A stretch of DNA of 64,000 nucleotides, taken from the NCBI GenBank assembly GCA_041662585.1, contig JBAZSG010000002.1, positions 81,525 through 145,524 on the forward strand. The letters run 5' to 3'. Made by a program: the position numbers and the translations under genes. The notes under the pieces were generated by a model. That model had not been told where the DNA came from, did not search any database, and saw only the letters and a list, made by a program, of their open reading frames with translations. Below are positions 1 through 64,000 of the stretch, one piece after another. The first letter of the stretch is position 1; every line of letters begins with the position of its first letter. The DNA comes from Patescibacteria group bacterium (GTDB lineage: Bacteria > Patescibacteriota > Patescibacteriia > UBA1558 > GWA2-36-10).

Positions 1-727
1 TCAACGATGTATCAAAAGTTATATTATTATCTACACATTTTTGTTTTTCTATTTCTATTTTTACATCAACATTTTTAGCAAGTGTAGTAAAAAAATCATA
101 CATATTCATTTTTGGACCAACAACATGCAAAATCCCTCTATATTCACCCTGAGATATTTTCCATATTTCATTTGCCAAATCATCAACTAAGGTTGGACTT
201 CTAAACATATTAGTATAAACACTAACTTTTTTAGAATTTAATAAATTCATAGTACGTTTATCCCACTGTCCACCGCTTTTTCCATAAACATAAGAAGTAC
301 GAATTATTACATAATCATCCAAAACCTTTTCAATTTCCTCTTCTTCAATTAATTTTCCTTTGCCGTATTCAGTAATCGGATTTGGCTGGTCTTGCTCAAT
401 ATAATTTCCTTTCCGACCATCAAATATTGCATCTGAAGAAAGATGTATAAGTCTTGTGTTATTTTGTTTAGCATAAGTAACTATATTTTTGACTGCTTGT
501 GGCAAAGTTTTTGAAGTATTGATAATAATGTCTGATTTTATTTTTTCTAATACTTTTTTTGTTTTAGAACGATCTAATAAATCACATCTTTCCCAAACTA
601 CATCCGCAGCATCTTTAACTGATGTATTAAAAGTAGCAAAAAGAGAAATATCTTTTGGCTTTAATTCAATAAGTTTTGTTCCCACAAATCCGCTTCCACC
701 AAGAATTAATACTTTGTATTTTTCCAT
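1..727 (-). CDS. NAD(P)-binding sugar-nucleotide reductase/epimerase, RmlD (dTDP-4-dehydrorhamnose reductase)-like. Partial: the 3' end runs off the window start; the start codon is at 725-727.
   Basis: My own reverse-strand translation gives MEKYKVLILGGSGFVGTKL... (Rossmann GxxGxxG) and IIRTSYVYG (RmlD-like TSWVY motif). There is no in-frame stop before position 1. The provided ORF 489..761(+) is antisense to this gene and looks spurious. Confidence 0.5.
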   Translation of the reverse strand, partial: MEKYKVLILGGSGFVGTKLIELKPKDISLFATFNTSVKDAADVVWERCDLLDRSKTKKVLEKIKSDIIINTSKTLPQAVKNIVTYAKQNNTRLIHLSSDAIFDGRKGNYIEQDQPNPITEYGKGKLIEEEEIEKVLDDYVIIRTSYVYGKSGGQWDKRTMNLLNSKKVSVYTNMFRSPTLVDDLANEIWKISQGEYRGILHVVGPKMNMYDFFTTLAKNVDVKIEIEKQKCVDNNITFDTSL

Positions 728-799
728 ATTTCTATTCTATCAAAAAACAACCATAATATAAAGGTTGCTGGCTATGCCATCCGAAGCCTTAGCGAAGGA

Positions 800-874
800 T
801 GGTGACCCCACGGAGAATCGAACTCCGATTGCCAGGATGAAAACCTGGTGTCCTAACCGTTAGACGATGGGGCC
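800..874 (-). tRNA. tRNA-Glu (anticodon UUC)
   Basis: Reverse complement folds as a cloverleaf: GGCCCCA acceptor, anticodon loop TTTTCAT (anticodon TTC), T-loop TTCGATT, encoded CCA. Confidence 0.75.
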
Positions 875-929
875 AAATAATAGAACGTCCATATAATAAC
901 TAAAAATAAGTAAAAAGTCAATGTCCCAA

Positions 930-2729
930 CTATTCCACCGTCACACTTTTAGCTAGATTTCTAGGCTTATCAACATCCAAATTTTTTAAATCTGCTATAT
1001 GATAGGCCAATAATTGTAAAGGTATCACATTGATTACTGGAGACAACTCATCTAATGTCTCTGGTACTTCTATTATATGATTTACTATTTTACTTATTTC
1101 TTTGTCTTTTTTATTTACTATGGCAATGATATGCCCATTTCTAGCTTTGATCTCTTGAATATTAGAAATTATTTTTTGTGACAAAGTGCTTTTGGTGGCA
1201 ATAAAAACTACTGGCATATCTTGGTCAATTAAAGCAATTGGTCCGTGTTTTATCTCAGCAGCCGGATAACCCTCAGCATGAATATAAGATATTTCTTTTA
1301 GTTTAAGTGCACCTTCTAGAGCAACGGGAAAATTAAAACCTCTACCTAAATAAAGAAAGTTTTTGGCATCTTTAAATTCATGGGCGAGTTTGGCTATCTG
1401 CTTGTCCTGCTTAAGAGCTTGAGCAATTTTATCTGGAATAAGCTCCAGCTCTTTTAATATTTTTTTATCTACTTTGTGACCTAGCTCTTGTTTGATATAA
1501 AAAGAAAACAATGTCAAAGCCAAGACTTGTGAGGTAAAAGCCTTGGTAGAAGCCACACCAATTTCTGGTCCAACATGAAGATAAATACCCGAGTCTACTT
1601 CTCTAGTAATAGTAGAACCAACTACATTTACAATACCCAGCGTCTTAGCTTTTTTGCTTTTAGCTTCTTTAAGCGCAGCCAAAGTGTCAGCTGTTTCTCC
1701 CGATTGAGAAATAACAATCATTAGATCATCTGAGCCTATGATTGGATTGCGATAACGAAACTCTGAAGCATAATCAACCTCAGTTTTAATGCCAGTCATT
1801 GATTCTAATAAATATTTGCCAATCAAAGCACTGTGCCAAGAAGTACCACAAGCTACAATAACTATTCTTTTTATTTCCTTGATATCAAAGTTAATAGAAA
1901 GCTTAACTTGTCCATCTTTTATACGTCCACGCAAAGTATTGAGCAATACCTCTGGTTGTTCAAATATTTCTTTGAGCATAAAATGTTTATAGCCTTGCTT
2001 GGCTATCTGATCTACCGTCCATTTGATATCATGAATTTCTTTATTTATATTTTGACCATTTATATTTTTTATTTGATAGGAATCTTTTTTGATAATTGCT
2101 AATTCACCGTCACTCAAATAAATCACTTTTTTGGTATGCTCCAAAATAGCGGGCACATCTGAAGCTACAAACATTTCTCCTTTCCCTACACCAATAATAA
2201 GTGGTGATCCTCTACGAGCTACAATTATTTTTTCTTCGTCTTTATGAAGTACGGCTATACCATAAGCACCTTCTATGAGATTGAGAGCTTGTACTACTGC
2301 TTCTTCTAAATTTCCTTGGTAAAATTTTTCAATCAAATGAGCAATAACTTCTGAATCGGTATCTGATTTTATTTTATGACCATGTTTGATGAGCAGCTTT
2401 TTAAGAGCTTGATAATTTTCGATAATACCATTATGTACTATAGCAATTTGATTGTTACAGTCTAGATGAGGATGAGCATTTTTTTCATTTGGTTCTCCAT
2501 GAGTAGCCCAGCGAGTATGAGCAATACCCAAAACTGCTGATAAATTTTCAATATTTTTATCCTTGGCCAAATCAGCTATCTTACCTTTCTTTTTTATAGT
2601 CTTGAATTCTTTATTTTCCACTACACAAATACCAGCGCTATCATAACCACGATATTCAAGCTTAGCCAAACCATCCATGAGTATTGGTGCTGTTTTTTGA
2701 GAACCGATATAACCTATTATTCCACACAT
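930..2729 (-). CDS. glmS: glutamine--fructose-6-phosphate aminotransferase (isomerizing)
   Basis: 599 aa. N-terminal MCGIIGYIG (Ntn Cys after Met), two SIS domains, C-terminal ...SVTVE typical of GlmS. Confidence 0.95.
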   Translation of the reverse strand: MCGIIGYIGSQKTAPILMDGLAKLEYRGYDSAGICVVENKEFKTIKKKGKIADLAKDKNIENLSAVLGIAHTRWATHGEPNEKNAHPHLDCNNQIAIVHNGIIENYQALKKLLIKHGHKIKSDTDSEVIAHLIEKFYQGNLEEAVVQALNLIEGAYGIAVLHKDEEKIIVARRGSPLIIGVGKGEMFVASDVPAILEHTKKVIYLSDGELAIIKKDSYQIKNINGQNINKEIHDIKWTVDQIAKQGYKHFMLKEIFEQPEVLLNTLRGRIKDGQVKLSINFDIKEIKRIVIVACGTSWHSALIGKYLLESMTGIKTEVDYASEFRYRNPIIGSDDLMIVISQSGETADTLAALKEAKSKKAKTLGIVNVVGSTITREVDSGIYLHVGPEIGVASTKAFTSQVLALTLFSFYIKQELGHKVDKKILKELELIPDKIAQALKQDKQIAKLAHEFKDAKNFLYLGRGFNFPVALEGALKLKEISYIHAEGYPAAEIKHGPIALIDQDMPVVFIATKSTLSQKIISNIQEIKARNGHIIAIVNKKDKEISKIVNHIIEVPETLDELSPVINVIPLQLLAYHIADLKNLDVDKPRNLAKSVTVE

Positions 2730-2733
2730 ATAA

Positions 2734-3378
2734 TTATTTGTTTAATATTTTTCTATAAACTCTTAATATTATTGGTGGAGTATACATTCTAATAAGCTCT
2801 TTCCAACTACTTCTAAATATACTACTTTCTCTATTTTGCCAAGTTTTAAATTTACTTAAAAATTGATTCATTAAATCATCAGAGATTTTATTTTTAAATC
2901 CTATTCCAACAACAGTGTGAGGGAAAGTTTTATCTCCTGCAAAACCTACAAATGATGAAGCAAATGGTTTAAGAAGACTTTTAAATGCTTCTGGTGTAAA
3001 ACGCCAATAATCGTATGGATGATCATGTATTTGAAAATTCATAACCGAACTAATTATCAATAAACCATTGGGTTTCAAAATTCTATATGCTTCTTCTACG
3101 GCCTTACGTGGATATTCAACATGTTCTAATGTATCTACAATTATCACTGTGCCGACTGAGCTTGATGGTAAATCTATTTTATGAAGATTTAATACAATAT
3201 CAACGCCCACTCCAGGACGCATATCTGCACCAATGAATTTTTTATTTTTAAAAAATGGTCTAAGATCAGCTATTTTTTCCTGCCCCAAAACCCTTAGAGA
3301 ACCAAACTCATAAATTGTTTCTTGAATTGGTAGTGTTTCTGAACATATTTGTACAAATTGTTTAATTAATTTTCTCAT
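2734..3378 (-). CDS. class I SAM-dependent methyltransferase
   Basis: 214 aa. Motif I-like G.D..PGVGVD and the LEHVEYP...LKPNGLLIISS pattern of the Methyltransf_11/12 fold. Stop is 4 nt from the glmS start. Confidence 0.65.
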   Translation of the reverse strand: MRKLIKQFVQICSETLPIQETIYEFGSLRVLGQEKIADLRPFFKNKKFIGADMRPGVGVDIVLNLHKIDLPSSSVGTVIIVDTLEHVEYPRKAVEEAYRILKPNGLLIISSVMNFQIHDHPYDYWRFTPEAFKSLLKPFASSFVGFAGDKTFPHTVVGIGFKNKISDDLMNQFLSKFKTWQNRESSIFRSSWKELIRMYTPPIILRVYRKILNK

Positions 3379-3389
3379 AAATATTTTTA

Positions 3390-5246
3390 TTACTTTTTAA
3401 TATTTTGTCTAACAATTACTAAATAAGCCGGGCTTAAATCAAGGCTAATAAATAATTTTTGTAATATATAAAATGGTAGCACAAAAAGCCCATTAAAGAA
3501 AAATTTAAATTTACCCTCTATGCTTCTATCTAGCCCACTTCGAGTGGTATTGGCATTTTTTGAAAACATGACTTTATCTTTTTTAATCAATTTTTTCCTA
3601 ATAAGCCATAGTATATTAGTCAAAGGAAAGCCATAATTATAAAATTTTATAATTTCAAAATTATTTTGCTCAAACAACTTTATCAAACTCTTTTTTTCAT
3701 AACGACGATAATGCCCCGCCCATTCATCCAATATGCTCCACTGCTTTTGATGGGCTGGTACTGACATAATAAATATGCCCCCTTGAGTCAATAATTGATT
3801 TATTTTATTTATAGCAGCTTTATCATCTTCTATGTGTTCCAATACTTCCAAAGCAACTATCAATTGATATTTATCTTTTTCTTCACTCTGTAAAAAATCT
3901 TTCAGCTCAAATTTTATTTTTGGCTGATTGACATTGTAGCTGGCAACCTCAACAGCCTCTTGACCAATATCCATACCTATTCCAGAAATAAAATACGGAC
4001 TAAGGCTAGCTATCAGATCGCCACTGCCGATGCCTATTTCCAAAAAATTATTTATCCTAATTTTATTTTTTTGTATATATTCTAAAATAATTTTTTTTCG
4101 CATAATATAAGCTGGCGTTGGTACCCAAGTAGATTTTGGTTTGTAGGTTAAAATATCTTTAAATGCTTTACCAATTTTGGCTATAGTAAAATTATTATAA
4201 AATAAATCAAAAGCTCCTTGTGATATCTTATCAGCCAATAAAGTGTTATTTTTTAACATGAGAATTTTTTCGGCTAAAACTTGAGGATTTTCTGCTGGGC
4301 AAAATAAACAATTTTCCTGATCTACAAAACCAGCCGTCACAGAAGTCTGACAATCTACAATTATTACTGGCCGTTTCATCGCTATCATTTGAAATACTTT
4401 GTTGGCTACTACTCTTTTCCCTTTTTGACTAGCTCCAAAATGACCACCAATACAGACGTCTGCCTGAGCTATCTTGTCTGATAACTTGTCAAAGGCTACC
4501 CAATCTACAAACTTAATATTTTCTATATTTAGCTTTTTGGCTAATGCAAGCATTTGACTATGCAATTGTCCTATACCAATTATCTCAAATTCTATAGATT
4601 TATCTTGAGCTAAAATTTTAGCTGCTTTTATAATAATATCTACACCGTGAATAGGAGAAAATTTGCCATAAAATAAAACTTTAAATTTATCACTACTTTC
4701 TTTTGCCAATGGAAAAAATTTGCTTTCATCTGCACCAATATATACGTGTGGCAATTTTTGTCGTGTTATTTTAAATTTTTTGGCAAAATAATCAGCATGC
4801 TCTGAAGTATCCAAAATTATTTTATCTGCCAAATTACAAGAAAAACGATCCAGAAAATATAAAGCCTTTTTTAGCAAAAAATTTTTAGTAACTTGCCTAT
4901 CGTCAATCATCGTGTCATAAATAGAGAGCATTGGATTGAAAATAATTTTCTTTCTAAAAAATAAAGCTCTAGCCAAAAACATATCTAGTTGTCCAGGATA
5001 ACCCACTATAATACAATCCACTTGTCCAACAAAAAATCTTTTGATTATTAATTGAATATAAGCTAAAAAAATATTAATCAACAATAATACTTTTTTAAGT
5101 ATATTTAGATTTATCTTATTTTCAAATTTGGCATACAAATCAACATGACACTCTACTACTTCTACATCATTGGCAATCAGACCATTAATAACATTTCGGT
5201 TACGTGGATAATTTTTTTCATATGTACCAAAATAACAAACTCTCAT
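3390..5246 (-). CDS. bifunctional glycosyltransferase (GT-B, GT4-like) with a C-terminal SAM-dependent methyltransferase domain
   Basis: 618 aa. N-terminal about 400 aa have a GT-B retaining-GT-like C-terminal half (FYGKFSPIHGVD...GIGQL...). C-terminal about 200 aa have LEIGIGSGDL...LEVLEHIED...GGIFIMSVP (class I MTase). Confidence 0.6.
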   Translation of the reverse strand: MRVCYFGTYEKNYPRNRNVINGLIANDVEVVECHVDLYAKFENKINLNILKKVLLLINIFLAYIQLIIKRFFVGQVDCIIVGYPGQLDMFLARALFFRKKIIFNPMLSIYDTMIDDRQVTKNFLLKKALYFLDRFSCNLADKIILDTSEHADYFAKKFKITRQKLPHVYIGADESKFFPLAKESSDKFKVLFYGKFSPIHGVDIIIKAAKILAQDKSIEFEIIGIGQLHSQMLALAKKLNIENIKFVDWVAFDKLSDKIAQADVCIGGHFGASQKGKRVVANKVFQMIAMKRPVIIVDCQTSVTAGFVDQENCLFCPAENPQVLAEKILMLKNNTLLADKISQGAFDLFYNNFTIAKIGKAFKDILTYKPKSTWVPTPAYIMRKKIILEYIQKNKIRINNFLEIGIGSGDLIASLSPYFISGIGMDIGQEAVEVASYNVNQPKIKFELKDFLQSEEKDKYQLIVALEVLEHIEDDKAAINKINQLLTQGGIFIMSVPAHQKQWSILDEWAGHYRRYEKKSLIKLFEQNNFEIIKFYNYGFPLTNILWLIRKKLIKKDKVMFSKNANTTRSGLDRSIEGKFKFFFNGLFVLPFYILQKLFISLDLSPAYLVIVRQNIKK

Positions 5247-5267
5247 AATTTAATTCTATATATTATA

Positions 5268-6623
5268 TTAAAATAAAATACTGGAACGGATCAAATGCAA
5301 TACTACAATAATAGGTGGTATTGGAAAAACTTGACCAAATTTTTCAAATATAGCTCCTGGAGGCCAAGGATCATAAGCTCCTATGATAGCCACTAGGGCT
5401 GACCAAATGAAAAATACAATAACTATAAGAGTCAACTTTTTATTCCATGTCTCCTGACACAAAAATATAGTAAAAAAATAAATCAGTGGTGTAATAGCTA
5501 TAAACCAGCGAAATCCATAAGCGCTACCTCCATAATCTCTGGCAAAAATTGTATAAAAAACTGTGATTACTAACAAAGCAAACAAAATCATCAGTGCCTC
5601 CCACCTAAAAGCTGTTTTTTCTTTAATATTTTTGTAAATACTATAAAAAGATACAAACAATAAAGGAGTATAAACAAAAAATCCGTGAGTGCCTATAAAA
5701 ATATTAAAAATATACATATACCAAGGGGTCTGAGTAAAATATGTGGAGAGAATAGGCTCATTATCAGGACCTATCCAATATTGTTTATAAGCTTGAGCAG
5801 GTAATAAACCACCAAAGGCCTGATAATTAAAATACGAATGAACAGAAAATATTATTACTGCTGGCCATAGGTAATAAAATATTTTTTTAAAACCAATTTT
5901 GTTTAAAAAATAAATAAAAAACATAGCAAAAAAAGTAAGTCCAACTGGCACATCTATTGTGGCTGCTAAGCTAACGAGTAAACCAACCAAAGATAAATAC
6001 TTGTTTAATTTAATTGGATTATAGCCTTCTTTTTTTATTAATAGTAAATAATAAAAAGCTATAAAAAGTAATGCTCCAGCTATAGTATGGTTATTAAGGG
6101 TAATAGCATAAGAAAAAAATAAGGTTCCCAATCCCAATCCCAATATAAGTGGCAGATGATACTCTTTTTTTATCGAAAACAGCTTGATGGCTTTATAAAA
6201 ATACAAAAGCATCAACCAAAAAGTAAAACCAACAAAAATAAGAGATGTGACATAAACTGTAGGATAAAGAGAAAAATAATAATTTAATTTATTGACTTCA
6301 TTGAATTCAGGAAAATCTTGACCAAAAAAATTATGACTTACATAATAAACAGAAGATGCCGCCACAGATAAAATTGGTGGTTTGGATGAATAATAGTGCC
6401 CGTCTCTGTATATCATATCATCGCTAGCCTCATGTTTTTCATCAATAATAAAACTATTATTTTCTACTATAGACTCTATGGTCAAATAACGTGAAACTAT
6501 ATTAAAAGTATTTAAATATGGCTCTGTAAATAACATCAAAAACAACGCAAAAAGAAAAAAAGCCAATGCTATATGGCGCTTATATTTATCTTCTCTCAAA
6601 CTTATAAAATATTCTTTAAGCAT
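5268..6623 (-). CDS. polytopic membrane glycosyltransferase, GT-C fold (ArnT/PMT-like)
   Basis: 451 aa with more than 10 predicted TM helices. First extracytoplasmic loop has D/E-rich and GHYYSSKPP motifs resembling GT39/GT83 ArnT-PMT enzymes. Immediately downstream of, and abutting, the GT2 polyprenyl-phosphate sugar synthase. Confidence 0.5.
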   Translation of the reverse strand: MLKEYFISLREDKYKRHIALAFFLFALFLMLFTEPYLNTFNIVSRYLTIESIVENNSFIIDEKHEASDDMIYRDGHYYSSKPPILSVAASSVYYVSHNFFGQDFPEFNEVNKLNYYFSLYPTVYVTSLIFVGFTFWLMLLYFYKAIKLFSIKKEYHLPLILGLGLGTLFFSYAITLNNHTIAGALLFIAFYYLLLIKKEGYNPIKLNKYLSLVGLLVSLAATIDVPVGLTFFAMFFIYFLNKIGFKKIFYYLWPAVIIFSVHSYFNYQAFGGLLPAQAYKQYWIGPDNEPILSTYFTQTPWYMYIFNIFIGTHGFFVYTPLLFVSFYSIYKNIKEKTAFRWEALMILFALLVITVFYTIFARDYGGSAYGFRWFIAITPLIYFFTIFLCQETWNKKLTLIVIVFFIWSALVAIIGAYDPWPPGAIFEKFGQVFPIPPIIVVLHLIRSSILF

Positions 6624-7549
6624 TATTTTTTTATATACTCATCTTTATCTTTTGATAAATTTTCTTTGACAATAAGCTCTCCCAAAAACCCCATGGAAAC
6701 AAGTTGTATGCCAATAATAATAAGTAATATTCCCAAAAACAATAATGGCCTATTGCCAATACCCTCTCCCATAAACCAAAGAACAGTTAAGTACAAAGAT
6801 ATTAGTATACCCAGAGCAAAAGAAATGAGTCCTAAATTGCCAAAAAAATGAGCTGGTTTTTTTTGATACCGAGTTATAAAAACCACATTGATAGGATCCA
6901 AAATATAATTACTGAGTCTTCTTAAGCCAAGGTGCCCATATTTTGACTCACCAAATTGACGAGCATGATGTTTTATTTTTATTTCTCCGACTTTAAAACC
7001 TTGTTGATGAGCTAAAAAAGGCAAAAATCTATGTAGCTCTCCGTAAACTTCTATATTTTTTACTACTGTCTGTCTATATATTTTAAAACCACAGTTGAAA
7101 TCGTGAATTTTTAAACCAGACAAAAAAGCTACCGTAAAATTAAAAATTTTAGAAGATAATACTTTGACAAAAGGATCTTGTCTATTTTGTTTCCAGCCAG
7201 AGACCAAATCATAGCCAGTATTAATATATTCTATAAATCTGGGTATCTCTTCTGGATCATCTTGTAAATCAGCGTCCATAGTAATTACCAATTTTCCATT
7301 GACCTTACTAAAAGCAACTGCTAAAGCGGTTGACTTACCAAAATTCCTTTTATGAGCTATAAGCCTCACATGTTGGTCTTGAGTTGCTATTTCATTTAAT
7401 ATTTCTGCTGACTTATCTCTTGAACCATCGTCAATATATAAAATTTCATAGCTAAGATTAAGCTTGGCTAATACTTTTGTTAATTTTTCATTTAATTCCC
7501 TCAACGATCCTTCTTCATTATATAGAGGAATAACTACACTTAAGTCCAT
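6623..7549 (-). CDS. GT2 polyprenyl-phosphate glycosyltransferase (DPM1/ArnC-like)
   Basis: 308 aa. VVIPLYNEEGSL, YIDDGSRDKS, MDADLQDDP (DxD) motifs plus two C-terminal TM helices, as in dolichol/undecaprenyl-phosphate mannose or glucose synthases. Confidence 0.8.
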   Translation of the reverse strand: MDLSVVIPLYNEEGSLRELNEKLTKVLAKLNLSYEILYIDDGSRDKSAEILNEIATQDQHVRLIAHKRNFGKSTALAVAFSKVNGKLVITMDADLQDDPEEIPRFIEYINTGYDLVSGWKQNRQDPFVKVLSSKIFNFTVAFLSGLKIHDFNCGFKIYRQTVVKNIEVYGELHRFLPFLAHQQGFKVGEIKIKHHARQFGESKYGHLGLRRLSNYILDPINVVFITRYQKKPAHFFGNLGLISFALGILISLYLTVLWFMGEGIGNRPLLFLGILLIIIGIQLVSMGFLGELIVKENLSKDKDEYIKK

Positions 7550-7640
7550 AAAAAGCTTGATTATTTAATATACTAGCTATCTAAATAAGTATCTATATCA
7601 TACCTTGTTTTAATTGATTATTCAATAAAGAAGCAAAGTC

Positions 7641-7680
7641 TGATATAATAGCAATATAAGCATTTCCACCATAGGTGGAA
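7641..7680 (+). promoter_or_regulatory. extended -10 (TGATATAAT, 7641-7649) followed by a perfect palindrome TTCCACC-ATA-GGTGGAA (7664-7680) in the leader of the 7696 gene
   Basis: Read directly in the divergent intergenic region 7550-7695. Confidence 0.3.
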
Positions 7681-7695
7681 TAAACAAACAATTAT

Positions 7696-8337
7696 ATGGC
7701 TGAAACAAAAACTATAAATAAAGCTGTGGAGCCTGAACAAACAAGTTCATTGGCTCCAACTTTAGACACTAACAAAAAAAATCAAAGCTCTGTTTTTGGT
7801 AAAAGTGAATTATTGAATGCCCATCAAATACTGACTCAAACACTGGGTTTAAAACTAGGCAACAGAATCGCTGACTTGGGAGCAGGCGGAGGTTTATTTA
7901 CTCTTCAGGCAGCTCGTTTGGTTGGCGACCAAGGTCAAGTTTATGCTGTAGACATTATCAAAAATATTTTATCAGACATAGACTCCAAAGCTCGTATGGC
8001 CGGCTTATATAATATCAAAACTATTTGGTCTAATATTGAAATACTAGGGGCTACAAAAATTCCGGAAAATACCTTGGACTTTGTAATGCTAGTTAATGTT
8101 TTATTTCAATCCAAAGACACCGGCCAAATGATAAAAGAAGCTAATAGGCTATTAAAAAGTGGTGGGAAAATGCTAATCATTGATTGGAATGATTCTAACA
8201 TTGGTATGGGTCCTCAAAAAAGTAAACAAATAGATCCTAATAGCCTTATAAATCAAGCTACAAAAATAAATCTCACACTCGAACAACAATTTGTAGCTGG
8301 AGAGTATCACTTTGGGCTAATATTTATAAAAATATAA
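7696..8337 (+). CDS. SAM-dependent methyltransferase
   Basis: 213 aa. DLGAGGGLFTLQAA..VYAVDI (motif I and post-I acidic residue). Low-complexity N-terminal 50 aa, so the true start may be downstream. Confidence 0.5.
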   Translation: MAETKTINKAVEPEQTSSLAPTLDTNKKNQSSVFGKSELLNAHQILTQTLGLKLGNRIADLGAGGGLFTLQAARLVGDQGQVYAVDIIKNILSDIDSKARMAGLYNIKTIWSNIEILGATKIPENTLDFVMLVNVLFQSKDTGQMIKEANRLLKSGGKMLIIDWNDSNIGMGPQKSKQIDPNSLINQATKINLTLEQQFVAGEYHFGLIFIKI

Positions 8338-8408
8338 ACAACTAAAACAGCTCTTGACTAGGGTTGTTTTTTTATCTAATATTCAACATAATAAAATAAA
8401 TAATAACT

Positions 8409-8816
8409 ATGATTAATCTAGATAAACTTTTTGACCTATCCTATATGTTTAACCGCTTTCCTCCAGCTGGCTTTTCCTGGCCAATTAGGCTAGTTTTGTT
8501 GATTATAATTGTGGTTTCTATAATTTTGGCAGTATATGCTGGTAAAAAAATCCAACAAAGGGGCTTGCAAAAAAAACTATGGCAAAAAATACAAGTTTGG
8601 AGCTGGACCAATGGATTGGTGAGTTTGGTATTTGTATATTTTAGAGAAGTGAGAGCCTTATACCTTAGTGCTCGTGGCTGGTTTTTACTATTTATTATTA
8701 TCATGATAATTTGGTTGGCTTTTATTATCAAATTTGCCAAAACCAAAATTCCTGACAAAGAAGCTCGTGAAAAAAAAGAACAAGAATTTGATAAGTGGTT
8801 ACCAAAAAGAAAATAA
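8409..8816 (+). CDS. small membrane protein, hypothetical
   Basis: 135 aa, 3 predicted TM helices, Lys-rich C-terminus. Confidence 0.35.
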   Translation: MINLDKLFDLSYMFNRFPPAGFSWPIRLVLLIIIVVSIILAVYAGKKIQQRGLQKKLWQKIQVWSWTNGLVSLVFVYFREVRALYLSARGWFLLFIIIMIIWLAFIIKFAKTKIPDKEAREKKEQEFDKWLPKRK

Positions 8817-8852
8817 TCTAACAAATAAAAACAGGCTTAATAATCTGTTTTT

Positions 8853-9197
8853 ATGTTTTATAAAAAACTATTGGGTCAAAAAGGTGAAGAAATTGCCCTA
8901 AAATATTATCAAAAACTTGGTTATAAATTAATTATACAAAATTACTATAGTCGTTATGGTGAATTAGACTTGGTTTTTAGCAAAAATAAAGAAATAACTG
9001 TAGTTGAAGTCAAAACCAGAATTGGCGAGCAATTTTCTTGGGCTGAAGAAAGTATCAATGCCAAAAAAATAAACAATATTTATATCACTTATCAAAAACT
9101 AGCCAAAAATAAAAAACTACCTGAATTTTTTTATCTAGAGGCTTTGATTATTGAAATAAACAATAAAACAGCCACGATTCGTAGATATCAGATATAA
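8853..9197 (+). CDS. yraN: YraN/UPF0102 family endonuclease
   Basis: 114 aa. GQKGEEIALKYY...YGELDLVF...VVEVKTR matches the YraN restriction-endonuclease-like fold signature. Confidence 0.7.
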   Translation: MFYKKLLGQKGEEIALKYYQKLGYKLIIQNYYSRYGELDLVFSKNKEITVVEVKTRIGEQFSWAEESINAKKINNIYITYQKLAKNKKLPEFFYLEALIIEINNKTATIRRYQI

Positions 9198-9375
9198 AAA
9201 CTAAATATTCGCAATTTTAATATTTTGCTATAAAATTATATACTTATTGACTAAATATATAAAAAGGGTTATTATATATCTATTAAAGTTAGTTTACTAC
9301 TGTAGACTAGCTCTTTTTTATCCTTAGTATCAAGAATACTGGATATATTAAATCATAAATAATTAAACAAAAATT

Positions 9376-10647
9376 ATGGCAACAAATAATATAGCAGCCG
9401 CTATAAAACAAATTGCTGAAGAAAAAAACTTGTCTATGGAAGCTATCATTGGAGCTATAGAAGCAGCTCTAGCAGCAGCTTACCGTAAAGAGTTTGGCAA
9501 TAAAAATCAAAATATCAAAGTAATCTTCAATGCTGACAATGGGCAAACAGCAGTTTTTGATGTAAAAACTGTAGTTGAAGATGTTGATTTGGAAGAAGAA
9601 GAACGTCTTGTTGAAGAACAAAGAGAAAAAAGAGAAGCTGGTGAAGAAATTGCTGAAGAAGATATTGTAAAAAGATTTAATCCTCGTAATGAAATTATGC
9701 TCTCTGAAGCCATCAAAGATAATGATGATTATAAAATTGGTGATATTATAGAAAATAAATTGGAAGTGCCAGAAGAATATGGTCGTATGGCTGCTCAAAC
9801 TGCCAAACAAGTGATTGTCCAAAGACTTCGTGAAGCTGAGCGTGACCATATCTTTAATGAATACAAAGATAAAGAAGGTGAGTTGGTACTTGGTACAATA
9901 CAGAGAAAAGAAGGTCGTAGATTTATTGTGGATTTGGGTAAAGCAAATGCTGTCCTGCCTATTGAAGAACAAATCCGAACTGAAAGATACAATATTGGTG
10001 CTAGATTAAATTTTTTTATTGTAGAAGTACATGTTGGCAATAAAGGTCCTGAGATCGTACTCTCTCGTACTCATCCTGATATTGTCAAAGAGCTTTTTGC
10101 TACCGAAGTACCTGAGATTGCAGCTGGAACCGTAGAAATAAAATCCATTGCTCGTGAAGCAGGCTCTCGTTCAAAAATTGCTGTAGTAGCCACTGAAGAT
10201 AATATTGATCCAGTGGGTTCTTGTGTTGGTCAACGCGGTTCTAGAGTACAGACTGTTATCAATGAACTGGGTGGAGAAAAAATTGATATTATAGAATGGA
10301 ATGAAGATATAAAGATATTTATTGCCCATGCTTTATCCCCAGCTGAAATAGAAAAAATTGAATTGGATGAAAAAAATAAAACTGCTTCCGTAAAAGTGGC
10401 TGATAACCAGTTGTCTCTAGCTATTGGTCGAGGTGGCCAAAATGTAAGATTGGCTGCAAAATTAACTACTTGGAAAATAGATATTGTTTCTTCTGAAACT
10501 GGCGATAAAATATCTGGAGACAAAGGTAATAATAAAGAAATATTAGAAAAAGAAGTAATTGTAAAAGATGAAGAGGAAAAACCAAAAAAGAAAACAAGTA
10601 AAAAAACTACCAAGTCTACTAAAAAAGACGAGAAAGTTAAAAAATAA
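9376..10647 (+). CDS. nusA: transcription termination/antitermination factor NusA
   Basis: 423 aa. N-terminal domain, S1 and tandem KH domains (VGSCVGQRGSRVQ, LAIGRGGQNVRLA), Lys-rich tail. TTGACT-17-TATTAT promoter at about 9259-9287. Confidence 0.9.
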   Translation: MATNNIAAAIKQIAEEKNLSMEAIIGAIEAALAAAYRKEFGNKNQNIKVIFNADNGQTAVFDVKTVVEDVDLEEEERLVEEQREKREAGEEIAEEDIVKRFNPRNEIMLSEAIKDNDDYKIGDIIENKLEVPEEYGRMAAQTAKQVIVQRLREAERDHIFNEYKDKEGELVLGTIQRKEGRRFIVDLGKANAVLPIEEQIRTERYNIGARLNFFIVEVHVGNKGPEIVLSRTHPDIVKELFATEVPEIAAGTVEIKSIAREAGSRSKIAVVATEDNIDPVGSCVGQRGSRVQTVINELGGEKIDIIEWNEDIKIFIAHALSPAEIEKIELDEKNKTASVKVADNQLSLAIGRGGQNVRLAAKLTTWKIDIVSSETGDKISGDKGNNKEILEKEVIVKDEEEKPKKKTSKKTTKSTKKDEKVKK

Positions 10648-10673
10648 ATTTATATTAATAACTTAAAAAAAAT

Positions 10674-12713
10674 ATGAACAATGTAATTCTTTTGGCTATT
10701 TTGGCCGCTGTAGCATCCATAATATTTGGAATAATATTAATTAAAAAAATCTTAAAAAATCCTAATGGTGACGATAAGATGAAAGAAATTGCCAAGGCTA
10801 TCCAAGTAGGAGCCAAAGCTTATCTTACTCGCCAATATAAAACCATTGCTTATCTAGCAATTGCCTTATTTATAATACTGGGATTTACTACTGACTGGCT
10901 GACAGCTTTGGCCTTTTTGATAGGAGCTGTCCTATCAGCTATGGCTGGCATCATTGGTATGAACATCTCTGTTCGCACCAATGTCCGTACTGCTGAAGCT
11001 GCTCGTAAAGGCATTCAAGCTGCTATGAATCTAGCTGTGCTTGGTGGTGCTGTTACTGGAATGCTGGTAGTGGGTTTGGCTCTACTTGGTGTCAGTCTAA
11101 TGTTTGCTCTACCATTTATAGAAATACATCACTTAATAGGTCTGGGTTTTGGAGGTAGTCTTATCTCTGTTTTTGCTCGCTTGGGCGGTGGTATTTTTAC
11201 CAAAGCAGCTGATGTTGGAGCTGACTTGGTAGGCAAAGTAGAAGCTGGTATTCCTGAAGATGACCCCAGAAACCCAGCTGTAATTGCTGATAATGTAGGT
11301 GACAATGTAGGCGATTGCGCTGGTATGGCTGCTGATTTATTTGAAACATACGCTGTTACTTTGGTAGCGGCAATGTTGCTCGGATCTCTTACTTTTGCTG
11401 GTAAAGAAAGTGCCGTATTATATCCTCTAGCTCTGGGTGCTGTAGCTATCCCTGTTTCTATTATTGGTTTATTTTTTGTAAAACTAGCTAAAAATAAAAG
11501 TGTAGAAGAAATTGCCAAAGGTGATTATATAATGAAGGCTTTATACAAAGGATTATTGGCTGCTGGTATTTTGGCGGCTGTAGCTTTTTATTTTGTGACT
11601 GACAAAATGATGTCTAATCTAGTAACTGAAAAAGCTATAAATATATATTGGGCAGCTTTGGTTGGATTGGTTGTAACGGCTTTTATTGTTTGGCTAACCG
11701 AATATTATACTTCTACAAAATATAAACCCGTGCGTTCAATTGCCAAAGCTTCTGAAACTGGTCATGGTACAAATATTATTCAAGGCTTGGCTATATCTAT
11801 GAAAGCAACTGCTTGGCCGGTACTAGTTATAGTGGCTGGTATTTTGGCTGCTTACTCTTTTGCTGGATTATATGGTATTGCTGTTGCTGCTATGAGCATG
11901 TTATCACTAGCTGGCATTATTGTGACTATTGATGCTTATGGACCTATTACTGATAATGCTGGTGGCATTGCCGAAATGGCCAATATGCCAGAAGAGGTCC
12001 GAAATATTACTGACCCACTAGATGCTGTGGGTAATACCACCAAAGCTGTAACCAAGGGATATGCCATTGCTTCAGCTGGACTAGCCGCCTTAGTACTGTT
12101 TGCAGCCTATACTGAAGAATTGTCTCAAAAGGGAATTAGTCTAGCCTTTAAATTGGATGATCCCTATGTCTTGGCTGGATTATTTATTGGTGGATTATTA
12201 CCATATATATTTGGTGCACTGTCTATGGAAGCTGTTGGTAAGACTGCTGGCTACATTGTTCAAGAAGTTCGTCAACAATTTAAAGATCATCCTGGTATTA
12301 TGGATGGTAGCGAAAAACCAAACTACAGTTCTGCTGTAGATATAGTAACCAAAGGAGCTTTAAAACAAATGATAGCGCCTGCTCTTATACCTGTGCTTGT
12401 CCCTATTTTGATTGTCATTGTTTTTAGAGGAGACAATGGTTGGTTGGTCCTAGGTGGTACCTTAGTAGGTAGTATCGTCACTGGAATATTTATGGCAATA
12501 TCCATGACTTCTGGTGGTGGTGCTTGGGATAACGCCAAAAAATATATTGAAAGTGGTCATCATGGTGGTAAAAATAGTGAAGCTCACAAAGCTGCTGTCA
12601 CTGGTGATACAGTGGGTGATCCTTACAAAGACACTGCTGGCCCAGCCATCAATCCAATGATTAAAATTTTAAATGTGGTAGCATTACTTTTAATTGCTGT
12701 CCTAATCGCCTAA
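10674..12713 (+). CDS. hppA: membrane-bound proton/sodium-translocating pyrophosphatase
   Basis: 679 aa, about 16 TM helices, signature [18 protein letters not shown] and C-terminal [17 protein letters not shown]. Confidence 0.92.
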
Positions 12714-12719
12714 AGAATT

Positions 12720-14000
12720 ATGCAAATTACTAAAAAAAATTTAGCTAAAAATCAAGTAGAACTAGCTATAGAAGTAAGTCTTGAAGAAATGAAGCCCTTT
12801 TTAGAAAAAGCTGCTTCTAAAATGAGCCAACGCACCAAATTGCCAGGTTTTAGACCAGGCAAAGCTCCTTATGAATTAGTAAAAAATAAATTTGGAGAAA
12901 TGGCTATTTATCAAGAAGCTCTTGATATGATTGTCAGTGATTCATTTTACAAAACTATAACTAGTGAAAAAATTGAAAGTATTGGACAACCGGAAATCAA
13001 AGTTGAAAAAATAGCTCCCGGTAATCCTCTATCATACATTGCTATAGTGTCTCTGCTACCAAAAGTCACTCTTGGAAATTGGGAGACGCTAGAAATAAAA
13101 AAAAGATCAGTCAAAGCTAGTGAAGAGGATATAAATAAAACTCTGGAACAATTACAAAATATGCAAGTTAAAGAAAGTGTGGTTGATAGAGCTGCGAAAA
13201 AGGGAGATAAAGCCGAAGTTGACTTTGAGGTTTTTATTGATAAAGTAATAATTGAAGGTGGTAAAAATACCAAATATCCTTTGGTCCTAGGTGAAGGAAG
13301 AATGATTCCTGGATTTGAAGATCAAATCATTGGTATGAAAAAAGATGAAGCCAAAGAATTCGAATTGACTTTTCCTAAAGAATATTTTCAAAAAAATCTA
13401 GCCGGCAAACTTGCTACTTTCAAAGTAAAACTAATCAATGTCTATGAAAGACTCTTGCCAAAACTAGATGATGAATTGGCCAAAGGCATTGGTATGGAAA
13501 ATATGGCAAAACTGAAAGAACAATTGACTCAAAATATCAGCCAAGATAAAGAAATCAAAGAAAAACAAAGAGTTGAAAGTGAGGCTATTGAAGCTATTGT
13601 CAAACAAGCCAAAATTGAAGATATTCCTGAAAATCTAATTGCTAGTGAAATTCATAAAATGTCTCATGAGCTAGAACATGGTATTGGTCAGCAAGGTATG
13701 GATATGGCTGGTTATCTCAAATCAATCAATAAAACCCAAGAGGATCTAAAAAAAGATTTTCGTCCTCAAGCAGAACAGAGAATACAAGCTGCTTTGGTGA
13801 TGCGTCAAATTGGACAAGATGAAAAAATAAAAATTGATGATCAGCAGGTTGATGAAGAAATCAAAAAACAAAAAGAAATGCATAAAGACAATAAAGAGGC
13901 TCTCCAAAATATAGCTCATCCTGGTTATCGTCAACACTTGACCAATATTATGATTAATCAAAAAATAGTAGATTTAATAGCTAGTAAAATTATAAAATAA
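12720..14000 (+). CDS. tig: trigger factor
   Basis: 426 aa. N-terminal ribosome-binding GFRPGKAP motif, FKBP-type PPIase middle domain. Confidence 0.9.
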   Translation: MQITKKNLAKNQVELAIEVSLEEMKPFLEKAASKMSQRTKLPGFRPGKAPYELVKNKFGEMAIYQEALDMIVSDSFYKTITSEKIESIGQPEIKVEKIAPGNPLSYIAIVSLLPKVTLGNWETLEIKKRSVKASEEDINKTLEQLQNMQVKESVVDRAAKKGDKAEVDFEVFIDKVIIEGGKNTKYPLVLGEGRMIPGFEDQIIGMKKDEAKEFELTFPKEYFQKNLAGKLATFKVKLINVYERLLPKLDDELAKGIGMENMAKLKEQLTQNISQDKEIKEKQRVESEAIEAIVKQAKIEDIPENLIASEIHKMSHELEHGIGQQGMDMAGYLKSINKTQEDLKKDFRPQAEQRIQAALVMRQIGQDEKIKIDDQQVDEEIKKQKEMHKDNKEALQNIAHPGYRQHLTNIMINQKIVDLIASKIIK

Positions 14001-14009
14001 TCATTAAAA

Positions 14010-14033
14010 CTCTCACGCTGTGAGGGTTTTTTT
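14010..14033 (+). terminator. intrinsic terminator after tig
   Basis: CTCTCAC-GCT-GTGAGGG stem followed by TTTTTTT. Confidence 0.7.
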
Positions 14034-14043
14034 ATTAGCAAAA

Positions 14044-14129
14044 AATTATGCTATAATAAACACATTATTTTATAAACAAAATAAAAAACTATAGCAAAAA
14101 TAATACTAAAATATGCTATAATAAAACAT
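14044..14129 (+). promoter_or_regulatory. two tandem TATGCTATAATAAA extended -10 elements, the second ending 7 nt before the ATG at 14130 (candidate leaderless promoter)
   Basis: Direct repeat at 14047-14060 and 14113-14126, read in sequence. No SD between the -10 and the ATG. Confidence 0.4.
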
Positions 14130-14918
14130 ATGTATAAAAAAGAATTACAAGTTACACAACAAGCTGCCAAACAGGCCGGTAAATTTCTTAAAAAGGAATT
14201 TTTTACTTGGAAAAAAAAGAATTTACATTACAAAATACACAATGAAAGAGTAACTTGGTGTGATAAACAATCTGAAACTATAATATTTAAAATACTTAAA
14301 AAATATTTTCCTGATTATGCTATTCTTTCTGAAGAAAGTGGTAGACAAGACAAACCTAGCGACTATACTTGGATAATAGATCCATTGGACGGTACTACCA
14401 ATTTTACTATTCACCATAGCATGTTTGCTGTAGCTATCGCTCTCTTGTATAAAAACGAAATTGTTTTGGGTGTAATATATGATCCGATATTAGATGAAAT
14501 GTATTATGCTAGTAAAGGTGCTGGTGCCTTCAAAAATAACCAAGCTTTGCAATTATCTGACACCACAACGCTACAAGATTCTGTAATCACTTATTGTCAT
14601 GGTTCTGGTAAAGCCCATACCAAAAAAGCGTATAAACTCTATAAGCGATTTCATGATATCTGTCACCATTGTAGACACTTTGGAGTTACTAGTCTAGAAC
14701 TAGCCATGATCGCTGGTGGCAAAACTGAAGCACATCTTATATCAGGAGCAAAACTTTGGGATGTGGCAGCTGGTATTATGATAATCAAAGAAGCTGGCGG
14801 TATAGTGACAGATTGGCAAAATAAAAATTGGCACATAAAATCAAAAACTATTTTAGCGGCCAATAAAAAAATACATACTCTTTGTCTGGCCGAGTTAAAA
14901 AAAATAAAGCTTGCCTAA
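14130..14918 (+). CDS. inositol monophosphatase family protein (SuhB/IMPase-like)
   Basis: 262 aa. WIIDPLDGTTNF and later WDVAAG motifs. Confidence 0.8.
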   Translation: MYKKELQVTQQAAKQAGKFLKKEFFTWKKKNLHYKIHNERVTWCDKQSETIIFKILKKYFPDYAILSEESGRQDKPSDYTWIIDPLDGTTNFTIHHSMFAVAIALLYKNEIVLGVIYDPILDEMYYASKGAGAFKNNQALQLSDTTTLQDSVITYCHGSGKAHTKKAYKLYKRFHDICHHCRHFGVTSLELAMIAGGKTEAHLISGAKLWDVAAGIMIIKEAGGIVTDWQNKNWHIKSKTILAANKKIHTLCLAELKKIKLA

Positions 14919-14949
14919 AATAAGATATTTTGCTAAATTATTATCTTCA

Positions 14950-15023
<74 letters not shown>

Positions 15024-15092
15024 TTATAAGAATAAAAAAGGTTACCCTGTAATGGGTGGCCTCCACCCTTTGTTCCTCGCTAATGCTCGGAG

Positions 15093-15209
15093 CTACGGGT
15101 GGCAAGCCAATTATATAGCATCGTCTCAAGTAGACGATTTTTTTAATATACAAAAAAACAGCTCAAAAGCTGAATCTATATTAACAAAAGTTGGCCTGCC
15201 ACCCGTAGC
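15093..15209. repeat. 19-bp inverted repeat (CTACGGGTGGCAAGCCAAT / GTTGGCCTGCCACCCGTAG, 17/19 match) flanking about 80 bp that contains a terminator hairpin. Further GGGTGG/CCACCC hairpins at 15057-15071 and 15197-15227.
   Basis: Seen by eye between tRNA-Cys and tRNA-Leu. Confidence 0.45.
15120..15145 (+). terminator. intrinsic terminator (ATCGTCT-CAAGT-AGACGAT + TTTTTTT)
   Basis: 7-bp stem plus 7 T, downstream of suhB-like gene and tRNA-Cys. Confidence 0.5.
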
Positions 15210-15225
15210 CCCTAGGGCGAAGGGT

Positions 15226-15311
15226 GGTACCGGCGATCGGACTTGAACCGATACGGCATTGCTGCCACAGGATTTTAAGTCCTGCGTGTCTACCAATTTC
15301 ACCACGCCGGC
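15226..15311 (-). tRNA. tRNA-Leu (anticodon UAA), long variable arm
   Basis: Reverse complement: GCCGGCG acceptor, anticodon loop CTTAAAA, long variable arm, GGTTCAAGTCC T-arm, encoded CCA. Confidence 0.75.
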
Positions 15312-15344
15312 ACAATATTAAATATAATCAAATTGTGATAAAAA

Positions 15345-15421
15345 TGGAGCGGGCGACCGGGCTCGAACCGGCGACCTTTTCCTTGGCAAGGAAATGTTCT
15401 AGCCAACTGAACTACGCCCGC
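15345..15421 (-). tRNA. tRNA-Gly (anticodon GCC)
   Basis: Reverse complement: GCGGGCG acceptor, anticodon loop TTGCCAA, T-loop TTCGAGC, CCA. Confidence 0.8.
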
Positions 15422-15438
15422 TCATTTAATAATTCTAT

Positions 15439-15511
15439 ACGAGTGATCCCGCAAAGCGGGACGACCTTTTCCTTGGCAAGGAAATGTTCTAGCCAACTGA
15501 ACTACACTCGC
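15439..15511 (-). pseudogene. tRNA-Gly(GCC)-like second copy with non-canonical T-loop (GCTTTGC), a G1-U72 wobble pair and no encoded CCA; probably a degenerate or pseudo tRNA
   Basis: A 43-bp stretch (15463-15505) is identical to 15372-15414 of the tRNA-Gly (D-arm through variable loop). The T-arm is replaced by GTCCC-GCTTTGC-GGGAT. Confidence 0.4.
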
Positions 15512-15616
15512 TTAAAACACAAGTATTATACAATAAATGCTCATAAAGTCAAGAAAGTTAAGACTTGGTATTAGCCTCTAAAAATGCTATCATAAACTAA
15601 AGAATATTAGATAAAT

Positions 15617-18349
15617 ATGGCTCAAAAATTCAAAAAATTGGTAATTATAGATAGTAATGCTCTGCTCCATCGGGCTTGGCATGCTATACCTCCTCTCAAG
15701 CTAAAAGACGGCACAATGGTCAATGCTGTTTATGGTTACACTTCATTGCTTTTAAACATCCTCAAAGAACTAACACCAGAATATATTATTGCTGCCTTTG
15801 ACTTGGCTGGCAAGACTTTTCGTCATGATCAATATACCGAATATAAAGCCACTCGTGTAAAACAAGCTGATGAATTTTATACTCAATTTCCATTGGCCAA
15901 AGATGTGCTAAAAGCTTTTAATATTCCTATATTTACCAAAGATGGCTATGAGGCCGATGACATCATAGGGACTATCAGTAAAGAAGCCTACAATAAATAT
16001 AAAGATTTAGAAATAATCATCATTACTGGAGACCTAGATGCCCTACAACTAGTAAACGACCGTATCAAAGTATTGACTCTCAAAAGAGGTTTTCATGATA
16101 CATTTACCTATGATGAGGCAGCTGTCCAAGAGCGCTATGGACTAAAACCAAGTCAGCTCATAGATCTCAAGGCAATCCAAGGCGACTCTTCTGATAATAT
16201 CAAAGGTGTCAAAGGCATAGGGGCTAAAGGGGCTACTGATTTGATAAAAGAATTTGGTTCTTTAGATAATTTGTATAAAAAAATAGATAAAGCCGAACTC
16301 AAAGAAAGAACAAGACAACTTTTACTTGATCAAAAACAGGCTGCTTATGAAAGTCAAAGTTTGGTAACCATTGTCCAAGATGTCCCTTTGGATTGGAATC
16401 TAGAAGCTGCAAAATTTTCTGAATTTGATAGTGAAGATGTCTATAAAATATTTCAAAAATTAGAATTTAATTCCCTACTCAACAAAATACCAAGTCACAA
16501 AACAACTGTAAACAATGACCATAATACTTTTATCAAACATCAAGATTGTTCTTATACAAACATCCAAGATATTACTGCTTTTGAAAAATTTTATACTATT
16601 TTAAAATCTCAACCAATATTTGCTTTTGATACCGAAACAAGTGGTCTAGATATTTTAACAGAAAAAATCTTGGGCATTTCTTTTTCCTGGCAAGCCAAAA
16701 TTGCTTATTATATAGATCTGCGTGATCCAAAATTTGCTGAAAAAGTCTTGGACAAATTAAAAACAATTTTTGCCGATGATAAAATTGCCAAAATTGGTCA
16801 TAATATAAAATTTGATTATAAAGTATTAAAAATCTTGGGTATTAACTTACAAGGAATTGTTTTTGATACTCTAGTGGCTGCCTATCTAATAAACTATAAT
16901 CGTGGCCTAAAATTAGAAGAGTTGGCCTTTTCATATCTTGGCTATAAAAAACTAAAGCTAGAAGACTTGCTTGATGAAAAAACAAACAAAAAAGACACTG
17001 TAGATGTTTTAAGTATTGATTCGACTAGACTAGCTTGGTATGGAGCCGAAGACGCTGATATTACTTTTAGACTATATAAAAAACTATACCCACTGATCAA
17101 AGACAGTAAAAATCTAGAGCTATTACAAAAGATAGAAATACCTTTGATACCTGTGCTGGCTGATATGGAACTAGATGGCATATCCTTGGACAACAAATTT
17201 TTAGCCAAAATGGAAGTAGATTTAAAAAAAGAATTGGAAAATTTGACCAAGCAAATACACAAATTGGCTGGCTCTGAATTTAATATTGCCTCTCCAGCGC
17301 AATTAAAAAAAATATTATTTGAAGATTTGAAAATTAGCACTCAGGGTATCAAAAAAACCAAAACCGGTATTTCTAGCGCTGCCGCTGAATTAGAAAAAAT
17401 GAAAGATGCTCATCCTATCATTCCACTGATTGTAGACTTCCGAGAACTAAGCAAACTTCAATCAACTTATGTTTCTGCCTTACCAGAACTAGTCAGCAAC
17501 AAAACAAAAAGATTACATACTAGCTTCAATCAAACCGTGACTGCCACCGGCCGGCTATCTTCCTCTAATCCAAATTTACAAAATATTCCTATCCGTAGTG
17601 AACTGGGCAAAAAAATACGTCAAGCCTTTGTAGTCCCAAAAGATTACATTTTACTGTCAGCTGATTATTCACAAATTGAATTGCGCATAGTGGCCTCTCT
17701 GTCTAATGATCCAAAAATGATCGCTACCTTTAAAAAAGGTGAAGATATCCATGCTCGTACAGCAGCTGAAATACACAAAATACCTCTTGATAAAGTAAGT
17801 AAAGATATTCGTCGGACTGCCAAAGAAATAAATTTTGGTATTTTGTATGGACTGGGCTCACTAGGCCTATCACAGAGAACTGATCTAAATAGAAATGAAG
17901 CAAAAGAATTTATAGATCGTTACTTTGATATTTATAAAAAAATAAAACAATATTTAGATTATACCAAAGACTTTGCTCATAAACATGGTTATAGTCAAAC
18001 CATCTTTGGTAGACGTCGCTATTTACCAGATATAAATTCTTCTATGCCCATGCTCCGAGCCGCTGCCGAACGTATGGCTATCAATATGCCAGTTCAAGGC
18101 ACGGCTGCTGACCTACTAAAAATAGCCATGATTCGTCTTTATCGCGACTTGCCAAAAATATCCCAGCGCTCTAAAATACTCCTACAAGTTCATGATGAAC
18201 TAGTCCTTGAAGTACCAATAAGTGATTTAAAAAAAGTAGCCAAATTTGTAAAAACAACAATGGAAAGTGCTTATAAATTGGCGGTCCCCTTAACTGTTGA
18301 TATAGAGGTTGGTAAAAATTGGGGTAAATTAGAAAGTTATAAAATATAA
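15617..18349 (+). CDS. polA: DNA polymerase I
   Basis: 910 aa. 5'-3' exonuclease N-terminus, 3'-5' exo-like domain (FDTETSGLD), family A polymerase motifs (RRTAKEINFGILYG, QVHDELVLE). Confidence 0.95.
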   Translation: MAQKFKKLVIIDSNALLHRAWHAIPPLKLKDGTMVNAVYGYTSLLLNILKELTPEYIIAAFDLAGKTFRHDQYTEYKATRVKQADEFYTQFPLAKDVLKAFNIPIFTKDGYEADDIIGTISKEAYNKYKDLEIIIITGDLDALQLVNDRIKVLTLKRGFHDTFTYDEAAVQERYGLKPSQLIDLKAIQGDSSDNIKGVKGIGAKGATDLIKEFGSLDNLYKKIDKAELKERTRQLLLDQKQAAYESQSLVTIVQDVPLDWNLEAAKFSEFDSEDVYKIFQKLEFNSLLNKIPSHKTTVNNDHNTFIKHQDCSYTNIQDITAFEKFYTILKSQPIFAFDTETSGLDILTEKILGISFSWQAKIAYYIDLRDPKFAEKVLDKLKTIFADDKIAKIGHNIKFDYKVLKILGINLQGIVFDTLVAAYLINYNRGLKLEELAFSYLGYKKLKLEDLLDEKTNKKDTVDVLSIDSTRLAWYGAEDADITFRLYKKLYPLIKDSKNLELLQKIEIPLIPVLADMELDGISLDNKFLAKMEVDLKKELENLTKQIHKLAGSEFNIASPAQLKKILFEDLKISTQGIKKTKTGISSAAAELEKMKDAHPIIPLIVDFRELSKLQSTYVSALPELVSNKTKRLHTSFNQTVTATGRLSSSNPNLQNIPIRSELGKKIRQAFVVPKDYILLSADYSQIELRIVASLSNDPKMIATFKKGEDIHARTAAEIHKIPLDKVSKDIRRTAKEINFGILYGLGSLGLSQRTDLNRNEAKEFIDRYFDIYKKIKQYLDYTKDFAHKHGYSQTIFGRRRYLPDINSSMPMLRAAAERMAINMPVQGTAADLLKIAMIRLYRDLPKISQRSKILLQVHDELVLEVPISDLKKVAKFVKTTMESAYKLAVPLTVDIEVGKNWGKLESYKI

Positions 18350-19300
18350 ATGCTATTTTTTTACTACGGCCAAGATTCTTTTAGAGCTAGTCAAAAGATC
18401 GAGGCTATAAAAACCAAATTTAAAGAAAAGATTGATCCTGGTGGACACAATATCCAAAGTCTTGATGGTGAGACCATGAGTCCTGATGACTTTTTCCAAG
18501 CAGTATCTGTCATGGGTTTTTTGGCTGACAAAAAATTGATAATAGTAAAAAATATTTTTGATAATAAAAAACTAAAAGACTGGCAAGATTCTTTGATAAA
18601 ATTTTTGGATTCTCAGGGAGATACTCCTGAAGAAAATTATATAATCTTTTTTCAAAACAACAAACCTGATAGTCGTCTCAAGTTATACAAAAGATTATCT
18701 AGACTAAAATTTAGTGAAGAGTTTGATCCTCTTAGTTATGGACAACTCCAAACTTGGGTTAAAAATAAATTTTCCAAACATGACAAGTCTATTTCTGCGC
18801 CTGCCTTGGATCTTTTGATTTCCTATCTAGGCAGTGATCTGTGGCAAATAAATAATGAAATAAACAAACTAGTTAGTTTTGCCAAAGATGACATAAATGA
18901 AGAAGATGTCAGGTCGCTGGTCCAGGCTAATATAGATGAAAATATTTTTAAACTTATAGATGCTATCGGTGACAAAGATAAGGCGCTAGCCTTAAAACTT
19001 ATTGAAGAAAAACTAGACAATGGTGTAAACCATCAATATATACTCACTATGATTATCCGTCAGTATAGGCTACTGATAAAAGCCAAATCTCTGGGCGATA
19101 AAGCCAAAAATTATTTTGCCCTGATGCAAGTACTAAAAGTACCAAAGTTTATAGCCCAAAAGACTTATCAACAAAGCCAAATGTATAGCCTAGAGCAACT
19201 AAAAAAAATATATAAATATCTACTCTACCTTGATGAAAAGTTTAAATCTAGCTCTGGACAAGAAAAAGTATTATTTGCCAAAATGATTAACGAATTATAA
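18350..19300 (+). CDS. holA: DNA polymerase III delta subunit
   Basis: 316 aa. Starts MLFFYYGQDSF, typical of the HolA N-terminus. Start ATG abuts the polA stop (TAAATG). Confidence 0.7.
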   Translation: MLFFYYGQDSFRASQKIEAIKTKFKEKIDPGGHNIQSLDGETMSPDDFFQAVSVMGFLADKKLIIVKNIFDNKKLKDWQDSLIKFLDSQGDTPEENYIIFFQNNKPDSRLKLYKRLSRLKFSEEFDPLSYGQLQTWVKNKFSKHDKSISAPALDLLISYLGSDLWQINNEINKLVSFAKDDINEEDVRSLVQANIDENIFKLIDAIGDKDKALALKLIEEKLDNGVNHQYILTMIIRQYRLLIKAKSLGDKAKNYFALMQVLKVPKFIAQKTYQQSQMYSLEQLKKIYKYLLYLDEKFKSSSGQEKVLFAKMINEL

Positions 19301-19301
19301 A

Positions 19302-19327
19302 ATCCAGCTAACGAGCTGGATTTTTTA
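19302..19327. terminator. intrinsic terminator (ATCCAGC-TAACGA-GCTGGAT + TTTTTT), between convergent holA and the alkylation-repair gene
   Basis: Perfect 7-bp stem with a T-run on the + strand. Confidence 0.7.
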
Positions 19328-19331
19328 TTAT

Positions 19332-20054
19332 TTAAAATTCTCCTTTTAAAATATTTTTTCTTTTTGTCTCTGCTATTCTTTCAATAGCATAGCGCAAAGT
19401 TGTCCGTGGTAAATTTTTATAATTATCTTGCAAAAATTTTTCTACTCTTTTATTGTCTTTTTTCCAAGCTTCACGCAGCATCCAGCCCACTGCCTTGTGC
19501 ATCAAATCTTCTTTGTCATTTAAAAGAATTTTTGCCAGTTTAAAACAATCATCCAGTTTGGCCTCTCTTATAAACACCCAAATAGCTACAATAGACATTC
19601 TTCTTTCCCAAAGATTATTACTTTTAGCATATTGGTACAAAATTTGTTTGGATATTAAAGCGTCTAAAATGGCCTGCCCCAAAATATAGCCAACTGACAA
19701 ATCAACCAAGTCCCAATTATTTATATTTCTTCTATTTTTAAGATAAAAATTTAAAATAGCTTGGCGTAATTTTATATTTTTATTTTTAATAGCTAATTTA
19801 TTTTTTTCTACTAAAATTAAAATGGCTGCTAGCCTTATTTCATGAATCGGTGATTTTATTAGCTTGGCTATTTCTAAAAAATCTAAAGCTAAAAATTGTT
19901 TAGCCACTTTTCTAATATCAGGCACTGTAACACCTATAAACTTATCTCCTTCTCCATATTGGCCTTTATCTGTTTTAAAAAACCACTGATTACTTTTTTT
20001 ACGTTCTAACGAGGCGTATGATTTTAATTCTTTTATTAAGTCGTGAGCTTTCAT
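19332..20054 (-). CDS. DNA alkylation repair protein (AlkD/AlkC HEAT-like repeat family)
   Basis: 240 aa. N-terminus MKAHDLIKELKSYASLERKKSNQWFFKTDKGQYGEGDKFIGV is characteristic of the AlkD-like family. Confidence 0.65.
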   Translation of the reverse strand: MKAHDLIKELKSYASLERKKSNQWFFKTDKGQYGEGDKFIGVTVPDIRKVAKQFLALDFLEIAKLIKSPIHEIRLAAILILVEKNKLAIKNKNIKLRQAILNFYLKNRRNINNWDLVDLSVGYILGQAILDALISKQILYQYAKSNNLWERRMSIVAIWVFIREAKLDDCFKLAKILLNDKEDLMHKAVGWMLREAWKKDNKRVEKFLQDNYKNLPRTTLRYAIERIAETKRKNILKGEF

Positions 20055-20065
20055 AATCTAATTCT

Positions 20066-20095
20066 AACAAAACAAAAAAGCCTCCGCAAGGAGGC
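20066..20095 (-). terminator. intrinsic terminator after rpsT (GCCTCC-TTGC-GGAGGC followed by TTTTTTGTTTTG on the minus strand)
   Basis: GC-rich 6-bp stem plus T-run, read on the reverse complement. Confidence 0.65.
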
Positions 20096-20110
20096 AATTT
20101 CAAAATTTAT

Positions 20111-20401
20111 TTATTTTTTTTCTTCACTTTTTTCTTTGGAGCTTACAACAGTTTTTTTGACCATATCAGCAAAACGAGACTTTTTACGATTGCCCGTATT
20201 GGCTTTTAAAACCTTTGTTTTTACAGCTTTATCAACGGCTTTTTGTAATTCTTTGGCAATTGCATCAACAGCTTGGCCACTTGTAGCAGCTTTTTTACCT
20301 TTTTTTATAATTTCTTTGATATTTCTCTTAATCAAAGCATTACGCAAGGTGCGTTTTTTAGTTTGCTTTAAATCTTTAATTGCAGCTTTTTTATTTGGCA
20401 T
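20111..20401 (-). CDS. rpsT: 30S ribosomal protein S20
   Basis: 96 aa. MPNKKAAIKDLKQTKKRTLRN... typical bS20. Confidence 0.9.
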   Translation of the reverse strand: MPNKKAAIKDLKQTKKRTLRNALIKRNIKEIIKKGKKAATSGQAVDAIAKELQKAVDKAVKTKVLKANTGNRKKSRFADMVKKTVVSSKEKSEEKK

Positions 20402-20474
20402 AAATGCTTTTTTCCTTTATTATTTATAGTAAGACCTGAAAAGGTTAACATAATTAAGCTAATTAGTCAATACT

Positions 20475-20723
20475 ATGGATCAATATATCTCCCCAGAGGA
20501 ACAAAGACTGGTTATAGAAAAACTGTATTATTCTACAGATTCTATCACTAGTACCAATAAATTTAATAAGCTTTATCAAGATAAGTTGGGCAAAATGGGT
20601 GATCGCACCCTAAGAATGTATGATTTTGCTAGTAAAATGAAGGAAACCGACTTCAAGGTCTATGATATAGAGCGTTTTACCAAAGAAATCACTGGCCAAG
20701 ATATTGATTTAGACTCTTTATAA
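20475..20723 (+). CDS. hypothetical protein (82 aa, charged, no TM)
   Basis: Only + strand ORF between minus-strand genes. Its 3' end overlaps the TruB-fusion ORF by 35 nt. Coding status uncertain. Confidence 0.25.
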   Translation: MDQYISPEEQRLVIEKLYYSTDSITSTNKFNKLYQDKLGKMGDRTLRMYDFASKMKETDFKVYDIERFTKEITGQDIDLDSL

Positions 20724-21792
20724 TATCTTGCGGGGCTATTTTATTTTTGAGCAAACTAGCTTTATCTACCTTATCAAGTGGTAAAGCTTTTTTTATAACA
20801 AAATCTCCAATAGCTACGCGACGAAGATCTGCCAACATAGCACCCGTACCCATGGCCCTACCCAAATCATAAGCTAATGATCTTATATAGGTGCCAGCTG
20901 AAACCGATGTTTCTAAACTTAAATTTGGATATTTAAATTTATTTATTTTTAATTTATATATTTCAATTTCTTTACTAGGTGCTTTGACCTCTTTACCAGC
21001 TCTGGCTAGTTTATACAATTTTTTACCAGCCACTTTTTTGGCACTATAAATAGGCACAACTTGTATTTGTTTACCAAAAAACTTATCCAAAACTTTACCA
21101 AGCTCTACTTTGCCAAAACCTTGGGCGTTTTTATTTATACTTATATTACCCTCCATGTCATAAGTGTCTGATTCTTGACCAAAAATAACATCAGCTTGAT
21201 ATATTTTGGGTAAATCATGAAACCAATCTAATAATTTAGTAGCTTTACCACTAGCCAAAATCATCAGACCAGATGCCAAGGGATCCAGTGTCCCTGAAAA
21301 ACCAACTTGCTTAAGATTTAACACTTTCCTCAAAACTGAAACTACATGAAAAGAATTTACTCCTTTTGCTTTGTCTATCAAATAAATTCCCGCTGATTTA
21401 TCTTCCAAAATAGAGCGCAATTTAGAAGATTTATATAAATTGCTTTTGACAAATTTTATAATCTCTAAATGTAAATTATCAAAATTAGAAAAAGTATCTT
21501 GTAGATATTTTTGATCCTCCCCCATACACAAAATATCTGGCTGAAGAGTATTTATCAAATACTTGGCGTCGTGAATAGTGTTGCGCACAAAAACAGTAAA
21601 ACCCAAATTTTCTAAATTGCTTTTTCTAATCTTTTGATTATTATATGGGATATAATTTCGCAAAGATTGGATAGCTTGATCTGATTCTAAAACCACTGTT
21701 ACTTGACCAAGTTTTTTGGCCAAAGCCAAAATATGCATATGTCCTGGATGCAAAATATCAAATTTTCCAAAAACCAATACTTTTTTTATCAT
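20689..21792 (-). CDS. truB: fusion protein: N-terminal HxGH nucleotidyltransferase domain (RibL/TagD/FMN-adenylyltransferase-like) + tRNA pseudouridine(55) synthase TruB
   Basis: 367 aa. Residues 1-140 have FGKFDILHPGHMHIL (HxGH cytidylyl/adenylyltransferase motif). Residues about 150-367 have GFSGTLDPLASGLMILASGKATK and IYQADVIFGQESDTYD (TruB catalytic Asp region). Confidence 0.8.
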   Translation of the reverse strand: MIKKVLVFGKFDILHPGHMHILALAKKLGQVTVVLESDQAIQSLRNYIPYNNQKIRKSNLENLGFTVFVRNTIHDAKYLINTLQPDILCMGEDQKYLQDTFSNFDNLHLEIIKFVKSNLYKSSKLRSILEDKSAGIYLIDKAKGVNSFHVVSVLRKVLNLKQVGFSGTLDPLASGLMILASGKATKLLDWFHDLPKIYQADVIFGQESDTYDMEGNISINKNAQGFGKVELGKVLDKFFGKQIQVVPIYSAKKVAGKKLYKLARAGKEVKAPSKEIEIYKLKINKFKYPNLSLETSVSAGTYIRSLAYDLGRAMGTGAMLADLRRVAIGDFVIKKALPLDKVDKASLLKNKIAPQDIIKSLNQYLGQ

Positions 21793-21900
21793 ACTAAGAA
21801 CTATATTATACTATATAATCCAAATTGACAAAAAATGACTACTATGGCTACAATATAAGGGTATTTAATATATCTAAATAAATGAAAGGGGGTAGATAAT

Positions 21901-22149
21901 ATGGGCAAATATTGCTACTGTCCAACATCCTTCAATGTGCTAATGGGTCTTTTTACAATTTTTTTAGCTGTTTCAGCATTTTTAAATGCCTGGAATATTT
22001 ATATGCCATTGTGGTTGATAATACTTACTTTTGTCCTAGGAGTTCTACTAATTTTTTTAAACTCAGCCAATCCTATTCATGAAAAAATCAGTGGTGATGA
22101 TTTGAGTGTCGAAAAAGCCAACAAAATACACGCTAGTGAAGGATACTAA
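21901..22149 (+). CDS. small membrane protein, hypothetical
   Basis: 82 aa, 2 TM helices. Unusually strong SD GAAAGGGGGT 8 nt upstream of the ATG. Confidence 0.45.
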   Translation: MGKYCYCPTSFNVLMGLFTIFLAVSAFLNAWNIYMPLWLIILTFVLGVLLIFLNSANPIHEKISGDDLSVEKANKIHASEGY

Positions 22150-22160
22150 CCCCCTCCCAA

Positions 22161-22227
22161 CCTCCCCTTAACAGGGGAGGAAAATAAAAGTCCCCCTGTT
22201 AAGGGGGATTTAGGGGGTTATTTTTTT
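22161..22227. terminator. GC-rich double hairpin (CCTCCCC-TTAACA-GGGGAGG and TCCCCC-TGTTAA-GGGGGA) followed by a T-run; bidirectional terminator between the convergent 21901 gene and the PBP gene
   Basis: Read directly. The two hairpins are mutually complementary, so a cruciform or alternative pairing is possible. Confidence 0.5.
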
Positions 22228-22229
22228 AT

Positions 22230-25163
22230 TTATTCTATATTTACTATAATTCCTGGGGTAGTAATCAAATTATTTGATTGATCTTTAACTACCATATAAA
22301 GTTTATATACTCCTGTATCTAAATCTTTGTTCCAAGATACTGATAATTTATTTTGACTTGGTGCTTCTATATAAGTAAACCAATGTGATTCATTGTTTGG
22401 ATCAATATAATAAAAATCAATTTTCTGTACTTTGGAAGGCTGGTCTAAGTCCAGCTCCAGTTTAATTGGAAAATCCAAAAGATTGAGTGTCTCCCCACTA
22501 GCTGGGCTGAGCCACACCAAATTAAAATCTCTGCTGGCACTATCCAGATTTATATCAACATTGATACTAGTGGCCCTAAAATTATCTCGATCATCAAAAG
22601 CAATTGCCTTGAGCTCATGACGACCATTAACTATAAAAGGATTGATCTGATAATTAAAATCAAATGGATTAGAATAACTAGTACCGATTAATTTATCGTC
22701 CAAGAAATATTCTACTCTACTTACTCCTCGTGGAGCATTGGCACTGACGCTCATCTGCAAAACACTACTAGAAATAGCTTGGTTATTATTTGGAGTCTCC
22801 CAATTAATATTTGGTTTGTCTTCTGGAGTGTGAATATCGTCATATTCAGTAGGAGCTGTCTGATTAACATAACCTTGTTCCTGAGCATATTTCAAAACCG
22901 GAGCTTCCCAAAGATTGTATTGTGGCTCCTTGTTTGGTTCAGACAATGGTTCTCCTAGAGGATCATTTATATTTATATAATGAAGTATGGTATGCACTTC
23001 AAGGTATTTTTTTTCTTCAATAGTAGTATATGGTGTGTTTTCTGTTGCCAACTTACCAGACATTCTATCAATTTTGACTGGCTTGGCTCCAGACAATTCA
23101 CCACACACCATTGGCTTGTCACATTTTGGCAATTCCTCTTTTTTAAAACCAAGCACTGGCAAATTTTTGGTCACTTCTTTCATATAACCCTGCCAAATTG
23201 GAGCCGCCACTACTGATCCGTCGGCTCCAGGAGCCATTTCGGTATTATTATTATTACCCACCCAAACACCAGTGGCTATCTGTGGCGTAAAACCAACCGT
23301 CCAGGCATCGTGATAATTATTGGTAGTACCGGTTTTGGCAGCCACCGGACGATCTGGCAATGTTAAATAATTATTGGCTCCAAAAATATAAGACCGAGCA
23401 TCATTGTCTGATAAAATATCATTTAACAAACGAACCGGTTCTTTCTCTAAGACTCGGCGTCCTTTGTTACTATTATTTTCTTCAATTATTTTTCCCTTAC
23501 TATCTTTTATTTCCAATACAGCAATTGGCTCTTTATAAATTCCCTCGCGAGCAAATGTAGCATAAGCACTGACATGATCCAAGAGTTTTACTTCTCCTCC
23601 ACCAAGAACCAATGATAATCCATATCTATCTGGTTCATTTAAAGTGGTATAGCCAAAACGACTAGCTAAATCAGTAACTGTATAAATTCCGGCTAAATAA
23701 AGCGTTTTGACCGCTGGGACATTTAATGATCCAGCTAAAGCTTTGCGCATAGAAACTGGCCCACGCTGTCCACCATCATAATTTTTTGGTTTATAAGGAT
23801 CGCCAGAAGCAGCAAAATTTGTTTCCAAATCAAAGAGTATGGTATCTGGACGATAACCTTTATTAAAAGCTGCTAAATAGACTAGGGGTTTTAATGATGA
23901 TCCAGGCTGACGACTGGACAAAGCGACGTTAACCTGACCATCTATACTATCGTCAAAATAATCCTTAGAGCCAATCATAGATAAAATTTCTCCGGTTTCC
24001 ACATCCATAGAAACCAAAGCTGCGTTTTGGGCTTTATAGTTTTCTAAATTTTTAGGAGCTATTTCATTGATAATTTCTTGCGCTTTTTGTTGAGCATCCC
24101 AATCCAAAGAGGTCCTTATTTCCCAACCACTTTGTTCTACAATACTAGCTCCATATTTTTGTTCTAAAAGTTCTCGGATATACATCACAAAATGTGGTGC
24201 CTTTATTTGCTCAGCCCGTTTTTTAAAAACTAATTCTTGATTTTTAGCTGTCTCGGCTTCTTCTTTGGATATATAACCCTGTTCTACCATTAAATTTAAA
24301 ATAGTTTGTTGACGAGCTATTAATAAATCTTTGTTATTACCATATGGAGAATAGGTAGTAGGTGATTGTGGCAAGGCTGCTAGTATTGCTGCTTCAGCAA
24401 TACTTAAATCTGTAGCTGACTTATCAAAATAATACTGCGCCGCTGCTTGCACTCCATAGATAGCTCCACCATAAGGAATTTCATTAAAATAAAATTCTAA
24501 AATTTGCCTTTTGTCGTATTTCTTTTCTATCTGCCAAGATAATATCCACTCTTTTATCTTACGAGAAAATTTACGTTCGTTGGTAAGGATAGCATTTTTA
24601 ACAAATTGTTGTGTCAAAGTTGAGCCACCTTGAGATCTATCACCTTGTAAGCGAGGAACAATCTGTCCTCTGATAATACCCCAAACAGAAATACCGTTGT
24701 GATTATAAAAATTTTTATCTTCAATAGCAATGGTCGCATTTATAACATGGTCTGGTATATCATCGATTTTGACCAAGGTTCTACTTTCGGGACCATGTAT
24801 CTCATACAATAATACTTTTCCAGTCCGATCATATATTTTGGTGCTCAGGGCCACTGATCTGTCCATGATTTTACCAGCTTCTGGTAAATCACGAGAATAC
24901 CATGCAAATAGCCCTATCAGTACAATACCTCCTAGTAGAACCAATCCGAGTATAAATGGCCACAATCGCCTAATTAAGGCCTTAAACAGGCTCCTAGAGC
25001 CTCTTGGTTGTGGCATTTTTGATGTTTTTCTAGCAAAAAAACGAACCCTAAATTTCTTTCTAATAGGCCTATTTGTTTGGGTTATAGGATGCTGAGAAAA
25101 CTGATGAGTAACATCGGCAATTTTTCTTTTGCTAAAAGTTGACTTGAGTTGAGGAATTGGCAT
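22230..25163 (-). CDS. penicillin-binding protein 1A (class A bifunctional transglycosylase/transpeptidase) with C-terminal tandem beta-sandwich-like extension
   Basis: GT51 motifs (EDKNFYNHNGIS, RQPGSSLKP), transpeptidase SxxK/KTG (AKTGTTNNY), N-terminal TM anchor. The provided ORF extends to 25265, but that overlaps tyrS; the start chosen here is MPIPQ at 25163, and MPQPRGS at 25016 is also possible. Confidence 0.88.
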   Translation of the reverse strand: MPIPQLKSTFSKRKIADVTHQFSQHPITQTNRPIRKKFRVRFFARKTSKMPQPRGSRSLFKALIRRLWPFILGLVLLGGIVLIGLFAWYSRDLPEAGKIMDRSVALSTKIYDRTGKVLLYEIHGPESRTLVKIDDIPDHVINATIAIEDKNFYNHNGISVWGIIRGQIVPRLQGDRSQGGSTLTQQFVKNAILTNERKFSRKIKEWILSWQIEKKYDKRQILEFYFNEIPYGGAIYGVQAAAQYYFDKSATDLSIAEAAILAALPQSPTTYSPYGNNKDLLIARQQTILNLMVEQGYISKEEAETAKNQELVFKKRAEQIKAPHFVMYIRELLEQKYGASIVEQSGWEIRTSLDWDAQQKAQEIINEIAPKNLENYKAQNAALVSMDVETGEILSMIGSKDYFDDSIDGQVNVALSSRQPGSSLKPLVYLAAFNKGYRPDTILFDLETNFAASGDPYKPKNYDGGQRGPVSMRKALAGSLNVPAVKTLYLAGIYTVTDLASRFGYTTLNEPDRYGLSLVLGGGEVKLLDHVSAYATFAREGIYKEPIAVLEIKDSKGKIIEENNSNKGRRVLEKEPVRLLNDILSDNDARSYIFGANNYLTLPDRPVAAKTGTTNNYHDAWTVGFTPQIATGVWVGNNNNTEMAPGADGSVVAAPIWQGYMKEVTKNLPVLGFKKEELPKCDKPMVCGELSGAKPVKIDRMSGKLATENTPYTTIEEKKYLEVHTILHYININDPLGEPLSEPNKEPQYNLWEAPVLKYAQEQGYVNQTAPTEYDDIHTPEDKPNINWETPNNNQAISSSVLQMSVSANAPRGVSRVEYFLDDKLIGTSYSNPFDFNYQINPFIVNGRHELKAIAFDDRDNFRATSINVDINLDSASRDFNLVWLSPASGETLNLLDFPIKLELDLDQPSKVQKIDFYYIDPNNESHWFTYIEAPSQNKLSVSWNKDLDTGVYKLYMVVKDQSNNLITTPGIIVNIE

Positions 25164-25202
25164 AGTATTTAAATTATAGCTTATTTTTGCTATAATTTGA
25201 AT

Positions 25203-26438
25203 ATGATAAGTATAAAATATAATAAAAGTATGACTAAGAGTAATACAGATAAGCAAAAAATTCAAGAAATACTAGAAAGAGGTGTAGCCAATATCTATCC
25301 TAACAAAGCATTTTTAGAAAAAGAACTTGCATCAGGCAAAATACTATCCTTGTATTTGGGGATTGACCCTACTGGACCAACGCTTCATCTTGGTCATGCT
25401 ATTATCTTGGCCAAGCTAAAACAATTTCAAGAATTGGGCCATAAAATTATATTACTGATTGGTGATTTTACAGCTACCATTGGTGATCCGACTGACAAAA
25501 CTGCTACTCGTCAGCCCTTGACCAGAGAACAAGTTTTAAAAAATGCCAAAAACTATAAAAAACAAGCTGAAACATTTTTGAAATTTACTGGAACAAATAA
25601 AGCTGAATTAAAATACAATGGTCAGTGGCTAGCTAAAATGAATTTTGCTGATGTTTTAAAATTGTCATCAAAATTTACTGTCAGTCAACTTCTTGAAAGA
25701 GATATGTTTCAAGCGAGAATAAAAGATGGCAAAGCAATTGGCGTACATGAATTTATGTATCCTATTCTTCAAGCCTATGACAGTGTAGCCATGAATGTTG
25801 ATGGTGAACTAGGAGGCAATGACCAAACATTTAATATGCTAGCTGGGAGGACTCTGGTAAAATCTATGCAAAACAGAGAAAAATTTGTTTTGACTATGAA
25901 ATTATTGACTGATGTGTCTGGTACAAAAATGGGCAAAAGTGAAGGCAATATGCTATCACTTGATGATAGCCCCAAAGATATGTTTGGCAAAGTAATGTCT
26001 TGGACAGATGATATGATTGTAAATAGTTTTGAACTCTGTACTACAATACCTATAAATAATATAAATCAAATTGCCAAAGATTTAAAAGCTGGAAAAAATC
26101 CTAGAGACTATAAATTTGCTTTAGCTGAAAAAATTGTCACCATATATTATGGAGATACTACAGCTAAAAAAACTGGGGAAGAATTTATCAAAATGTTTAG
26201 CAAGGGGGGCTTACCAGATGATATGCCTATAGTAACTATAACGAAAAAGAAAATAAATCCTATTGACTTGCTAGTAGCTTTAAAATTTGTCTCTTCCAAC
26301 AATGAAGCTAGACGACTGATAGATGGTGGTGGTATGAAAATAAATAATAAAAAAATCCTATCTTGGAAAGAAGATATAATTATAAAATCTAGTGATATAA
26401 TCCAAGCTGGTAAAAGAAAATTTGTTAAGATAAAATAA
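25203..26438 (+). CDS. tyrS: tyrosine--tRNA ligase
   Basis: Class I HIGH (HLGHAI) and KMSKS-like (KMGKS) motifs, C-terminal S4 domain. The provided ORF starts at TTG 25197. ATG 25203 lies 7 nt after TTGCTATAAT (leaderless candidate). ATG 25230 (MTKSN) is an alternative start. Confidence 0.88.
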   Translation: MISIKYNKSMTKSNTDKQKIQEILERGVANIYPNKAFLEKELASGKILSLYLGIDPTGPTLHLGHAIILAKLKQFQELGHKIILLIGDFTATIGDPTDKTATRQPLTREQVLKNAKNYKKQAETFLKFTGTNKAELKYNGQWLAKMNFADVLKLSSKFTVSQLLERDMFQARIKDGKAIGVHEFMYPILQAYDSVAMNVDGELGGNDQTFNMLAGRTLVKSMQNREKFVLTMKLLTDVSGTKMGKSEGNMLSLDDSPKDMFGKVMSWTDDMIVNSFELCTTIPINNINQIAKDLKAGKNPRDYKFALAEKIVTIYYGDTTAKKTGEEFIKMFSKGGLPDDMPIVTITKKKINPIDLLVALKFVSSNNEARRLIDGGGMKINNKKILSWKEDIIIKSSDIIQAGKRKFVKIK

Positions 26439-26448
26439 ATAAAAAAAT

Positions 26449-27072
26449 ATGGATATAAAAAATAGCCCCTCAAAACATTTAGCAGTTGGTATTTTTTCAC
26501 TAGTCATAGTATTTATTCTACACTTCATGCTCAATATAGAATGGACAGTGGCTTTTGCTAGAACAGCCTTTGTACTTCTGTTTCTCACTCTACTTATTGG
26601 TCCTATGGTAAGAATTAAAGTACCTAGTAAAGAAGTGACCCCTAAGATAAAGCCTTGGAGTTGGCGTGGTGAATTGGGGATTTGGTTTGCTATTATGGCT
26701 ATAGCTCACTTCATAATCCTACTTATTGAAAGCCCACTTACACAACTCATAAAACTCGGCGGTTCTGGTTATAGTCTAACCAACTTCATTGGCTTAATAG
26801 CTCTAGTTATATCAATAGTATTAGCCTTTGCTTCTTTTGAAAAGGTAATTAAATTTTTAGGTGTCGCGTCATGGAGAGTATTGCATAGCATGACTTATGT
26901 AGTCTTTTATCTAGTAGCAGCTCATATGATCTATTTTCAATTTTTCTCAAGTTATGGAGAGGTGGGTCCTGATTGGTTTGGCTGGCTAGCCGTAGCTATG
27001 GCTATTTTGATTATAACCTTACAAATAATAGCTTTTATCAAAACCATCCTGTGGCAAAATAAAATTCAATAA
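26449..27072 (+). CDS. membrane protein, ferric-reductase-like/MsrQ (YedZ)-like transmembrane domain (tentative)
   Basis: 207 aa, about 6 TM helices with conserved His residues in the TMs (AHFIILL, LHSMTYVVFYLVAAHMIYF). Confidence 0.3.
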   Translation: MDIKNSPSKHLAVGIFSLVIVFILHFMLNIEWTVAFARTAFVLLFLTLLIGPMVRIKVPSKEVTPKIKPWSWRGELGIWFAIMAIAHFIILLIESPLTQLIKLGGSGYSLTNFIGLIALVISIVLAFASFEKVIKFLGVASWRVLHSMTYVVFYLVAAHMIYFQFFSSYGEVGPDWFGWLAVAMAILIITLQIIAFIKTILWQNKIQ

Positions 27073-27100
27073 TACAGCTCAAATAAAAATATTATAAAAT

Positions 27101-27128
27101 AGCCCCACCAAAGGTGGGGCTATTTTGA
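27101..27128. terminator. bidirectional intrinsic terminator (AGCCCCACC-AAA-GGTGGGGCT + T-rich on both strands)
   Basis: Perfect 9-bp GC-rich stem between the convergent 26449 gene and the GalT-like gene. Confidence 0.65.
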
Positions 27129-27155
27129 TTAGCTAAAAAATGAGTTAAACAAATA

Positions 27156-28100
27156 CTACTTTGGTAAATCTTGTCTATAAAACTCAGCGGCATCATCTGG
27201 ATCAATCGGATTGATAATCAAGCCCGAGCCAATCTCTACTCCGGCCCACACAGAACCACGAGGCACTACTTTCATATAAAGATGCTGATCATTATCATTT
27301 ATCACCTGATGAAAATAAAAATTATAAGGTAAATCCAATTGTCCAATTTTGCCTAAGATATGTTTCAATATTTTAGCAAAAGAATATCGTTCTGAAGCAG
27401 ACAGCTCAGTGATATTATCACGGTGTTTTAAAGGCATTATCCAGACCTCATAATTAAACATGGAAGCATAAGGAGTAAAAGCAATAACATTTTTGTCTTT
27501 ATATACCAAACGTTTTCCTTTACTCTCTTTACCTATAACGTCACAATAAACACAATGCCCATGTTTTAATTTGTAAGCCTGTTGTCTTTGAGATTTATCA
27601 ACCAGATGTGGTGGTAAAAAATTGGTAGCAAAAATCTGAGAATGAGAGTGTTGTAAACTGGCCCCAGCTGTACCACCATCATTTTTAAATATCAAAATAT
27701 AATCAATCTTATCATCTCTAGATATTTCTTTGGTCCTGATAGCATAAGCTTCCAATAAATCAGCAATATGCTCGGTTGGTAAATCTTCTAATTCTAGTGT
27801 GTGGTCGCCGGTTTCAATTACTACCTCTTGTCTGCCATAGGCTTTTTCATTGTCTAGTGACACGGCTGGATATTTGTTGGCAATTATATTAATGGACCAA
27901 TCTAAACCACTGCCTTTTTTATACAAACTATGTACATCTTTTAAATTACTGGGACAAAATATGCAGGAGCTAACCATCTGTTTATGATGTTCTTTGACTT
28001 TGATTACATCATGAGGTCTTTTACCACGCTTGGGCGCAATAATAACATACTTTTCTTGGATATAATCCTTTCTGAGCTCTGGTTGTTTCATATTAGACAT
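27156..28100 (-). CDS. GalT-family (HIT-like, HxHxQ) hexose-1-phosphate nucleotidyltransferase
   Basis: 314 aa. Zn-ribbon-like CIFCPSN...H and active-site LQHSHSQIF, analogous to the HPHGQ of galactose-1-phosphate uridylyltransferase. Confidence 0.6.
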   Translation of the reverse strand: MSNMKQPELRKDYIQEKYVIIAPKRGKRPHDVIKVKEHHKQMVSSCIFCPSNLKDVHSLYKKGSGLDWSINIIANKYPAVSLDNEKAYGRQEVVIETGDHTLELEDLPTEHIADLLEAYAIRTKEISRDDKIDYILIFKNDGGTAGASLQHSHSQIFATNFLPPHLVDKSQRQQAYKLKHGHCVYCDVIGKESKGKRLVYKDKNVIAFTPYASMFNYEVWIMPLKHRDNITELSASERYSFAKILKHILGKIGQLDLPYNFYFHQVINDNDQHLYMKVVPRGSVWAGVEIGSGLIINPIDPDDAAEFYRQDLPK

Positions 28101-28104
28101 AAAG

Positions 28105-29559
28105 CTATTTCAATTTATTATACAATTTAAGATATTCTTTAGCTGACTTGTCCCAAGAAAAATCTTGTTTCATATCAGTCTTTAACATTTTAGCAAATTT
28201 TGGCTTATTTTTATATAGTCGCAAAGACTGTTCAATGGCACTTATCATTTCCAGTTTTGTATATTTTTTGAATACTATACCTGTCTTATTATGTATTACT
28301 GTATCTTTGAGTCCACCAGTTTGTCTAACTATAGGTATAGTACCATAACGCATCGCTATCATTTGACCTAGTCCACATGGTTCAAATAAAGATGGCATCA
28401 GAAAAAAATCACTACCAGCATATATCTTTTGAGCGAGTGGCAAAGAAAAGTTAATATTAGCAGACACCTTAGTTGGATATTTTTTAACCAAGACTTTAAA
28501 AGCATCTTCAAATTCTGCTTGTCCTGTTCCCAGTACTATAAATTGAAAATTGTCCTTTTTCAGTTTTTCGCTTAAAGCTGGCAAAAGAATATCCAAGCCT
28601 TTTTGACCAACCAAACGGGACACAAGACCAAAAACTGGCACATTTTCTATAGGCAACTTAAGTAATTTTTGTAAATCTTGTTTATTGATAATTTTGGCTG
28701 GTTGCCAATTTTTTACAGAATATTTTTTCTTGATATTCTCATCTTTAGTCGGATCAAATAATTTTAAATCCAGACCATTTACAATACCAAATAAATGTTG
28801 CTTTCTTCTGTTTAAATAAAGCTCTAGTCCTGCTCCATATTCTTTGGTCAATATTTCCTTGGCATAATTGGGACTAACGGTATTGATAAAATCAGCTGAC
28901 AAAATACCTAGCTTCATAGAATTTATCTTGTCACCATCTTTGTCATAATAATCTTCCATTAAAGCTGGCGTCAAATCTTTGTGGAGTCCTGCATAATCTA
29001 AAATGTCCAAGCCAGCTATACCTTGATTGGCCAGATTATGAATAGTATATAAGCTTTTGATATTAAAAAAATTCTTATAGCTTAAACTATACTCATCAAT
29101 AAAAGTCGGCAACATCGCAGTGTGCCAATCATGAGCATGTATAATATCTATGCTCCATTTCAATTCTCGAATTACTTCTACGACAGCCTTAGAAAAAAAT
29201 GTAAATCTAAAAATATCATTTTTATCCTTGGCTTTATTTTTACCCACATAAACCGCTCCGGAAAAAAGACTATGTTTTATTAAAAAAATATCAATATTTG
29301 ATTGTGGTAATTTTGTCTTATATAAATCAAATTTATTTTTTCTACCACTAATTTCTAAACTTATATTCTTTTTAACTAAAGTACCTTTATATTTTTTATT
29401 ATTAATAACCCCATAAAATGGCATAATCATTTTTATGCTTACGCCCAATTTACTCAAAGCCTTTGGTAAAGAACCAGTGACATCTCCAAGACCACCCACT
29501 TTAACCAGAGGAGCTAGTTCGGCTGTAGCCATAAGTACTGATATTTTTTTGTTTGCCAT
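28105..29559 (-). CDS. glgA: glycogen/starch synthase (GT5)
   Basis: 484 aa. N-terminal ELAPLVKVGGLGDV motif (KxGGL), GT-B fold. Confidence 0.85.
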   Translation of the reverse strand: MANKKISVLMATAELAPLVKVGGLGDVTGSLPKALSKLGVSIKMIMPFYGVINNKKYKGTLVKKNISLEISGRKNKFDLYKTKLPQSNIDIFLIKHSLFSGAVYVGKNKAKDKNDIFRFTFFSKAVVEVIRELKWSIDIIHAHDWHTAMLPTFIDEYSLSYKNFFNIKSLYTIHNLANQGIAGLDILDYAGLHKDLTPALMEDYYDKDGDKINSMKLGILSADFINTVSPNYAKEILTKEYGAGLELYLNRRKQHLFGIVNGLDLKLFDPTKDENIKKKYSVKNWQPAKIINKQDLQKLLKLPIENVPVFGLVSRLVGQKGLDILLPALSEKLKKDNFQFIVLGTGQAEFEDAFKVLVKKYPTKVSANINFSLPLAQKIYAGSDFFLMPSLFEPCGLGQMIAMRYGTIPIVRQTGGLKDTVIHNKTGIVFKKYTKLEMISAIEQSLRLYKNKPKFAKMLKTDMKQDFSWDKSAKEYLKLYNKLK

Positions 29560-29573
29560 ATTTATTTTTATTT

Positions 29574-30716
29574 CTAACTATTTAAATGCTTGTAAGCTAC
29601 AATATATAGCGCTGCATTCCAAGACTGTCGACTCATACCATATCCTTTAAAATTTTTACCATCAAAATACTCTCTAAATTGCCAATTACCTTTATGATTT
29701 AACTCAGCTAATCTAGCCAATTCTTCTGTGGCTAATTTTTTATTTGATAAAGACAACAATACAACCCAAAAACCACCTATAAAAGACCAAATAGCGCCAT
29801 TGTGATATTTATATGGTTTATTTATGCCTGAGTGTCTATTCATATATTCTCGCCACAACTTGTCGTTTATTTTGATAGCCTTTAATACAGTTTTTATGGG
29901 CCATGGTTTATTTGCTTTTTTAGAGATAAAATATTTTATAATATTTTTTGTTTTTTTATCATCGGCTAGACCTACTAAACATGCCAAAATATTTCCCAAA
30001 ACATCTACCTCATAACCAGCAAAAGAATAATTTACAAAACTCAAATAACTAGGATTGTTTTTTTCTGCTTTAATAAAAGACTTTAGTATTTTTATCCTAT
30101 GTTCTGTACTTACTGCTTTAGGGTTAAATATATAATTAAAATATTTTTTGGTTAATTTTATATTTTCCAGATTATACAATTTTTTGACCCAATACCATAG
30201 AGCATTACTATATAATACAAAACCTGATCTAGGCATAAGATCAGCCCAATCACTAGCTTCATTTTGTTGAACTAAATAAAATTTGGGATGCTCTTGGCAT
30301 TTTAACCAATTAATAGCCAAATTGATTTGTCTACTAAATTTTTTACTTAGCTTGGCTCCTGTATTTTGATCATAAAATTTTATGGCTATTAGCCACCATA
30401 AAGTAGAATCAATACAACCTAAATAATAAAAATCTGATTGTTTTGTTTTTGGTTTAACCAAAAATGGTATTTGTCCATTTTTACTTTGATGCTTTACTAA
30501 AGTCTCTAAACTGAGACGAGCTGATACTTGTAGAGTTTTGTCTCCACTTAATACCATACCCATAGAACAAATTGAAGCGTCTCGACCAAAAATGCTAAGA
30601 TAATTTCTGTCTTTAGCCTGTTTACTAATTCCACTGGCAAACACTCCAAATTTATTAGAGTTTTCTTTTAATACTTTGATTGACTCTCTATAACAATCTA
30701 CTGTATAATCTTTCAT
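29574..30716 (-). CDS. six-hairpin glycosidase, amylo-alpha-1,6-glucosidase C-domain (GDE_C)/GH63-like
   Basis: 380 aa. FGRDASI, YHNGAIWSF and QSWNAA motifs typical of the (alpha/alpha)6-barrel GDE_C, GH63 and neutral-invertase clan. Confidence 0.45.
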   Translation of the reverse strand: MKDYTVDCYRESIKVLKENSNKFGVFASGISKQAKDRNYLSIFGRDASICSMGMVLSGDKTLQVSARLSLETLVKHQSKNGQIPFLVKPKTKQSDFYYLGCIDSTLWWLIAIKFYDQNTGAKLSKKFSRQINLAINWLKCQEHPKFYLVQQNEASDWADLMPRSGFVLYSNALWYWVKKLYNLENIKLTKKYFNYIFNPKAVSTEHRIKILKSFIKAEKNNPSYLSFVNYSFAGYEVDVLGNILACLVGLADDKKTKNIIKYFISKKANKPWPIKTVLKAIKINDKLWREYMNRHSGINKPYKYHNGAIWSFIGGFWVVLLSLSNKKLATEELARLAELNHKGNWQFREYFDGKNFKGYGMSRQSWNAALYIVAYKHLNS

Positions 30717-30722
30717 AAAATA

Positions 30723-31568
30723 TTATTTACTAATAAAAGCAGCTGCTATTATAGCTGCATTTTTTAATTTTGATACTTTGATTATGGGTAGTTTAAACAA
30801 TGGCTTGTGCTGTAATTCTTTGTTCATCGTCTGGGCAAAAAATTTATAAGCTTTAGCTATTTGACCACCCAAGACTATGATCTCTGGGTCATAAGCCTTA
30901 ACTACACCTATTAAACCAAAACCTAAATATCGGCCAAACTCAGTCCAAACTTGTAAAGCTTTTTTATTGCCTTGACTGGCTAAAATATAAAGATCTTGAC
31001 CATTTTCGGCAGCTAATTTGTATTTTTTAGCTAAACGTTTTAAAGACCTAGATCCAGCATATTCTTCAAAACAGCCTCTATTGCCACAAACACACTTGGG
31101 ACCATTAAAATTCAAAGAAACATGTCCAAATTCAGAAGCCTTACCACGACCATTAAATATTTGTTTATCGTCTACTACTCCACAACCAATACCCGTACCC
31201 AAAGTAATACCCACTACTGTTTTATATTTCTTGCCTTGACCTATCAATGCTTCAGCTAATGTAAATAAATTGGCATCATTTTCTGAGTAAATAGGAAATT
31301 TGTATTTTTTAGAAATAATTTTAGTAATTTCTTCCAAAGTAAGAGGCATATTGGCTGGACTGGGCCAAGCCAAGCATATTCCTAAACAACTAATATTGGC
31401 TTTCAAAAGACTATCCAAAACTAACAAAGTGTTTTGAGCAATTTGTTTTTTACCAAGTTTTACTTGAGCAGGATGAGATACCAGTTTTAAAATCTTACCT
31501 TGTTTAGATACCAATCCAGCAGCAATATTGGTACCACCAACATCAAAACCTATAAACGCTTTGGTCAT
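30723..31568 (-). CDS. ROK-family glucokinase
   Basis: 281 aa. FDVGGTNIAAGLV N-terminus and the CxCGxxGCxE zinc motif (CVCGNRGCFEEY). Confidence 0.7.
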   Translation of the reverse strand: MTKAFIGFDVGGTNIAAGLVSKQGKILKLVSHPAQVKLGKKQIAQNTLLVLDSLLKANISCLGICLAWPSPANMPLTLEEITKIISKKYKFPIYSENDANLFTLAEALIGQGKKYKTVVGITLGTGIGCGVVDDKQIFNGRGKASEFGHVSLNFNGPKCVCGNRGCFEEYAGSRSLKRLAKKYKLAAENGQDLYILASQGNKKALQVWTEFGRYLGFGLIGVVKAYDPEIIVLGGQIAKAYKFFAQTMNKELQHKPLFKLPIIKVSKLKNAAIIAAAFISK

Positions 31569-31574
31569 AAAAAA

Positions 31575-32165
31575 TTATTTTTCTCTTAAAAACTCTAAAA
31601 TTTTGTCTACTAAAGACGGATTTGGTAGTTTGGAAGAATTGATTATCAAATAATCCAATTTACTTTTTTTAATTAGTTCTAAATACAAATGTTGTTGAGC
31701 TATATAATCAATTGGACTTTGAGCGATACGACTATAGTGAGGATAAAGCTCTAGCCTGTCTTTAAGTCTTTTGATTAACAGCTCTTCGTCTTCGTCAAAA
31801 ATAAGTAATATTAGCTTGGTATTTATTTTGAGTAATCTCTGCTCAATAGCATAAAAATCAAAATTTTGGTTATTGTATAATTTTTGATAAACGGCTTCCG
31901 TCAAATGAAATTTTTCTGCCATGACATTGGTGTCGTTTATCTCCTCAAAAAGCTCTAAATATTTATTCAGAGTTATTTCTCCAAATTTAGTACCAAAAAT
32001 CCCAAGGTCACAATTAAACCAATGACAACCATCCATTACTTTGCCACCACTATTATACTTTGCCTCTAAATAATTATATATCTGGCTCATTAAATAGCTT
32101 TTGCCAGATAATTCTGCTCCTTCAAAAATAATATTATGTTTAGGATTCTTCATACTAATTAACAT
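31575..32165 (-). CDS. P-loop NTPase, (deoxy)nucleoside/NMP-kinase-like hypothetical
   Basis: 196 aa. Walker A-like GAELSGKS. Otherwise unassigned. Confidence 0.3.
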   Translation of the reverse strand: MLISMKNPKHNIIFEGAELSGKSYLMSQIYNYLEAKYNSGGKVMDGCHWFNCDLGIFGTKFGEITLNKYLELFEEINDTNVMAEKFHLTEAVYQKLYNNQNFDFYAIEQRLLKINTKLILLIFDEDEELLIKRLKDRLELYPHYSRIAQSPIDYIAQQHLYLELIKKSKLDYLIINSSKLPNPSLVDKILEFLREK

Positions 32166-33222
32166 TAATGGACCTCTTGCTATTTTTGGCTAAATTTAAA
32201 TATTCAATGGCATCTTGTAATAAATCATCAATAGGATTTACTACATCTTTCATATAAAACAAAAACACAGCACTACGCATAGCTGTCCAAGATTGATAGA
32301 TATTTATACGATTGATGTATTCTATATTAATGTCTTCAAGATCCTGTTTGAAATAAATCTCAACAAAATCTTTTTTGTGCTGATTTATCTCTTTTCTAGA
32401 CACAAAATTATGCCCCATAAAATCAAGCTGTTGAATAAAAGTACCAATGTCCATCATTGGATCACCAGTGGCAATATCTGTAAAATCAATCATTTCAATT
32501 TCTCTAGCCTCCAAGTTTTTGATGATAATATTTTCTGGATGAAAATCACCATAAATTAAGGTCCGGCTGATTTTTTTTCTATATTTATTGTCCAAAGTGT
32601 GTAAATCTGTTACTAATTGCTCAATATTTTTGCCCAATTTATTGCTGTTATTATAAAAATCTTTAATAAATTTTTTGGGTGCTGGAACCATAGCCAAAAT
32701 ATCAAAAACCGGCCACTTAAAATCAAGTTGCCCCAGATCTAGACTGTGTAATTTTTTTATCCACCCAGTGATAAGCCTCATAGATTTTTTTAAATCAGCT
32801 GAAATATCTTGAGTAAAAAAACTAAAAAAACTAGCTCCCGGTGAAGAAACATAAAAAAAAGCTTTTTGCCCTGCCAAAAAGAAAAGTGGTTTGGTTACTC
32901 TGTATTTACCAGTATCAAAACCGTGCTTATATAATGTTCTGGTTTTTTGATAAGCTTCTTTTCTTGACCCATCAGAATGAGCTGATACAAAAATATCTAT
33001 ATCTTTGATGCTACCATCTTTGCTGATATATTTTATTTTATATTCTACAACAAATACCGCACTAGTAATACCCAAATGTTTTTTAAATGGAGTTAAGCTT
33101 AAGCTTTTTATTTTTTTAAAATCTTTATAGTGTTTTGGTAAACGCTCGTTTAAAATTTTTATAACAAAATCTTTAATTACCAATTTGGCCATTTGTTGTT
33201 TTGTTTTTTCTGACAATTTCAT
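32155..33222 (-). CDS. APH/choline-kinase-fold phosphotransferase (anomeric sugar 1-kinase-like, NahK/AmgK-like; tentative)
   Basis: 355 aa. Brenner motif YGDFHPENIII and DFTDIATGDPMMDIG (DxxxxN / D-x-D of protein-kinase-like fold). Size matches NahK/AmgK-type sugar anomeric kinases. Confidence 0.45.
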   Translation of the reverse strand: MKLSEKTKQQMAKLVIKDFVIKILNERLPKHYKDFKKIKSLSLTPFKKHLGITSAVFVVEYKIKYISKDGSIKDIDIFVSAHSDGSRKEAYQKTRTLYKHGFDTGKYRVTKPLFFLAGQKAFFYVSSPGASFFSFFTQDISADLKKSMRLITGWIKKLHSLDLGQLDFKWPVFDILAMVPAPKKFIKDFYNNSNKLGKNIEQLVTDLHTLDNKYRKKISRTLIYGDFHPENIIIKNLEAREIEMIDFTDIATGDPMMDIGTFIQQLDFMGHNFVSRKEINQHKKDFVEIYFKQDLEDINIEYINRINIYQSWTAMRSAVFLFYMKDVVNPIDDLLQDAIEYLNLAKNSKRSINVN

Positions 33223-33228
33223 AAATAA

Positions 33229-34383
33229 TTATTTACTATATTTGTTCCAATGACTAAACCAAGTACTTTTCTTAATATCAATATATATTTTTTCTGCTTT
33301 TATTTTTTCTTGCTTATTGGCTAAAGCTAAAGACCTGATAGACTTAATCAACTCTTCTGACCCATTGTCTATCATGTCTGGATTCCAGGTCAATGGAGAA
33401 AAATCTGATGGCTTTCTAGCGCTAGCCCACCAAAAAGTACAAGAAGACAAGGCTCTGTCTAAATGTGTCCTAGCCCAATGCCAATTTTTATCTTGCTTAT
33501 ATTTATCTATTAAACTAATTGCTAAAAAAACCAATCTCCAAAGTAAACTATGTATTTTATTTTTTGGATGACTCCAAAGAGCAAAAGGAATACTATTTTT
33601 TAATTCAGAATCCAAGCTCTCCCAAGACGCTGCTCTTAAATTTATTTTTTGCTCGTTTTTGGAGTTTTTAAGATATTCTGAAACTGTTTGAACTGTTAAA
33701 TTCTTGTTTTGTAATATTTTTTCTAAATGCCCCTGCCAGTCTTTATGAAAGTGTCCATATATTTCACCGTCCGTACCAGTAATTATTGTCTGACTAGGTT
33801 CGTTTTTCTCAATTTTATTAAAAATCACTTCTGGTGGATATGATTTTGAAATAGCTCTGTTTCTAAATACTATCTTTAATTTGGTTTTTTTGTGAATATA
33901 AAAAGTATCTTCATTATATTTTCCGGTGTAAGCTATCGGATCTAAAATAATCCATTCAAATTTCATTTTCCTCACAATATCAGCCACTTGATTTGAATAA
34001 GCCATCTCTGGCATATAAAATCCTTTTATTTTATCTAGTTTAAAATATTGTGCCAAAGTTTCTTGATTTAGGTTTATTTGTCTTGTTATTTCTTTACTAG
34101 GAAGTAGTGGAAGCAAAGCATGATATTTGGAACTAGCGCTAAGCTCTATCTGCCCTTTAGAAACAACTTTTTGTAATCTAGTTAATAAATCTGGACGATA
34201 GTCATTTAATTGTTCAACTAAATTGGCCGTAATATTTAAGCTCGCTTTAAAATTGGGATATTTTTCAAACAAAGTTAATAAATACTCATAGCTCTCACTA
34301 GAAATCTGTTCAATCACACCTTTGTCTTGCCAAGGTGGTTGATAAATATGAATAAAATTTACCCAAGTTATTTTATTTGCCAT
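33229..34383 (-). CDS. glycoside hydrolase family 57 protein
   Basis: 384 aa. VNFIHIYQP (GH57 H-Q-P region), YMPEMAYS (WLPExAY nucleophile region), ITGTDGEIYGHFH (acid/base Asp region). Confidence 0.55.
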   Translation of the reverse strand: MANKITWVNFIHIYQPPWQDKGVIEQISSESYEYLLTLFEKYPNFKASLNITANLVEQLNDYRPDLLTRLQKVVSKGQIELSASSKYHALLPLLPSKEITRQINLNQETLAQYFKLDKIKGFYMPEMAYSNQVADIVRKMKFEWIILDPIAYTGKYNEDTFYIHKKTKLKIVFRNRAISKSYPPEVIFNKIEKNEPSQTIITGTDGEIYGHFHKDWQGHLEKILQNKNLTVQTVSEYLKNSKNEQKINLRAASWESLDSELKNSIPFALWSHPKNKIHSLLWRLVFLAISLIDKYKQDKNWHWARTHLDRALSSCTFWWASARKPSDFSPLTWNPDMIDNGSEELIKSIRSLALANKQEKIKAEKIYIDIKKSTWFSHWNKYSK

Positions 34384-35848
34384 TATCTTTTTTAAATTTT
34401 ATTGCTTTTTTATATAATTCTATATATCTTTGAGCTGGAAGGTCCCAAGAAAATGAAGTCTTCATACCTTCCCTGACCAAACGTTTCCAAGTTGGTCTAT
34501 ATTTATATGTTTCCAGCGCTCTAGTAACAGCGACTAACAATTCTTTGGCATTGTAATGTTTAAAGGTAAAACCGTTTCCATTATTGGTTTCTGGATCAAA
34601 ATTTACTACTGTATCTGACAAACCTCCAATACTACGCACTATTGGTACACAACCATAACGAAAGCTGATTAACTGATTTATACCACATGGCTCAAAACGA
34701 GATGGTAGTAAAAACATATCAGCGCCAGCATAAACAGATGTTTCCATTTTGCGATCAAAAACTACAAAACGCAACTTTTCTGGAAATTTCTTTTGAATTT
34801 TTTTAAGTTTCTTAATATATTCTTTATCACCATCTCCCATGATTATAACCTGTACATCTCTAAGCAATAAAGTTGGTAATATATCTAGTGTCAAATCCAA
34901 GCCTTTTTGTTCGGCGATTCTAGAAGTAAGTCCAATCAAAGGAGTTCTGTCATTTGAAGGTAATTTATAAAACTTTTGTAAGTATCGTTTATTAAGTAAT
35001 TTTCTATGTAATTTGTCTAAAGTATAATTCTGATGTAAACCTCTATCGGTTTTTGGATTATATTTTTTATAATCAATGCCATTCACCACCCCAAATAACT
35101 TGTGTTTACGATTGACTAATATACGATGTAAATCTTGCCCAAAATCCTTTTCCATTATTTCTTCGGCGTAGGTTTCTGATACTGTGTTTATAATATCTGC
35201 TTCCAAAATTCCCCGTTTGGCAAAATTTAGATATTCAATATCTGGATCAGAAAAAGATAGCAAGGCTTTTGTGCCGTTATCTTTTTTCTTAGCTGGTATT
35301 TCCCACCAAGGCCTGCCCATTTGATAAATTAAATTATGAATAGTATATACAGTAGCTGCTTTACTTAAAGTCTCGCTGTTTTTAAAACGAGTTTTTTTGA
35401 GATGAGGTATAAGACCCGTGTGCCAATCATGACAATGTATAATATCGGCATTAAATTTTAATAATGATACCAATTTTAAAGCAGCCACAGAAAACATATA
35501 AAAACGAGCGTTTTCATGATTTGATCCGTAGATACTTTTACGACGAGAAAAATATTTATCATTGTGTACAAAATAAATTGATAAACCAGGCACCATCTCT
35601 GTCCGATAATAAGCTACCTTAACTTCATTATCTTTATCAATATGTAAAGAAACATCACTATATATTTTTTCTAGCTTATGAATATCTGTATTAATAATCT
35701 TTTGATAATATGGTGTGATAATAATCACATCGTGTCCCAACCTAAAAAGAGACTTAGGCAAAGAACGAGCCACGTCTCCTAGACCACCGGTTTTTGAATA
35801 TGGCTCAACCTCTGAAGCGATTGATACAATTTTAAATTTCTTTTTCAT
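34373..35848 (-). CDS. glycogen/starch synthase paralog (GT5/GT4)
   Basis: 491 aa. SEVEPYSKTGGLGDV N-terminal motif, same architecture as the 28105-29559 gene. Confidence 0.8.
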   Translation of the reverse strand: MKKKFKIVSIASEVEPYSKTGGLGDVARSLPKSLFRLGHDVIIITPYYQKIINTDIHKLEKIYSDVSLHIDKDNEVKVAYYRTEMVPGLSIYFVHNDKYFSRRKSIYGSNHENARFYMFSVAALKLVSLLKFNADIIHCHDWHTGLIPHLKKTRFKNSETLSKAATVYTIHNLIYQMGRPWWEIPAKKKDNGTKALLSFSDPDIEYLNFAKRGILEADIINTVSETYAEEIMEKDFGQDLHRILVNRKHKLFGVVNGIDYKKYNPKTDRGLHQNYTLDKLHRKLLNKRYLQKFYKLPSNDRTPLIGLTSRIAEQKGLDLTLDILPTLLLRDVQVIIMGDGDKEYIKKLKKIQKKFPEKLRFVVFDRKMETSVYAGADMFLLPSRFEPCGINQLISFRYGCVPIVRSIGGLSDTVVNFDPETNNGNGFTFKHYNAKELLVAVTRALETYKYRPTWKRLVREGMKTSFSWDLPAQRYIELYKKAIKFKKDNGK

Positions 35849-35856
35849 CTTATTGA

Positions 35857-36351
35857 TTAAGCTAATTCTTTATTAAAAAATGAAGCTGTAATGGCTACTG
35901 CCAAAGCGTCAGCAGCATCATCTGGTTTTGGTACAGCCTTTAGCTTTAAAATAGTTTTAACCATTAGTCCTACTTGTGTTTTATTGGCCTGACCATTGGC
36001 ACAAACTGTTTGCTTGACCTGTAAAGGAGTAAACTCCCATACTTCTTTTTTATTTTGAGCAATAGCTAAAAGAACAACGCCCCTTGCCTGTCCTACATCT
36101 AGAGCTGTTTTTACATTTTTAGCAAAATACAATTTTTCTACAGCTACAATATCTGGATTATATTTTTTGATTAAACTATTTACTTCTTTATATATAATTT
36201 GTAAACGTTTAGAAAAATCTAATTTTTTTGAAGTTTGTATACTACCAGTATTTAAATATCTGATGATACTAGTATTTTTTTCTATAACTCCCCAACCAGT
36301 ATCAGCAAATCCCGGATCAAGGCCCAATATAATTTTGTTTATTTTTGACAT
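35857..36351 (-). CDS. ruvC: crossover junction endodeoxyribonuclease RuvC
   Basis: 164 aa. ILGLDPGFADTGWGVIE... RNase H-like fold with catalytic acidic residues. Confidence 0.85.
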   Translation of the reverse strand: MSKINKIILGLDPGFADTGWGVIEKNTSIIRYLNTGSIQTSKKLDFSKRLQIIYKEVNSLIKKYNPDIVAVEKLYFAKNVKTALDVGQARGVVLLAIAQNKKEVWEFTPLQVKQTVCANGQANKTQVGLMVKTILKLKAVPKPDDAADALAVAITASFFNKELA

Positions 36352-37076
36352 TAAATATCCGTATTAGTATAAATATTGTTTACATCATCGTCATCATCTA
36401 AAGCATCCATAAGTTTTAAAAGTTGTTCTTCTTTACTAATAACTACTTTTTCTTTTGGTCTATATACAATTTCAGATGACTCTATAGCAAAATTGAGTTC
36501 TTGTAATTTATTTTTTACTACCTCCAAATCATCCAAATTGATAATAACTTTTATTTTTTCATCATCATTATCAATGTCTTCGGCTCCAGCTTCAATGATT
36601 TGCAATTCTTCTTCCTCACTTAGACTTGTTTTATTTAAAATAATTTGCCCTTTGGTCTCAAACATCCACTGAACACTGCCATCGGCTCCTAAATTGCCTC
36701 CGTGTTTACTCAAAATGTGTTTAAGGTTGGAAACGCTTCTGTTTTTATTGTCAGTTAAAACCTCAATAATCAAAGCTACTCCACCCGGACCATAAGCTTC
36801 ATAAATATAGCTTTCTATTCTAGCTCCATCATCATCGCCACTGCCCTTTTTAACAGCCCTATCTATGTTATCTTTGGGCATAGAAAAAGCCTTGGCCTTT
36901 TCTATGGCCATTCTTAATTTAAAATTCATATCTGGATCAGCGCCATCACGTGCTGCCACACTGATAATCTTTGATAACTTGGTAAATAAACTACTACGTT
37001 TAGCGTCTTTGCCTTCTTTGGCACGTTTGGTTGTCGCCCATTTACTATGTCCACTCATAATATATATTTTAATCAA
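36351..37076 (-). CDS. yebC: YebC/PmpR family DNA-binding transcriptional regulator
   Basis: 241 aa. MSGHSKWATTKRAK N-terminus. Confidence 0.9.
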   Translation of the reverse strand: MIKIYIMSGHSKWATTKRAKEGKDAKRSSLFTKLSKIISVAARDGADPDMNFKLRMAIEKAKAFSMPKDNIDRAVKKGSGDDDGARIESYIYEAYGPGGVALIIEVLTDNKNRSVSNLKHILSKHGGNLGADGSVQWMFETKGQIILNKTSLSEEEELQIIEAGAEDIDNDDEKIKVIINLDDLEVVKNKLQELNFAIESSEIVYRPKEKVVISKEEQLLKLMDALDDDDDVNNIYTNTDI

Positions 37077-37208
37077 TTTCTTACATTATCTTATCAATAA
37101 TAAGGTAAAAAATCAATATTAAAAGGCCATTGAAATTACAACTTAGATATCCACTTGACTGATGAAAGTTTAAATAATAAGATACAGATATTAATCATTT
37201 CTCATAAA

Positions 37209-37239
37209 TCTCCGCATCCGTGCCTGGCGGAGATTTTTT
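37209..37239 (+). terminator. hairpin TCTCCGC-(11 nt)-GCGGAGA followed by TTTTTT, about 50 nt downstream of a TTGACT-17-TAAGAT promoter-like element (37155-37183)
   Basis: Read directly. Lies in the intergenic region upstream of the 37285 gene and may delimit a tiny transcript or attenuator. Confidence 0.4.
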
Positions 37240-37284
37240 ATTACTTTACTTTATTATTGTCTCTCTTTTTGATAAACTAAGGTT

Positions 37285-38868
37285 ATGTCAAAAATAAAAA
37301 ATCTAATAAAAAAATTTAAGTTAGACTATATTATATTGGCTATAATAATGTCTATTTACTATGGATATATTCAATGGAATAATTTTGTAGGCGATCCAGA
37401 TGGTTTCTATCATGCCAAATTAGCTAAATGGCTAGCTGAGGGCAAATTAATAGAAAGTCTTCCTTGGATGCAATTTTCTAGCCTTAGAAACGATTTTACA
37501 GATCATCATCTACTATACCATCTATTATTAGCCCCTTTTACCATTTTTTTTGATCCAATGATAGGTGTAAAAATAGCCACTGTAATATTTGCTGTAGCTA
37601 TGGTATTAACTTTTTATTGGTTTTTAAAAAGATTCAATATTCCGTGGCCTTTTATTTTTGCTACGTCTTTTTTAATATTAAATGGTTTTAATTTTAGAGC
37701 CTCCTTAATAAAAGCAAATACTTTGTCCGTGTTAATGCTCTATTTAATTGTTTATGCTTTGTTTAAACAAAAATATTGGCTCAGTACCTTACTATCAGCT
37801 ATGTTTATCTGGCTCTATGGTGGTTGGCCTTTAGCAATATTAATTCTTATCACATATCTTATCTCTTATAAAATATATAAAAAATTAAATACTAATAAAT
37901 TAAAAATATTTTTAAACAAAAGTATAGAATTGCTAGGCCCATTTCAAAAAAAATATAAATTATTAAAAACATCTTTATATCTACTTGGTGGTTTAGCCCT
38001 AGGGCTGATAATCAATCCTTACTGGCCAAAAAATTTGTATTTTTATTATCAGCAAGTTTTACAAATTGGTATCATAAACATGAGCAGCCAATTTAATGTT
38101 GGCAATGAATGGTATGGAGCTGATATGAGTCAAATTATTTTTTCTAGTCCTCATCTTTCAGTCATAGCTATAATTGCTATTATGGTTTTATCTTTTAATA
38201 TAAAAAAAATCAGCCATCTTACTTGGTTTGCTTTTTTAATGTCTCTGGGATTTTTTATATTGACTATAAAATCAAAAAGATATATAGAATATTATATGCC
38301 TTTTACTATCTTATTTATAGCTAGCGCTAGTAAAGATATAAAAGAATTTATTGATTGGTCAAAATATTTAAAAACGTGGAAAAACTTGTCCCAACAAATA
38401 CGCATTTGTTTGACAATAACTGCTTTGTTATTTTTGACAATAACCATGCCCTTTGCCTATGATAGCATTCTAAATGTCAGCTTAAGAAATAAATACCCTA
38501 TAGACAAATTTCAAACGGCTAGTTTGTGGCTCAAAGAAAATACTGAAGCAAATTCTATAGTTTTTCATAGTGATTGGGATGAATGGCCAATTCTTTTTTA
38601 TAACAATGATCACAACTATTACATAATTGGTTTAGACCCTACTTTTATGGAAAATTATAATCCACAACTACATAAACTGTATAGAGAGATAACTTATGGC
38701 AACATTCGTTATAATATTTCCAAATATATAAAAAATGATTTTAAAGCTGATTATATCTTTGTGGACCGAGATGGTCATGAAAATTTTATACAAAATCTTA
38801 TCTTAGACAAAGGCGTATCAGAAGTATATCAAGATAATAAAACAATAATATACAAAATTATTCTTTAA
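37285..38868 (+). CDS. polytopic membrane protein, possible GT-C glycosyltransferase (ArnT/PMT-like)
   Basis: 527 aa, more than 10 TM helices. First loop GDPDGFYHAKLAKW resembles the acidic motif of GT-C enzymes. Large C-terminal soluble domain. Confidence 0.3.
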   Translation: MSKIKNLIKKFKLDYIILAIIMSIYYGYIQWNNFVGDPDGFYHAKLAKWLAEGKLIESLPWMQFSSLRNDFTDHHLLYHLLLAPFTIFFDPMIGVKIATVIFAVAMVLTFYWFLKRFNIPWPFIFATSFLILNGFNFRASLIKANTLSVLMLYLIVYALFKQKYWLSTLLSAMFIWLYGGWPLAILILITYLISYKIYKKLNTNKLKIFLNKSIELLGPFQKKYKLLKTSLYLLGGLALGLIINPYWPKNLYFYYQQVLQIGIINMSSQFNVGNEWYGADMSQIIFSSPHLSVIAIIAIMVLSFNIKKISHLTWFAFLMSLGFFILTIKSKRYIEYYMPFTILFIASASKDIKEFIDWSKYLKTWKNLSQQIRICLTITALLFLTITMPFAYDSILNVSLRNKYPIDKFQTASLWLKENTEANSIVFHSDWDEWPILFYNNDHNYYIIGLDPTFMENYNPQLHKLYREITYGNIRYNISKYIKNDFKADYIFVDRDGHENFIQNLILDKGVSEVYQDNKTIIYKIIL

Positions 38869-40780
38869 TATTTATTCTTTCACTGACTTTTTTTAAAATC
38901 AAATCAACTTTAGCATCTCGGATATCACTCAATTTTACCTCTCCCTGCCAAGAAAAAAGCTGATAAGCTTTAATATCGTCAGATAAATAATAATAAAAAT
39001 TTATCAAGTTATCTTCTGACCAATCAAAAACCAACCAAACACCATAATCTAATGGGATATCTATATAATAATCGTCTCCATAAAAACGCAGTAAATAATT
39101 ACTAATATCTGACTGTGTTTTTTGATAACTAATTTCTAATATATTAAGATTATCTTGTTTAAAATATTTGCCTGAAACTACAAAATCATTATTATCAAAG
39201 TCTTGTGGTTTTTCTGATGTGCTATAAATCGACAATTCTTTTTCTGATTTTACCAATGATTTATTTTGCCATAACAATAAATTATTTTTAGCAGCTATAA
39301 GAACATAATCATTGAGTCTATTACGAAAAATATCCGACACTTTTATATTATCAAAGTGTCTATTTTTTACTTGTTCAAAATAAGCTAAAATCTGCAACAT
39401 ATCTTCAGTGTCTATCAATATATAATCTACTTCGGGAAATTTAAAATCGTCTAAATAAAATTGTGTTTTACCCAAATAACTATACTGCAAAGGATAAATA
39501 TTTATCCGATTACTAAGTGCCGGCGCCAGAGAAGCACTGACTACCAAACTAGCCTCTTCTGGTATTTGATCAATAAAATATTGTCTATTTTCTCTTAACT
39601 CAGCTGCATAATGATAGAATAAAACATTTTTTATCGGCGATAAAAATACCGAAAAATAAATTACTGTAAAAACAAATAAACTAATAAATATATTTTTATG
39701 CGTCAAAATAGTTTGGCTAAATATAAACTTTTCTTTATTTACAATTTTATTAATAGCAAAAATAGTGGCTATAAAAAGTCCCGGCAAAAATACCGTCGCA
39801 TAATGCATACTATAAACTGCGCTATTGATGCCTTGTGCTGTCAGGGCAAATTGCATTAATGGAAAAAATAATAACCACAAATAACGAGGCGCCAACAATG
39901 GCAAAAATCCCAAGGCTATAGCCATAATAAAAAGACTAGCAATGTTATGCCCACTTAATAAATGCCCCAAAAATTGTAAAGGATGACTAAGCCAAATCCA
40001 TAATATTGATATCAAGCTGTCTCCTCCCAACCAGCCATAATACAAAAAAAACTTATTGCTATCACCCAAATTAAAAGAGGCAATAATTTGTAAAGCTCCT
40101 AGAAAATACAAAATTCCTAAAATTGGTGTAAATAACCACTTGGCACTTCTTTTATCTAAAAAGGCTAGTATAGAAAAACCAAGTAATATAAAACCGATAT
40201 CCTCCCTGACTAAAAGAGCTAAGACGAAAAATAATAACCATAATTTATAATTATGACTATAATAAAAATAAAATGCCCAAAATATAAAAAATATAGCAAA
40301 AGATAAAAAATGAAACTCAAAAAGATTAGCATTGTGTAATAAGAAATTAATAAACCAGAGAAATATAATACCCAAAGAAATTAATTTATTATTTATGACT
40401 TTTTTCGCTATCTTATAAATTGGCCAAGCACATAAAGCCAAAATTATACTCTGCATAATCAATAATATTTGCGGACTGGGCCATAATTTATATAAAGGTA
40501 ATAACAAAATAATTATTGGCGTAAAATGATCAGCTAAATAATTATTTAAATTAAAAGTCATAGCAAATAAACGCCCATTGCTAGTATTAAAAAATACTTG
40601 ATTAAAAATAGTCAAATCAAAAATATTATAACTAAAATTATAATATTTTTTTAAGCTCAGCCAAGAAAAAAATAAACTATATATAAAAATAGCTAGCCAA
40701 AGTATTTTATAACTATATTGTTTCAGAAATTTCAACATTAAGTTAATTATATCATAAAAAAATGTATTTTTGACAAACAA
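38858..40780 (-). CDS. polytopic membrane protein, hypothetical (DUF-type or GT-C-like)
   Basis: 640 aa, about 12 TM helices in the N-terminal 430 aa, then a soluble C-terminal domain. Convergent with, and overlapping by 11 nt, the 37285 gene. Confidence 0.3.
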   Translation of the reverse strand: MFVKNTFFYDIINLMLKFLKQYSYKILWLAIFIYSLFFSWLSLKKYYNFSYNIFDLTIFNQVFFNTSNGRLFAMTFNLNNYLADHFTPIIILLLPLYKLWPSPQILLIMQSIILALCAWPIYKIAKKVINNKLISLGIIFLWFINFLLHNANLFEFHFLSFAIFFIFWAFYFYYSHNYKLWLLFFVLALLVREDIGFILLGFSILAFLDKRSAKWLFTPILGILYFLGALQIIASFNLGDSNKFFLYYGWLGGDSLISILWIWLSHPLQFLGHLLSGHNIASLFIMAIALGFLPLLAPRYLWLLFFPLMQFALTAQGINSAVYSMHYATVFLPGLFIATIFAINKIVNKEKFIFSQTILTHKNIFISLFVFTVIYFSVFLSPIKNVLFYHYAAELRENRQYFIDQIPEEASLVVSASLAPALSNRINIYPLQYSYLGKTQFYLDDFKFPEVDYILIDTEDMLQILAYFEQVKNRHFDNIKVSDIFRNRLNDYVLIAAKNNLLLWQNKSLVKSEKELSIYSTSEKPQDFDNNDFVVSGKYFKQDNLNILEISYQKTQSDISNYLLRFYGDDYYIDIPLDYGVWLVFDWSEDNLINFYYYLSDDIKAYQLFSWQGEVKLSDIRDAKVDLILKKVSERINIKE

Positions 40781-40829
40781 AAAACTCTCTTTCCAGAGAG
40801 TCTATAAGTATATTATAGAATATAGTAAT

Positions 40830-41216
40830 TTATTGTGGTATGGCTACCCCAGTGGCGTTGCCCAAGGCCATCATCACGGTCCTAGTCAAAATATAAGCTA
40901 AGAAGGCAATTGATATACCTATCAAAGCGTTTTTTATACTCGTTTTGGCAGCCAATACTTTCTCTGGATTACCACCTGAAGTCATCCAATTAAATCCGGC
41001 TGATACTAAAAAATAAGTAAAAAACATCATAAAGGCTCCCAAAAAACCATTGATCCATCTACCCACGACCACATAAACATCGGCATCTTCTCCCATAGGG
41101 AAGTTTGCTTCTCTAGCTGCTGTATCAAGTCCAGAATCAATAGGAGCTGCTAAAGTAATGATCGGCAACACAATCAATAATAAAAAAATGCTTAATTTAT
41201 ATTTCGTTAGTTTCAT
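40830..41216 (-). CDS. small secreted two-TM protein, VirB2/TrbC-pilin-like topology (paralog 4)
   Basis: 128 aa. Signal peptide (LLIVLPIITLAAP), TM1, loop AGFNWMTSGGNPEKVLAAK, TM2. Confidence 0.4.
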   Translation of the reverse strand: MKLTKYKLSIFLLLIVLPIITLAAPIDSGLDTAAREANFPMGEDADVYVVVGRWINGFLGAFMMFFTYFLVSAGFNWMTSGGNPEKVLAAKTSIKNALIGISIAFLAYILTRTVMMALGNATGVAIPQ

Positions 41217-41297
41217 TTTTTGTTTTTAAACTCTAGTCTAAGCTCTAGTAGGTCATTGTGATAGATGACCTACTATAGTCTAGACTACATAGGTCAA

Positions 41298-41654
41298 CTA
41301 TGCTGTGGCGGTATAAAGTTCGCTCAATACGAATCTAGATACAGCGTAAGCTGTTAGTACGATTACTAGACCGACAACGCCAGCGCCGATAAGTTTTTTG
41401 GCTTCGTCAACTTTTTCAGTATTACCTTGAGAAGTCATCCATTTGAAACCACCCATCAAAATAATTAAAGTTGTTAAAATTCCTAAAAATCCTAAGATGA
41501 TGTTTACTACACCACCAATAGTTTCTCTTAATGGTCTTGAACCTAAAGCAATGTCAGTGTCTGTAAAATCATTATATCCCCAAGAACCAAGATTTGCTTG
41601 AGCGTTAGCTAGAGCTGGAAATGCTAATAAGGCTAATGTAAGTATTTTTTTCAT
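41298..41654 (-). CDS. small secreted two-TM protein, VirB2/TrbC-pilin-like topology (paralog 3)
   Basis: Start moved to ATG 41654 (MKKILTLALLAFPALANA signal peptide), preceded by strong SD GAAAGGGGGTGA. The provided ORF extends to 41702. Loop GGFKWMTSQGNTEKVDEAKK. Confidence 0.4.
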   Translation of the reverse strand: MKKILTLALLAFPALANAQANLGSWGYNDFTDTDIALGSRPLRETIGGVVNIILGFLGILTTLIILMGGFKWMTSQGNTEKVDEAKKLIGAGVVGLVIVLTAYAVSRFVLSELYTATA

Positions 41655-41741
41655 ATTTTCACCCCCTTTCAAATATAATAGATTAATTAAATTATAGAAC
41701 AAAAATAAGCTTTTTACAATCTGTTATCAACAGATATTTAA

Positions 41742-42077
41742 TTATGCCTCACTACCTATCAATGTAAAGACAAAATTGAGTATTACATAGCTCATAAATA
41801 TAATAATCAGGCCTAATATAGCCCACAAGACAGTGTCTTTGCCTTGTTTTAATCTGTCGGCACTTCCTTGAGAAGTCATCCATACTATACCTCCCCAAAC
41901 CAGCATAAACAAAGCTATGGCACCTGTCACCCCCATCAAACCCTTAATCATTTGCCCGGCAAGCTCTGGAATATTTTCAGCTTGTAAAGGATTTGGTATC
42001 TTTATCCTTGCACTTTGTGCTCTAGCCGTATAAGGAAGAAACATGATAAGAGCTATAAAAAGTTTTTTAATAAACAT
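41742..42077 (-). CDS. small secreted two-TM protein, VirB2/TrbC-pilin-like topology (paralog 2)
   Basis: 111 aa. Signal peptide ...YTARAQ, TM1, loop GGIVWMTSQGSADRLKQGKD, TM2. Confidence 0.4.
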   Translation of the reverse strand: MFIKKLFIALIMFLPYTARAQSARIKIPNPLQAENIPELAGQMIKGLMGVTGAIALFMLVWGGIVWMTSQGSADRLKQGKDTVLWAILGLIIIFMSYVILNFVFTLIGSEA

Positions 42078-42092
42078 AAAGCTATTGATAAA

Positions 42093-42725
42093 TTAGTTAT
42101 ATACACAAACTTGTCCATTAGGACATATGCCTGTAGCATTTGGCACTGGTTCTAAATCGACTATTGGTGGTGAAACACATTGACCAGTTCTAGTATCAGC
42201 ACTTTGACTTAAAGCCTGTATTTCACAAATAGTCAAACATTTTTCAGAAAAATTATCTACTGGACCAGGTGGAATAACACCTGAACATTGTTTGTCTGCA
42301 CCACAAGATGTCCCTCTAGCAGCGCCCTGACAAGAAGCAAACTCTCCTTCTTCAATCCTAAACTCCTGACGAACATTCAATACATCGTTGACAAAAAAAG
42401 TTAAAATCAAATAACTACCAAAGGCTAAGATAAGTGCAAAAACAGTATTGAGCATAATGGTTTTTCCTTGATTTACTTTTTCAGCACTACCTCCAGAAAT
42501 AAGCCAACGTATACCGCCCCAAACAAAAAACAATAAAGCTACGGCCCCCATAGCTCCTAATAATAACTGAATTAAAGAAGAAAAAGCTATAGCTATATCA
42601 GCAACACTACAATCCCCTCTACCAGTACAATAAGCCACGTCGTCCAAAAAACCAGCCTGAGCTATATGAGGCAATATAAATAATACACCACTAATCAATA
42701 AAATTTTAGTTATTCGGTGGTACAT
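42093..42725 (-). CDS. small secreted two-TM protein, pilin-like (paralog 1) with C-terminal Cys-rich extracellular domain
   Basis: 210 aa. Signal peptide ...HIAQA, loop GGIRWLISGGSAEKVNQGK, then an about 90-aa tail with at least 10 Cys (CQGAARGTSCGADKQCSG...CPNGQVCVYN). Confidence 0.4.
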   Translation of the reverse strand: MYHRITKILLISGVLFILPHIAQAGFLDDVAYCTGRGDCSVADIAIAFSSLIQLLLGAMGAVALLFFVWGGIRWLISGGSAEKVNQGKTIMLNTVFALILAFGSYLILTFFVNDVLNVRQEFRIEEGEFASCQGAARGTSCGADKQCSGVIPPGPVDNFSEKCLTICEIQALSQSADTRTGQCVSPPIVDLEPVPNATGICPNGQVCVYN

Positions 42726-44085
42726 AGGTTTGGTTTATTTTATTAATAAATAAGTTTATTGGCGTTGCTTCTTGGTCCATTATCAATTTACCCGAAACCA
42801 AGTCATCAATAATTTCGGCTGTATATTGCTCAGCTAAAGTAATATTGTAGCCATTGTACCAGTTGGTGGCCGTCAAAACCTGTGAAGCAAAAGGAGCTAT
42901 TTCATAATCATTTAATTGTTCATCTATCAAGGCTCTGAGAGCGGTTGGTCTTTTGTTGGCCTTTAAATAAATGGATACTTTATCAGCGGCGGCCGTACTT
43001 TGTATAAAATTCCAAGCTGCGTCTGTATTTTTAGATTTTTTAGCTACTACATTTACCCAATAATCAGCATAATATTTACTACCTTGAGCTCCTCTGGTTT
43101 GGGGGAAATTTTTGATATCCCAATCAAACTGAAGATTTCTGGCTCGAAGCTGATCAGCATGATAACTATAGCCAAATAAATAAGCCAATCGGCCACTAGC
43201 AAATACTTCTAAAGCGTCGTCAAGATCTGCATTCCAACTGTAGCTAGCCTTACCGGGACGAGCAAAATCAGTATAAAAATTAAAAGCTTGAGACAGGCGA
43301 GTAGCTGATTCTCTATCAGCCAAAGGATCAAATTGTTTTCCATCGGCTATTACTCCATTTTGAAGCATAATACTAGAAAAAACATCAAAAAAACGAGGTA
43401 TATTGTGTGTTCCACCCAAAGCTACGGCTGATTGAATTATTTTGTTACTATCTGTTGCCTTGGTCAAGCGTGATGCTTGTTCAACTAAATCAAAAAAATC
43501 GTCCATTGGCTCTGGAATACCAGCTTTGGTAAGTAAATCAATGTTATAAAAAGTAACCAAAGTATCTAAATAATAAGGCAAACCATAAACTTTATCTTCC
43601 ATTACTACGTCATCATATACTACCGATACATATTGATTTTTAATATCTTGAGCTGATAAACCCTTAAAAGTTTTGATCACCGTGACCAGTTCTTCTTTAA
43701 TTGAACCTTGTAATTCGTATACTGGTATCTGATAAGTATTTGGCATGGGGACAATGCGATGTTGATAATTTTTGAGCCAAGTAGAAGGAATAGCAAAAAT
43801 ATCTGGACCTCTGTCATCTGCCCAAGCCTCTAGCAGCTTGCGTTCATATTCTTCGTATCTAAAATTTTTATAATTTACTTTGATGGTTGGATGACTTGTT
43901 TGATAATCAGCTATCAAAGCGCTAAGCTGTTCTGGTGTATCCCAAACTCCCCAATATTCTAAAGTAATTGGTTCATAAAGCTCAGCTGGTCCTGATTTAA
44001 AAAGCTTACAAGAAAAACCAGTATTGACTATAAAGACTGTTAATATAACTAATAAAAATAATTTTTTTCTTGGTTTGAAAAGCAT
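42706..44085 (-). CDS. extracellular solute-binding protein (family 1, sugar-ABC-type), lipoprotein
   Basis: 459 aa. Lipobox ...NTGFSC, periplasmic-binding-protein type 2 fold signatures (YWGVW...). No permease or ATPase genes nearby. Confidence 0.55.
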   Translation of the reverse strand: MLFKPRKKLFLLVILTVFIVNTGFSCKLFKSGPAELYEPITLEYWGVWDTPEQLSALIADYQTSHPTIKVNYKNFRYEEYERKLLEAWADDRGPDIFAIPSTWLKNYQHRIVPMPNTYQIPVYELQGSIKEELVTVIKTFKGLSAQDIKNQYVSVVYDDVVMEDKVYGLPYYLDTLVTFYNIDLLTKAGIPEPMDDFFDLVEQASRLTKATDSNKIIQSAVALGGTHNIPRFFDVFSSIMLQNGVIADGKQFDPLADRESATRLSQAFNFYTDFARPGKASYSWNADLDDALEVFASGRLAYLFGYSYHADQLRARNLQFDWDIKNFPQTRGAQGSKYYADYWVNVVAKKSKNTDAAWNFIQSTAAADKVSIYLKANKRPTALRALIDEQLNDYEIAPFASQVLTATNWYNGYNITLAEQYTAEIIDDLVSGKLIMDQEATPINLFINKINQTYVPPNN

Positions 44086-44092
44086 TATAAAA

Positions 44093-44956
44093 CTATTTTA
44101 ATGTTTTAAGATATTTTTTTAAAAAAGCCTTAAGTTCTGGCTTGTCTTTGGCATACTCTAGATTTGTCCTAAGTAAATTGAGAGGATCTCCCGTCGTCAA
44201 CCACTGACCATCTTTAATCTCTTTGGCATAAAACTTGCCACCAGCTTTGATATAATCACGAATAGCATCAACTATCCACAATTCCTTTCCTTTTCCTAGT
44301 CTGGTTTTTTTCAAAACATTTATAATCTCCTGATTTAAAATCATACGCCCAAAGTCTGCTAGACGAGAAGGTGCTTCCGCTACACTTGGTTTTTCAATAA
44401 TACCATCGAGTTGCATTGTCTTTTTATCTTTAATACTGACAATCCCATATCTATTGACTTGATTACGAGGAACTTCTTGAACACCAATCATCAAATGACC
44501 TGTTTGATTATAGTCGTCAATCATTTGTTTGGTAAAAGAAACTTTTGATTTTACTAAATCATCTCCCCAAACATACAGAAATGGCTCGTCGTCTACCAAA
44601 GAAGCGGCTGATAAAACAGGGGTACCATTGCCATAAGGACCTTTTTGTCTGACATATATAAAATTGGCCATTTCAGAAATTTTCTTTATTTCTGCTAACT
44701 TTTCTTTTTTGCCAGCTTTGGCCAATTCATTTTCTAGAGCCCAAGAATGATCAAAATGATCTTCCAGTGGTTTTTTGTCCCATTTTGTAACCAAAATAAT
44801 ATCTTCAATGCCTCCAGCCACTAGCTCTTCAACTACCAATTGAATGGCTGGTTTATCCACTATTGGCAACATTTCTTTGGGCATAGATTTTGTAGCTGGT
44901 AACAATCGTGTGCCTGACCCAGCTACGGCAATTATAGCTTTTTTAACTTTTTTCAT
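44093..44956 (-). CDS. galU: UTP--glucose-1-phosphate uridylyltransferase
   Basis: 287 aa. AIIAVAGSGTRLLPATKSMPKEMLPIVDKP N-terminus. Confidence 0.85.
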   Translation of the reverse strand: MKKVKKAIIAVAGSGTRLLPATKSMPKEMLPIVDKPAIQLVVEELVAGGIEDIILVTKWDKKPLEDHFDHSWALENELAKAGKKEKLAEIKKISEMANFIYVRQKGPYGNGTPVLSAASLVDDEPFLYVWGDDLVKSKVSFTKQMIDDYNQTGHLMIGVQEVPRNQVNRYGIVSIKDKKTMQLDGIIEKPSVAEAPSRLADFGRMILNQEIINVLKKTRLGKGKELWIVDAIRDYIKAGGKFYAKEIKDGQWLTTGDPLNLLRTNLEYAKDKPELKAFLKKYLKTLK

Positions 44957-44995
44957 GTATATATTATACTAAAATTTAAGCTTTATGTAAATAAA

Positions 44996-45616
44996 TTAGG
45001 CGAAAATATTTTTACGATGTTCAAAAATATGAGCTCCTAAATCAAAAATTGTCTTAAGTATGACCAAAAAAACTATAGCCGAAATATTTTGATCATAGTT
45101 AGCATAAATAAACCCTCCTCCAGCGAGCATCACCACCAAATGCATTATTACTACTCGTTTATAAGGAGCAAACATTTGCTTTACTAAACTAGTATTTCTA
45201 TATTCTTCTTTTTTTATAAAATTAAATACAAAAGACATGCCATGACTTAAAAATATAAAAGCCAATGATATAAATAAACCCTCTAAATATTTAAAAACTA
45301 TTTTAAAGGCTTCAAGTTGTCCGGTAGCACTAGCTAGCTCTGGCTGGAAAAGCTGTAATACAAAAAATAAATGTACAAACATAAAAATAGAATAGTGCAC
45401 AATAAAAAATGGCAACAGAGGTGTAAAAGTATTATTATTTATTTTTTGTATTTTCAAGACATTAAAAAATCCTACGACAGCTGACTCTAGCCAATACAAA
45501 ACAATCACGGTAAATACATCCCAAGCCAAAAATAAAACCCCAAACAGAGGAATCATATTGGCCAAAATCAAAACTAAAGCAGATGGATAAAAAAATATTT
45601 TATTAAACTTTGACAT
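44996..45616 (-). CDS. membrane protein, hypothetical
   Basis: 206 aa, 5-6 TM helices. Overlaps the next gene by 14 nt. Confidence 0.3.
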   Translation of the reverse strand: MSKFNKIFFYPSALVLILANMIPLFGVLFLAWDVFTVIVLYWLESAVVGFFNVLKIQKINNNTFTPLLPFFIVHYSIFMFVHLFFVLQLFQPELASATGQLEAFKIVFKYLEGLFISLAFIFLSHGMSFVFNFIKKEEYRNTSLVKQMFAPYKRVVIMHLVVMLAGGGFIYANYDQNISAIVFLVILKTIFDLGAHIFEHRKNIFA

Positions 45617-46868
45617 TATTTTTATATTTAGCTACTAAAAATGTAAAAGCCAACATTATAAAAAACAATAAAGCCAAATCATTTTTAAAATAAGGAACAT
45701 CTACCAATCCATGCACAAACCAAGTAAACCACATCATAGCTAGTGGCCAAGCTAAATCATTTTTGGCTTTAAATGTATCTTTGAGCAAATAAACAATATA
45801 AATCATTAGGGCTATAAAAACAATTAGCCCCAAAATACCAAGCTCTGTCCAAAAATTTAGAAAAATATTGTGTGGGTAAAGATAAATTTCAAGCCAATCT
45901 GTCTGATGATACTGGGCCAAGGCTTTTTGATAGACTCCAATGCCTGTGCCTGTCAAAAAATTATCTACCAACAAATCACTGGTTTCTTGCCATTGATTAA
46001 AACGAATATCTAAAGAAGAAGACTGTAGATTTAGTTTTGGATTAAAATCTATATTAGGTAAAATTAATAAAATGCCCAGTAAGCCAATCATTATTATAGC
46101 AATGCCTATTTTGCGTATTTTTTTGGCTAAAATTAGTGCTAAAAATATAGACAAACCAATGGCTACTATTGCTCCCTGACTGACGGTCATAATAGCCAAA
46201 GCCAAACCAAAAATAGCTAATACAGCATAATGCCAATTTTGTATTTTTTGTTTACTATAAAGCCATAGACCAGCAAAAAAAGCAGTAAGGGGCGCAGTCA
46301 AAAGACTAAGTGCATTGGGATATGAAAATGGACCAGTCAATCTTTTGACATTGGGAAAATTGTAAGCCCCGATATAGTTCCAATTTGTAAAATTTTGATA
46401 CATGCTTGTAGAGAATAAATGAAGCAACAACAAGACAAACGAATTGATGATAACTTGCCAATCTTTTTTGTCGCGAATAGTATAAATAAAAACCAAAAAA
46501 AACATCATTGGCTCTAAAAAATACGCTCGCCACAATCCCAAACTACTAAAAGAAAAATTTGTTATAAGAGCCGAGATACTAGCCAATATCCATAAGCTCA
46601 GTAAATATCTAAGTATTTTAGGGACTGGATTTTTATCATTATTTTTAAAATAAAAATTTATTGTTTGATATCGCTTGTCTTTAAACAACCAAAATAAAAA
46701 TAAATAAACTATCATCAATTCCAAAAAAGTAGTTGGCAATCCCAAAATATCAAAACGCCATAGATAAGATGGTAAGAGGACTATCACAAAACCTAAACCC
46801 CATGTCAATTTATGGCGACAAGTAAAAATAAAAGCTATAAAAATTAAAACAAAAAATAAATTCATCAT
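45603..46868 (-). CDS. O-antigen ligase/polymerase-like (Wzy_C-like) membrane protein
   Basis: 421 aa, about 11 TM helices with a large loop near the C-terminal third. Adjacent to a flippase. Assignment by topology and context only. Confidence 0.35.
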   Translation of the reverse strand: MMNLFFVLIFIAFIFTCRHKLTWGLGFVIVLLPSYLWRFDILGLPTTFLELMIVYLFLFWLFKDKRYQTINFYFKNNDKNPVPKILRYLLSLWILASISALITNFSFSSLGLWRAYFLEPMMFFLVFIYTIRDKKDWQVIINSFVLLLLHLFSTSMYQNFTNWNYIGAYNFPNVKRLTGPFSYPNALSLLTAPLTAFFAGLWLYSKQKIQNWHYAVLAIFGLALAIMTVSQGAIVAIGLSIFLALILAKKIRKIGIAIIMIGLLGILLILPNIDFNPKLNLQSSSLDIRFNQWQETSDLLVDNFLTGTGIGVYQKALAQYHQTDWLEIYLYPHNIFLNFWTELGILGLIVFIALMIYIVYLLKDTFKAKNDLAWPLAMMWFTWFVHGLVDVPYFKNDLALLFFIMLAFTFLVAKYKNNVKV

Positions 46869-48295
46869 CGATTTAAAAATATATTTTTAAGATTTTGTTT
46901 GCTAACTGTTTTAAATAAAATAAGTAATATTAGATATAAAAACCAAGCTAATAAAATAACAAATATTATATTATGGGCTTGCAACATCCAAGCTAGCCAA
47001 AAACTAAGTACTCCAGCTATAAGACTTTTATATAAAACTTTAAAATTTATTTTTAGCTCAATATTGCGTCTAGCTACTCGCCAAGCAAAAATTACTATCA
47101 ACCATTCGACCAGCAAAGTAATATAAGCTGCTCCCCAATAAGAATAAGTGGGAATAAATATAAAATAGCCTATCAAGGCTATGATAGCAGCCCATAAAAA
47201 ATATTTTATCATTTGTTTTTGAGCATCAAGAGCTACTATCAAATATATAAAAAGTGTCCCAAAAAATATTCCTACTGTAGCTAAAATTAACACATTGAGT
47301 ATTGGTCCAGAAGAAGCAAATTCTTCTCCAGCTAACTTTATCATCAATGGCTTAGAAACTAGCCAAGTACTAAAAAGCATAGCTATAGATAATACAGAAA
47401 AAAAATCAAAACTATATTGAAAACTATCATTTAATTGTTTTATTTTTTTGGCTACCCAAGAAGCTGTAAAAATTGGCAAAATTAAAGACATAAACATGTG
47501 TGGAAAGGTAGCCATGACTTCCAGTACTCTATATGGTGCCCCATATAAACCCACTTCTTCTGGTGAGCGATAAGCTGATAACACAAGAGTATCGGCCTTA
47601 AAATACAATAAATTTAAGACTACGGTAATAGCCAATGGCCAAGAACGATGCCATACTACTTTCCAATAAGTAAAATCCCAAGCCAAAGATAATTTTGCAT
47701 GTTTGCGTATAAAAAATAAAAGCAAAATAAATGCTAAGGCCATAGTAATAGCGTTTCCCCAAAGAATGGCATTGAGAGAAAAACCATAGATAAATAAATA
47801 AAGTAAAAAACCAGCATAAAGTAGCTTATTTACAAAATCGACTATAGCTACTCTAGCCATATCCAATTTTTTAGAAAAAACTGCTGCTAAAGTTGCCATT
47901 AGAGTTTGAAAAAAGAAGGTTCCCATAAACAATATCACGCCCAGTTTGACTTCATGGCTATACGGAAAAAACTGAACAACAATTGGAATGAGAATCAACA
48001 TGACCAAAGAAGAAATAACTCTAATAGTAAATATATTATTTATTATTTTATTTTCACTAATGCTATCTTTGACAGCTGAAATCTCTCGAAGCATGGCCAC
48101 ATAAAGCCCCAGGTCTGCCAAAATAGCAAAAATCTGAACAAAGGCAAAGATAGTGGTGTAATAACCAAAACCAGCTTGCCCCAACATACGAGTAATCAAA
48201 GCCAAAGAAAAAACGCCAATAAAAATATTGACGATTCGAATAACAACTTGCCAAAGAGTATTGGTAAATATTTTATTTGCTGTAGACATACTCAA
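46865..48295 (-). CDS. polysaccharide/oligosaccharide flippase (MOP superfamily, Wzx/MurJ-like)
   Basis: 476 aa, about 14 TM helices. N-terminus NTLWQVVIRIVNIFIGVFSLALITRMLG typical of PST-family exporters. Confidence 0.6.
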   Translation of the reverse strand: MSMSTANKIFTNTLWQVVIRIVNIFIGVFSLALITRMLGQAGFGYYTTIFAFVQIFAILADLGLYVAMLREISAVKDSISENKIINNIFTIRVISSLVMLILIPIVVQFFPYSHEVKLGVILFMGTFFFQTLMATLAAVFSKKLDMARVAIVDFVNKLLYAGFLLYLFIYGFSLNAILWGNAITMALAFILLLFFIRKHAKLSLAWDFTYWKVVWHRSWPLAITVVLNLLYFKADTLVLSAYRSPEEVGLYGAPYRVLEVMATFPHMFMSLILPIFTASWVAKKIKQLNDSFQYSFDFFSVLSIAMLFSTWLVSKPLMIKLAGEEFASSGPILNVLILATVGIFFGTLFIYLIVALDAQKQMIKYFLWAAIIALIGYFIFIPTYSYWGAAYITLLVEWLIVIFAWRVARRNIELKINFKVLYKSLIAGVLSFWLAWMLQAHNIIFVILLAWFLYLILLILFKTVSKQNLKNIFLNR

Positions 48296-48332
48296 ATTAT
48301 ACTAATAAAAACAAATTAAAACAATCCTAAAA

Positions 48333-48357
48333 ACACCCCTGTTCAGGGGTGTTTTTT
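48333..48357. terminator. intrinsic terminator after recA (CACCCCTG-TTCA-GGGGTG + T-runs on both strands)
   Basis: GC-rich stem between the recA stop and the flippase start. Confidence 0.65.
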
Positions 48358-48366
48358 ATATTTGTA

Positions 48367-49371
48367 TTATTCAGTGGCTTTATGTTCTTTCCAAATCTTA
48401 GATCTTATTTCAGCTAATAATTTTTTGTCAGCTCGTAAAAAAGCTTTAGCTGTTTCTCGTCCTACTCCTAGCTTTGTTTCACCATAACTATATGAATTAC
48501 CAGATTTGGTAATCACTCCAAAGGCTAGCCCCGTATCCAACACATCGCCAGCCACTGAAATACCTTCGTTGTACATAATGTCAAAACTAGTAGTCTTAAA
48601 TGGAGCGGCCACTTTATTTTTTACTACTTTGGCATTTACTTGATTACCAATTATTTTTTCACCTTGTTTTATTTGAGCAGATCTTCTTACTTCAATTCTG
48701 ACCGAAGCATAAAATTTTAGTGCATTACCACCAGTTGTTGTTTCTGGATTGCCAAATACTACGCCAATTTTCATTCTAATTTGATTGATAAAAATAACTG
48801 TAGTATCACTCTTGTGCACTATACCAGCCAATTTTCTAAGCGCCTGACTCATAAGTCGGGCTTGAAGACCCATATGAGAATCTCCCATGTCTCCGTCTAT
48901 TTCTTTTTGGGGTACTAGAGCGGCCACGGAGTCAATCACAATAACATCTATGCCCCCTGAACGCACTAGAGTCTCTACAATTTCCAAAGCTTGCTCGCCC
49001 GTATCTGGCTGAGAGATAAGCATCTTATCAATATCAACACCAATCTTTTTGGCATACTCTGGATCTAAGGCATGCTCAGCATCAACAAAAGCAGCTATGC
49101 CACCCTCTTTTTGAGACTGGGCAACTATGTGTTGAGCCAAAGTTGTTTTTCCAGAAGATTCTGGACCATAAATCTCAATAATTCTGCCTCTTGGTACGCC
49201 TCCAACTCCCAAAGCAATATCCAATGACAAACAACTAGTACTAATAGCTTTGACATCCATGGCTTTAGCCTCGCCCAAATTCATGATTGAGCCCTCACCA
49301 AAACGAGCTCTAATTTGATCAATGGCGTTTTTGGTTGCCTGACCAAAATCTTCTTTTGTCTTCTTGACCAT
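48367..49371 (-). CDS. recA: recombinase RecA
   Basis: 334 aa. Walker [11 protein letters not shown]1/L2 loop regions, canonical RecA. Confidence 0.95.
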
Positions 49372-49441
49372 ATGTATAATCCTTTCTTTAGAATAGCAAA
49401 CTAGCCTGCTGATGCTTGCTCTATTAATTATATTAATTAAA

Positions 49442-50122
49442 TTATTGTAATGTTTCTCTTAAAATAATAACCTCTACTGTTTTTATCTTACTATGTTTCT
49501 TTTTAACACTTATTTCCAAATTATTCAAACCATTTATCAAATTTATAGTTTGTTCAAATTTACCATCCTCATCCAATAATACCAATTCATTGTTAATAGT
49601 CAACTGTGCCTCTGGTTTTGTTTGTCCTTTTATCAAAACACTAGCCTCTGTAGTTTTAAAATTGTTGGCCGGTTCAAAAATCAAAATATCAGGGGGAGAT
49701 ATTGTATTGTTTATCTCCCATGCCAAATATGATAATAATATTAAAATCAAAAATCCAATGCCCATTGATTTTAATATCTTTGGTTTCAAAATATTGTAAG
49801 GAGAAATGCTATTTGTTTTGACTGTTGGCTTGGTTATTTTGCTTAGTTTGTCACTAACAGATTTTTCTATTTTATAATCCACCAACAACTCCCCAACTTG
49901 CAAACCCAAAAAATCTCCGTATAATTTTAACCAAGCTTTAGAATAAATATCACCAGGTAAATTTTGATAATCCCCACGTTCTAATATTTCCAAATATTTA
50001 ATTTGAATACTAGTTGCTTCTGATGCTTGTTCTAAGGTTTTGTTTTGTTCTAACCTAGCTCGTCTCAGCTTATCGGCCAATGTCTGTGATCGACTTATTT
50101 CCTTTTGTCTAAAACTTGTCAT
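49442..50122 (-). CDS. RodZ-like helix-turn-helix membrane protein
   Basis: 226 aa. N-terminal XRE-type HTH ([30 protein letters not shown]), single TM, C-terminal domain. Confidence 0.5.
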
Positions 50123-50135
50123 ATTAATATACTAT

Positions 50136-52355
50136 CTACTTTTCTTCATCATCTTCTTCTACTCTATGATCTATAGCTTCAGCTTCTATATCTTCTTCAT
50201 CTAATGAAGAAGAAAAATTGTTTTCTAAATCTTCTTGAGAAATCAAAACCTCTCTTGGTTTTGATCCTTCGGCTGGTCCAACTACTCCCATTTCTTCCAA
50301 GATATCAAGTAGTCGAGCTGCTCGAGCATAACCCACTCTCAATCTTCGTTGTAATAATGTAGCCGAAGCCTTACCTGCCTTAATAACTACTTCTTTGGCT
50401 TCTATGGTTAAATCATCATCAAAATCTCCACCTCCACCAAACCCAGCTACAGCTCCTCCTACTTTTTCAGTGACACTTTCATTGTATTCTGGCTCAGCAT
50501 TTTCTTTGAGATAGGCAACTACGTCATTTATTTCTTCGTCTGATACATAGGCTCCTTGAATACGGCGTGGCTTGGAAAGCTCAGCTGTCATAAACAACAT
50601 ATCCCCTTTGCCCAGTAACTTATCGGCTCCCGAAGCGTCTATAATAGTACGAGAATCCATGGCTGAGGCTACAGCAAAAGCAATTCTAGAGGTAATATTA
50701 GCTTTGATAAGACCTGTAATCACGTCTACTGAAGGACGCTGGGTTGCCAAGACCAAATGAATACCAGCTGCTCTACCCAACTGAGCCATAGATACTACTG
50801 CCGCTTCTATTTCTTTGGCGGCCAAAGACATTAGAGCAGCAAATTCATCTACTATAACCACAATGTATGGCAATTTATTTACTATAACTGCTTTGTTATA
50901 ACTTTCTATATTTCGCTTATTAGCCGCTTGTAACAATTTGTATCTTTCTTGCATTTCTTTAACTGTCCAACGCAAAGCATTGATGGCCTTGTCTGTTTCG
51001 TTGACTACTGGAGTAAGTAAGTGAGGAACGTCATTGTAAGCAGAGAGCTCTACGCGCTTGGGATCAATCAAAATAAATTTTAATTCGTCAGGAGAATTTT
51101 GATATATTAAAGAAAGAATAACGTTGTTAATACATACAGATTTGCCAGAACCAGTGGAACCAGCAATCAATAAATGTGGCATTGCCGCTAAATTGGCCAT
51201 GATAGCATTGCCAGCTACATCTTTCCCCAATGACAAATACAAATTATTTTTTCTTTTCTGATAGGTACTACTTTCTAATATTTCTCTTAATTTTACTGTG
51301 GAGACTGCTCGGTTTGGTACCTCTACGCCTACCAATGATTTACCAGGGATTGGCGCTTCCATACGAAGTGGATGAGCAGCCAAGGCTAAGGCCAAATCAT
51401 TTTGTAGAGTAAGCATTTGAGATAGTCTTACTCCTTCGGCTGGACGAAGAGTGTATTGAGTGACAGTGGGTCCCACATTGACCTCTCCCATAGTCACATC
51501 TATACCAAAATTTTCAAAAGTCTTTTGTATTTTGTTCATGTTGGCATTGACATCCCCCGAATCAGGTTTAGAGCTAGATTTGGAAAGCAAATCAACCGGA
51601 ACTATTATTTTTTTTCTTATTTTTTTAACTGGTATAACTGCTTCCACATCTTCATCTTTATCTTTGCTATTTAATAATTCATCTACTGGCATTTCCTCAA
51701 CTACATCGTCAAGATCTTCTATATTTTCTTCCATGTCTTTGTCTAAAGCAAAATCTTCCTGTTCTTCTACTTCTTCAGCCATATAATTGTCATCCTGATC
51801 TGGTAAAAATTTTTCTTTAATAATGCCCAGAGTTTTGGCTCTTTCCATTATAGCTAAAAAAGAAGTATTAAAGCCTAAAAATACCCCAATAAAAAATATA
51901 GCCAAAAGTATAATTAATGTTCCCCAAAAACCCAAAACACTAATACTATAATTGGTGATAAAATAACCAATTAGACCACCACCTCGCCCCTGAGAACTAA
52001 TCTCTGAAAGAGTAAAGTCTAATACAAAAAAATGTAAAATACCCGAAAAAGATAATAGTATTAGTGACAAACCAATATAAGTTGGTATCCGAATACCATA
52101 AATACCACTTTTCATTAAAATATATACCAACCACAAAAGTACTATTATAAATAACCAAACTCCCCAACCAAATAAATAAGCCAAAGCAAAATCTAAAACC
52201 CTACCAATGTAGCCAGCCATATCAAACATAGATAATAGACTTAGAGCTGCTAAAGTAAATAAGATTATTATAAAAATTGCCCTTTTGGTCTCTGGCTTTA
52301 AGCCCATCATCTCTTCATCTTCCTGATAATAAGCTTGTTTTTTTCTTTTGGCCAT
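50136..52355 (-). CDS. ftsK: DNA translocase FtsK
   Basis: 739 aa. N-terminal 4 TM helices, acidic linker, FtsK/SpoIIIE motor (IAGSTGSGKSV Walker A), C-terminal gamma wHTH domain. Confidence 0.9.
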   Translation of the reverse strand: MAKRKKQAYYQEDEEMMGLKPETKRAIFIIILFTLAALSLLSMFDMAGYIGRVLDFALAYLFGWGVWLFIIVLLWLVYILMKSGIYGIRIPTYIGLSLILLSFSGILHFFVLDFTLSEISSQGRGGGLIGYFITNYSISVLGFWGTLIILLAIFFIGVFLGFNTSFLAIMERAKTLGIIKEKFLPDQDDNYMAEEVEEQEDFALDKDMEENIEDLDDVVEEMPVDELLNSKDKDEDVEAVIPVKKIRKKIIVPVDLLSKSSSKPDSGDVNANMNKIQKTFENFGIDVTMGEVNVGPTVTQYTLRPAEGVRLSQMLTLQNDLALALAAHPLRMEAPIPGKSLVGVEVPNRAVSTVKLREILESSTYQKRKNNLYLSLGKDVAGNAIMANLAAMPHLLIAGSTGSGKSVCINNVILSLIYQNSPDELKFILIDPKRVELSAYNDVPHLLTPVVNETDKAINALRWTVKEMQERYKLLQAANKRNIESYNKAVIVNKLPYIVVIVDEFAALMSLAAKEIEAAVVSMAQLGRAAGIHLVLATQRPSVDVITGLIKANITSRIAFAVASAMDSRTIIDASGADKLLGKGDMLFMTAELSKPRRIQGAYVSDEEINDVVAYLKENAEPEYNESVTEKVGGAVAGFGGGGDFDDDLTIEAKEVVIKAGKASATLLQRRLRVGYARAARLLDILEEMGVVGPAEGSKPREVLISQEDLENNFSSSLDEEDIEAEAIDHRVEEDDEEK

Positions 52356-52425
52356 TCTTTTATACTGATTAATAACGTTGAGTATATTTTATCATATTTA
52401 TAGATAAAAATAAATCATTTATAAA

Positions 52426-52453
52426 ATACAAAAACCCCCTAAAATAGGGGGTT
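52426..52453 (-). terminator. intrinsic terminator after rpoC (AACCCCCT-ATTTT-AGGGGGTT + T-run on the minus strand)
   Basis: 8-bp stem read on the reverse complement. Confidence 0.6.
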
Positions 52454-52468
52454 TTCTTAGAAAAATTT

Positions 52469-55400
52469 TTATTTATTATGCCTAAAGCCTGTACCAGCTG
52501 GAATTTTTCTACCAATTATTACATTTTCTTTAAGTCCTCTTAAGTGATCTACTTTTCCAGATATTGCCGCATCAATTAATACTCTAGCTGTTTCTTGAAA
52601 AGATGCTGCTGATAAGAAAGAGTCCGATGTCAGGGCTGCTTTGGTAATGCCCAAAAGCAAGGTGTCTCCAGTAGCCTTTTCTCCTTTAGTAGCCAAGTTG
52701 GCTTCTTCAAATTGAGTAGAAGTCACTACCTCGCCTGGTAAAAGATCTGTATCTCCAATTTCTTTTATCAAAATTCTAGAAAACATCTGCTTAACAATTA
52801 ATTCTACGTGCTTGTCATTTAGATTTTGTCCTTGGGAAGAATAAATATGTTTAATCTCTCTAATAATATATTTTTGTACACTCAATTTATCTTTCAGGTC
52901 ATACAATTCTTTTAGCTCAATACTACCTTCGGTAATTTGCTGACCTTCTTCAACCAAGTCATTGTTTTTTATCCAAAGATTGTAACCAGCTGGAATAATA
53001 ACTTCTTGCATACTACCAGCCTTACTAATGACTTTTAATTTTTTATCAGTCAATTTGACTAGGCCGTCTAATTTTGTACGAACCTTATCTTTTTTGTCCA
53101 TAAAAATTACTTGGTCTACTTCTACTTCTTGTCCGTCTTTAACTTTAATTTCTATGTCGTCGGTCAAATCATATTCTTCAATCCTGGTTTCTTGTGGTTT
53201 GATATAAATAATTCTTTGCTCTTTGCTGATTAATTTATTATCGTCGTCAATATGCACCGTACCGGAAATTGGAGCCAAAATAGATTTTTTCTTTGGTTGA
53301 CGAGATTCAAATAACTCTTCTACACGAGGCAAACCTTGTGTAATGTCTGCTTCGGCTACACCCCCAGTATGAAAAGTTCTCATAGTAAGCTGAGTGCCCG
53401 GTTCACCAATACTTTGTGCAGCCACAATACCTACTGCTGTACCAATTTTTACCAACTCATTAAAGCCCAAATCAAAACCATAACATTTTTGACATGCTCC
53501 TCTAATAGATTTACATGACAAAAGTGATCGAATTTTGACTTGTTCTGGATCAGCCTTATCAATGGCCTCAGATATTTCTTTGGTGACCAAAGTATTTTTC
53601 TTGATCAAAACTTTTTTAGTTTTAGGATCTACTATATCTTCTAATAAGACGCGACCAATGGTTCTCTCGGTTAAGGTTTCGTTCAATTCTTGACTTTCTT
53701 TCTTGGTAATAATCAATCCATCTTTGTCTTTACAATCAGCTTCCAAAATAACCATATCTTGAGATACATCTACCAAACGACGAGTAAGATACCCAGCATT
53801 AGCTGTACGAAGAGCTGTATCAGAAAGTCCTTTACGTGTACCATGAGTAGAAATAAAGTATTCTAGTACATCTAAGCCTTCTTGAAAGTTGGCTTTAACT
53901 GGCAACTCAATAATTTCACCAGCTGGGTTGATAACCAAACCCTTCATACCCATAATTTGAATCATCTGTGACCATGAACCACGAGCCCCAGACTCAATAA
54001 TAGAAGCTACTGAATTTTTTGAATCAAATGTTCCTTGAGCTTTATCATAAATTCTATTTTTAATCTCATTCCAAACCTCAATAACTTTGATATATCGTTC
54101 GTTGTTGGTTAAAAGCCCTTGATTATATTGTTCTTTAATAACCAAAACCCTAGCTTCACCTTCTTTAATCAGCTCTTTTTTCTCCTTTAATTTTGGAATG
54201 TCGTCCATTCCCCAAGAAGAACCAGAGGTAGTAATATACTCAAAAGCAATATCTTTAATATCATCAAGTAAAGCTACTGTTATATCATGAGATAAAGTAC
54301 GAAAAGCTAAGGCTACTATATTTTTTAAACCTTTTTTATCTAAAGTTTTATTAACATATTCCAAATCTTTTGGTAGTATTCTGTTAAATAATACTCGGCC
54401 CACGCTAGTTTCCAAAATTTGATTTTTGGCTCTAGCCACTCTTACTTTTATCAAATCTTGTAAAGAAACTACCCCCAAAGCAAAGGCTCTTTCGGCCTCA
54501 TCTTCATCGGCAAAAACTTTTTTAACCTTGGCCTGAGGATCAATATAAGTAAGATAATATCCGCCCCAAACAATATCTTGGTTTGGCACAGCCACTGGAT
54601 CACCGGTAGCTGGCTTTAAAAGATTATTAGATGAAAGCATCAAATTGCCAACTTCTTCTTTGGCTTCTTCAGTTAGAGGAACATGGACTGCCATTTGGTC
54701 ACCGTCAAAGTCAGCGTTAAAAGCAGAACATACCAATGGGTGAAGTTGAATAGCCTTCCCTTCTATAAGCGTTGGTTGAAAAGCCTGAATACCCAAACGA
54801 TGCAAAGTAGGAGCACGATTCAACATAACATTGGCCACTCTGACTACATCTTCTAGTATTTCCCAAACTTCTGGATGACCAGCTTCAATAAATCTATTGG
54901 CACTTCTAACATTGTGGACCAACTCATCTTTTATCAAACGAGAAATCACAAATGGTCTAAAAAGTTCTAAAGCCATTGTCTTGGGCAAACCACATTGATA
55001 AATTTTGAGATGAGGTCCAACAACTATTACAGATCTACCAGAATAATCAACACGTTTACCAAGTAAGTTTTGTCTAAAACGACCCTGCTTACCCTTTAAC
55101 ATGTCAGCAATACTTTTTAGGGATCTTTTTTGTCCAGTAGAAGCAGTGACTGTTTTTCCTTGACGAGCATTATTATCAATCAAAGCATCAACAGCTTCTT
55201 GAAGCATCCTTTTTTCATTTCGTTGAATTACTTCTGGCGCACTCAAGTCTTTTAATCTTTTAAGACGATTATTTCTATTGATAACTCGTCTATACAAATC
55301 ATTTAAATCAGAAGAGGCAAAGCGTCCACCGTCCAACTGAACCATCGGTCTAAGATCTGGTGGAATAACTGGCAAAGCAGTCATGATCATCCACTCTGGA

Positions 55401-56356
55401 CGTATTTTATTTATCAAAAGACTTTTAATAAGTCTGGAGCGTCGTATCAATTTTTTTCTTTTGGAAGCAATAGAAGAGTTTACTTCGGCTTCTAGAGCTT
55501 CGTACAATTCTTTGAGATCTACTTTTTTTAATAAATCTCTGATAGCTTCTCCACCAATACCAGCCTCAAAAACATGACCATAGCGCAAAGCTAGCTCCTG
55601 ATATTTTGTTTCAGAAACAATCTGTAAAAGTTTTAACTCGCGCAATTCTTTAAGAGCTGTTTCAGCCGCTTCTTCTAAAGTTTTGATTTTATCAATCTTG
55701 GCAACATTTAAATTCATCAAATCTTGCTCAATTTGCTTGGCTGTCTTTTCTTTGTCTTGACCATCAGCTAATAGCTTGGTTTTGAGATTATTTACTTCTT
55801 GAGACCTTTGATTAAATTCATTATCAATTTGTTTACGCTTACCTTTAAGCTCGCTTTTGATTTGTTCTATAGTTTCTTTACGAGCCTCTTCATCAACATG
55901 AGTAACTATAAAACTAGCAAAATAAATAACTTTTTCTAGAGCCTGAATACTAAGATCTAATACTAGACCAATTTTGGAAGGGATGCCTCGTAAAAACCAA
56001 ATATGAGATACTGGTGCGGCCAAATCAATGTGCCCCATTCTTTCACGACGAACTTGAGCACGAGTCACTTCTACTCCACACTTGTCACAAGTAATTCCTT
56101 TGTAGCGAATTCTTTTGTACTTTCCACAATAACATTCCCAATCTTTGGTCGGTCCAAATATTTTTTCACAAAACAAGCCATCTTTTTCTGGTTTTTGAGT
56201 ACGATAATTGATAGTCTCTGGCTTTACAACTTCGCCATATGACCAATCATGAATATCTTCAGCTGAGGCTAATTTTAACTTAATGGCATCAAACTCTAAA
56301 ACTGTAGTTTTTTCTCTAGCCATAAATGTTGTTTTTGTTGATGATGGAGTAGGCAT
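52469..56356 (-). CDS. rpoC: DNA-directed RNA polymerase subunit beta'
   Basis: 1295 aa. Zn-binding CxxC N-terminus, NADFDGD catalytic motif, trigger loop and jaw regions. Confidence 0.97.
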
Positions 56357-56383
56357 ATTTTTATATAATTTATATTTTCAAAA

Positions 56384-59300
56384 CTATTCTTTAGAATCTT
56401 CTACCAGCATACGTGTTTCATCGGTATCATTTACTATAGGAGCCTCGTCATCTAATGTCTCCCTAATTTTAGTATCCACATCTTCTACTTCTGTTTCTCT
56501 TTTGCCAATCAGCTCAACTTCCAAGCCCAAGCCTTTGAGCTCTCTGACTAGCACATTAAATGATTCTGGAATATTTAATCTATTTATTGGTTCACCTTTA
56601 ATAATAGCTTCGTAAGCCTTGGCTCTACCTGGTACATCATCCGATTTGATAGTAATCATTTCTTGAAGAGTATTAGCCGCTCCATAAGCTTCAAGCGCCC
56701 AAACTTCCATCTCTCCAAATCTTTGACCACCAAACTGAGCTTTACCTCCCAAAGGTTGTTGGGTAACCAAAGAGTACGGTCCAATAGATCTTTGGTGAAT
56801 CTTATCTTCAACCAAGTGATTCAATTTCAACATGTAGGCTACACCCACCGTGGTTTTATTATCAAATGGTTTGCCGGTGCGACCATCAAAAAGTTGTAGT
56901 TTGCCGTCTTCTGGCCAACCAGCTCTTTTGAGCTCAGACCTGATCATTGATTCATCTACACCATCAAGGGGTGGACTAGCTACTTTATAACCTAAGGTTC
57001 TAGCAGCCAAGCCCAAGTGAGTTTCTAATAATTGGCCGAGGTTCATACGGGAAATAACACCCAATGGATTCAAAATAATATCTACTGGAGTACCATCTTC
57101 TAAAAATGGCATATCTTCTATTGGCACCACACGAGAAATAACGCCTTTGTTTCCATGGCGTCCAGCCATTTTGTCACCAACTTGTATTTTTCTAAGTTGG
57201 GCAATAGTAATCTGAATTGTCTTGATGACTCCAGCTGGCAACTTATCTCCCTTATCACGAGAAAATACTTTTATACCAATTACCTTTCCTCTTTCTCCGT
57301 GTTTTAAATAAAGTGAAGTATCGCGTACATCTTTGGCTTTTTCACCAAAAATAGCGCGAAGCAATTTTTCTTCAGCTGACAGTTCTGTTTCACCTTTGGG
57401 GGTAATCTTACCAACCAAAATATCGCCTGAAGAAACATTGGCTCCAATTCGCACTATACCTTCTCTATCCAAATCTTTTAATTTTTCTTCAGATACATTT
57501 GGTATATCTCGGGTCAATACCTCTGGTCCAAGTTTGGTGTCACGAATATCAATAGAATAATCTTCAATGCTAACTGAAGTATAATTATCATTTTTAACTA
57601 CGCGTTGAGATATCAAAATAGCATCTTCGTAGTTTCCACCATCCCAGGTCATATAAGCTACCAGCATGTTTTGTCCCAAAGCTAGCTCACCTTGATCAGT
57701 AGCGGCTCCATCAGCCAAAGCTACGCCTTTTTTGACCTTTTCATCTTTATCTACTATTGGGTGTTGATTCATACTAGTAGAAGTATTGGAACGAGCAAAT
57801 TTGTTTAAATTGTAAATTATAGTTTCGCCTTTTTTATTGGTAACTTCAATACGACGACTATCAACATAAGTCACGTCTCCATCCTCTTTGGCTACTACAA
57901 CCTGCCCACTATCAATAGCTGCTTTAGCTTCAATACCAGTACCGACAATTGGCGCTTGTGGTCTAATGACTGAAACAGCTTGTCGTTGCATGTTTGTGCC
58001 CATCAAAGCTCTGACTGCATCATCATGTTCCAAAAATGGAATCATAGCTGTAGCAATAGAAATAATTTGGTGTGGAGCTACATCCATAAAATCAATTTTT
58101 TCCACTCTATCAAAAGTTGGATTACCATTGATTCTAATTTCAGCAAAATCTTCTACAAAATAACCATGGTCATCAATAGGTGTTGTAGCGGCAGCTGTAT
58201 TGTATTTTTCTTCCTCAAATGCATCAACGTATCTAATCTCATTGGTTACCATTGGTTTGATGGCCACTGTTTCTATTTCTTTATATTTGGCCAATTCTTT
58301 GGCTTGAGTAGCATTGATTTTTTGACCTTGGGCTACAATAAGTTTTTTGCCGTCTGGAGTCTTGATATCAGCTCTAGCAATTTTGTCAGTAGTAATTTTT
58401 GGATCATTATCTACATCATGTAAAACTATACGATATGGAGTTTCTATAAAACCAAAGTCATTTACTCTAGCATAAGATGCCAAGTGTCCTACCAAACCAA
58501 TATTTGGACCTTCTGGAGTAGCTATAGGACAAATACGACCATAGTGAGTACGGTGTACATCACGCACCTCAAAACCAGCTCTTTCTCTAGACAGACCTCC
58601 TGGCCCCATGGCAGACAAACGTCTTTTGTGCTCTAACTCAGCCAAAGGATTTACTTGATCCATGAACTGAGAAAGCTGAGAGCTCATAAAAAATTCTTTA
58701 ATAACACCAATAACCGGACGAGAATTTATAAGTTGGTTGGGATTGATATTGCCCATATCCAAAGTACTCATACGATCTTTGATGATTCTTTCCATACGAG
58801 CCAAACCAATACGAAACCTATTTTGAACCAATTCTCCAATCGCTCTAACCCGACGATTGCCAAGATGATCAATATCATCGGCATCGTGTTGAGAAAGATT
58901 TAATTTGATAATCTCTTTTACTACCAAAATTAAGTCCTCTTTGCGTAATACTCTAGTGGTTTTGTCATTGGGAATATCCAATGAAAAACGAGCATTAATT
59001 TTATATCTTCCTACTCTACCAAAATCATATCTATCAAAATCAAAAAACATGGAGTGAATAAGACTACGAGCATTTTCGGTAGTGGCCAAGTCTCCTGGAC
59101 GAATACGACGATAGATTTCTTTTAAACCTTCAGCTTCGTTGCTAGAAGTATCCTTGTCTAAAGTCTTTTTAATAAATTTAACTTCTGGATGCGTGTCTAC
59201 GTCTTTAAATAATTCAATTATTTCTTCGTCAGAAAAATATCCAAAGGCACGCAACAATGCTGTAACTGGCACCTTTCTTTTTCTATCAATCTTTACATAG

Positions 59301-59824
59301 ATAATACCGTTGACATCGGTTTCAATTTCAAGCCATGCACCACGATTTGGAATAAGCTTGGCTCCATAATATTTTCTACCCCTAAGAATTTGAGAAGTAA
59401 AAAATACCCCAGCTGATCTAATCAGCTGAGAAACTATTACACGCTCAACACCATTGATAATAAAAGTTCCTCTTTCGGTCATCAAAGGAAAATCGCCAAG
59501 GTAAACTTCTTGTTCTTTGACTTCGTTGGTTCTTTTATTTACCAAGCGTACATTTACTCGAAGCGGCGCTTCATAAGAAATGTTTTTATTTTTAGCTTGA
59601 GCTTCGTCAAATTTTGGCTCATCCAAATAATAATCTACAAAAGAAAGCTGTAAATCACGACCAATAAAATCTGTAACTGGTGAAATTTCATCAAAAAGTT
59701 CTTTGAGACCTTCCACAAAAAACCAATCATATGATTTCTTTTGGACTTCGACTAAGTCTGTAAGAGGTATTGCTTCTCGTAAGTGGGTAAAATACTTACG
59801 AGTAGGAGTTTTTACTTGGGGCAT
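56384..59824 (-). CDS. rpoB: DNA-directed RNA polymerase subunit beta
   Basis: 1146 aa. Conserved rpoB blocks ([14 protein letters not shown] etc.). Confidence 0.97.
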
Positions 59825-60208
59825 AAAGATAACGCTAATTATATTGATTAATTAGCCTCCTAGATTTGGGGCTTTATATTGCAAGATGAATTATGAGCAC
59901 AAAAAATAAACTCACCCTATTTTCGGGTCAGTTATTATATTTATTTTTATTTAAAATAGGCTTGGGGCCAAAAATTTCATAGCCCAATATTATCAAATTT
60001 GAGCTCCAATGTCAATAGCTAGACCCATAAAATTACAAATTTAAATCTTTTTAAACAAAAAATAGCTAATATTAGCTATTTGGTATGTATATACAGATGG
60101 AAAAAAATGTCAAATTAACCTATTTTAAGCTTATTATATGCACATATATAGCTACTTACCGACAAGTTATCCACATTAGCTAGTGATATATAAACAAACT
60201 TTTCGATT

Positions 60209-61501
60209 TTAGCGTGTATTTAGTGCTTTTTTAGCTACTTGCCTATCATCATGGGGAATCATTTGGCCATTGGGACCACAGATAAATTGTTCGGCGCCCT
60301 TGCCGGTAATCAATACTATATCGTCTGTTTTGGCTATACTAATAGCTTTATTTATTGCCTCAACCCTAGATTCTATTTTAAATAAGCTTTTATTCTCTAT
60401 TTTTCCCGCTTTTATAGCCCCCTTAGCTACATTAGCTATTATCTCTAATGGATCGTCATCATAGGGATCTTCGTTGGTTATTATGACTATATCAGCATTT
60501 TCACCGGCCATTTTTCCCATTATAGGCTGACGAGCCTTGTCTCTACCTCCACCACAAGAGCCTAAAACATGAATAAGTCTATTTTTGTTTATTTTGGAGA
60601 GTGTTTTATAAAGTTGTCCTAGACCTTCTGGTTCAGGCGCATAATCTATCAAAACTTTAAAATCTTGTCCTTCGTCTATCCACTCCTGACGACCAGGCAC
60701 TCCTCTTAACTTTGTCTTAACCAAATCTTTCAGATCAAAGCCCAGCTCCCTAACAGCCACCATGGCTGATAAAATATTGTAGACATTAAAGCGTCCAATA
60801 AAATTGGTTTTTATTTCTTCGCCTTTAACCGAAAAGCTCACTCCTTCTTCTAAGTTTATGTCTTGAGCTTGATAATCAGAATTAGTATCAATAGAATAGG
60901 TAACAAATTTATCTACCTTAATATTTTTTAATCTCTTTGTTTCTTCATCGTCATTGTTAGAGACTATAATTTTTGCTATCTCTTGATTATTTATTTTCTT
61001 TTTCTTGCTCTTAGCTAAGTGTTTAAATAGTTTTTCTTTATACATTCTATAATTTTCAAAACCACCATGAGCTTCAATGTGTTCTGGAGTAAGATTGGTA
61101 AATATTACTAAATCATAATTTATACCAATGTGTCTAAAATGTTCTATTCCTTGAGATGATGTTTCTATAACTGCATACTTACATTTGGCTTTTAGCATGT
61201 TTGCTAAAAGTTTTTGAGTTTGAAAACGACCAAGCATAGTCATTTTCTTGTCATTTAACCATTCTTTTTTATCTACTTTAAAATTTACTGTGGAAGCCAG
61301 GCCGTTACTTTGATTTAAATAATCCAAAAATTGAGAAACTAGATTGACCGTAGCTGTTTTTCCATTGGTACCAGTTACTCCGATGACAATCAATTTATTG
61401 GCTGGCTGTCCATAATACCAAGCCGCCAACTTAGCAATGAGTAAGTGGTAAGTAAGTATTATTTTTTTACCCAATATTTTTTTAAGAAAGTTTTTTATCA
61501 T
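60209..61501 (-). CDS. Mur ligase family protein (MurE/MurF-type central + C-terminal domains, no N-terminal substrate domain)
   Basis: 430 aa. P-loop GVTGTNGKTAT near residue 40, C-terminal ...ITGKGAEQF...PHDDR region. Confidence 0.6.
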   Translation of the reverse strand: MIKNFLKKILGKKIILTYHLLIAKLAAWYYGQPANKLIVIGVTGTNGKTATVNLVSQFLDYLNQSNGLASTVNFKVDKKEWLNDKKMTMLGRFQTQKLLANMLKAKCKYAVIETSSQGIEHFRHIGINYDLVIFTNLTPEHIEAHGGFENYRMYKEKLFKHLAKSKKKKINNQEIAKIIVSNNDDEETKRLKNIKVDKFVTYSIDTNSDYQAQDINLEEGVSFSVKGEEIKTNFIGRFNVYNILSAMVAVRELGFDLKDLVKTKLRGVPGRQEWIDEGQDFKVLIDYAPEPEGLGQLYKTLSKINKNRLIHVLGSCGGGRDKARQPIMGKMAGENADIVIITNEDPYDDDPLEIIANVAKGAIKAGKIENKSLFKIESRVEAINKAISIAKTDDIVLITGKGAEQFICGPNGQMIPHDDRQVAKKALNTR

Positions 61502-61503
61502 TT

Positions 61504-62223
61504 CTATTTACTGTTTAAATAATCCTCAACTTTTTTTATATCTTCTGGTTTACCAAAATCCAACCAAATTCCCTGAAGGTCTAGTGCTCTTACTTTACCC
61601 TGCTTGGCCAAAAGATTTATAACATCCGTCAGCTCATATTCTCCACGAGGAGAGATATTTATTTTGTCTAAATAATCAAAAACTTCTGCTGTAAATTTAT
61701 AAAGACCTGTATTTATAAGATTGCCAATTGGCTGAGCTGGTTTTTCTACAATTTCCTTAAGAAGACCACCTTCTCCGACTGCCAACACACCATAATTTTC
61801 TGGATGATCATGTGGCAAACCGGCTACATATGAATAATCATCATCTATATTTAATCTTTTTAGGTCTTCAGTAGCATAAAGATTGTCACCATAAACTGCC
61901 AAAAAACTTTCTCCTTGTAATATTTCTTTGACACACTCAAGTGGACAAGCCGTACCATACCTTTCTTCACCCAGAATATCAAATTGATTAACTAGTACAA
62001 TATTAAAATCTTTTTTATATTCTTGCAAAAATTCTTCCATAAATTCTTTTTTGTACCCCACTACCATTACAAATTCTTCAAAACCAGCATCTTTAAGGTT
62101 TTGTAACAAATAATACAAAAATGGTTTGCCGTTGGCCAGTATCAAATGTTTTGGCTTGTCTTTGGACAAGTCCAACATTCTAGTACCACGCCCAGCAGCA
62201 GATATGAGAACTTTTTTAATCAT
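61504..62223 (-). CDS. sugar-1-phosphate nucleotidyltransferase (RmlA/GlmU N-domain/MurU-like)
   Basis: 239 aa. ISAAGRGTRM (GxGxR signature) N-terminus. Confidence 0.7.
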   Translation of the reverse strand: MIKKVLISAAGRGTRMLDLSKDKPKHLILANGKPFLYYLLQNLKDAGFEEFVMVVGYKKEFMEEFLQEYKKDFNIVLVNQFDILGEERYGTACPLECVKEILQGESFLAVYGDNLYATEDLKRLNIDDDYSYVAGLPHDHPENYGVLAVGEGGLLKEIVEKPAQPIGNLINTGLYKFTAEVFDYLDKINISPRGEYELTDVINLLAKQGKVRALDLQGIWLDFGKPEDIKKVEDYLNSK

Positions 62224-62229
62224 AGATAA

Positions 62230-63246
62230 TTATCTTTTAATTAAATTTTTTAATTTGGCACCTAGATTATAAAGATTATACCAGGTGGAATCATAAATCA
62301 AATCATAAGCTCCAGGAGATATTATAGTTCTCCCGCCAAAAGATTTTTTGAAACGTGTAAAACCATCCCAAGATGATTTACTACCATCTGCTGGCGCAAT
62401 ACCCCAAAAATCATAAATTTCCTTACCCGCTTCCTTGGCTCGCTTTATACTTTCCCATTGTAGTAACTGAGGAGCCATATATTGCCTAAAGTCATAATCA
62501 GATGCTCCGTGTAAATAAGTGGTAGCTTTGGCAAAATGAATTAAAATGTTTATAGCAACTACTCTGTCGTCAATCTCAGCTATGGCCAACTCGCCAGAGT
62601 TTTGACTAATCAATGTTTGAAAAAGTTTTTTGTAATATTCTTCCGAGTGAGTCACTATTTGATTGCGACTAGCTGTTTTTTTATTTAAGTTGAAAAAATG
62701 CTTTAAATCTTTTTCAACTGTAGAAAATCTAACTTTTACATTTTTCTTGGTGGCCAAGGCAATATTATATCTAGTTTTGGGGTGCATATTGGCAACCAAG
62801 TTTTTAATGTCTTGGTTTAAATCCAAAACCCAAGTGTCTCGTGGTTGGACATCCTTGGTTTTTTTTAATCTAGCCAAAATCAATTCGAACTTTTCTGGCT
62901 CTAGTTTAAAAAATATCTCCGCTTGTTTTTTGGTACTAATAGTAATATCACGCGCCTTGGATAATATCAGCTCTAGTGCTTCTATTTGTTTTTCTAGGGA
63001 AATCTGGTCACTGATTATTGGTCCTTTGGGAGCATAAATATAAGAGTGATCAAAGGGAAGTTTTTTTTCATAAAAAAGACAAGTGGCCAGTACCCGATCT
63101 TCATCTACAATCGTAGCTCGCCAAGACAAAAGACCTTGTTGACTTAAAAAATTTTGCCACAGACTAGACTGTAAAAAATTACCAGATACAAATCTGGTTT
63201 TTAAAAAATCATCATACTTATTATTATCCATTACTAGCTTCATCAT
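62230..63246 (-). CDS. FemAB-family aminoacyl-tRNA-dependent peptidyltransferase (peptidoglycan branch/bridge formation)
   Basis: 338 aa. HPKTRYNIALATKKNV (KxRYNIR motif) and YLHGASDYDFRQYMAPQLLQWESIKRAKEAGKEIYDFWGI, typical of FemX/FemAB. Confidence 0.7.
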   Translation of the reverse strand: MMKLVMDNNKYDDFLKTRFVSGNFLQSSLWQNFLSQQGLLSWRATIVDEDRVLATCLFYEKKLPFDHSYIYAPKGPIISDQISLEKQIEALELILSKARDITISTKKQAEIFFKLEPEKFELILARLKKTKDVQPRDTWVLDLNQDIKNLVANMHPKTRYNIALATKKNVKVRFSTVEKDLKHFFNLNKKTASRNQIVTHSEEYYKKLFQTLISQNSGELAIAEIDDRVVAINILIHFAKATTYLHGASDYDFRQYMAPQLLQWESIKRAKEAGKEIYDFWGIAPADGSKSSWDGFTRFKKSFGGRTIISPGAYDLIYDSTWYNLYNLGAKLKNLIKR

Positions 63247-63815
63247 TTTTTATTTACAAATTGTAGGGCTTGTTTTATTTTACTAGCCAAGTCTAGCTCT
63301 GCGTCTGGTAAATGTTTTACAATTTCTTGAGCCTCTGCTTGTTTGTAGCCCAAAGAAACCAAAGCCTCTATTACTTGTTTATTGTCCTTGGTATTTACCA
63401 CTGCCTCTGACAAATCAATAATAAACTTTTCTTTTAGCTCTACTACCAATCGCTCTGCGGTTTTTTTACCAATACCAGACACTTGCTGAAGCAATGAAGA
63501 ATCTCCGCTGGTGATGGCTCGTTTGAGCTCATCTACATCAGCTAGAGCCAAAACATTAAGAGCGCTCTTGGGACCAACTCCTGAAACAGTAATCAGTTTT
63601 TTAAAAAACCCTAATTCTTCTAAAGAATAAAAACCATAAAGATCAAAAACATCTTCTTTGATATAAGAATGTATAAAAAATTCTTTTTCCTCACCAAGTT
63701 TACTTAGCTCTAGGTTTCTGAGACTCAAAAATACCTCATAACCAATATCACCGGTTAAAACAACTACTGATTTGGCTAGTTTTTGACTAATTTTCCCCTT
63801 TAGATAAGCTATCAT
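63243..63815 (-). CDS. ruvA: Holliday junction branch migration complex subunit RuvA
   Basis: 190 aa. MIAYLKGKI...GYEV N-terminal OB domain, tandem HhH (GVGPKSALNVL, GIGKKTAERL), C-terminal domain III. Confidence 0.85.
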   Translation of the reverse strand: MIAYLKGKISQKLAKSVVVLTGDIGYEVFLSLRNLELSKLGEEKEFFIHSYIKEDVFDLYGFYSLEELGFFKKLITVSGVGPKSALNVLALADVDELKRAITSGDSSLLQQVSGIGKKTAERLVVELKEKFIIDLSEAVVNTKDNKQVIEALVSLGYKQAEAQEIVKHLPDAELDLASKIKQALQFVNKK

Positions 63816-63903
63816 AATAGCTTTATTCTAGCAGAATAACTATAGTTTTTCAATTGACAAGCCTGCTAGACAAGCTAAACTATATATGTTAAAAACATTA
63901 GCT

Positions 63904-64000
63904 ATGAAATCAAACAAAAAAAAGAAATACAATGTAGAATTATTGGCCCCAGCCGGATCATATGAAGCGCTCATGGCGGCAATTGATAATGGCGCTGATG
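63904..64000 (+). CDS. peptidase U32 family protein (partial, 5' end only)
   Basis: MKSNKKKKYNVELLAPAGSYEALMAAIDNGAD matches the U32 (PrtC/YegQ/TrhP) N-terminus. Runs off the window end. Confidence 0.5.
   Translation, partial: MKSNKKKKYNVELLAPAGSYEALMAAIDNGAD

Follow-up and report, generated by a model that had tools for sequence, protein, structure and literature searches.

A gene in the 64-kb stretch of DNA analyzed here (hereafter, the window) encodes, in one polypeptide, a HxGH nucleotidyltransferase (NT) domain followed by a tRNA pseudouridine-55 synthase domain of the TruB family. The likeliest reading of the sequence comparisons, which we favor with modest confidence, is that this protein is bifunctional, combining a predicted FMN adenylyltransferase with a tRNA Ψ55 synthase in a vertically inherited fusion, and would represent a hidden FAD synthase. 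The analysis documents the two-domain architecture and its conservation, the relationship of the NT domain to the RibL family, the preservation of the catalytic motifs, and the links between this NT subfamily and riboflavin kinases.

Organization of the fusion gene

The gene is a single unbroken open reading frame (ORF) of 367 amino acids with an ATG start, located on the minus strand at positions 20689-21792 of the window, as read from the ORF list and the sequence. The features of the gene and its upstream region are the following:

20689..21792, minus strand: complete ORF of the NT-TruB fusion protein, 367 aa; stop codon at 20689-20691
21394..21792, minus strand: RibL-like NT domain of the HxGH type, spanning residues 1-133 and predicted to be a probable FMN adenylyltransferase (Pfam, NCBIfam, hhalign, PDB match, AF2 model)
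21739..21750, minus strand: HPGH (HxGH) nucleotide-binding/catalytic motif, residues 15-18 (sequence reading)
21511..21522, minus strand: GEDQ (GxDQ) motif, residues 91-94, common to archaeal RibL (LGxDQ) and 3glv (LGYDQ)
21424..21432, minus strand: KSS motif, residues 121-123, corresponding to the phosphate-binding motif ISSTxxR/(H)SS at the C-terminal end, aligned with SS of RibL and 3glv
20740..21393, minus strand: TruB catalytic domain, residues 134-351 (TruB_N and TruB_C_2), without PUA (TIGR00431, Pfam, Foldseek)
21283..21285, minus strand: codon for D170, the catalytic aspartate of GTLDP (sequence reading)
20692..20739, minus strand: short C-terminal helical tail, residues 352-367, at the PUA position of other TruBs (DSSP of the model, Pfam)
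21803..21831, minus strand: candidate sigma-70-like promoter TTGTCA-17-TAATAT, just 5' of the start codon (consensus scan)
22191-22208: hairpin resembling a terminator, assigned to the PBP1A gene upstream (promoter/terminator scan)

Promoter-like sites in the consensus scan were no more numerous than expected from shuffled sequence, so that the match at 21803..21831 is weak evidence of a promoter.

The layout proposed in the earlier note on this DNA, a HxGH nucleotidyltransferase placed ahead of TruB in a single polypeptide, was recovered in the ORF, Pfam, NCBIfam and AF2 analyses alike. The N-terminal region contains the motif FGKFDILHPGHMHIL (residues 8-22). When it was compared with nucleotidyltransferase models, as that note had proposed, both CTP_transf_like (Pfam, residues 7-95, 32.2 bits against a cut-off of 21) and cyt_tran_rel (NCBIfam, 40.5 bits against 27.7) scored above their cut-offs. 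There is almost no linker between this domain and the TruB part, in which Pfam detects TruB_N (residues 155-303, E 2e-45) and TruB_C_2 (residues 304-351). Beyond residue 351, no Pfam domain was found, and neither PUA nor TruB_C matched anywhere in the fusion protein by Pfam; just 16 residues follow TruB_C_2. The full-length AF2 model (pLDDT 94.3, pTM 0.88) is compact and free of a disordered linker, with the NT domain adopting a Rossmann-like NT fold (pLDDT 91.4) and with C-terminal helices at residues 344-350 and 354-366 (DSSP). A public protein identical to that of the window (P0001; NCBI, JGI and ENA) is present on two contigs and is annotated simply as [quoted passage not shown].

The TruB domain

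The TruB domain is a predicted tRNA pseudouridine-55 synthase. It scores 196.1 bits against the TruB equivalog model TIGR00431 (NCBIfam, residues 135-340, cut-off 151.45), a model that does not extend over the PUA domain, and resembles the TruBs of E. coli and T. maritima in the GTLDP aspartate, the other core residues and the structure of the catalytic domain (rmsd 1.6 Å). The aspartate, D170, is the equivalent of Asp48 of E. coli TruB and does not vary in an alignment of 69 TruBs, fused and standalone. In Foldseek comparisons, the TruB part is 34% identical to T. maritima TruB (1ze2/1r3e) over 221 columns, with an rmsd of 1.6-1.8 Å, and the matches to 1ze2, 1r3e and 1k8w (E ~1e-25) cover 221 of about 300 target residues, that is, the catalytic domain only. 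This alignment and the lack of a Pfam PUA match bear out the earlier suggestion that the TruB domain has no PUA. The window protein differs in this respect from the TruBs of E. coli, T. maritima and M. tuberculosis, which have a C-terminal PUA domain, and it carries an extra N-terminal enzyme domain besides. The standalone TruBs of sister Parcubacteria (250-261 aa) likewise lack PUA, the absence of which is a lineage trait that includes the standalone proteins. Four standard tRNAs in the window have a GTTCRA T-loop, so that the TruB substrate is present.

Conservation and genomic context

A survey of related genomes for this architecture, one of the checks suggested in the earlier note, yielded no fewer than 59 NT-TruB proteins of full length, drawn from independent assemblies (NCBI, JGI, ENA and Logan), with identities of 37-100%. 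Given these homologs, their conserved junction residues, the identical protein on two contigs, and the independent recovery of syntenic fusion loci (L012 and L033 among them), the notion that two neighboring genes were merged into one ORF by an artefact of assembly or sequencing, a frameshift included, can be dismissed. The fusion is a real, conserved gene.

Eight residues of the NT domain (G9, F11, H15, G17, H18, R56, D93 and Q94) are invariant in 59 of 59 NT-TruB fusions, and in the KSS motif, K121 is found in 56 and S122 in 48 of the 59. The junction between the domains is marked by a conserved ILxD...AG motif. Across the same 59 fusions, pairs that are more alike in the NT domain also tend to be more alike in the TruB domain (r = 0.82 for pairwise identities). 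The reverse order, TruB-NT, is represented by five proteins that fall in three places in the NT tree. In syntenic relatives, truB appears as a standalone gene, as NT-TruB or as TruB-NT, within a conserved PBP1A-truB-rpsT-holA-polA neighborhood. We found neither ribF nor a separate NT gene at the syntenic truB locus of these relatives, and no remnant of an NT domain turned up when the surroundings of standalone truB were searched in sister genomes; such syntenic truB genes, with no NT domain attached and no remnant nearby, count against the FAD synthase reading.

The earlier note had described the fusion as a rearranged truB-ribF neighborhood, starting from the premise that ribF follows truB in most bacteria. 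The premise is overstated. Linkage of truB and ribF is widespread in other bacteria, and their adjacency is common in the Firmicutes and in the Actinobacteria, but it is not found, for example, in E. coli. The rearrangement itself is contradicted by the syntenic relatives, which have no ribF or separate NT gene, and by the origin of the domain, which does not derive from ribF. The fusion echoes the truB-ribF association, but with a different FMN adenylyltransferase (FMNAT) family, and is not literally a rearrangement.

Assignment of the NT domain to the archaeal RibL family

From profile similarity and the best PDB match, we assign the NT domain to the archaeal RibL (FAD synthase) family. Relatives of the domain were gathered by exhaustive profile search (a word-indexed search with the N-terminal domain alone gave two matches). 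The archaeal RibL set consists of database proteins found with a M. jannaschii RibL probe, and the link to the characterized M. jannaschii enzyme runs through orthologs that are 96-97% identical to this probe. The best PDB match of the family-wide NT profile (A2) is 3glv, over the full length (3.8e-29), compared to 1e-15 or weaker for ECT, TagD, Fom1 and HldC; with the same profile, TagD, ECT/CCT, HldE-II/HldC and Fom1 CyTase score 45-50 bits below 3glv. The Methanocaldococcus RibL ortholog P0276 (named "FAD synthetase" by JGI) also has 3glv as its best PDB match, followed by the same six PDB families as the NT profile in a slightly different order. In hhalign comparisons with archaeal RibL, both profile A2 (99.9%, E 1.6e-36) and the window-clade profile A6 (99.5%, E 5e-23) matched strongly, and BLASTP aligned the window NT domain directly with P0276 (32% identity over 117 aa, E 3e-17). 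A search of the literature on 3GLV returned nothing relevant.

Like archaeal RibL (M. jannaschii MJ1179 type, KEGG K14656) and the FADS of E. histolytica, the NT domain is a HxGH single domain of ~135-150 aa, and it shares with archaeal RibL the GxFDxxHPGH motif, a conserved arginine (R56 here, R59 in RibL), LGxDQ and a C-terminal SS. In the archaeal RibL alignment (A5), Q98 is invariant and D97 is conserved in at least 90% of the sequences. Unlike the archaeal enzymes, the window domain is bacterial (Patescibacteria), is covalently joined to TruB, and has altered ARD and PEEQR motifs. The clade to which it belongs, the most divergent branch of the NT family in a neighbor-joining tree, keeps the RibL-like LGxDQ, the arginine of EEQR (R56) and KSS, with ARD replaced by ESD and PxxPEEQR by PYNNQKIR, so that two glutamates become N/Q. 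Deeper NT-TruB branches keep the canonical ARD and group beside proteins in which the NT domain is fused to Flavokinase. At the positions equivalent to the C-terminal cysteine pair of RibL, the NT domain has no cysteine. The pair, which is tied to the air sensitivity of M. jannaschii RibL, is missing from the E. histolytica enzyme as well, and because this archaeal-type Entamoeba FADS is an active FAD synthase (PMC11423594), the cysteines are not required for activity.

Other families to which the domain might belong were rejected on model and profile scores. For RibF-type FMNAT, FAD_syn (PF06574) reached 15.9 bits against a cut-off of 27, over residues 3-30 (the HxGH segment) only; the PDB match to 3op1 had an E value of 3e-3, compared to 4e-29 for the RibL-like 3glv, and NF045965 (RibF_rel) scored 18 bits against 200. 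The scores were also far below the cut-offs for TagD (TIGR01518, 40 bits against 165.4), HldE domain II (TIGR02199, 44.6 bits against 181.5) and archaeal PPAT (NF001985, 38.2 bits against 104), and an NMNAT identity was rejected in the same manner. RibF, which consists of the PF06574 FMNAT domain and Flavokinase (PF01687) and is often encoded beside truB, shares with the window protein the superfamily fold, the HxGH chemistry and the truB association; the window protein, however, has no kinase domain, fails PF06574, and is joined to TruB rather than to riboflavin kinase. Likewise, TagD, ECT, CCT, HldE-II, HldC and Fom1 CyTase share the fold and the HxGH motif. Foldseek against the PDB confirmed the NT fold but did not tell the NT families apart, with TM values of 0.7-0.8 between the NT-domain model and 3glv, TagD and Fom1-CyTase. 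TagD has GDDW and RTEGISTT where the window domain has GxDQ (as GEDQ) and KSS. Among the options listed in the earlier note (FMN adenylyltransferase, RibL or TagD-like), a RibL-type FMN adenylyltransferase is the best supported, whereas TagD and RibF-type FMNAT fail their models.

Fusion partners and flavin genes

Among the best 150 profile matches of the NT subfamily, there are 46 multidomain proteins, with at least 12 unrelated fusion partners. The commonest partner is riboflavin kinase, found in 8 of the 46 and represented by two unrelated kinase folds, seven times by Flavokinase (PF01687) and once by the CTP-dependent riboflavin kinase (PF01982). The close relatives fused to Flavokinase are, in effect, bifunctional proteins like RibF, with an FMNAT of the RibL type. 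One such gene, P0156, is found immediately upstream of the genes for riboflavin synthase and lumazine synthase (ribE/ribH), and JGI calls some standalone and fused NT members "FAD synthetase". The other partners include RNA-related domains (DTD2, RNase T, PP-loop ATPase, PseudoU_synth_2 with S4) and, along with Flavokinase on the side not related to RNA, NUDIX, Ham1, AlkD-like and peptidase M15.

As the earlier note had stated, there is no riboflavin kinase in the 64-kb window, either by Pfam search of all ORFs of at least 110 aa or by a flavokinase HMM run on any frame of at least 40 aa. An FMN riboswitch, a flavin transporter and other flavin genes were not found in the window either, and no flavin-dependent tRNA enzyme was seen there. 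The flavokinase HMM also detected no riboflavin kinase within 4 kb of any of the other NT loci sampled (at least 80). Genes for envelope and polysaccharide functions abound in the window.

A candidate FAD synthase in Parcubacteria

Parcubacteria, along with other Patescibacteria, have been reported to lack recognizable ribF, ribK and ribL and yet to keep the FAD-dependent murB and trxB (PMC4508563), which makes NT-TruB a candidate for a hidden FAD synthase; it may be the enzyme reported missing from these bacteria. Such an enzyme could have been overlooked because the databases label the gene only as TruB. In the literature, we found no earlier description of a fusion of TruB with RibL or FAD synthase, or of RibL in Patescibacteria. 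We propose that one compact polypeptide carries two housekeeping enzymes. Residues 1-133, of the RibL type, would adenylylate FMN with ATP, and possibly also with CTP, to produce FAD (EC 2.7.7.2), and residues 134-351 would act as a TruB tRNA pseudouridine-55 synthase, PUA-less as TruBs throughout this lineage of Parcubacteria are. Each active site probably functions independently of the other. Apparently old and vertically inherited in a streamlined genome, the fusion would guarantee co-expression of the two enzymes, and the FAD synthase of the organism would thus be hidden in a gene annotated only as truB. A source of FMN has to be assumed, and it counts against the proposal that the window yielded neither a riboflavin kinase nor an FMN riboswitch nor a flavin transporter, and that no riboflavin kinase lay within 4 kb of the other NT loci sampled (at least 80).

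If the N-terminal domain is an FMN adenylyltransferase, the last step of FAD supply would be closed for one branch of Patescibacteria. Elsewhere, the same NT type is hidden in small genes annotated as "cytidyltransferase family" or in fusions with Ham1, NUDIX or riboflavin kinase, so that an archaeal-type FAD synthase would be widespread in bacteria and a systematic annotation gap would be corrected. The fusion of TruB with an FMNAT-type domain in both orders also makes this a Rosetta-stone case, in which the truB-ribF association becomes open to experiment.

Alternative functions of the NT domain

The foremost alternative, which we consider unlikely, is that the NT domain retains nucleotidyltransferase activity but on a substrate other than FMN, which could be a phospho-alcohol or phospho-sugar (for example, glycerol-3-phosphate, as in TagD, with a role in the envelope) or another cofactor precursor. 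The protein would then combine TruB with an unrelated cytidylyl- or adenylyltransferase. The single-sequence matches of the window NT domain are nearly equal (Fom1-CyTase 1e-9, 3glv 8e-9, TagD 5e-7), and with the clade-only profile (3glv 6e-16, TagD 1.7e-12), the lead of 3glv over TagD falls to 11 bits. These values, together with the divergence of the window clade, the ESD and PYNNQKIR replacements (which remove the RibL-conserved ARD motif and EEQR glutamates) and the missing cysteine pair, count against the FAD synthase reading, and an envelope- and polysaccharide-rich window with no riboflavin kinase found nearby would also suit a shifted substrate. However, the TagD and HldE-II equivalog cut-offs are missed by more than 120 bits; the TagD alignment ends at about residue 94, whereas the alignment with 3glv and RibL reaches the C-terminal KSS motif; the RibL-specific GxDQ is kept at the position of GDDW in TagD; and the orthologous fusions in deeper branches, with their canonical ARD, group beside the NT+Flavokinase proteins. 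Should the substrate nevertheless differ from FMN, the gene would still illustrate cleanly how domains are fused, recurrently and promiscuously, in streamlined genomes.

Quite improbable, in our view, is an accessory role of the NT domain as a TruB module that binds nucleotide or RNA and offsets the missing PUA, for example, by holding the acceptor/CCA end or by sensing ATP, so that the domain would serve mainly tRNA modification and not cofactor synthesis. The lack of PUA, the compact model (pTM 0.88) free of a flexible linker, the conserved ILxD...AG junction, the occurrence of both fusion orders (the five proteins of reverse order falling in three places of the NT tree) and the RNA-related partners of the NT subfamily are all in keeping with such a module. 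The sister lineages, however, have PUA-less TruBs with no NT domain attached, so that TruB can do without one, and the invariance of the catalytic nucleotidyl-transfer residues in all 59 fusions indicates that the chemistry, not mere binding, has been retained. Moreover, many partners are not related to RNA, and basicity is no higher in fused NT domains (median net charge of +6) than in standalone ones (+8.5); a shift toward RNA binding through more basic fused NT domains was rejected by both net charge and pI.

About as doubtful is the broader proposal that the two domains are functionally coupled, not just co-expressed, whether the NT domain takes the place of PUA by acting on the tRNA or holding it (for example, at the 3' CCA-adenosine), or locally made FAD is handed to flavin-dependent tRNA modification enzymes that act beside U55. 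If such coupling exists, selection would have joined TruB to an FMNAT-type domain on two or more occasions, in either order, and the long-noticed truB-ribF linkage in bacteria would have a mechanistic reason. The metabolic form of coupling, in which FAD made by the N-terminal domain would be passed to, or would regulate, flavin-dependent enzymes that modify the T-loop or anticodon of the same tRNAs (such as a TrmFO-type U54 methyltransferase working beside U55), or in which TruB would be tuned by flavin or ATP status, seems to us less probable still. It would fit the repeated fusion of TruB and NT domains in both orders, the wide occurrence of truB-ribF linkage and the rigid arrangement of the two domains in the model. 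Against it stand the lack of a visible flavin-dependent tRNA enzyme in the window and the chemistry of TruB, which needs no cofactor. In addition, the promiscuous fusion of the same NT domain to at least a dozen unrelated partners argues that a partner need not be functionally linked to it.

A single protein joining a nucleotidyltransferase domain to TruB

The gene at 20689-21792 (-) is a single open reading frame (ORF) of 367 codons, with an ATG start and no internal stops, in which an HxGH nucleotidyltransferase (NT) domain precedes a TruB catalytic domain.

Domain matches of the fusion protein
Residues 8-22: HxGH-bearing segment, FGKFDILHPGHMHIL
Residues 7-95: CTP_transf_like (Pfam), 32.2 bits, gathering score 21
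N-terminus: generic adenylyl/cytidylyltransferase domain model (NCBIfam), 40.5 versus 27.7
Residues 155-303: TruB_N (Pfam), E 2e-45
Residues 304-351: TruB_C_2 (Pfam)
Residues 135-340: TruB equivalog (NCBIfam), 196 bits versus a cut-off of 151

The protein agrees with TruB in equivalog score, catalytic Asp and fold, and differs in the PUA domain, for which there was no Pfam match. In an AlphaFold2 model obtained with 69 homologs as input (mean pLDDT 94.3, pTM 0.88), the TruB part superposes on the catalytic domain, only, of Thermotoga maritima TruB (1ze2, 1r3e) with an rmsd of 1.6-1.8 Å over 221 columns, and the final NT helix (122-130) is followed with almost no gap by the first TruB strand (135-141), suggesting a compact protein, not two domains strung loosely on a linker. 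No solved structure found by comparison with this model covers both domains. The ORF, domain-model and structure results thus confirm, in every structural detail, the observation in the earlier note of an NT domain fused in front of a PUA-less TruB.

The identical protein is present in NCBI, JGI and ENA as 'tRNA pseudouridine(55) synthase TruB [Patescibacteria group bacterium]', and about half of the best 120 database matches, with 37-78% identity and from many unrelated assemblies, share its three Pfam domains, so that an assembly artefact has next to no probability. Among the proteins fetched, with one HMM per domain, 61 showed the window order (NT-TruB), 59 of them full length (>340 aa), and 5 showed the reverse order (TruB-NT); the survey of related genomes that had been proposed as a check accordingly yielded at least 59 full-length fusions. 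All 59 have G9, F11, H15, G17, H18, R56, D93 and Q94, and 56 have K121. The NT domain evolves faster than TruB (mean identity 40% versus 54%), and the pairwise identities of the two domains are correlated (Pearson 0.82). Invariant NT residues together with correlated domain identities mark the fusion as old and vertically inherited, with the NT active site under purifying selection. Across 80 sampled genome loci, the NT family occurs, mostly as a standalone protein, in many classes of Patescibacteria, in DPANN and other archaea, and in some Spirochaetes and other bacteria; NT-TruB is confined there to Parcubacteria/Patescibacteria genomes.

Identity of the nucleotidyltransferase domain

In fold comparisons, Fom1 cytidylyltransferase, 3glv, TagD and HldC all reached TM scores of 0.7-0.8 to the NT model; structure alone identifies only the HxGH nucleotidyltransferase fold, and the families are told apart better by sequence profiles. 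When a profile of 18 fused NT domains (A2) was searched against PDB sequences, its best match was 3glv (3.8e-29, full-length), a Thermoplasma volcanium protein of 143 aa from structural genomics whose deposition name is 'LPS core biosynthesis protein', followed by ethanolamine-phosphate cytidylyltransferase (1e-15), TagD (3e-14) and, most weakly, NMNAT/NadR (~1e-4), PPAT (7e-4) and RibF-type FAD synthetase (3e-3). To place 3glv, we used a probe that we take to be the Methanocaldococcus jannaschii RibL (archaeal-type FAD synthase) sequence, solely as bait for genuine database entries. The entries obtained were Methanocaldococcus proteins sharing 96-97% identity with the probe and archaeal proteins named 'FAD synthase/synthetase' by NCBI, UniRef or JGI. 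P0276, a protein from this set, has 3glv as its top PDB match (5e-26), then the same six families as A2 in a slightly different order, and is 32% identical to the window NT domain over 117 residues (E 3e-17). When the fused NT domains and 16 named archaeal RibL proteins were compared profile to profile, the probability was 99.9% (E 1.6e-36, 126 columns).

The NT domain and archaeal RibL have core motifs in common: GxFDxxHPGH, the EEQR arginine (R56 in the window protein), a C-terminal SS motif and (L)GxDQ, which reads GDDW in TagD. Profile similarity and these core motifs both place the domain in the RibL family. Of the 'FMN adenylyltransferase/RibL/TagD-like' assignment in the earlier note, the RibL part is the best supported. 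TagD, HldE domain II and archaeal PPAT identities all fell far below the NCBIfam cut-offs; the RibF-type model FAD_syn (Pfam) reached only 15.9 bits against a cut-off of 27, over residues 3-30, that is, the HxGH segment alone.

Links of the NT subfamily to flavin metabolism

With the fused-domain profile as the HMM, an exhaustive search across 1.84 billion representative proteins detected 110 below 1e-30, most of them standalone and 130-150 aa long.

Partner domains in the 46 multidomain proteins within the best 150 matches
Flavokinase: 7/46 (six NT-Flavokinase, one Flavokinase-NT)
Archaeal CTP-dependent riboflavin kinase, unrelated to Flavokinase: 1/46
NUDIX: 6/46
Ham1: 3/46
TruB: 2/46
RNase T: 2/46
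AsnC-type HTH: 2/46
Singletons: AlkD-like, DTD2, PP-loop ATPase, peptidase M15, 5-FTHF cyclo-ligase, pterin-binding domain, hydrolase

Fusions to two non-homologous riboflavin kinases are classic Rosetta-stone evidence, pointing to catalysis by this subfamily of the next step, from FMN to FAD. One such protein, P0156 (named 'FAD synthetase' by JGI; L092:3840-5700, JGI metagenome contig Ga0395805_0014457), combines a RibL-type NT with Flavokinase, and its gene lies directly upstream of those for riboflavin synthase (Lum_binding) and lumazine synthase (DMRL_synthase); by its domains and neighbors, it is a putative bifunctional enzyme resembling RibF in which the FMN adenylyltransferase (FMNAT) is of archaeal type, within a rib operon.

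Ham1/ITPase (in both orders) and NUDIX hydrolases are recurrently fused to the NT subfamily (proteins P0128, P0148, P0182, P0143, P0187), and a Ham1+NUDIX fusion gene directly follows, downstream, the gene of a standalone NT, P0155 (contig of JGI sample 3300072015). A role in FAD/nucleotide turnover, by analogy with NadM-Nudix, might lie behind this recurring association with pyrophosphatases.

Domain and RNA-family scans of the 64-kb window found no riboflavin kinase, as the earlier note had stated, and no second NT or TruB, FMN riboswitch or obvious flavoprotein. The sole hint of flavin/haem redox chemistry in the window is a protein encoded just downstream of tyrS:
26449-27072 (+), 207-aa membrane protein matching Ferric_reduct (MsrQ/FRD-like haem/flavin transmembrane domain)

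Function of the fused protein

The explanation towards which we lean, on sequence grounds, is a bifunctional protein: the NT part would be a RibL-type FMN adenylyltransferase, the PUA-less TruB part would isomerize U55, and the two would act independently, their co-expression secured by a long-standing fusion of the genes in a streamlined genome. The four standard tRNAs of the window carry the GTTCRA T-loop.

The clade of the window protein is the long branch of the NT tree, and the window NT domain, as a single sequence, is about equally similar to Fom1 cytidylyltransferase, 3glv and TagD. With a clade-only profile, 3glv still ranks first (6e-16, the alignment reaching the KSS motif) and TagD second (2e-12); hhalign to RibL gives 99.5% over 95 columns. 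Where archaeal RibL has invariant or nearly invariant ARD and PxxPEEQR, this clade has ESD and PYNNQKIR, whereas deeper NT-TruB branches retain ARD. The cysteine pair of archaeal RibL is absent from the window domain; an Entamoeba RibL-type enzyme also lacks it, yet is an active, ATP-specific FAD synthase (PMC11423594). A nucleotidyltransferase with a shifted substrate seems unlikely. It is quite improbable that the NT domain is an accessory nucleotide- or tRNA-binding module making up for the lost PUA, given that sister TruBs without NT exist, the NT catalytic residues are invariant, and the fused NT carries no excess positive charge. That FAD synthesis is truly coupled to flavin-dependent modification of tRNA is more doubtful still: the pairing with TruB recurs in both orders and truB-ribF linkage is well known in other bacteria, which keeps the idea alive, but the partners of NT are promiscuous, which argues against reading a coupled mechanism into fusion alone.

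According to Nelson and Stegen, all Parcubacteria genomes examined lack riboflavin synthesis and ribK/ribL/ribF and keep the FAD-dependent MurB and TrxB (PMC4508563). The fusion protein is a concrete, testable candidate for the reported missing enzyme, and it offers a natural handle on the truB-FMNAT association. No description of a TruB-RibL fusion or of RibL-type enzymes in Patescibacteria was found in the literature searched; the fusion proteins are in public databases, labeled TruB alone. Judging from its sequence, the fusion is a new architecture of known kinds, with both domains from known families and a key activity that we infer.

The truB locus and the history of the fusion

Parcubacteria relatives keep the order PBP1A - small membrane ORF - truB - small convergent ORF - rpsT - (alkD-like) - holA - polA. 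The same syntenic site holds a standalone truB (252-261 aa, without PUA) in GCA_018669975.1 and GCA_020632415.1, NT-TruB in the window and GCA_964402565.1, and TruB-NT in one metagenome contig; PUA absence is a lineage trait, not a result of fusion. In sister genomes, neither a separate NT gene nor an NT remnant is found at distances up to 6 kb from standalone truB. In a neighbor-joining tree of TruB domains, fusions interleave with standalone clades, and in the NT tree, NT-TruB falls into two groups and TruB-NT at three places. These distance trees, built on ~130 residues, are not robust; even so, at least two independent fusions, one for each order, plus several losses or gains are needed.

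Two small ORFs flank the fusion gene, each encoding a protein with no Pfam matches:
20475-20723 (+), 82-aa ORF, convergent with the fusion gene and overlapping its 3' end by 35 nt
21901-22149 (+), in the interval separating the fusion gene from the PBP1A gene and divergent from the former; predicted membrane protein of 82 aa, N-terminal CYC motif

The first is kept at 57% identity and syntenic beside truB in sister Parcubacteria (loci L001:6752-6991, L003 and L004:6725-6970), and is therefore probably a real gene without an assigned function. The second is syntenic in relatives, with 55% identity (L001:5627-5869).

In many bacteria, nusA is followed by infB-rbfA-truB, whereas the window truB is elsewhere, adjoining rpsT, and nusA stands in a different setting:
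9376-14000 (+), nusA, then membrane H+-pyrophosphatase (679 aa, 898 bits), then trigger factor

Other features of the window

15438-15511 (-), fifth tRNA by Rfam (44.8 bits), not called by ARAGORN
40830-42725 (-), tandem array of four small genes (111-210 aa), all with matches to PF18895, a pilin model for type IV secretion systems

The 5' ~50 nt of the fifth tRNA nearly duplicate the adjacent tRNA-Gly(GCC) at 15345-15421, the T-arm differs and lacks GTTCRA, and no CCA follows; it is likely to be a tRNA pseudogene or a tandem duplicate that has decayed. One of the four pilin-like genes also matches TrbC/VirB2, and the cluster adjoins genes for a DUF2079 membrane protein and a solute-binding protein.

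Follow-up and report, generated by a model that had tools for sequence, protein, structure and literature searches.

The eight-gene locus described here, from an uncultured ultra-small bacterium, is best read as the Komeilibacteria-type form of an alpha-glucan operon conserved in Patescibacteria, where it keeps a constant position between ruvC and tyrS. Our leading, though still tentative, reading is that it serves synthesis and remodelling of a glycogen-like alpha-glucan with a saccharide kinase and a phosphatase coupled to its GH57 enzyme, and no description of such a GH57-kinase-phosphatase module was found in the literature searched. The locus lies in the window, by which we mean the whole 64-kb stretch of DNA analysed. 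The original prediction of eight tightly packed co-directional genes was borne out, with all open reading frames on the minus strand between 27156 and 35848 and domains called by Pfam and NCBIfam models. From 5' to 3' they encode a GT5 synthase with a KTGGL motif (GlgA1, 34373-35848, 491 aa), a short GH57 enzyme (33229-34383, 384 aa), an APH-like kinase (32155-33222, 355 aa), a P-loop kinase-like protein (31575-32165, 196 aa, or 192 aa per gene callers), a ROK-family sugar kinase (30723-31568, 281 aa), a GDE_C/GH100-like six-hairpin glycosidase (29574-30716, 380 aa), a second GT5 synthase with a KVGGL motif (GlgA2, 28105-29559, 484 aa) and a GalT-like class I HIT enzyme (27156-28100, 314 aa). 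Successive spacings are an 11-nt overlap, +6, an 11-nt overlap, +6, +6, +14 and +4 nt. A strong, intrinsic-terminator-like hairpin (27126-27096, minus strand; 14-bp stem including 7 GC pairs, with a T-rich tail after it) follows 30 nt 3' of the GalT-like stop codon and closes the predicted transcription unit. At the other end, yebC and ruvC (35857-37076, minus strand) abut the cluster, with ruvC ending 8 nt 5' of GlgA1; the pair marks the cluster's conserved place in the genome and could share its transcript.

The arrangement recurs in ~70 species-level Patescibacteria genomes, with APH identity down to 25-30%, and is therefore no chance juxtaposition. YebC-RuvC stands 5' of GlgA1 in nearly all related loci. 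Since gene-order conservation also runs past the cluster (PBP1A, TyrRS), part of the linkage reflects general synteny. GlgA1 is invariantly the first gene and was present in 34/34 complete loci, compared to 31 for the GalT-like gene, 24 for GH57, 23 for GlgA2 and 16 for the P-loop protein; the APH kinase is present in 34/34 by construction, and its ubiquity looks inflated because the search for related loci was seeded on this protein. Genes inserted into the locus are carbohydrate-related throughout. Mid-locus in other Parcubacteria these include 23 GT4 ORFs, 6 polysaccharide pyruvyl transferases, 10 RimK-type ATP-grasp ORFs, 4 choline-kinase-like APH2 genes, one GT2 and one methyltransferase, so that in those genomes the locus may yield a decorated polysaccharide, possibly a surface one, instead of storage glucan. 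A DUF2079 membrane protein adjoins the locus and lies within it in L014.

The expectation of two clearly diverged KxGGL GlgA paralogs was confirmed, both being intact GT5 proteins with 37% mutual identity. GlgA1 and GlgA2 score 492.5 and 504.6 bits against TIGR02095 (cut-off 328); GlgA1 matches PF08323 at 4e-65, and its PDB relatives are starch synthases IV and I and the E. coli and Agrobacterium glycogen synthases. Residues K15, G17, G18, H161, N246, R300, K305, E377, C379 and G380 (E. coli numbering) are conserved across 61 GlgA1 orthologues, with K15 replaced by R in one. All catalytic residues of GlgA2 are likewise preserved across 44 orthologues, 41 of which have F where the E. coli enzyme has the adenine-stacking Y355. 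Identity is 0.51-0.56 within the synthase lineages versus 0.36 between them, identifying GlgA2 by sequence as a separate conserved paralogue lineage.

The GH57 assignment also stood (PF03065, 1e-28), though the branching role considered for it did not. The top PDB match is the Thermococcus litoralis 4-alpha-glucanotransferase 1K1W (2.5e-12, residues 4-252), whose E123 and D214 align with E126 and D205, both invariant in 52 orthologues. The spacing between nucleophile and acid/base is 79 aa, as against 171 aa in the T. kodakarensis branching enzyme TkGBE, and branching-enzyme models cover just a 70-aa stretch. The missing branching insertion, the partial model match and the closest structure all argue against a branching enzyme; judged by its residues and alignments, the protein is a catalytically intact, non-branching GH57 of the 4-alpha-glucanotransferase/amylase type.

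The APH protein appears to be an active APH-fold small-molecule kinase, and its close relatives all come from uncultured Patescibacteria-type MAGs (Parcubacteria, Komeilibacteria). Several features of its gene neighbourhood were informative. First, where a preceding gene is visible, it is GH57 in 51/65 loci and GlgA1 in the other 14. Second, GH57 is fused to APH in proteins of 735, 753 and 1088 aa (P0343, P0352 and L086 carry such fusions), the 1088-aa form occurring in two Pyrinomonadaceae. Third, the kinase keeps company with phosphatases: PHP phosphatase genes lie within 10 clusters, an APH::PHP fusion of 640 aa exists (P0463), and the minimal cluster, in L096, reads RuvC-GlgA-GH57::APH-PHP. 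In Pyrinomonadaceae (Acidobacteria) a CX5R dual-specificity phosphatase (DSP), of a fold unrelated to PHP, lies near the kinase; it has a signal peptide, and an MsbA-like ABC exporter adjoins. Lastly, several kinase paralogues may share a cluster, as in a Myxococcota genome with the order GlgA-GH57-APHx3-ABC exporter. Gene fusions thus link the kinase with a GH57 glucan enzyme and a phosphatase rather than with the supply of sugar nucleotides.

The GalT-like protein hits the models of both GalT domains and retains the CxxC...H zinc ligands and HSHSQ, although the zinc site is lost in 13/50 Patescibacteria orthologues; 1192 homologues were found at E<=1e-10. Its place in the GalT family, as originally predicted, was upheld by alignment, which put it nearer the single characterised ADP-glucose phosphorylase, Arabidopsis At5g18200 (161 bits, 33-36% identity) than E. 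coli GalT (66 bits, 22%), and PDB matches rank in the same order (1Z84, 4e-46; P. aerophilum GalT, 2e-32; E. coli GalT, 3.5e-17). The At-type C-terminal motif GVEIGSG..IN is present and the GalT motif KFMVGYEMLAETQRD absent, so that on its motifs it is a class I GalT-family HIT nucleotidyltransferase of the At5g18200 type.

Among the remaining genes, the P-loop protein has a dTMP-kinase/deoxynucleoside-kinase fold with the Walker A motif GAELSGKS; it scores below dTMP kinase models and has EKF in place of DRY. The ROK call proved sound (PF00480, 2e-49; DVGGT motif and CVCGNRGC zinc motif), and the protein is probably a gluco- or fructokinase; it scores 121.8 bits against TIGR00744, below the cut-off of 260. 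For the GDE_C glycosidase the six-hairpin (alpha/alpha)6 fold was right, and as a family label GH100 alkaline/neutral invertase fits slightly better (48.6 vs 38.6 bits; PF12899, 6e-13; PF06202, 8e-10), the cyanobacterial alkaline invertase 5GOO is matched at 1e-9, and FREY aligns with the invertase FPEY motif. Neither belongs to the core pathway, where both had been placed: ROK occurs in 7/34 complete loci (missing from L004, L006, L010 and L012) and the glycosidase in 3/34, and they are lineage-specific insertions.

The claim that no glgC or classical GH13 enzyme lies nearby holds locally. GlgC, GlgP, GlgX, GlgB (C-terminal half), GalK, GalE and GalM were not found in the 64-kb window by tblastn with E. 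coli queries, nor were glgC, glgB, glgP, glgX, galK or galE within 10 kb of the cluster in ~70 related species; "GlgC-less" is a statement about the window and these flanks. A galU-like gene does lie outside the cluster, 8.2 kb away rather than the 9 kb first given (44093-44956, minus strand; PF00483, 1e-27; TIGR01099, 275.6 bits, cut-off 326.8). This gene for a GalU-like UTP-glucose-1-phosphate uridylyltransferase is syntenic in L008, L031 and L036 and is a likely source of UDP-glucose. Wzx- and Wzy-like genes lie near it. The sole window match to E. coli GlgC, over the N-terminal domain at 28% identity, is a short sugar-1-phosphate nucleotidyltransferase of archaeal GlmU-N/AglF-like type (61504-62223, minus strand, 239 aa), which matches TIGR03992 (199.7 bits) and NF041313 (147 bits) below their cut-offs and is another possible NDP-glucose source.

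We tentatively propose that GlgA1 and GlgA2 would polymerise alpha-1,4-glucan from NDP-glucose, with UDP-glucose supplied through the galU-like gene, or UDP-/ADP-glucose through the second nucleotidyltransferase, as donor, and that GH57 would cleave or disproportionate the chains. The APH kinase may then phosphorylate a saccharide made or held by GH57, whether maltose, a malto-oligosaccharide, a primer or the polymer itself, with the P-loop protein as a putative second, helper kinase. The saccharide phosphate would be transient, because in relatives the kinase is either fused to a PHP (or DSP) phosphatase or has one next to it. Rather than replace GlgC, the GalT-like enzyme could use phosphorolysis or hexose-1-phosphate exchange to bring NDP-glucose and glucose-1-phosphate into equilibrium, and so connect the NDP-sugar pool to glycolysis. 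The ROK kinase and the GH100/GDE_C-like glycosidase would be a lineage add-on releasing and then phosphorylating hexose.

Of the original prediction, the alpha-glucan cluster with two GT5 synthases therefore stands, while the route from an anomeric kinase through the GalT-like enzyme to NDP-glucose is not supported. In that GlgC bypass, which we consider unlikely, the APH protein would be an anomeric glucose or maltose 1-kinase and the GalT-like enzyme would make NDP-glucose for the synthases (glucose-1-P + ADP -> ADP-glucose + Pi, or exchange with UDP-glucose). The local absence of GlgC in the window and ~70 relatives is consistent with it, as are the similarity of the GalT-like protein to ADP-glucose phosphorylase, its translational coupling to GlgA2 (4-nt gap; directly 3' of GlgA2 in 37 loci), the ADP-glucose type of the synthases, with an aromatic residue at the adenine-stacking position, the bifidobacterial precedent of NahK, an APH-fold anomeric kinase, with GalT2, and the fact that both substrates, glucose-1-P and ADP, would come from the kinase. 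However, the kinase is coupled to GH57 and phosphatases and not to the GalT-like gene, a phosphatase partner is hardly sensible for a glucose-1-P producer, some kinase-bearing clusters have no GalT-like gene (L096, L050, L055, L076), and in Pyrinomonadaceae a genuine GlgC adjoins the GH57::APH module, which is therefore no GlgC substitute there. The galU-like gene and the second nucleotidyltransferase are also at hand. Moreover, the equilibrium of the plant ADP-glucose phosphorylase reportedly lies toward phosphorolysis (McCoy et al. 2006; Keq about 5-40), which would make net ADP-glucose synthesis thermodynamically unattractive and leave ADP-glucose sub-micromolar at equilibrium.

It is similarly improbable that the locus performs reversible glucan phosphorylation, with the APH kinase (and the P-loop protein as second kinase) esterifying glucan hydroxyls and PHP or DSP removing the phosphate; if true, this would mean control of solubility, branching or degradation, as by GWD/PWD and SEX4/laforin. 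The fusion of the kinase to a glucan-active enzyme, the multiple kinase paralogues per cluster and the independence of the association from the origin of NDP-glucose fit this reading, as does the pairing with two unrelated phosphatase folds, PHP in Patescibacteria and CX5R DSP in Pyrinomonadaceae; every glucan phosphatase known so far is a DSP. Which enzyme phosphorylates glycogen is also an acknowledged gap (PMC13011383). Against it, no carbohydrate-binding module was detected, characterised APH-fold kinases are mostly small-molecule enzymes, and the acidobacterial signal peptide and exporter point to export of a small product in those bacteria. The PHP proteins, furthermore, resemble nucleotide phosphatases: their nearest NCBIfam model is a nucleotide 3'-phosphatase/RNase (115 bits, far under cut-off), which would indicate a nucleotide rather than a saccharide substrate and so counts against our leading reading as well.

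We regard as very unlikely that the GT5 enzymes start an alpha-glucan-based glycopolymer, for which the kinase and GalT-like enzyme supply an activated decorating group (X -> X-phosphate -> NDP-X, in the manner of LicA/LicC) and of which the window lineage keeps a reduced form. The mid-locus decorating genes of other Parcubacteria, the DUF2079 protein and the Wzx-/Wzy-like genes speak for this, but the decorating genes are absent from the window's own locus, the operon has no flippase or exporter, GT5 and GH57 enzymes work on alpha-glucan in the cytoplasm and the glucan-synthase residues are all conserved here, and ROK and the glycosidase fit hexose metabolism. Highly improbable, too, is a merely syntenic collection of sugar-metabolism genes in which the GalT-like protein is a Leloir uridylyltransferase, the APH protein a galactokinase substitute or synthase-regulating protein kinase and the P-loop protein the cell's thymidylate kinase: the synteny beyond the cluster, the source annotations (galT and thymidylate kinase), a TIGR00209 galT_1 score slightly under cut-off (99.2 vs 102.1 bits) and weak APH matches to the SrkA/YihE protein kinase model would agree, but GH57, APH and PHP are linked by three independent fusion types, the module recurs in Myxococcota and Acidobacteria outside Patescibacteria synteny, the canonical GalT sugar-binding motif and nearby galK/galE are missing, the P-loop protein falls short of the dTMP kinase models, and the inserted genes are all carbohydrate-related.

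Compared with known systems, the locus synthases share the full set of catalytic residues with E. coli GlgA, and alpha-1,4-glucan is the expected product as in the GlgC-GlgA-GlgB pathway of glgBXCAP. Unlike that operon, the locus has no GlgC, GH13 GlgB, GlgX or GlgP within the ranges given above, and it combines two paralogous synthases with a short GH57 where that operon has GH13, and adds two kinases and a HIT enzyme. The mycobacterial Rv3032 is not known to be a GT5 enzyme. A GH57 is paired with a GlgA-like glucosyltransferase both here and in the MGLP cluster Rv3031-Rv3032, where a loop-less "GBE-like" GH57 and an alpha-1,4-glucosyltransferase stand outside classical glycogen synthesis (PMC9291813); MGLP differs in its methyl- and acyltransferases and in lacking both an APH kinase and a GalT-like enzyme, and the locus GH57 is much shorter, without the DUF1957 region. 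At5g18200 (EC 2.7.7.36; PDB 1Z84/2H39), the best match of known structure to the GalT-like protein, shares its zinc ligands, HSHSQ and the AGAS..HSHSQ and GxEIGxG..IN motifs, although the plant enzyme is not known from a glucan operon and the activity here is predicted. With GWD/PWD and SEX4/LSF2/laforin the locus has in common kinases and phosphatases attached to alpha-glucan machinery, including a CX5R DSP in the acidobacterial version; the analogy is functional only, since an APH fold stands against PEP-utilising dikinases and no CBM is present. In the bifidobacterial GNB/LNB operon, the APH-fold sugar 1-kinase NahK similarly works with the GalT-family GalT2. No GlgE-type maltosyltransferase was found near the locus, and the APH kinase has no sequence-level similarity to Mak. 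Although the partner of the kinase is GH57 rather than GH13 and the accompanying phosphatase has no counterpart in the GlgE alpha-glucan route, the GH57::APH fusion may by analogy parallel the trehalose synthase-maltokinase fusion TreS::Pep2.

Eight open reading frames on the minus strand, running from 35848 to 27156 and spaced by 4-14 nt or overlapping, make up the tightly packed alpha-glucan cluster described in the original prediction, and both the ORF coordinates and the Pfam and NCBIfam calls confirmed it. In order of transcription, the domains are a GT5 synthase (GlgA1), a GH57 enzyme, a weak APH match, a P-loop protein, a ROK protein, a six-hairpin glycosidase, a second GT5 synthase (GlgA2) and a class I GalT-family HIT protein (GalT-like). 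yebC and ruvC precede the cluster, with a gap of 8 nt after ruvC, and a strong hairpin terminator (27126-27096) closes it after the GalT-like gene. GC content in the window is low (about 30-37%), and a promoter scan gave no signal (55 sites against 55.4 expected).

The conservation of the cluster was followed through about 70 Patescibacteria loci, which were collected by exact-protein look-ups and by a species-representative scan seeded with the kinase alignment, and mapped by tblastn. The genes are ordered YebC-RuvC-GlgA1-[GH57]-APH-[P-loop]-[variable]-[GlgA2]-[GalT-like], then TyrRS on the opposite strand and PBP1A, so that synteny extends past the cluster in this kinase-seeded survey, and the order persists even at 25-30% kinase identity. 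GlgA1 was present in all 34 complete loci, as was the APH kinase, the latter by construction as the search seed; GalT-like was found in 31 of the 34, GH57 in 24, GlgA2 in 23, the P-loop gene in 16, ROK in 7, a PHP phosphoesterase in 5 and the GH100/GDE_C glycosidase in 3. Judged by sequence, the core is a conserved module of GT5, GH57 and APH kinase, to which a phosphatase, a P-loop kinase and a HIT enzyme of the type of At5g18200, the Arabidopsis ADP-glucose phosphorylase, may be added. Given their presence in only 7 and 3 loci, ROK and the glycosidase are lineage insertions, characteristic of the Komeilibacteria-like group to which the window belongs.

The ROK protein carries the marks of its family (PF00480, 169 bits; DxGGT and CxCGxxGC present) and scores 121.8 against a cut-off of 260.35 for TIGR00744. 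The glycosidase had been called GDE_C; it does have the six-hairpin architecture and a GDE_C match above cut-off (38.6 bits, residues 41-369), but GH100, the invertase family, scores higher (48.6 bits, residues 175-376, also above cut-off), and its solved relatives are alkaline invertases only (1e-9). The protein called P-loop kinase-like has the P-loop, with the description now adjusted to a nucleotide-kinase fold. It is unlikely to be a housekeeping thymidylate kinase, since it scores under the TIGR00041/PF02223 dTMP-kinase cut-offs, has altered motifs, DRY among them, and occurs in fewer than half of the complete loci.

The two GlgA paralogs are indeed diverged, with 37% identity to each other, and sequence comparison indicates that both are very probably active alpha-1,4-glucan synthases. 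Both are GT5 proteins that score above the cut-off of 328.45 for TIGR02095, the ADP-glucose-type GlgA model (GlgA1, 492.5 bits; GlgA2, 504.6 bits), and match PF08323 at 4e-65 and 9e-67, respectively; among solved structures, they are closest to starch synthases of plants and glycogen synthases of bacteria. When they and about 100 orthologues were aligned to E. coli GlgA, the KxGGL loop and H161, N246, R300, K305 and E377 (E. coli numbering) were kept in 61 GlgA1 and 44 GlgA2 sequences, those of the window included. K15, G17, G18, C379 and G380 were likewise retained in both paralogue lineages, the sole exception being K15R in one GlgA1 orthologue. Where E. coli has Y355, the adenine-stacking residue, GlgA2 has F in 41 of 44 sequences, and GlgA1 has F (37), S (21) or W (3). 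The aromatic residue in most synthases is no more than suggestive of ADP-glucose as the donor.

The GH57 protein is, by its sequence, a genuine family-57 enzyme but no canonical branching enzyme. PF03065 matched at 100.8 bits (cut-off 21.2), and the nucleophile E126 in CSR3 and the acid/base D205 in CSR4, the aligned counterparts of E123 and D214 in the 4-alpha-glucanotransferase of T. litoralis, were invariant among 52 GH57 orthologues. That enzyme is also the closest solved relative (2.5e-12, residues 4-252). The branching role suggested in one reading of the original prediction did not hold. True GH57 branching enzymes have three domains, at least 418 aa and a DUF1957 C-domain, and are defined by two elements that lie between CSR III and CSR IV, a flexible loop and the beta5-beta6 strands (PMC9291813). 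The protein here has 384 aa, in which Pfam found no DUF1957 C-domain, and the branching models NF041133 and NF041566 reached 41 bits where their cut-offs are 1000 and 920, over residues 54-131 only, about 70 residues. Its catalytic Glu and Asp are 79 aa apart, compared with 171 in the T. kodakarensis branching enzyme and 91 in the T. litoralis 4-alpha-glucanotransferase, a distance too short to accommodate the loop and the two strands; architecture and spacing together rule out a canonical branching enzyme. Branching elements are missing in 92% of the putative GH57 'branching enzymes' analysed, which act in 'yet to be identified' pathways (PMC9291813), and the kinase-linked module offers a concrete candidate pathway for such loop-less enzymes.

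The kinase that follows, a 355-aa protein (32155-33222, minus strand), has the ATP-binding Lys, the HGDxHxxN catalytic loop, the metal-binding Asp and the fold of APH kinases, and showed no clear affinity to the anomeric sugar 1-kinases NahK, AmgK and maltokinase over other kinases of this fold. The putative substrate pocket contains the invariant residues Y290, R305, W312 and R316. Without exception, the kinase gene is the one immediately behind that for GH57 (51 loci) or GlgA1 (14 loci). Among 1.8 billion representatives, a profile search recovered GH57::APH fusions of 735 and 753 aa, one of them within a minimal cluster RuvC-GlgA-GH57::APH-PHP, together with a 640-aa APH::PHP fusion. PHP phosphoesterase genes were found inside ten clusters, and the nearest NCBIfam model for their products is a nucleotide 3'-phosphatase. 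The module is also found in two other phyla. A Myxococcota contig carries GlgA-GH57-APH-APH-APH-ABC exporter after a two-component system (L085, 6250-14859), and two Pyrinomonadaceae contigs (L086, 7817-18274; L087, 7439-17818) encode GH57::APH proteins of 1088 and 1081 aa followed by a 342-aa APH and a double-APH protein of ~685 aa. The Pyrinomonadaceae contigs further carry an MsbA-like ABC exporter, a CX5R DSP phosphatase with a signal peptide and a genuine GlgC, with a sigma-54 response regulator upstream. Outside Patescibacteria, the module may yield an exported product.

As read from these sequences, across dozens of Patescibacteria species and two further phyla, fusion and gene order tie the kinase to GH57 and phosphatases. 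The fusions speak for a kinase substrate that GH57 produces or binds, and for removal of the phosphate at a later stage; that the substrate is a saccharide is our leading reading, held at slightly less than even odds. One APH::PHP protein stands alone (L097, 8001-9923), with no GlgA or GH57 within 8 kb and a GalT-like gene 7 kb off on the other strand, a layout indicating that the kinase-phosphatase unit can exist apart from glucan genes. Weak APH matches from Poribacteria, Meiothermus and Bacillota (L090-L093) shared the kinase motif only, had no glucan genes nearby and were treated as unrelated proteins.

The GalT-like protein is the most conserved of the cluster, with at least 64% identity among its 120 best matches and 1192 homologues at E<=1e-10. 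Its HSHSQ, CIFC and H101 align to the ligands of At5g18200, as expected of a class I GalT/HIT protein, and HxHxQ is present in 50 of 50 aligned sequences, with the Cys-Cys-His-His zinc ligands in 37. In the other 13 (L058, L062 and L084 among them), all parts of the structural zinc site CxxC...H have been lost together (C->S, C->H/S/T, H->P), and HxHxQ is invariant. The alignment placed the protein nearer to ADP-glucose phosphorylase than to UDP-hexose transferases: bit scores were 160.8 to At5g18200, 116 to P. aerophilum GalT and 66-67 to E. coli or human GalT, identity was 33-36% to At5g18200 versus 22% to E. coli GalT, and subfamily motifs of the At5g18200 type were shared.

As the last gene of the operon, translationally coupled to GlgA2, GalT-like is most naturally read as acting at the NDP-glucose/glucose-1-phosphate node. 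The plant homologue is described as phosphorolytic, with a Km of 7 uM for ADP-glucose (PMC4136846). Its equilibrium reportedly favours phosphorolysis 5- to 40-fold (McCoy et al. 2006); net ADP-glucose synthesis at cellular phosphate would then yield sub-micromolar donor. The enzyme is no less likely to drain or exchange NDP-glucose than to make it, and a two-enzyme 'phosphorylase' composed of a reversed synthase and the GalT-like enzyme is conceivable. One reading in the original prediction had the kinase feeding the GalT-like enzyme, the two making NDP-glucose in place of GlgC. Such a bypass is possible, but it is not the best reading and we consider it improbable: the kinase is tied to GH57 and phosphatases, and the acidobacterial module lies beside a genuine GlgC, which argues that GlgC replacement is not the module's purpose. 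A Leloir galactose-1-phosphate uridylyltransferase was rejected, as scores fall under both equivalog cut-offs (TIGR00209, 99.2 against 102.1; NF008724, 121.5 against 448), the sugar-binding motif KFxVGYEMLxxxQRD is absent and replaced by WAGVEIGSGLIINP, and tblastn found no galK, galE or galM in the window or in about 70 loci.

The cluster had also been described as lacking GlgC and any GH13 branching or debranching enzyme, which stands for the window and for 10 kb around the loci of its relatives. By tblastn, none of GlgC, GlgP, GlgX, GlgB, GalK and GalE was found in the window or within 10 kb in the Patescibacteria loci, and the two GH13 enzymes used as queries (GlgX and a C-terminal half of GlgB, both from E. 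coli) had no match in the window or in 93 loci (+-10 kb). A galU-like gene 8.2 kb from the cluster and a second, short sugar-1-phosphate nucleotidyltransferase in the window mean that an ordinary source of UDP-glucose, and perhaps of other NDP-glucoses, exists. The sole window match of E. coli GlgC (N-terminal domain, 28% identity) was this second enzyme, a 239-aa archaeal-type nucleotidyltransferase (AglF/GlmU-N-like, 61504-62223) adjoining murE and a FemX-like gene.

Several other features of the surroundings were observed. First, DUF6498, Wzy_C (O-antigen-ligase-like) and Wzx-type flippase genes directly upstream of the galU-like gene (44996-48295) form a surface-polysaccharide assembly set near the UDP-glucose source. 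Second, a membrane-bound H+-translocating pyrophosphatase (10674-12713; PF03030, 898 bits) is relevant to how a fermentative cell with a reduced genome meets the energy cost of making NDP-sugars. Third, in the stretches 40830-42725, 42706-44085, 38858-40780 and 37285-38868, four small T4SS-pilin/TrbC-like genes form an array next to genes for a solute-binding protein (SBP_bac_1), a membrane protein (DUF2079) and a polytopic membrane protein of 527 aa without family match. Many relatives keep this arrangement in synteny with the glucan locus, and a DUF2079 paralogue lies inside the cluster of L014. Fourth, in Kuenenbacteria, Buchananbacteria and other Parcubacteria (L058, L062, L068, L071, L073, L075, L079, L059, L061, L074, L076) the variable middle of the cluster holds GT4s, polysaccharide pyruvyl transferase, paired RimK-type ATP-grasp ligases, a choline-kinase-like second APH, GT2 and methyltransferase, which replace or join GlgA2 and the P-loop gene; their families suggest polysaccharide decoration and a decorated glycopolymer. 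Lastly, the window contains a TruB with an N-terminal cytidylyl/adenylyltransferase-like domain (20689-21792, residues 5-95), a fusion kept in L004 and L012; a 618-aa GT1-class I methyltransferase fusion (3390-5246); a 226-aa HTH_25 and Glucodextran_B-like protein (49442-50122); and a fifth tRNA (15438-15511, minus strand) called by Rfam (44.8 bits) and not by ARAGORN, adjoining a tRNA-Gly/tRNA-Leu pair.

The cluster is an alpha-glucan metabolism locus, more interesting than a 'GlgC-less glycogen cluster' and for a different reason than proposed. We tentatively suggest, with considerable doubt, that the GT5-GH57-APH(-phosphatase) module of Patescibacteria, Acidobacteria and Myxococcota could be an undescribed phosphate-dependent branch of alpha-glucan metabolism, in which the kinase would be the first ATP-dependent one to act on alpha-glucan chains or malto-oligosaccharides held by GH57, and the HIT enzyme would provide a phosphorolytic link between NDP-glucose and glucose-1-phosphate in cells presumed to lack GlgC. 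Alpha-glucan metabolism is regarded as well mapped, and the module is a candidate additional step that corrects the reading of carbon storage in reduced genomes; 'galT', 'thymidylate kinase' and 'aminoglycoside phosphotransferase' are unsafe names for its genes. Within the literature searched, work on glycogen genes of Patescibacteria/CPR, on fusions of GH57 with kinases and on glucan phosphorylation in bacteria gave no description of the cluster, and a full-text search no paper on a GH57-linked kinase. The enzyme that phosphorylates glycogen has been stated to be unknown (PMC13011383), a question on which the kinase would bear if it acts on glucan.

Among known systems, a review in Chem Rev (2024) on the alpha-glucan enzymes of prokaryotes, in the parts of its text available to us, lists GlgC/GlgA, GlgE/maltokinase and related routes, and ADP-glucose phosphorylase was not found in those parts. 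In one possible version of the proposed branch, the kinase would make a sugar-phosphate donor or primer for GH57, an analogue of the maltokinase-GlgE route, although no GlgE-type enzyme was found nearby with the two GH13 queries named above. The TreS::maltokinase fusions of the GlgE pathway resemble the GH57::APH fusion in function only. In the other possible version, phosphate would be added to and removed from the glucan chain itself, as by GWD/PWD and SEX4/laforin, of which this would be the bacterial equivalent; glucan phosphorylation in plants and animals, like the pathways of transiently phosphorylated glycosides, resembles the module in logic only.

Follow-up and report, generated by a model that had tools for sequence, protein, structure and literature searches.

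Arrays of VirB2-like pilin genes are a documented feature of Patescibacteria, where 441 have been reported in 383 assemblies (Quinonero-Coronel et al. 2025, PMC12102498). As defined in that study, an array consists of 2-11 pilin genes of low mutual identity, arranged in tandem or with one non-pilin gene between them (PMC12102498). Southlakia epibionticum ML1 carries a six-pilin array inside its type IV secretion cluster, SEML1_0006-0019, and the pilin array is essential in this species (PMC12102498, PMC12857230, PMC10633639). Filament formation has so far been shown for no Patescibacterial VirB2-like protein, which have been credited with the 'potential to elaborate conjugative pili' (PMC12857230). 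[quoted passage not shown] The locus described here belongs to a Komeilibacteria-like organism of class ABY1, and its four consecutive pilin genes, with 25-39% mutual identity, fall within the published definition of a Patescibacterial array. An earlier note on this DNA, made from the sequence, had taken the genes for an uncharacterised surface module. This description does not hold, as arrays of 2-11 such genes have been published (PMC12102498, PMC10633639, PMC12857230) and NCBI names the exact array protein 'MAG: pilin'; the core finding of a pilin array is therefore of an already known kind.

Layout of the unit and properties of its pilins

Within the window, the whole 64-kb stretch of DNA analysed, five co-oriented open reading frames were found on the minus strand as the earlier note described them, with an overlap between the first two genes (42706-42725) that is exactly the 20 nt it had given. 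The features of the unit are as follows.

42706..44085, minus strand: gene for an orphan family-1 carbohydrate-type solute-binding protein (SBP), 459 aa, probable lipoprotein, first gene of the unit
42093..42725, minus strand: pilin W1, 210 aa, a VirB2-like helix hairpin with a C-terminal Cys-rich domain of ~90 aa
41742..42077, minus strand: pilin W2, 111 aa, PF18895 and PF04956 TrbC both above cut-off
41691..41719, minus strand: promoter-like site in the W2-W3 spacer (TTGTAA, 17-nt spacer, TATAAT), a pattern match only, from a consensus scan
41298..41654, minus strand: pilin W3, 118 aa, PF18895, proposed major subunit
41233..41289, minus strand: strong RNA hairpin without a U-run in the W3-W4 spacer, from folding
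40830..41216, minus strand: pilin W4, 128 aa, PF18895, last and fastest-evolving member of the array
40772..40803, minus strand: terminator-like hairpin with T-run directly 3' of W4, marking the end of the unit, from a terminator scan

W3 starts at the ATG at 41654, upstream of which lies a strong Shine-Dalgarno sequence (AAGGGGGTG), and not at the TTG at 41702 given by the ORF finder. The hairpin in the W3-W4 spacer has a folding energy of -28.3 kcal/mol and a z-score of -4.7 against 200 shuffles, and may serve as an attenuator or as a transcript-stabilising element. The terminator-like hairpin after W4 consists of a 9-pair stem followed by TTTGTTTGTC.

All four proteins exceed the gathering cut-off of PF18895 T4SS_pilin (26.6 bits), with scores of 32.3, 40.8, 35.5 and 32.7 bits for W1, W2, W3 and W4, respectively. 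Against PF04956 TrbC (cut-off 27.9), W2 scores 32.2, W3 remains below the cut-off at 18.9, and no match was returned for W1 or W4. A W3-family profile of 52 sequences aligns with a genuine VirB2, taken from a virB1-B2-B3-B4 operon, over 92 columns with an hhalign probability of 88.5% (E 2.7e-6), and the G-x-x-W-M-S/T-S motif lines up in the alignment of this profile with the Pseudomonas plasmid VirB2. Weak tblastn matches of W2 in 7.3 Gb of plasmid sequence fall in Pseudomonas in 38 of 39 records, mostly in genes annotated VirB2. Each of the four proteins begins with a signal-like segment, read directly from the sequence, that ends in AQA, ARA, ANA or LAA, and hydropathy reveals two hydrophobic spans of ~20-30 residues separated by a short basic loop. 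AlphaFold2 models these spans as helix hairpins in W1 (residues 41-76 and 81-115) and W3 (residues 42-73 and 79-117), the latter with a pLDDT of 86-95 across most of both helices. Structure searches with the pilin models gave nothing significant (best E 0.8-1.4) and returned many unrelated hairpins, because a helix hairpin is a generic fold; the top Foldseek match of the W1 model, likewise not significant, is the conjugation pilus of Aeropyrum pernix. A PDB sequence search with the pilins was negative. Thus the proposal that these are VirB2/TrbC-type pilins is borne out by PF18895 in all four proteins, by TrbC in W2 and by the alignment with VirB2, and the shared architecture of signal segment and two helices is seen in the hydropathy, the A-x-A sites and the AlphaFold2 hairpins.

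The loop motif that had been noticed in the four proteins is maintained on alignment of 307 pilin ORFs from 78 related loci and the window, far above chance, with both Gly at 100%, W at 81%, M/L at 95%, S/A at 100%, N/S at 94% and E/D at 79%. The gene order W1-W2-W3-(W3-like)-W4 is kept in ~25 species, in which positional orthologs are clearly closer to each other than the paralogs within a genome, indicating that the copies are old and have been individually maintained. W3 is the best conserved paralog (251 homologs), with 41-88% identity, most values lying at 57-88%, in nearer relatives, and 39-57% in distant relatives, in which it is the first gene of a six-gene array. W2 orthologs occupy the same position in relatives with 44-71% identity, while W4 orthologs at the last position share just 32-57%. 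Pilin copy number ranges from 1 to 11 per species. This conserved order and orthology across species argues for specialised subunits and supports the view of the earlier note that the paralogs are not redundant copies.

W1 carries ten cysteines, eight in its C-terminal tail (132, 141, 147, 163, 167, 183, 201, 207) and two in the mature N-terminus (33, 39). The Cys-rich tail of ~90 aa ascribed to this protein is therefore real, but holds eight cysteines and not the ten or more that had been counted there. The W1 cysteines are conserved in 17 full-length homologs, the tail itself (residues 130-210; AlphaFold2 pLDDT 79-88) is detectably homologous in 9 other species, and Cys-rich tails occur on 30 of 79 SBP-adjacent pilins compared with 2 of 228 other pilins. 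A role as tip or adhesin is conceivable for this tail.

The solute-binding protein and the assembly machinery

The SBP scores 73.7 bits against PF01547 SBP_bac_1 (cut-off 26), and the closest proteins of known structure (PDB, E down to 7e-22) are without exception ABC binding proteins for sugars or oligosaccharides. The SBP gene is better conserved than any other in the unit, with 39-81% identity across 80 species-level genomes. G23, F24 and C26 are invariant in 14 homologs and form part of a G-F-[GS]-C box at the end of the signal sequence; as a lipobox this is not canonical, and the protein is a putative lipoprotein. Of the 78 species-level loci that could be evaluated, all 78 have a co-oriented pilin gene directly after the SBP gene, with a median gap of 5 nt. 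This adjacency holds while the upstream neighbour switches from GalU to a ComM-like gene between two groups of relatives and the part of the locus past the first pilin gene is rearranged; at loci L008 and L009, where W1 has been lost, the SBP adjoins W2. An HTH_25 gene is observed nearby in 66 loci. Searches with phmmer (E up to 1e-3) of the window and of the 80 loci with their 10-kb flanks, ~1.3 Mb of loci, detected no homologs of MalF, MalG or MalK. The SBP thus conforms to its first description as a family-1 protein gene overlapping W1, with no cognate permease or ATPase in the window. Its further portrayal as a co-oriented orphan was right as to the orphan state but understated the association, since every relative that could be evaluated shows the SBP gene coupled to one for a pilin.

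The observation that the window contains no VirB4, VirD4 or VirB6-like gene was upheld, as Pfam scans of practically all ORFs of at least 100 aa and phmmer searches of the 64 kb recovered none of these and no ABC permease or ATPase. VirB4, VirD4, VirB6 and VirB3 were likewise absent within 10 kb of the array in 80 species, and among proteins of at least 450 aa around the arrays of the window and these species, Walker A motifs occur only in SMC, ComM and FtsK. Membership of class ABY1 and presence of VirB4 are recorded for six relatives that carry this locus (Table S1, PMC12102498). One relative from the Komeilibacteria has a solitary W3-like pilin (76% identity) at a distance of 2.5 kb from a VirD4-type coupling ATPase, and this ATPase passes the Pfam cut-offs of DUF87, T4SS-DNA_transf, TrwB_AAD_bind and TraG-D_C.

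Proposed working and alternative explanations

The explanation that we consider probable is that the unit encodes four Sec-exported VirB2/TrbC-superfamily pilins of a chromosomal Patescibacterial T4SS, which build a filament or conduit with W3 as the major pilin and the SBP as a partner. The proposed mechanism draws on what is established for VirB2 and TraA pilins. The four pilins would belong to the chromosomal, conjugation-derived T4SS typical of Patescibacteria and would be inserted in the membrane as hairpins whose two ends lie outside while the basic G-G-x-x-W-M-T-S-x-G-N-x-E-K loop faces the cytoplasm; the signal peptide would be cleaved off. VirB4/VirB6/VirB3-type machinery encoded elsewhere in the genome would extract and polymerise the subunits, the product being a surface filament or conduit used at host-cell contact. 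W3 is proposed as the major subunit on the grounds of its conservation, the highest among the paralogs, and of a promoter-like site, strong ribosome-binding site and downstream hairpin of its own; W1, W2 and W4 would be specialised minor subunits, W1 displaying an outward-facing, disulfide-rich domain. The SBP lipoprotein, presumably translationally coupled to W1, would act as a dedicated partner at the base of the structure, binding a host-surface or host-derived carbohydrate for recognition or capture, and is not proposed as a component of an ABC importer. It is gene coupling and adjacency that suggest this partner role.

With respect to the pilins, it is extremely improbable that the four are unrelated small membrane proteins, such as holins, bacteriocin-immunity proteins or type IV pilus pilins, which share only the two-helix topology. 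While that topology is generic, as the many unrelated hairpins returned by the structure searches attest, the Pfam scores exceed curated cut-offs, the profile aligns with a genuine VirB2, and the check for holin or immunity proteins gave no support, the PHROG phage protein families yielding no match up to E 0.01. The N-termini lack the G/FTLxE prepilin-peptidase motif of type IV pilus pilins, and PilA-type pilins were rejected since the proteins combine ordinary A-x-A signal peptides with two helices rather than a class III peptide with a single N-terminal helix. Alternatively, the paralogs could be interchangeable major pilins used for surface variation or host-strain matching, as proposed for the virB2 genes of Bartonella and Anaplasma, a possibility raised in the published reading of Patescibacterial arrays (PMC12102498). 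Low identity among the paralogs, the wide range in copy number between species and the fast evolution of W4 and other terminal members are all in keeping with such variation. We nevertheless regard it as unlikely, as positional orthologs across ~25 species are closer than the paralogs within a genome, a promoter-like site and strong ribosome-binding site occur at W3 only, and W1 has a distinct domain architecture.

A more substantial alternative, which we consider possible although doubtful, concerns the SBP: its adjacency to the pilin genes may be inherited gene order, the protein serving an ABC sugar importer encoded elsewhere or acting as a free glycan receptor. Inherited synteny is possible because the sampled genomes may all belong to one class, the six that could be classified all being ABY1. 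Both Pfam and the PDB relatives moreover mark the SBP as typical of the family-1 sugar-type proteins, the SBP adjoins W2 at the two loci without W1, and wider synteny is partly kept too, as with the HTH_25 gene. Against simple inheritance, however, the adjacency is unbroken down to 39% SBP identity despite the rearranged upstream neighbour and distal genes, the genes overlap or lie a few bases apart as is typical for co-translated partners, the ~1.3 Mb of loci contain no ABC permease or ATPase, and Cys-rich tails are concentrated on the SBP-adjacent pilin. That the SBP is always an orphan, always coupled to these small membrane proteins and without a type IV secretion ATPase nearby could also be read as a new SBP-dependent uptake channel, in which the two-helix proteins oligomerise in the membrane and replace an ABC permease with no filament being formed. 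Uptake has been put forward, as speculation, as a function of the Patescibacterial type IV system in a published perspective, and the fold matches, none of them significant, include hairpins that form membrane rings, such as ATP synthase subunit c. Such a channel appears very unlikely, as the sequence homology is to conjugative pilins and not to transporters, the unit is devoid of an energy-coupling component, a W3-like paralog lies near a coupling ATPase, and the homologous array of Saccharibacteria is situated inside a type IV secretion cluster (PMC12857230, PMC10633639).

Returning to the reading of the unit as T4SS pilins with an SBP partner, several of its aspects appear to be undescribed: the immediate succession of co-oriented SBP and pilin genes at 78 of 78 loci despite differing outer flanks; the absence within 10 kb of an ABC permease or ATPase and of a VirB4/VirD4-like ATPase; and the near restriction of Cys-rich tails to the SBP-adjacent pilin, together with the kept order of the paralogs. 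This order speaks for arrays whose members are distinct components of a single structure, and against variable copies. The locus therefore presents no new kind of gene but a concrete lead on the role of the T4SS, a highly conserved sugar-type SBP coupled to pilins through one class, with no transporter nearby and with disulfide-rich domains adjacent. As SBPs are hallmarks of import or sensing and are here coupled to pilins, the hypothesis of an 'uptake or host-recognition' pilus becomes testable. The stronger proposal, that the VirB2-type pilin apparatus of ABY1 includes an orphan carbohydrate-type binding lipoprotein as a dedicated part, which assists in the recognition or uptake of host-derived glycans or nutrients, is advanced as speculation with a low chance of being correct; if true, conjugation-type pilins would take the place of an ABC permease as the partner of an import-type receptor.

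Comparison with known systems

The pilins resemble VirB2/TrbC/TraA proteins (PF04956) in their signal peptide, two hydrophobic helices, short basic loop and G-x-x-W-M-S/T-S motif. They differ in not being encoded beside virB3/virB4, in their single-membrane host, in the presence of several paralogs, in the 90-aa C-terminal domain of W1 and in that three of the four fail the TrbC model. The Mbov_0395 family of Mycoplasma integrative conjugative elements (NCBIfam NF045849) likewise comprises pilin-like two-helix conjugation proteins of a wall-less or monoderm bacterium, whereas no mobile-element context is present at this array. W2, W3 and W4 score 26.6-38.4 bits against a cut-off of 40, all matches of the array being sub-threshold or absent, and the array pilins are not members of this family because the scores lie under the curated cut-off. 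Bartonella and Anaplasma virB2 arrays are similar as tandem divergent pilin paralogs of host-associated bacteria (PMC12102498), but are thought to provide antigenic or host-range variation, whereas the present paralogs are old and positionally conserved.

The SBP shares with carbohydrate ABC binding proteins of the MalE, GanS and UgpB type (SBP_bac_1) the Pfam fold family, sugar-binding PDB relatives and a lipoprotein-type signal, and is distinguished from them in having no permease or ATPase nearby in 80 species and in being coupled to pilin genes. Like PrgZ/TraC of enterococcal conjugative plasmids, it is a probable lipoprotein with a binding-protein fold encoded with components of a monoderm type IV secretion system. 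PrgZ and TraC bind peptides, feed the chromosomal Opp permease and regulate conjugation. A 'peptide pheromone-binding protein TraC' appears among the annotations of pCF10; the genes for PrgZ/TraC are not adjacent to pilins, and pCF10 is without pilins.

The published Patescibacterial arrays are alike in carrying the same PF18895 domain in tandem, co-oriented, divergent paralogs on the chromosome of a monoderm ultra-small bacterium, with a paralog identity of 25-39% here as against 25% on average and at most 54% in the published arrays. Unlike these, and in respects unmentioned in the consulted papers on Patescibacterial VirB2 arrays, the present array has no VirB4/VirD4-type ATPase within 10 kb, begins with a conserved orphan SBP gene and bears a Cys-rich domain on its first pilin.

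Pilin identity of the array proteins

The window comes from the core chromosome of a Patescibacterium with low GC content and, besides the array, carries rpoB/rpoC, recA, ftsK, ruvABC, polA, nusA, a proton-pumping pyrophosphatase and genes for glycogen and cell-envelope glycans. The stretch 27156-35848 is a carbohydrate-storage island in which two starch/glycogen synthase paralogs (28105-29559 and 34373-35848) are accompanied by GH57, a ROK kinase and genes resembling those for a debranching enzyme and GalT. ORF calls confirmed the five co-oriented minus-strand ORFs which the earlier note had placed in 40830-44085, a solute-binding protein (SBP) gene overlapping by 20 nt the first of four tandem VirB2-like pilin genes (W1-W4).

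Genes and predicted expression signals of the array
42706-44085, minus strand: SBP gene, 459-aa ORF
42093-42725, minus strand: W1, 210-aa ORF
41742-42077, minus strand: W2, 111-aa ORF
W2-W3 spacer: promoter-like site TTGTAA-17-TATAAT (pattern match)
W2-W3 spacer, 5' of the W3 ATG at 41654: strong ribosome-binding site AAGGGGGTG
41298-41654, minus strand: W3, 118-aa ORF
40830-41216, minus strand: W4, 128-aa ORF
40803-40782, 3' of W4: terminator-like hairpin plus T-run (terminator scan)

Each of W1-W4 has a signal-like N-terminus ending at an A-x-A-type site and two hydrophobic spans with a short basic loop between them, pairwise identity among the paralogs being 25-39%. Homology to VirB2/TrbC pilins, as first proposed from the sequence, proved right: all four proteins pass the Pfam gathering cut-off for PF18895 (T4SS_pilin), W2 also passes that for PF04956 (TrbC/VirB2), and a W3-family profile (52 sequences) aligns over 92 columns with the VirB2 of a Pseudomonas plasmid, where it belongs to a virB1-virB2-virB3-virB4 operon (hhalign probability 88.5%, E 2.7e-6), with the G-x-x-W-M-S/T-S motif in register. 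Conservation of the loop motif was likewise borne out, almost without variation, by an alignment of 307 pilins. In NCBIfam, a Mycoplasma pilin-like conjugal protein family was matched below threshold only. AlphaFold2 models of W1 and W3 are helix hairpins; structure searches returned no significant match, the best for W1 being an Aeropyrum pernix conjugation pilus (E 1.4) and the others generic hairpins, and the four-paralog profile, searched against PDB sequences, gave insignificant membrane-protein matches only. Family membership therefore rests on sequence profiles and not on fold comparison. The alternative that W1-W4 are unrelated small membrane proteins was weighed, and its holin, immunity-protein and type IV pilus pilin forms were rejected on the basis of the PF18895/PF04956 matches, the N-terminus and topology, and the absence of any holin or phage-family match for the four pilins. 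We consider it very likely that W1-W4 constitute a type IV secretion-type pilin array. One source labels a W3 homolog (P0197) as a 'TRAP-type C4-dicarboxylate...' transport component, probably spuriously, from hydrophobic similarity, and an apparent 268-aa protein in one related locus (L086, 10138-10944) is a masking artefact in which masked bases (X) join two pilin ORFs.

Coupling of the solute-binding protein gene to the pilin genes

The 459-aa protein is a family-1 SBP (PF01547, 73.7 bits) whose signal sequence ends with an invariant Cys, and its solved relatives all bind sugars or oligosaccharides. Because it exceeds the pilins in length and in conservation, it served as the query for related loci (one genome per species), yielding 510 relatives; the best 80 of these were taken with 10-kb flanks and the ORFs called in them were searched with an HMM built from the four window pilins. 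In 78 of the 78 evaluable loci (two of the 80 are cut by contig ends) the SBP gene is followed immediately by a pilin gene, at a median gap of 5 nt, and all 303 pilin ORFs (303/303) are on the SBP strand. Among the papers searched, none connects a binding protein with VirB2-like pilins in Patescibacteria, and the coupling appears to be undescribed. Of the relatives among these best 80 of 510 that bear a name, Candidatus Komeilibacteria are the nearest (SBP 79-81% identical); they belong to class ABY1 (Table S1, PMC12102498). L013, L015, L020, L021, L025 and many more related loci (CAY.../CAZ... records) are titled 'uncultured Gammaproteobacteria bacterium', a label that is probably wrong, as the locus is of Patescibacteria type with the same neighbours.

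Gene order differs between a near group (SBP 54-81% identical), arranged as GalU, SBP, 3 to 6 pilins and DUF2079, and a distant group (SBP ~40% identical, including Falkowbacteria), arranged as SMC, further genes, ComM-like, SBP, one pilin, HTH_25, methyltransferase, small membrane protein, further genes and six pilins. In distant relatives, the genes that separate the six-pilin array from the SBP-adjacent pilin were considered as hidden secretion components and rejected: they encode HTH_25 (RodZ-like) and UPF0102 proteins, a methyltransferase and a membrane protein of 127 aa. Of these, the methyltransferase, membrane protein (127-135 aa, no Pfam family) and UPF0102 genes, which intervene between pair and array in those genomes (L054 12456-13393 and equivalents), also form a trio at 7696-9197 of the window, there at a distance of 33 kb from the array; the trio is thus a synteny block that has moved. 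The HTH_25 and Glucodextran_B-like (RodZ-like) membrane protein is encoded at 49442-50122 of the window (L042 11902-12570 and equivalents); an HTH_25 gene lies within 10 kb of the SBP gene in 66 of the 80 loci, directly after the SBP-adjacent pilin in distant relatives. Downstream of the array, two converging polytopic membrane-protein genes, 37285-38868 (plus strand) and 38858-40780 (minus strand), have an 11-nt 3' overlap. One product has 527 aa and matches no Pfam family; the other is DUF2079, whose gene is conserved downstream of the array in near relatives. Directly upstream of the SBP gene, 44093-48295 (minus strand) encodes a GalU-type nucleotidyltransferase, DUF6498, a Wzy_C-domain protein and a Wzx-type flippase, a block retained in about 22-27 nearer relatives only. 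The Wzy_C domain is also found in pilin O-oligosaccharyltransferases, which raises the idea, by analogy, that the pilins may be glycosylated.

Cysteine-rich tails are associated with the SBP-adjacent position. W1 does carry the ~90-aa C-terminal tail rich in Cys that was described earlier, but only eight of its ten Cys, all of which had been placed there, are in the tail, the other two (33 and 39) being in the mature N-terminus. Defined as at least 40 aa with at least 4 Cys, Cys-rich C-terminal tails occur in 30/79 SBP-adjacent pilins compared with 2/228 other pilins, the number of Cys being even in every case and ranging from 6 to 22. The W1 tail, modelled by AlphaFold2 as a small mixed alpha/beta domain at moderate confidence (pLDDT 79-88), is homologous in nine near relatives, with other Cys-rich sequences in its place further away.

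Secretion genes and competing explanations

The absence of a type IV secretion ATPase from the window, as reported in the earlier note, was upheld by homolog queries and a Walker-A census. Phmmer searches with pCF10 PrgJ, PcfC, PrgH, PrgI, PrgK and PrgL detected no homolog in the window or the loci, these queries being insensitive, as BLASTP with PrgJ misses the Komeilibacterial coupling ATPase; a lineage-specific query and the census were therefore added. The Komeilibacterial ATPase as query also found no homolog in the window or the loci, and the family-independent census of Walker A motifs in all proteins of at least 450 aa recovered SMC, ComM and FtsK clusters only, with no secretion ATPase. 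Evidence for a link between the locus and secretion machinery comes indirectly from two sides. Six genomes with the same locus, matched via organism names to the supplement of PMC12102498, are listed there as ABY1 with VirB4 present. In a Komeilibacteria relative (L092), the gene for a second, solitary W3-like pilin (76% identity; 10001-10375) follows, after 2.5 kb, that of an 817-aa ATPase (5084-7537), which passes the Pfam cut-offs for DUF87/HerA, T4SS-DNA_transf, TrwB_AAD_bind and TraG-D_C and is thus a VirD4-type coupling protein. The N-terminal half of this ATPase is listed as DUF8128, and nearby genes encode another DUF8128 protein and a beta-propeller protein of 699 aa.

Three further, less probable explanations bear on the array and its SBP. 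Adjacency of the SBP and pilin genes could be mere synteny; the SBP-pilin junction is constant between the near and distant groups while the upstream neighbour and inner structure differ. The paralogs could be a variation repertoire, their mutual divergence being considerable; the order W1-W2-W3-(W3-like)-W4 is kept in ~25 species, in which each paralog is far nearer to its positional orthologs than to its same-genome neighbours. Finally, the pilin-like proteins and the SBP could form a binding-protein-dependent membrane channel; the SBP was described as being without a cognate permease or ATPase, and indeed no homolog of MalF, MalG or MalK (ABC sugar-importer permeases and ATPase) is present in the window or in the 80 loci. 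A secretion-type pilin array with an SBP partner is, overall, the explanation that we regard as probable.

Proposed function and relation to published arrays

By analogy with VirB2/TraA, the pilins would be Sec-exported, the signal peptide cleaved and the hairpin inserted in the membrane with its basic loop towards the cytoplasm, after which subunits would be extracted and polymerised by VirB4/VirB6 machinery encoded elsewhere. Pilin termini would lie on the filament exterior, which would put the W1 tail outside the filament. W3 is the best-conserved paralog (41-88% identity across nearer relatives, mostly 57-88%), even in distant relatives the gene that opens the six-gene array is 39-57% identical to it, and the W3-W4 spacer contains a predicted hairpin (-28.3 kcal/mol, z = -4.7). 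Its highest conservation and its own expression signals suggest that W3 is likely the major subunit. The SBP, a putative lipoprotein, has an even to slightly better than even chance of being a functional partner of the apparatus, judged by gene coupling only, and in that role would probably bind host-surface or host-derived carbohydrate.

A new kind of surface filament module, as the earlier note had it, is not borne out. Quinonero-Coronel et al. 2025 (PMC12102498), using PF18895 and PF04956 as queries on 3,035 Patescibacterial genomes, described 441 VirB2 arrays, each with 2-11 pilin genes in tandem, from 383 assemblies (average identity 25%), and in Southlakia epibionticum a VirB2 array situated within the type IV secretion cluster is essential (Wang et al. 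2023, PMC10633639). NCBI entries identical to W1 (MFA6307519.1, 'MAG: pilin [Patescibacteria group bacterium]') and to the SBP (MFA6307520.1) exist, both from a contig of 188,401 bp, W1 thus being already named a pilin, and the claim of novelty was overstated. The locus is best described as an array remote from ATPase genes, SBP-headed and with a Cys-rich first pilin, typical of class ABY1, and its value is as a testable lead on what Patescibacterial pili do. Like the published Patescibacterial VirB2 arrays, it is of the PF18895 family, tandem and divergent; here, however, the array is headed by an SBP gene.
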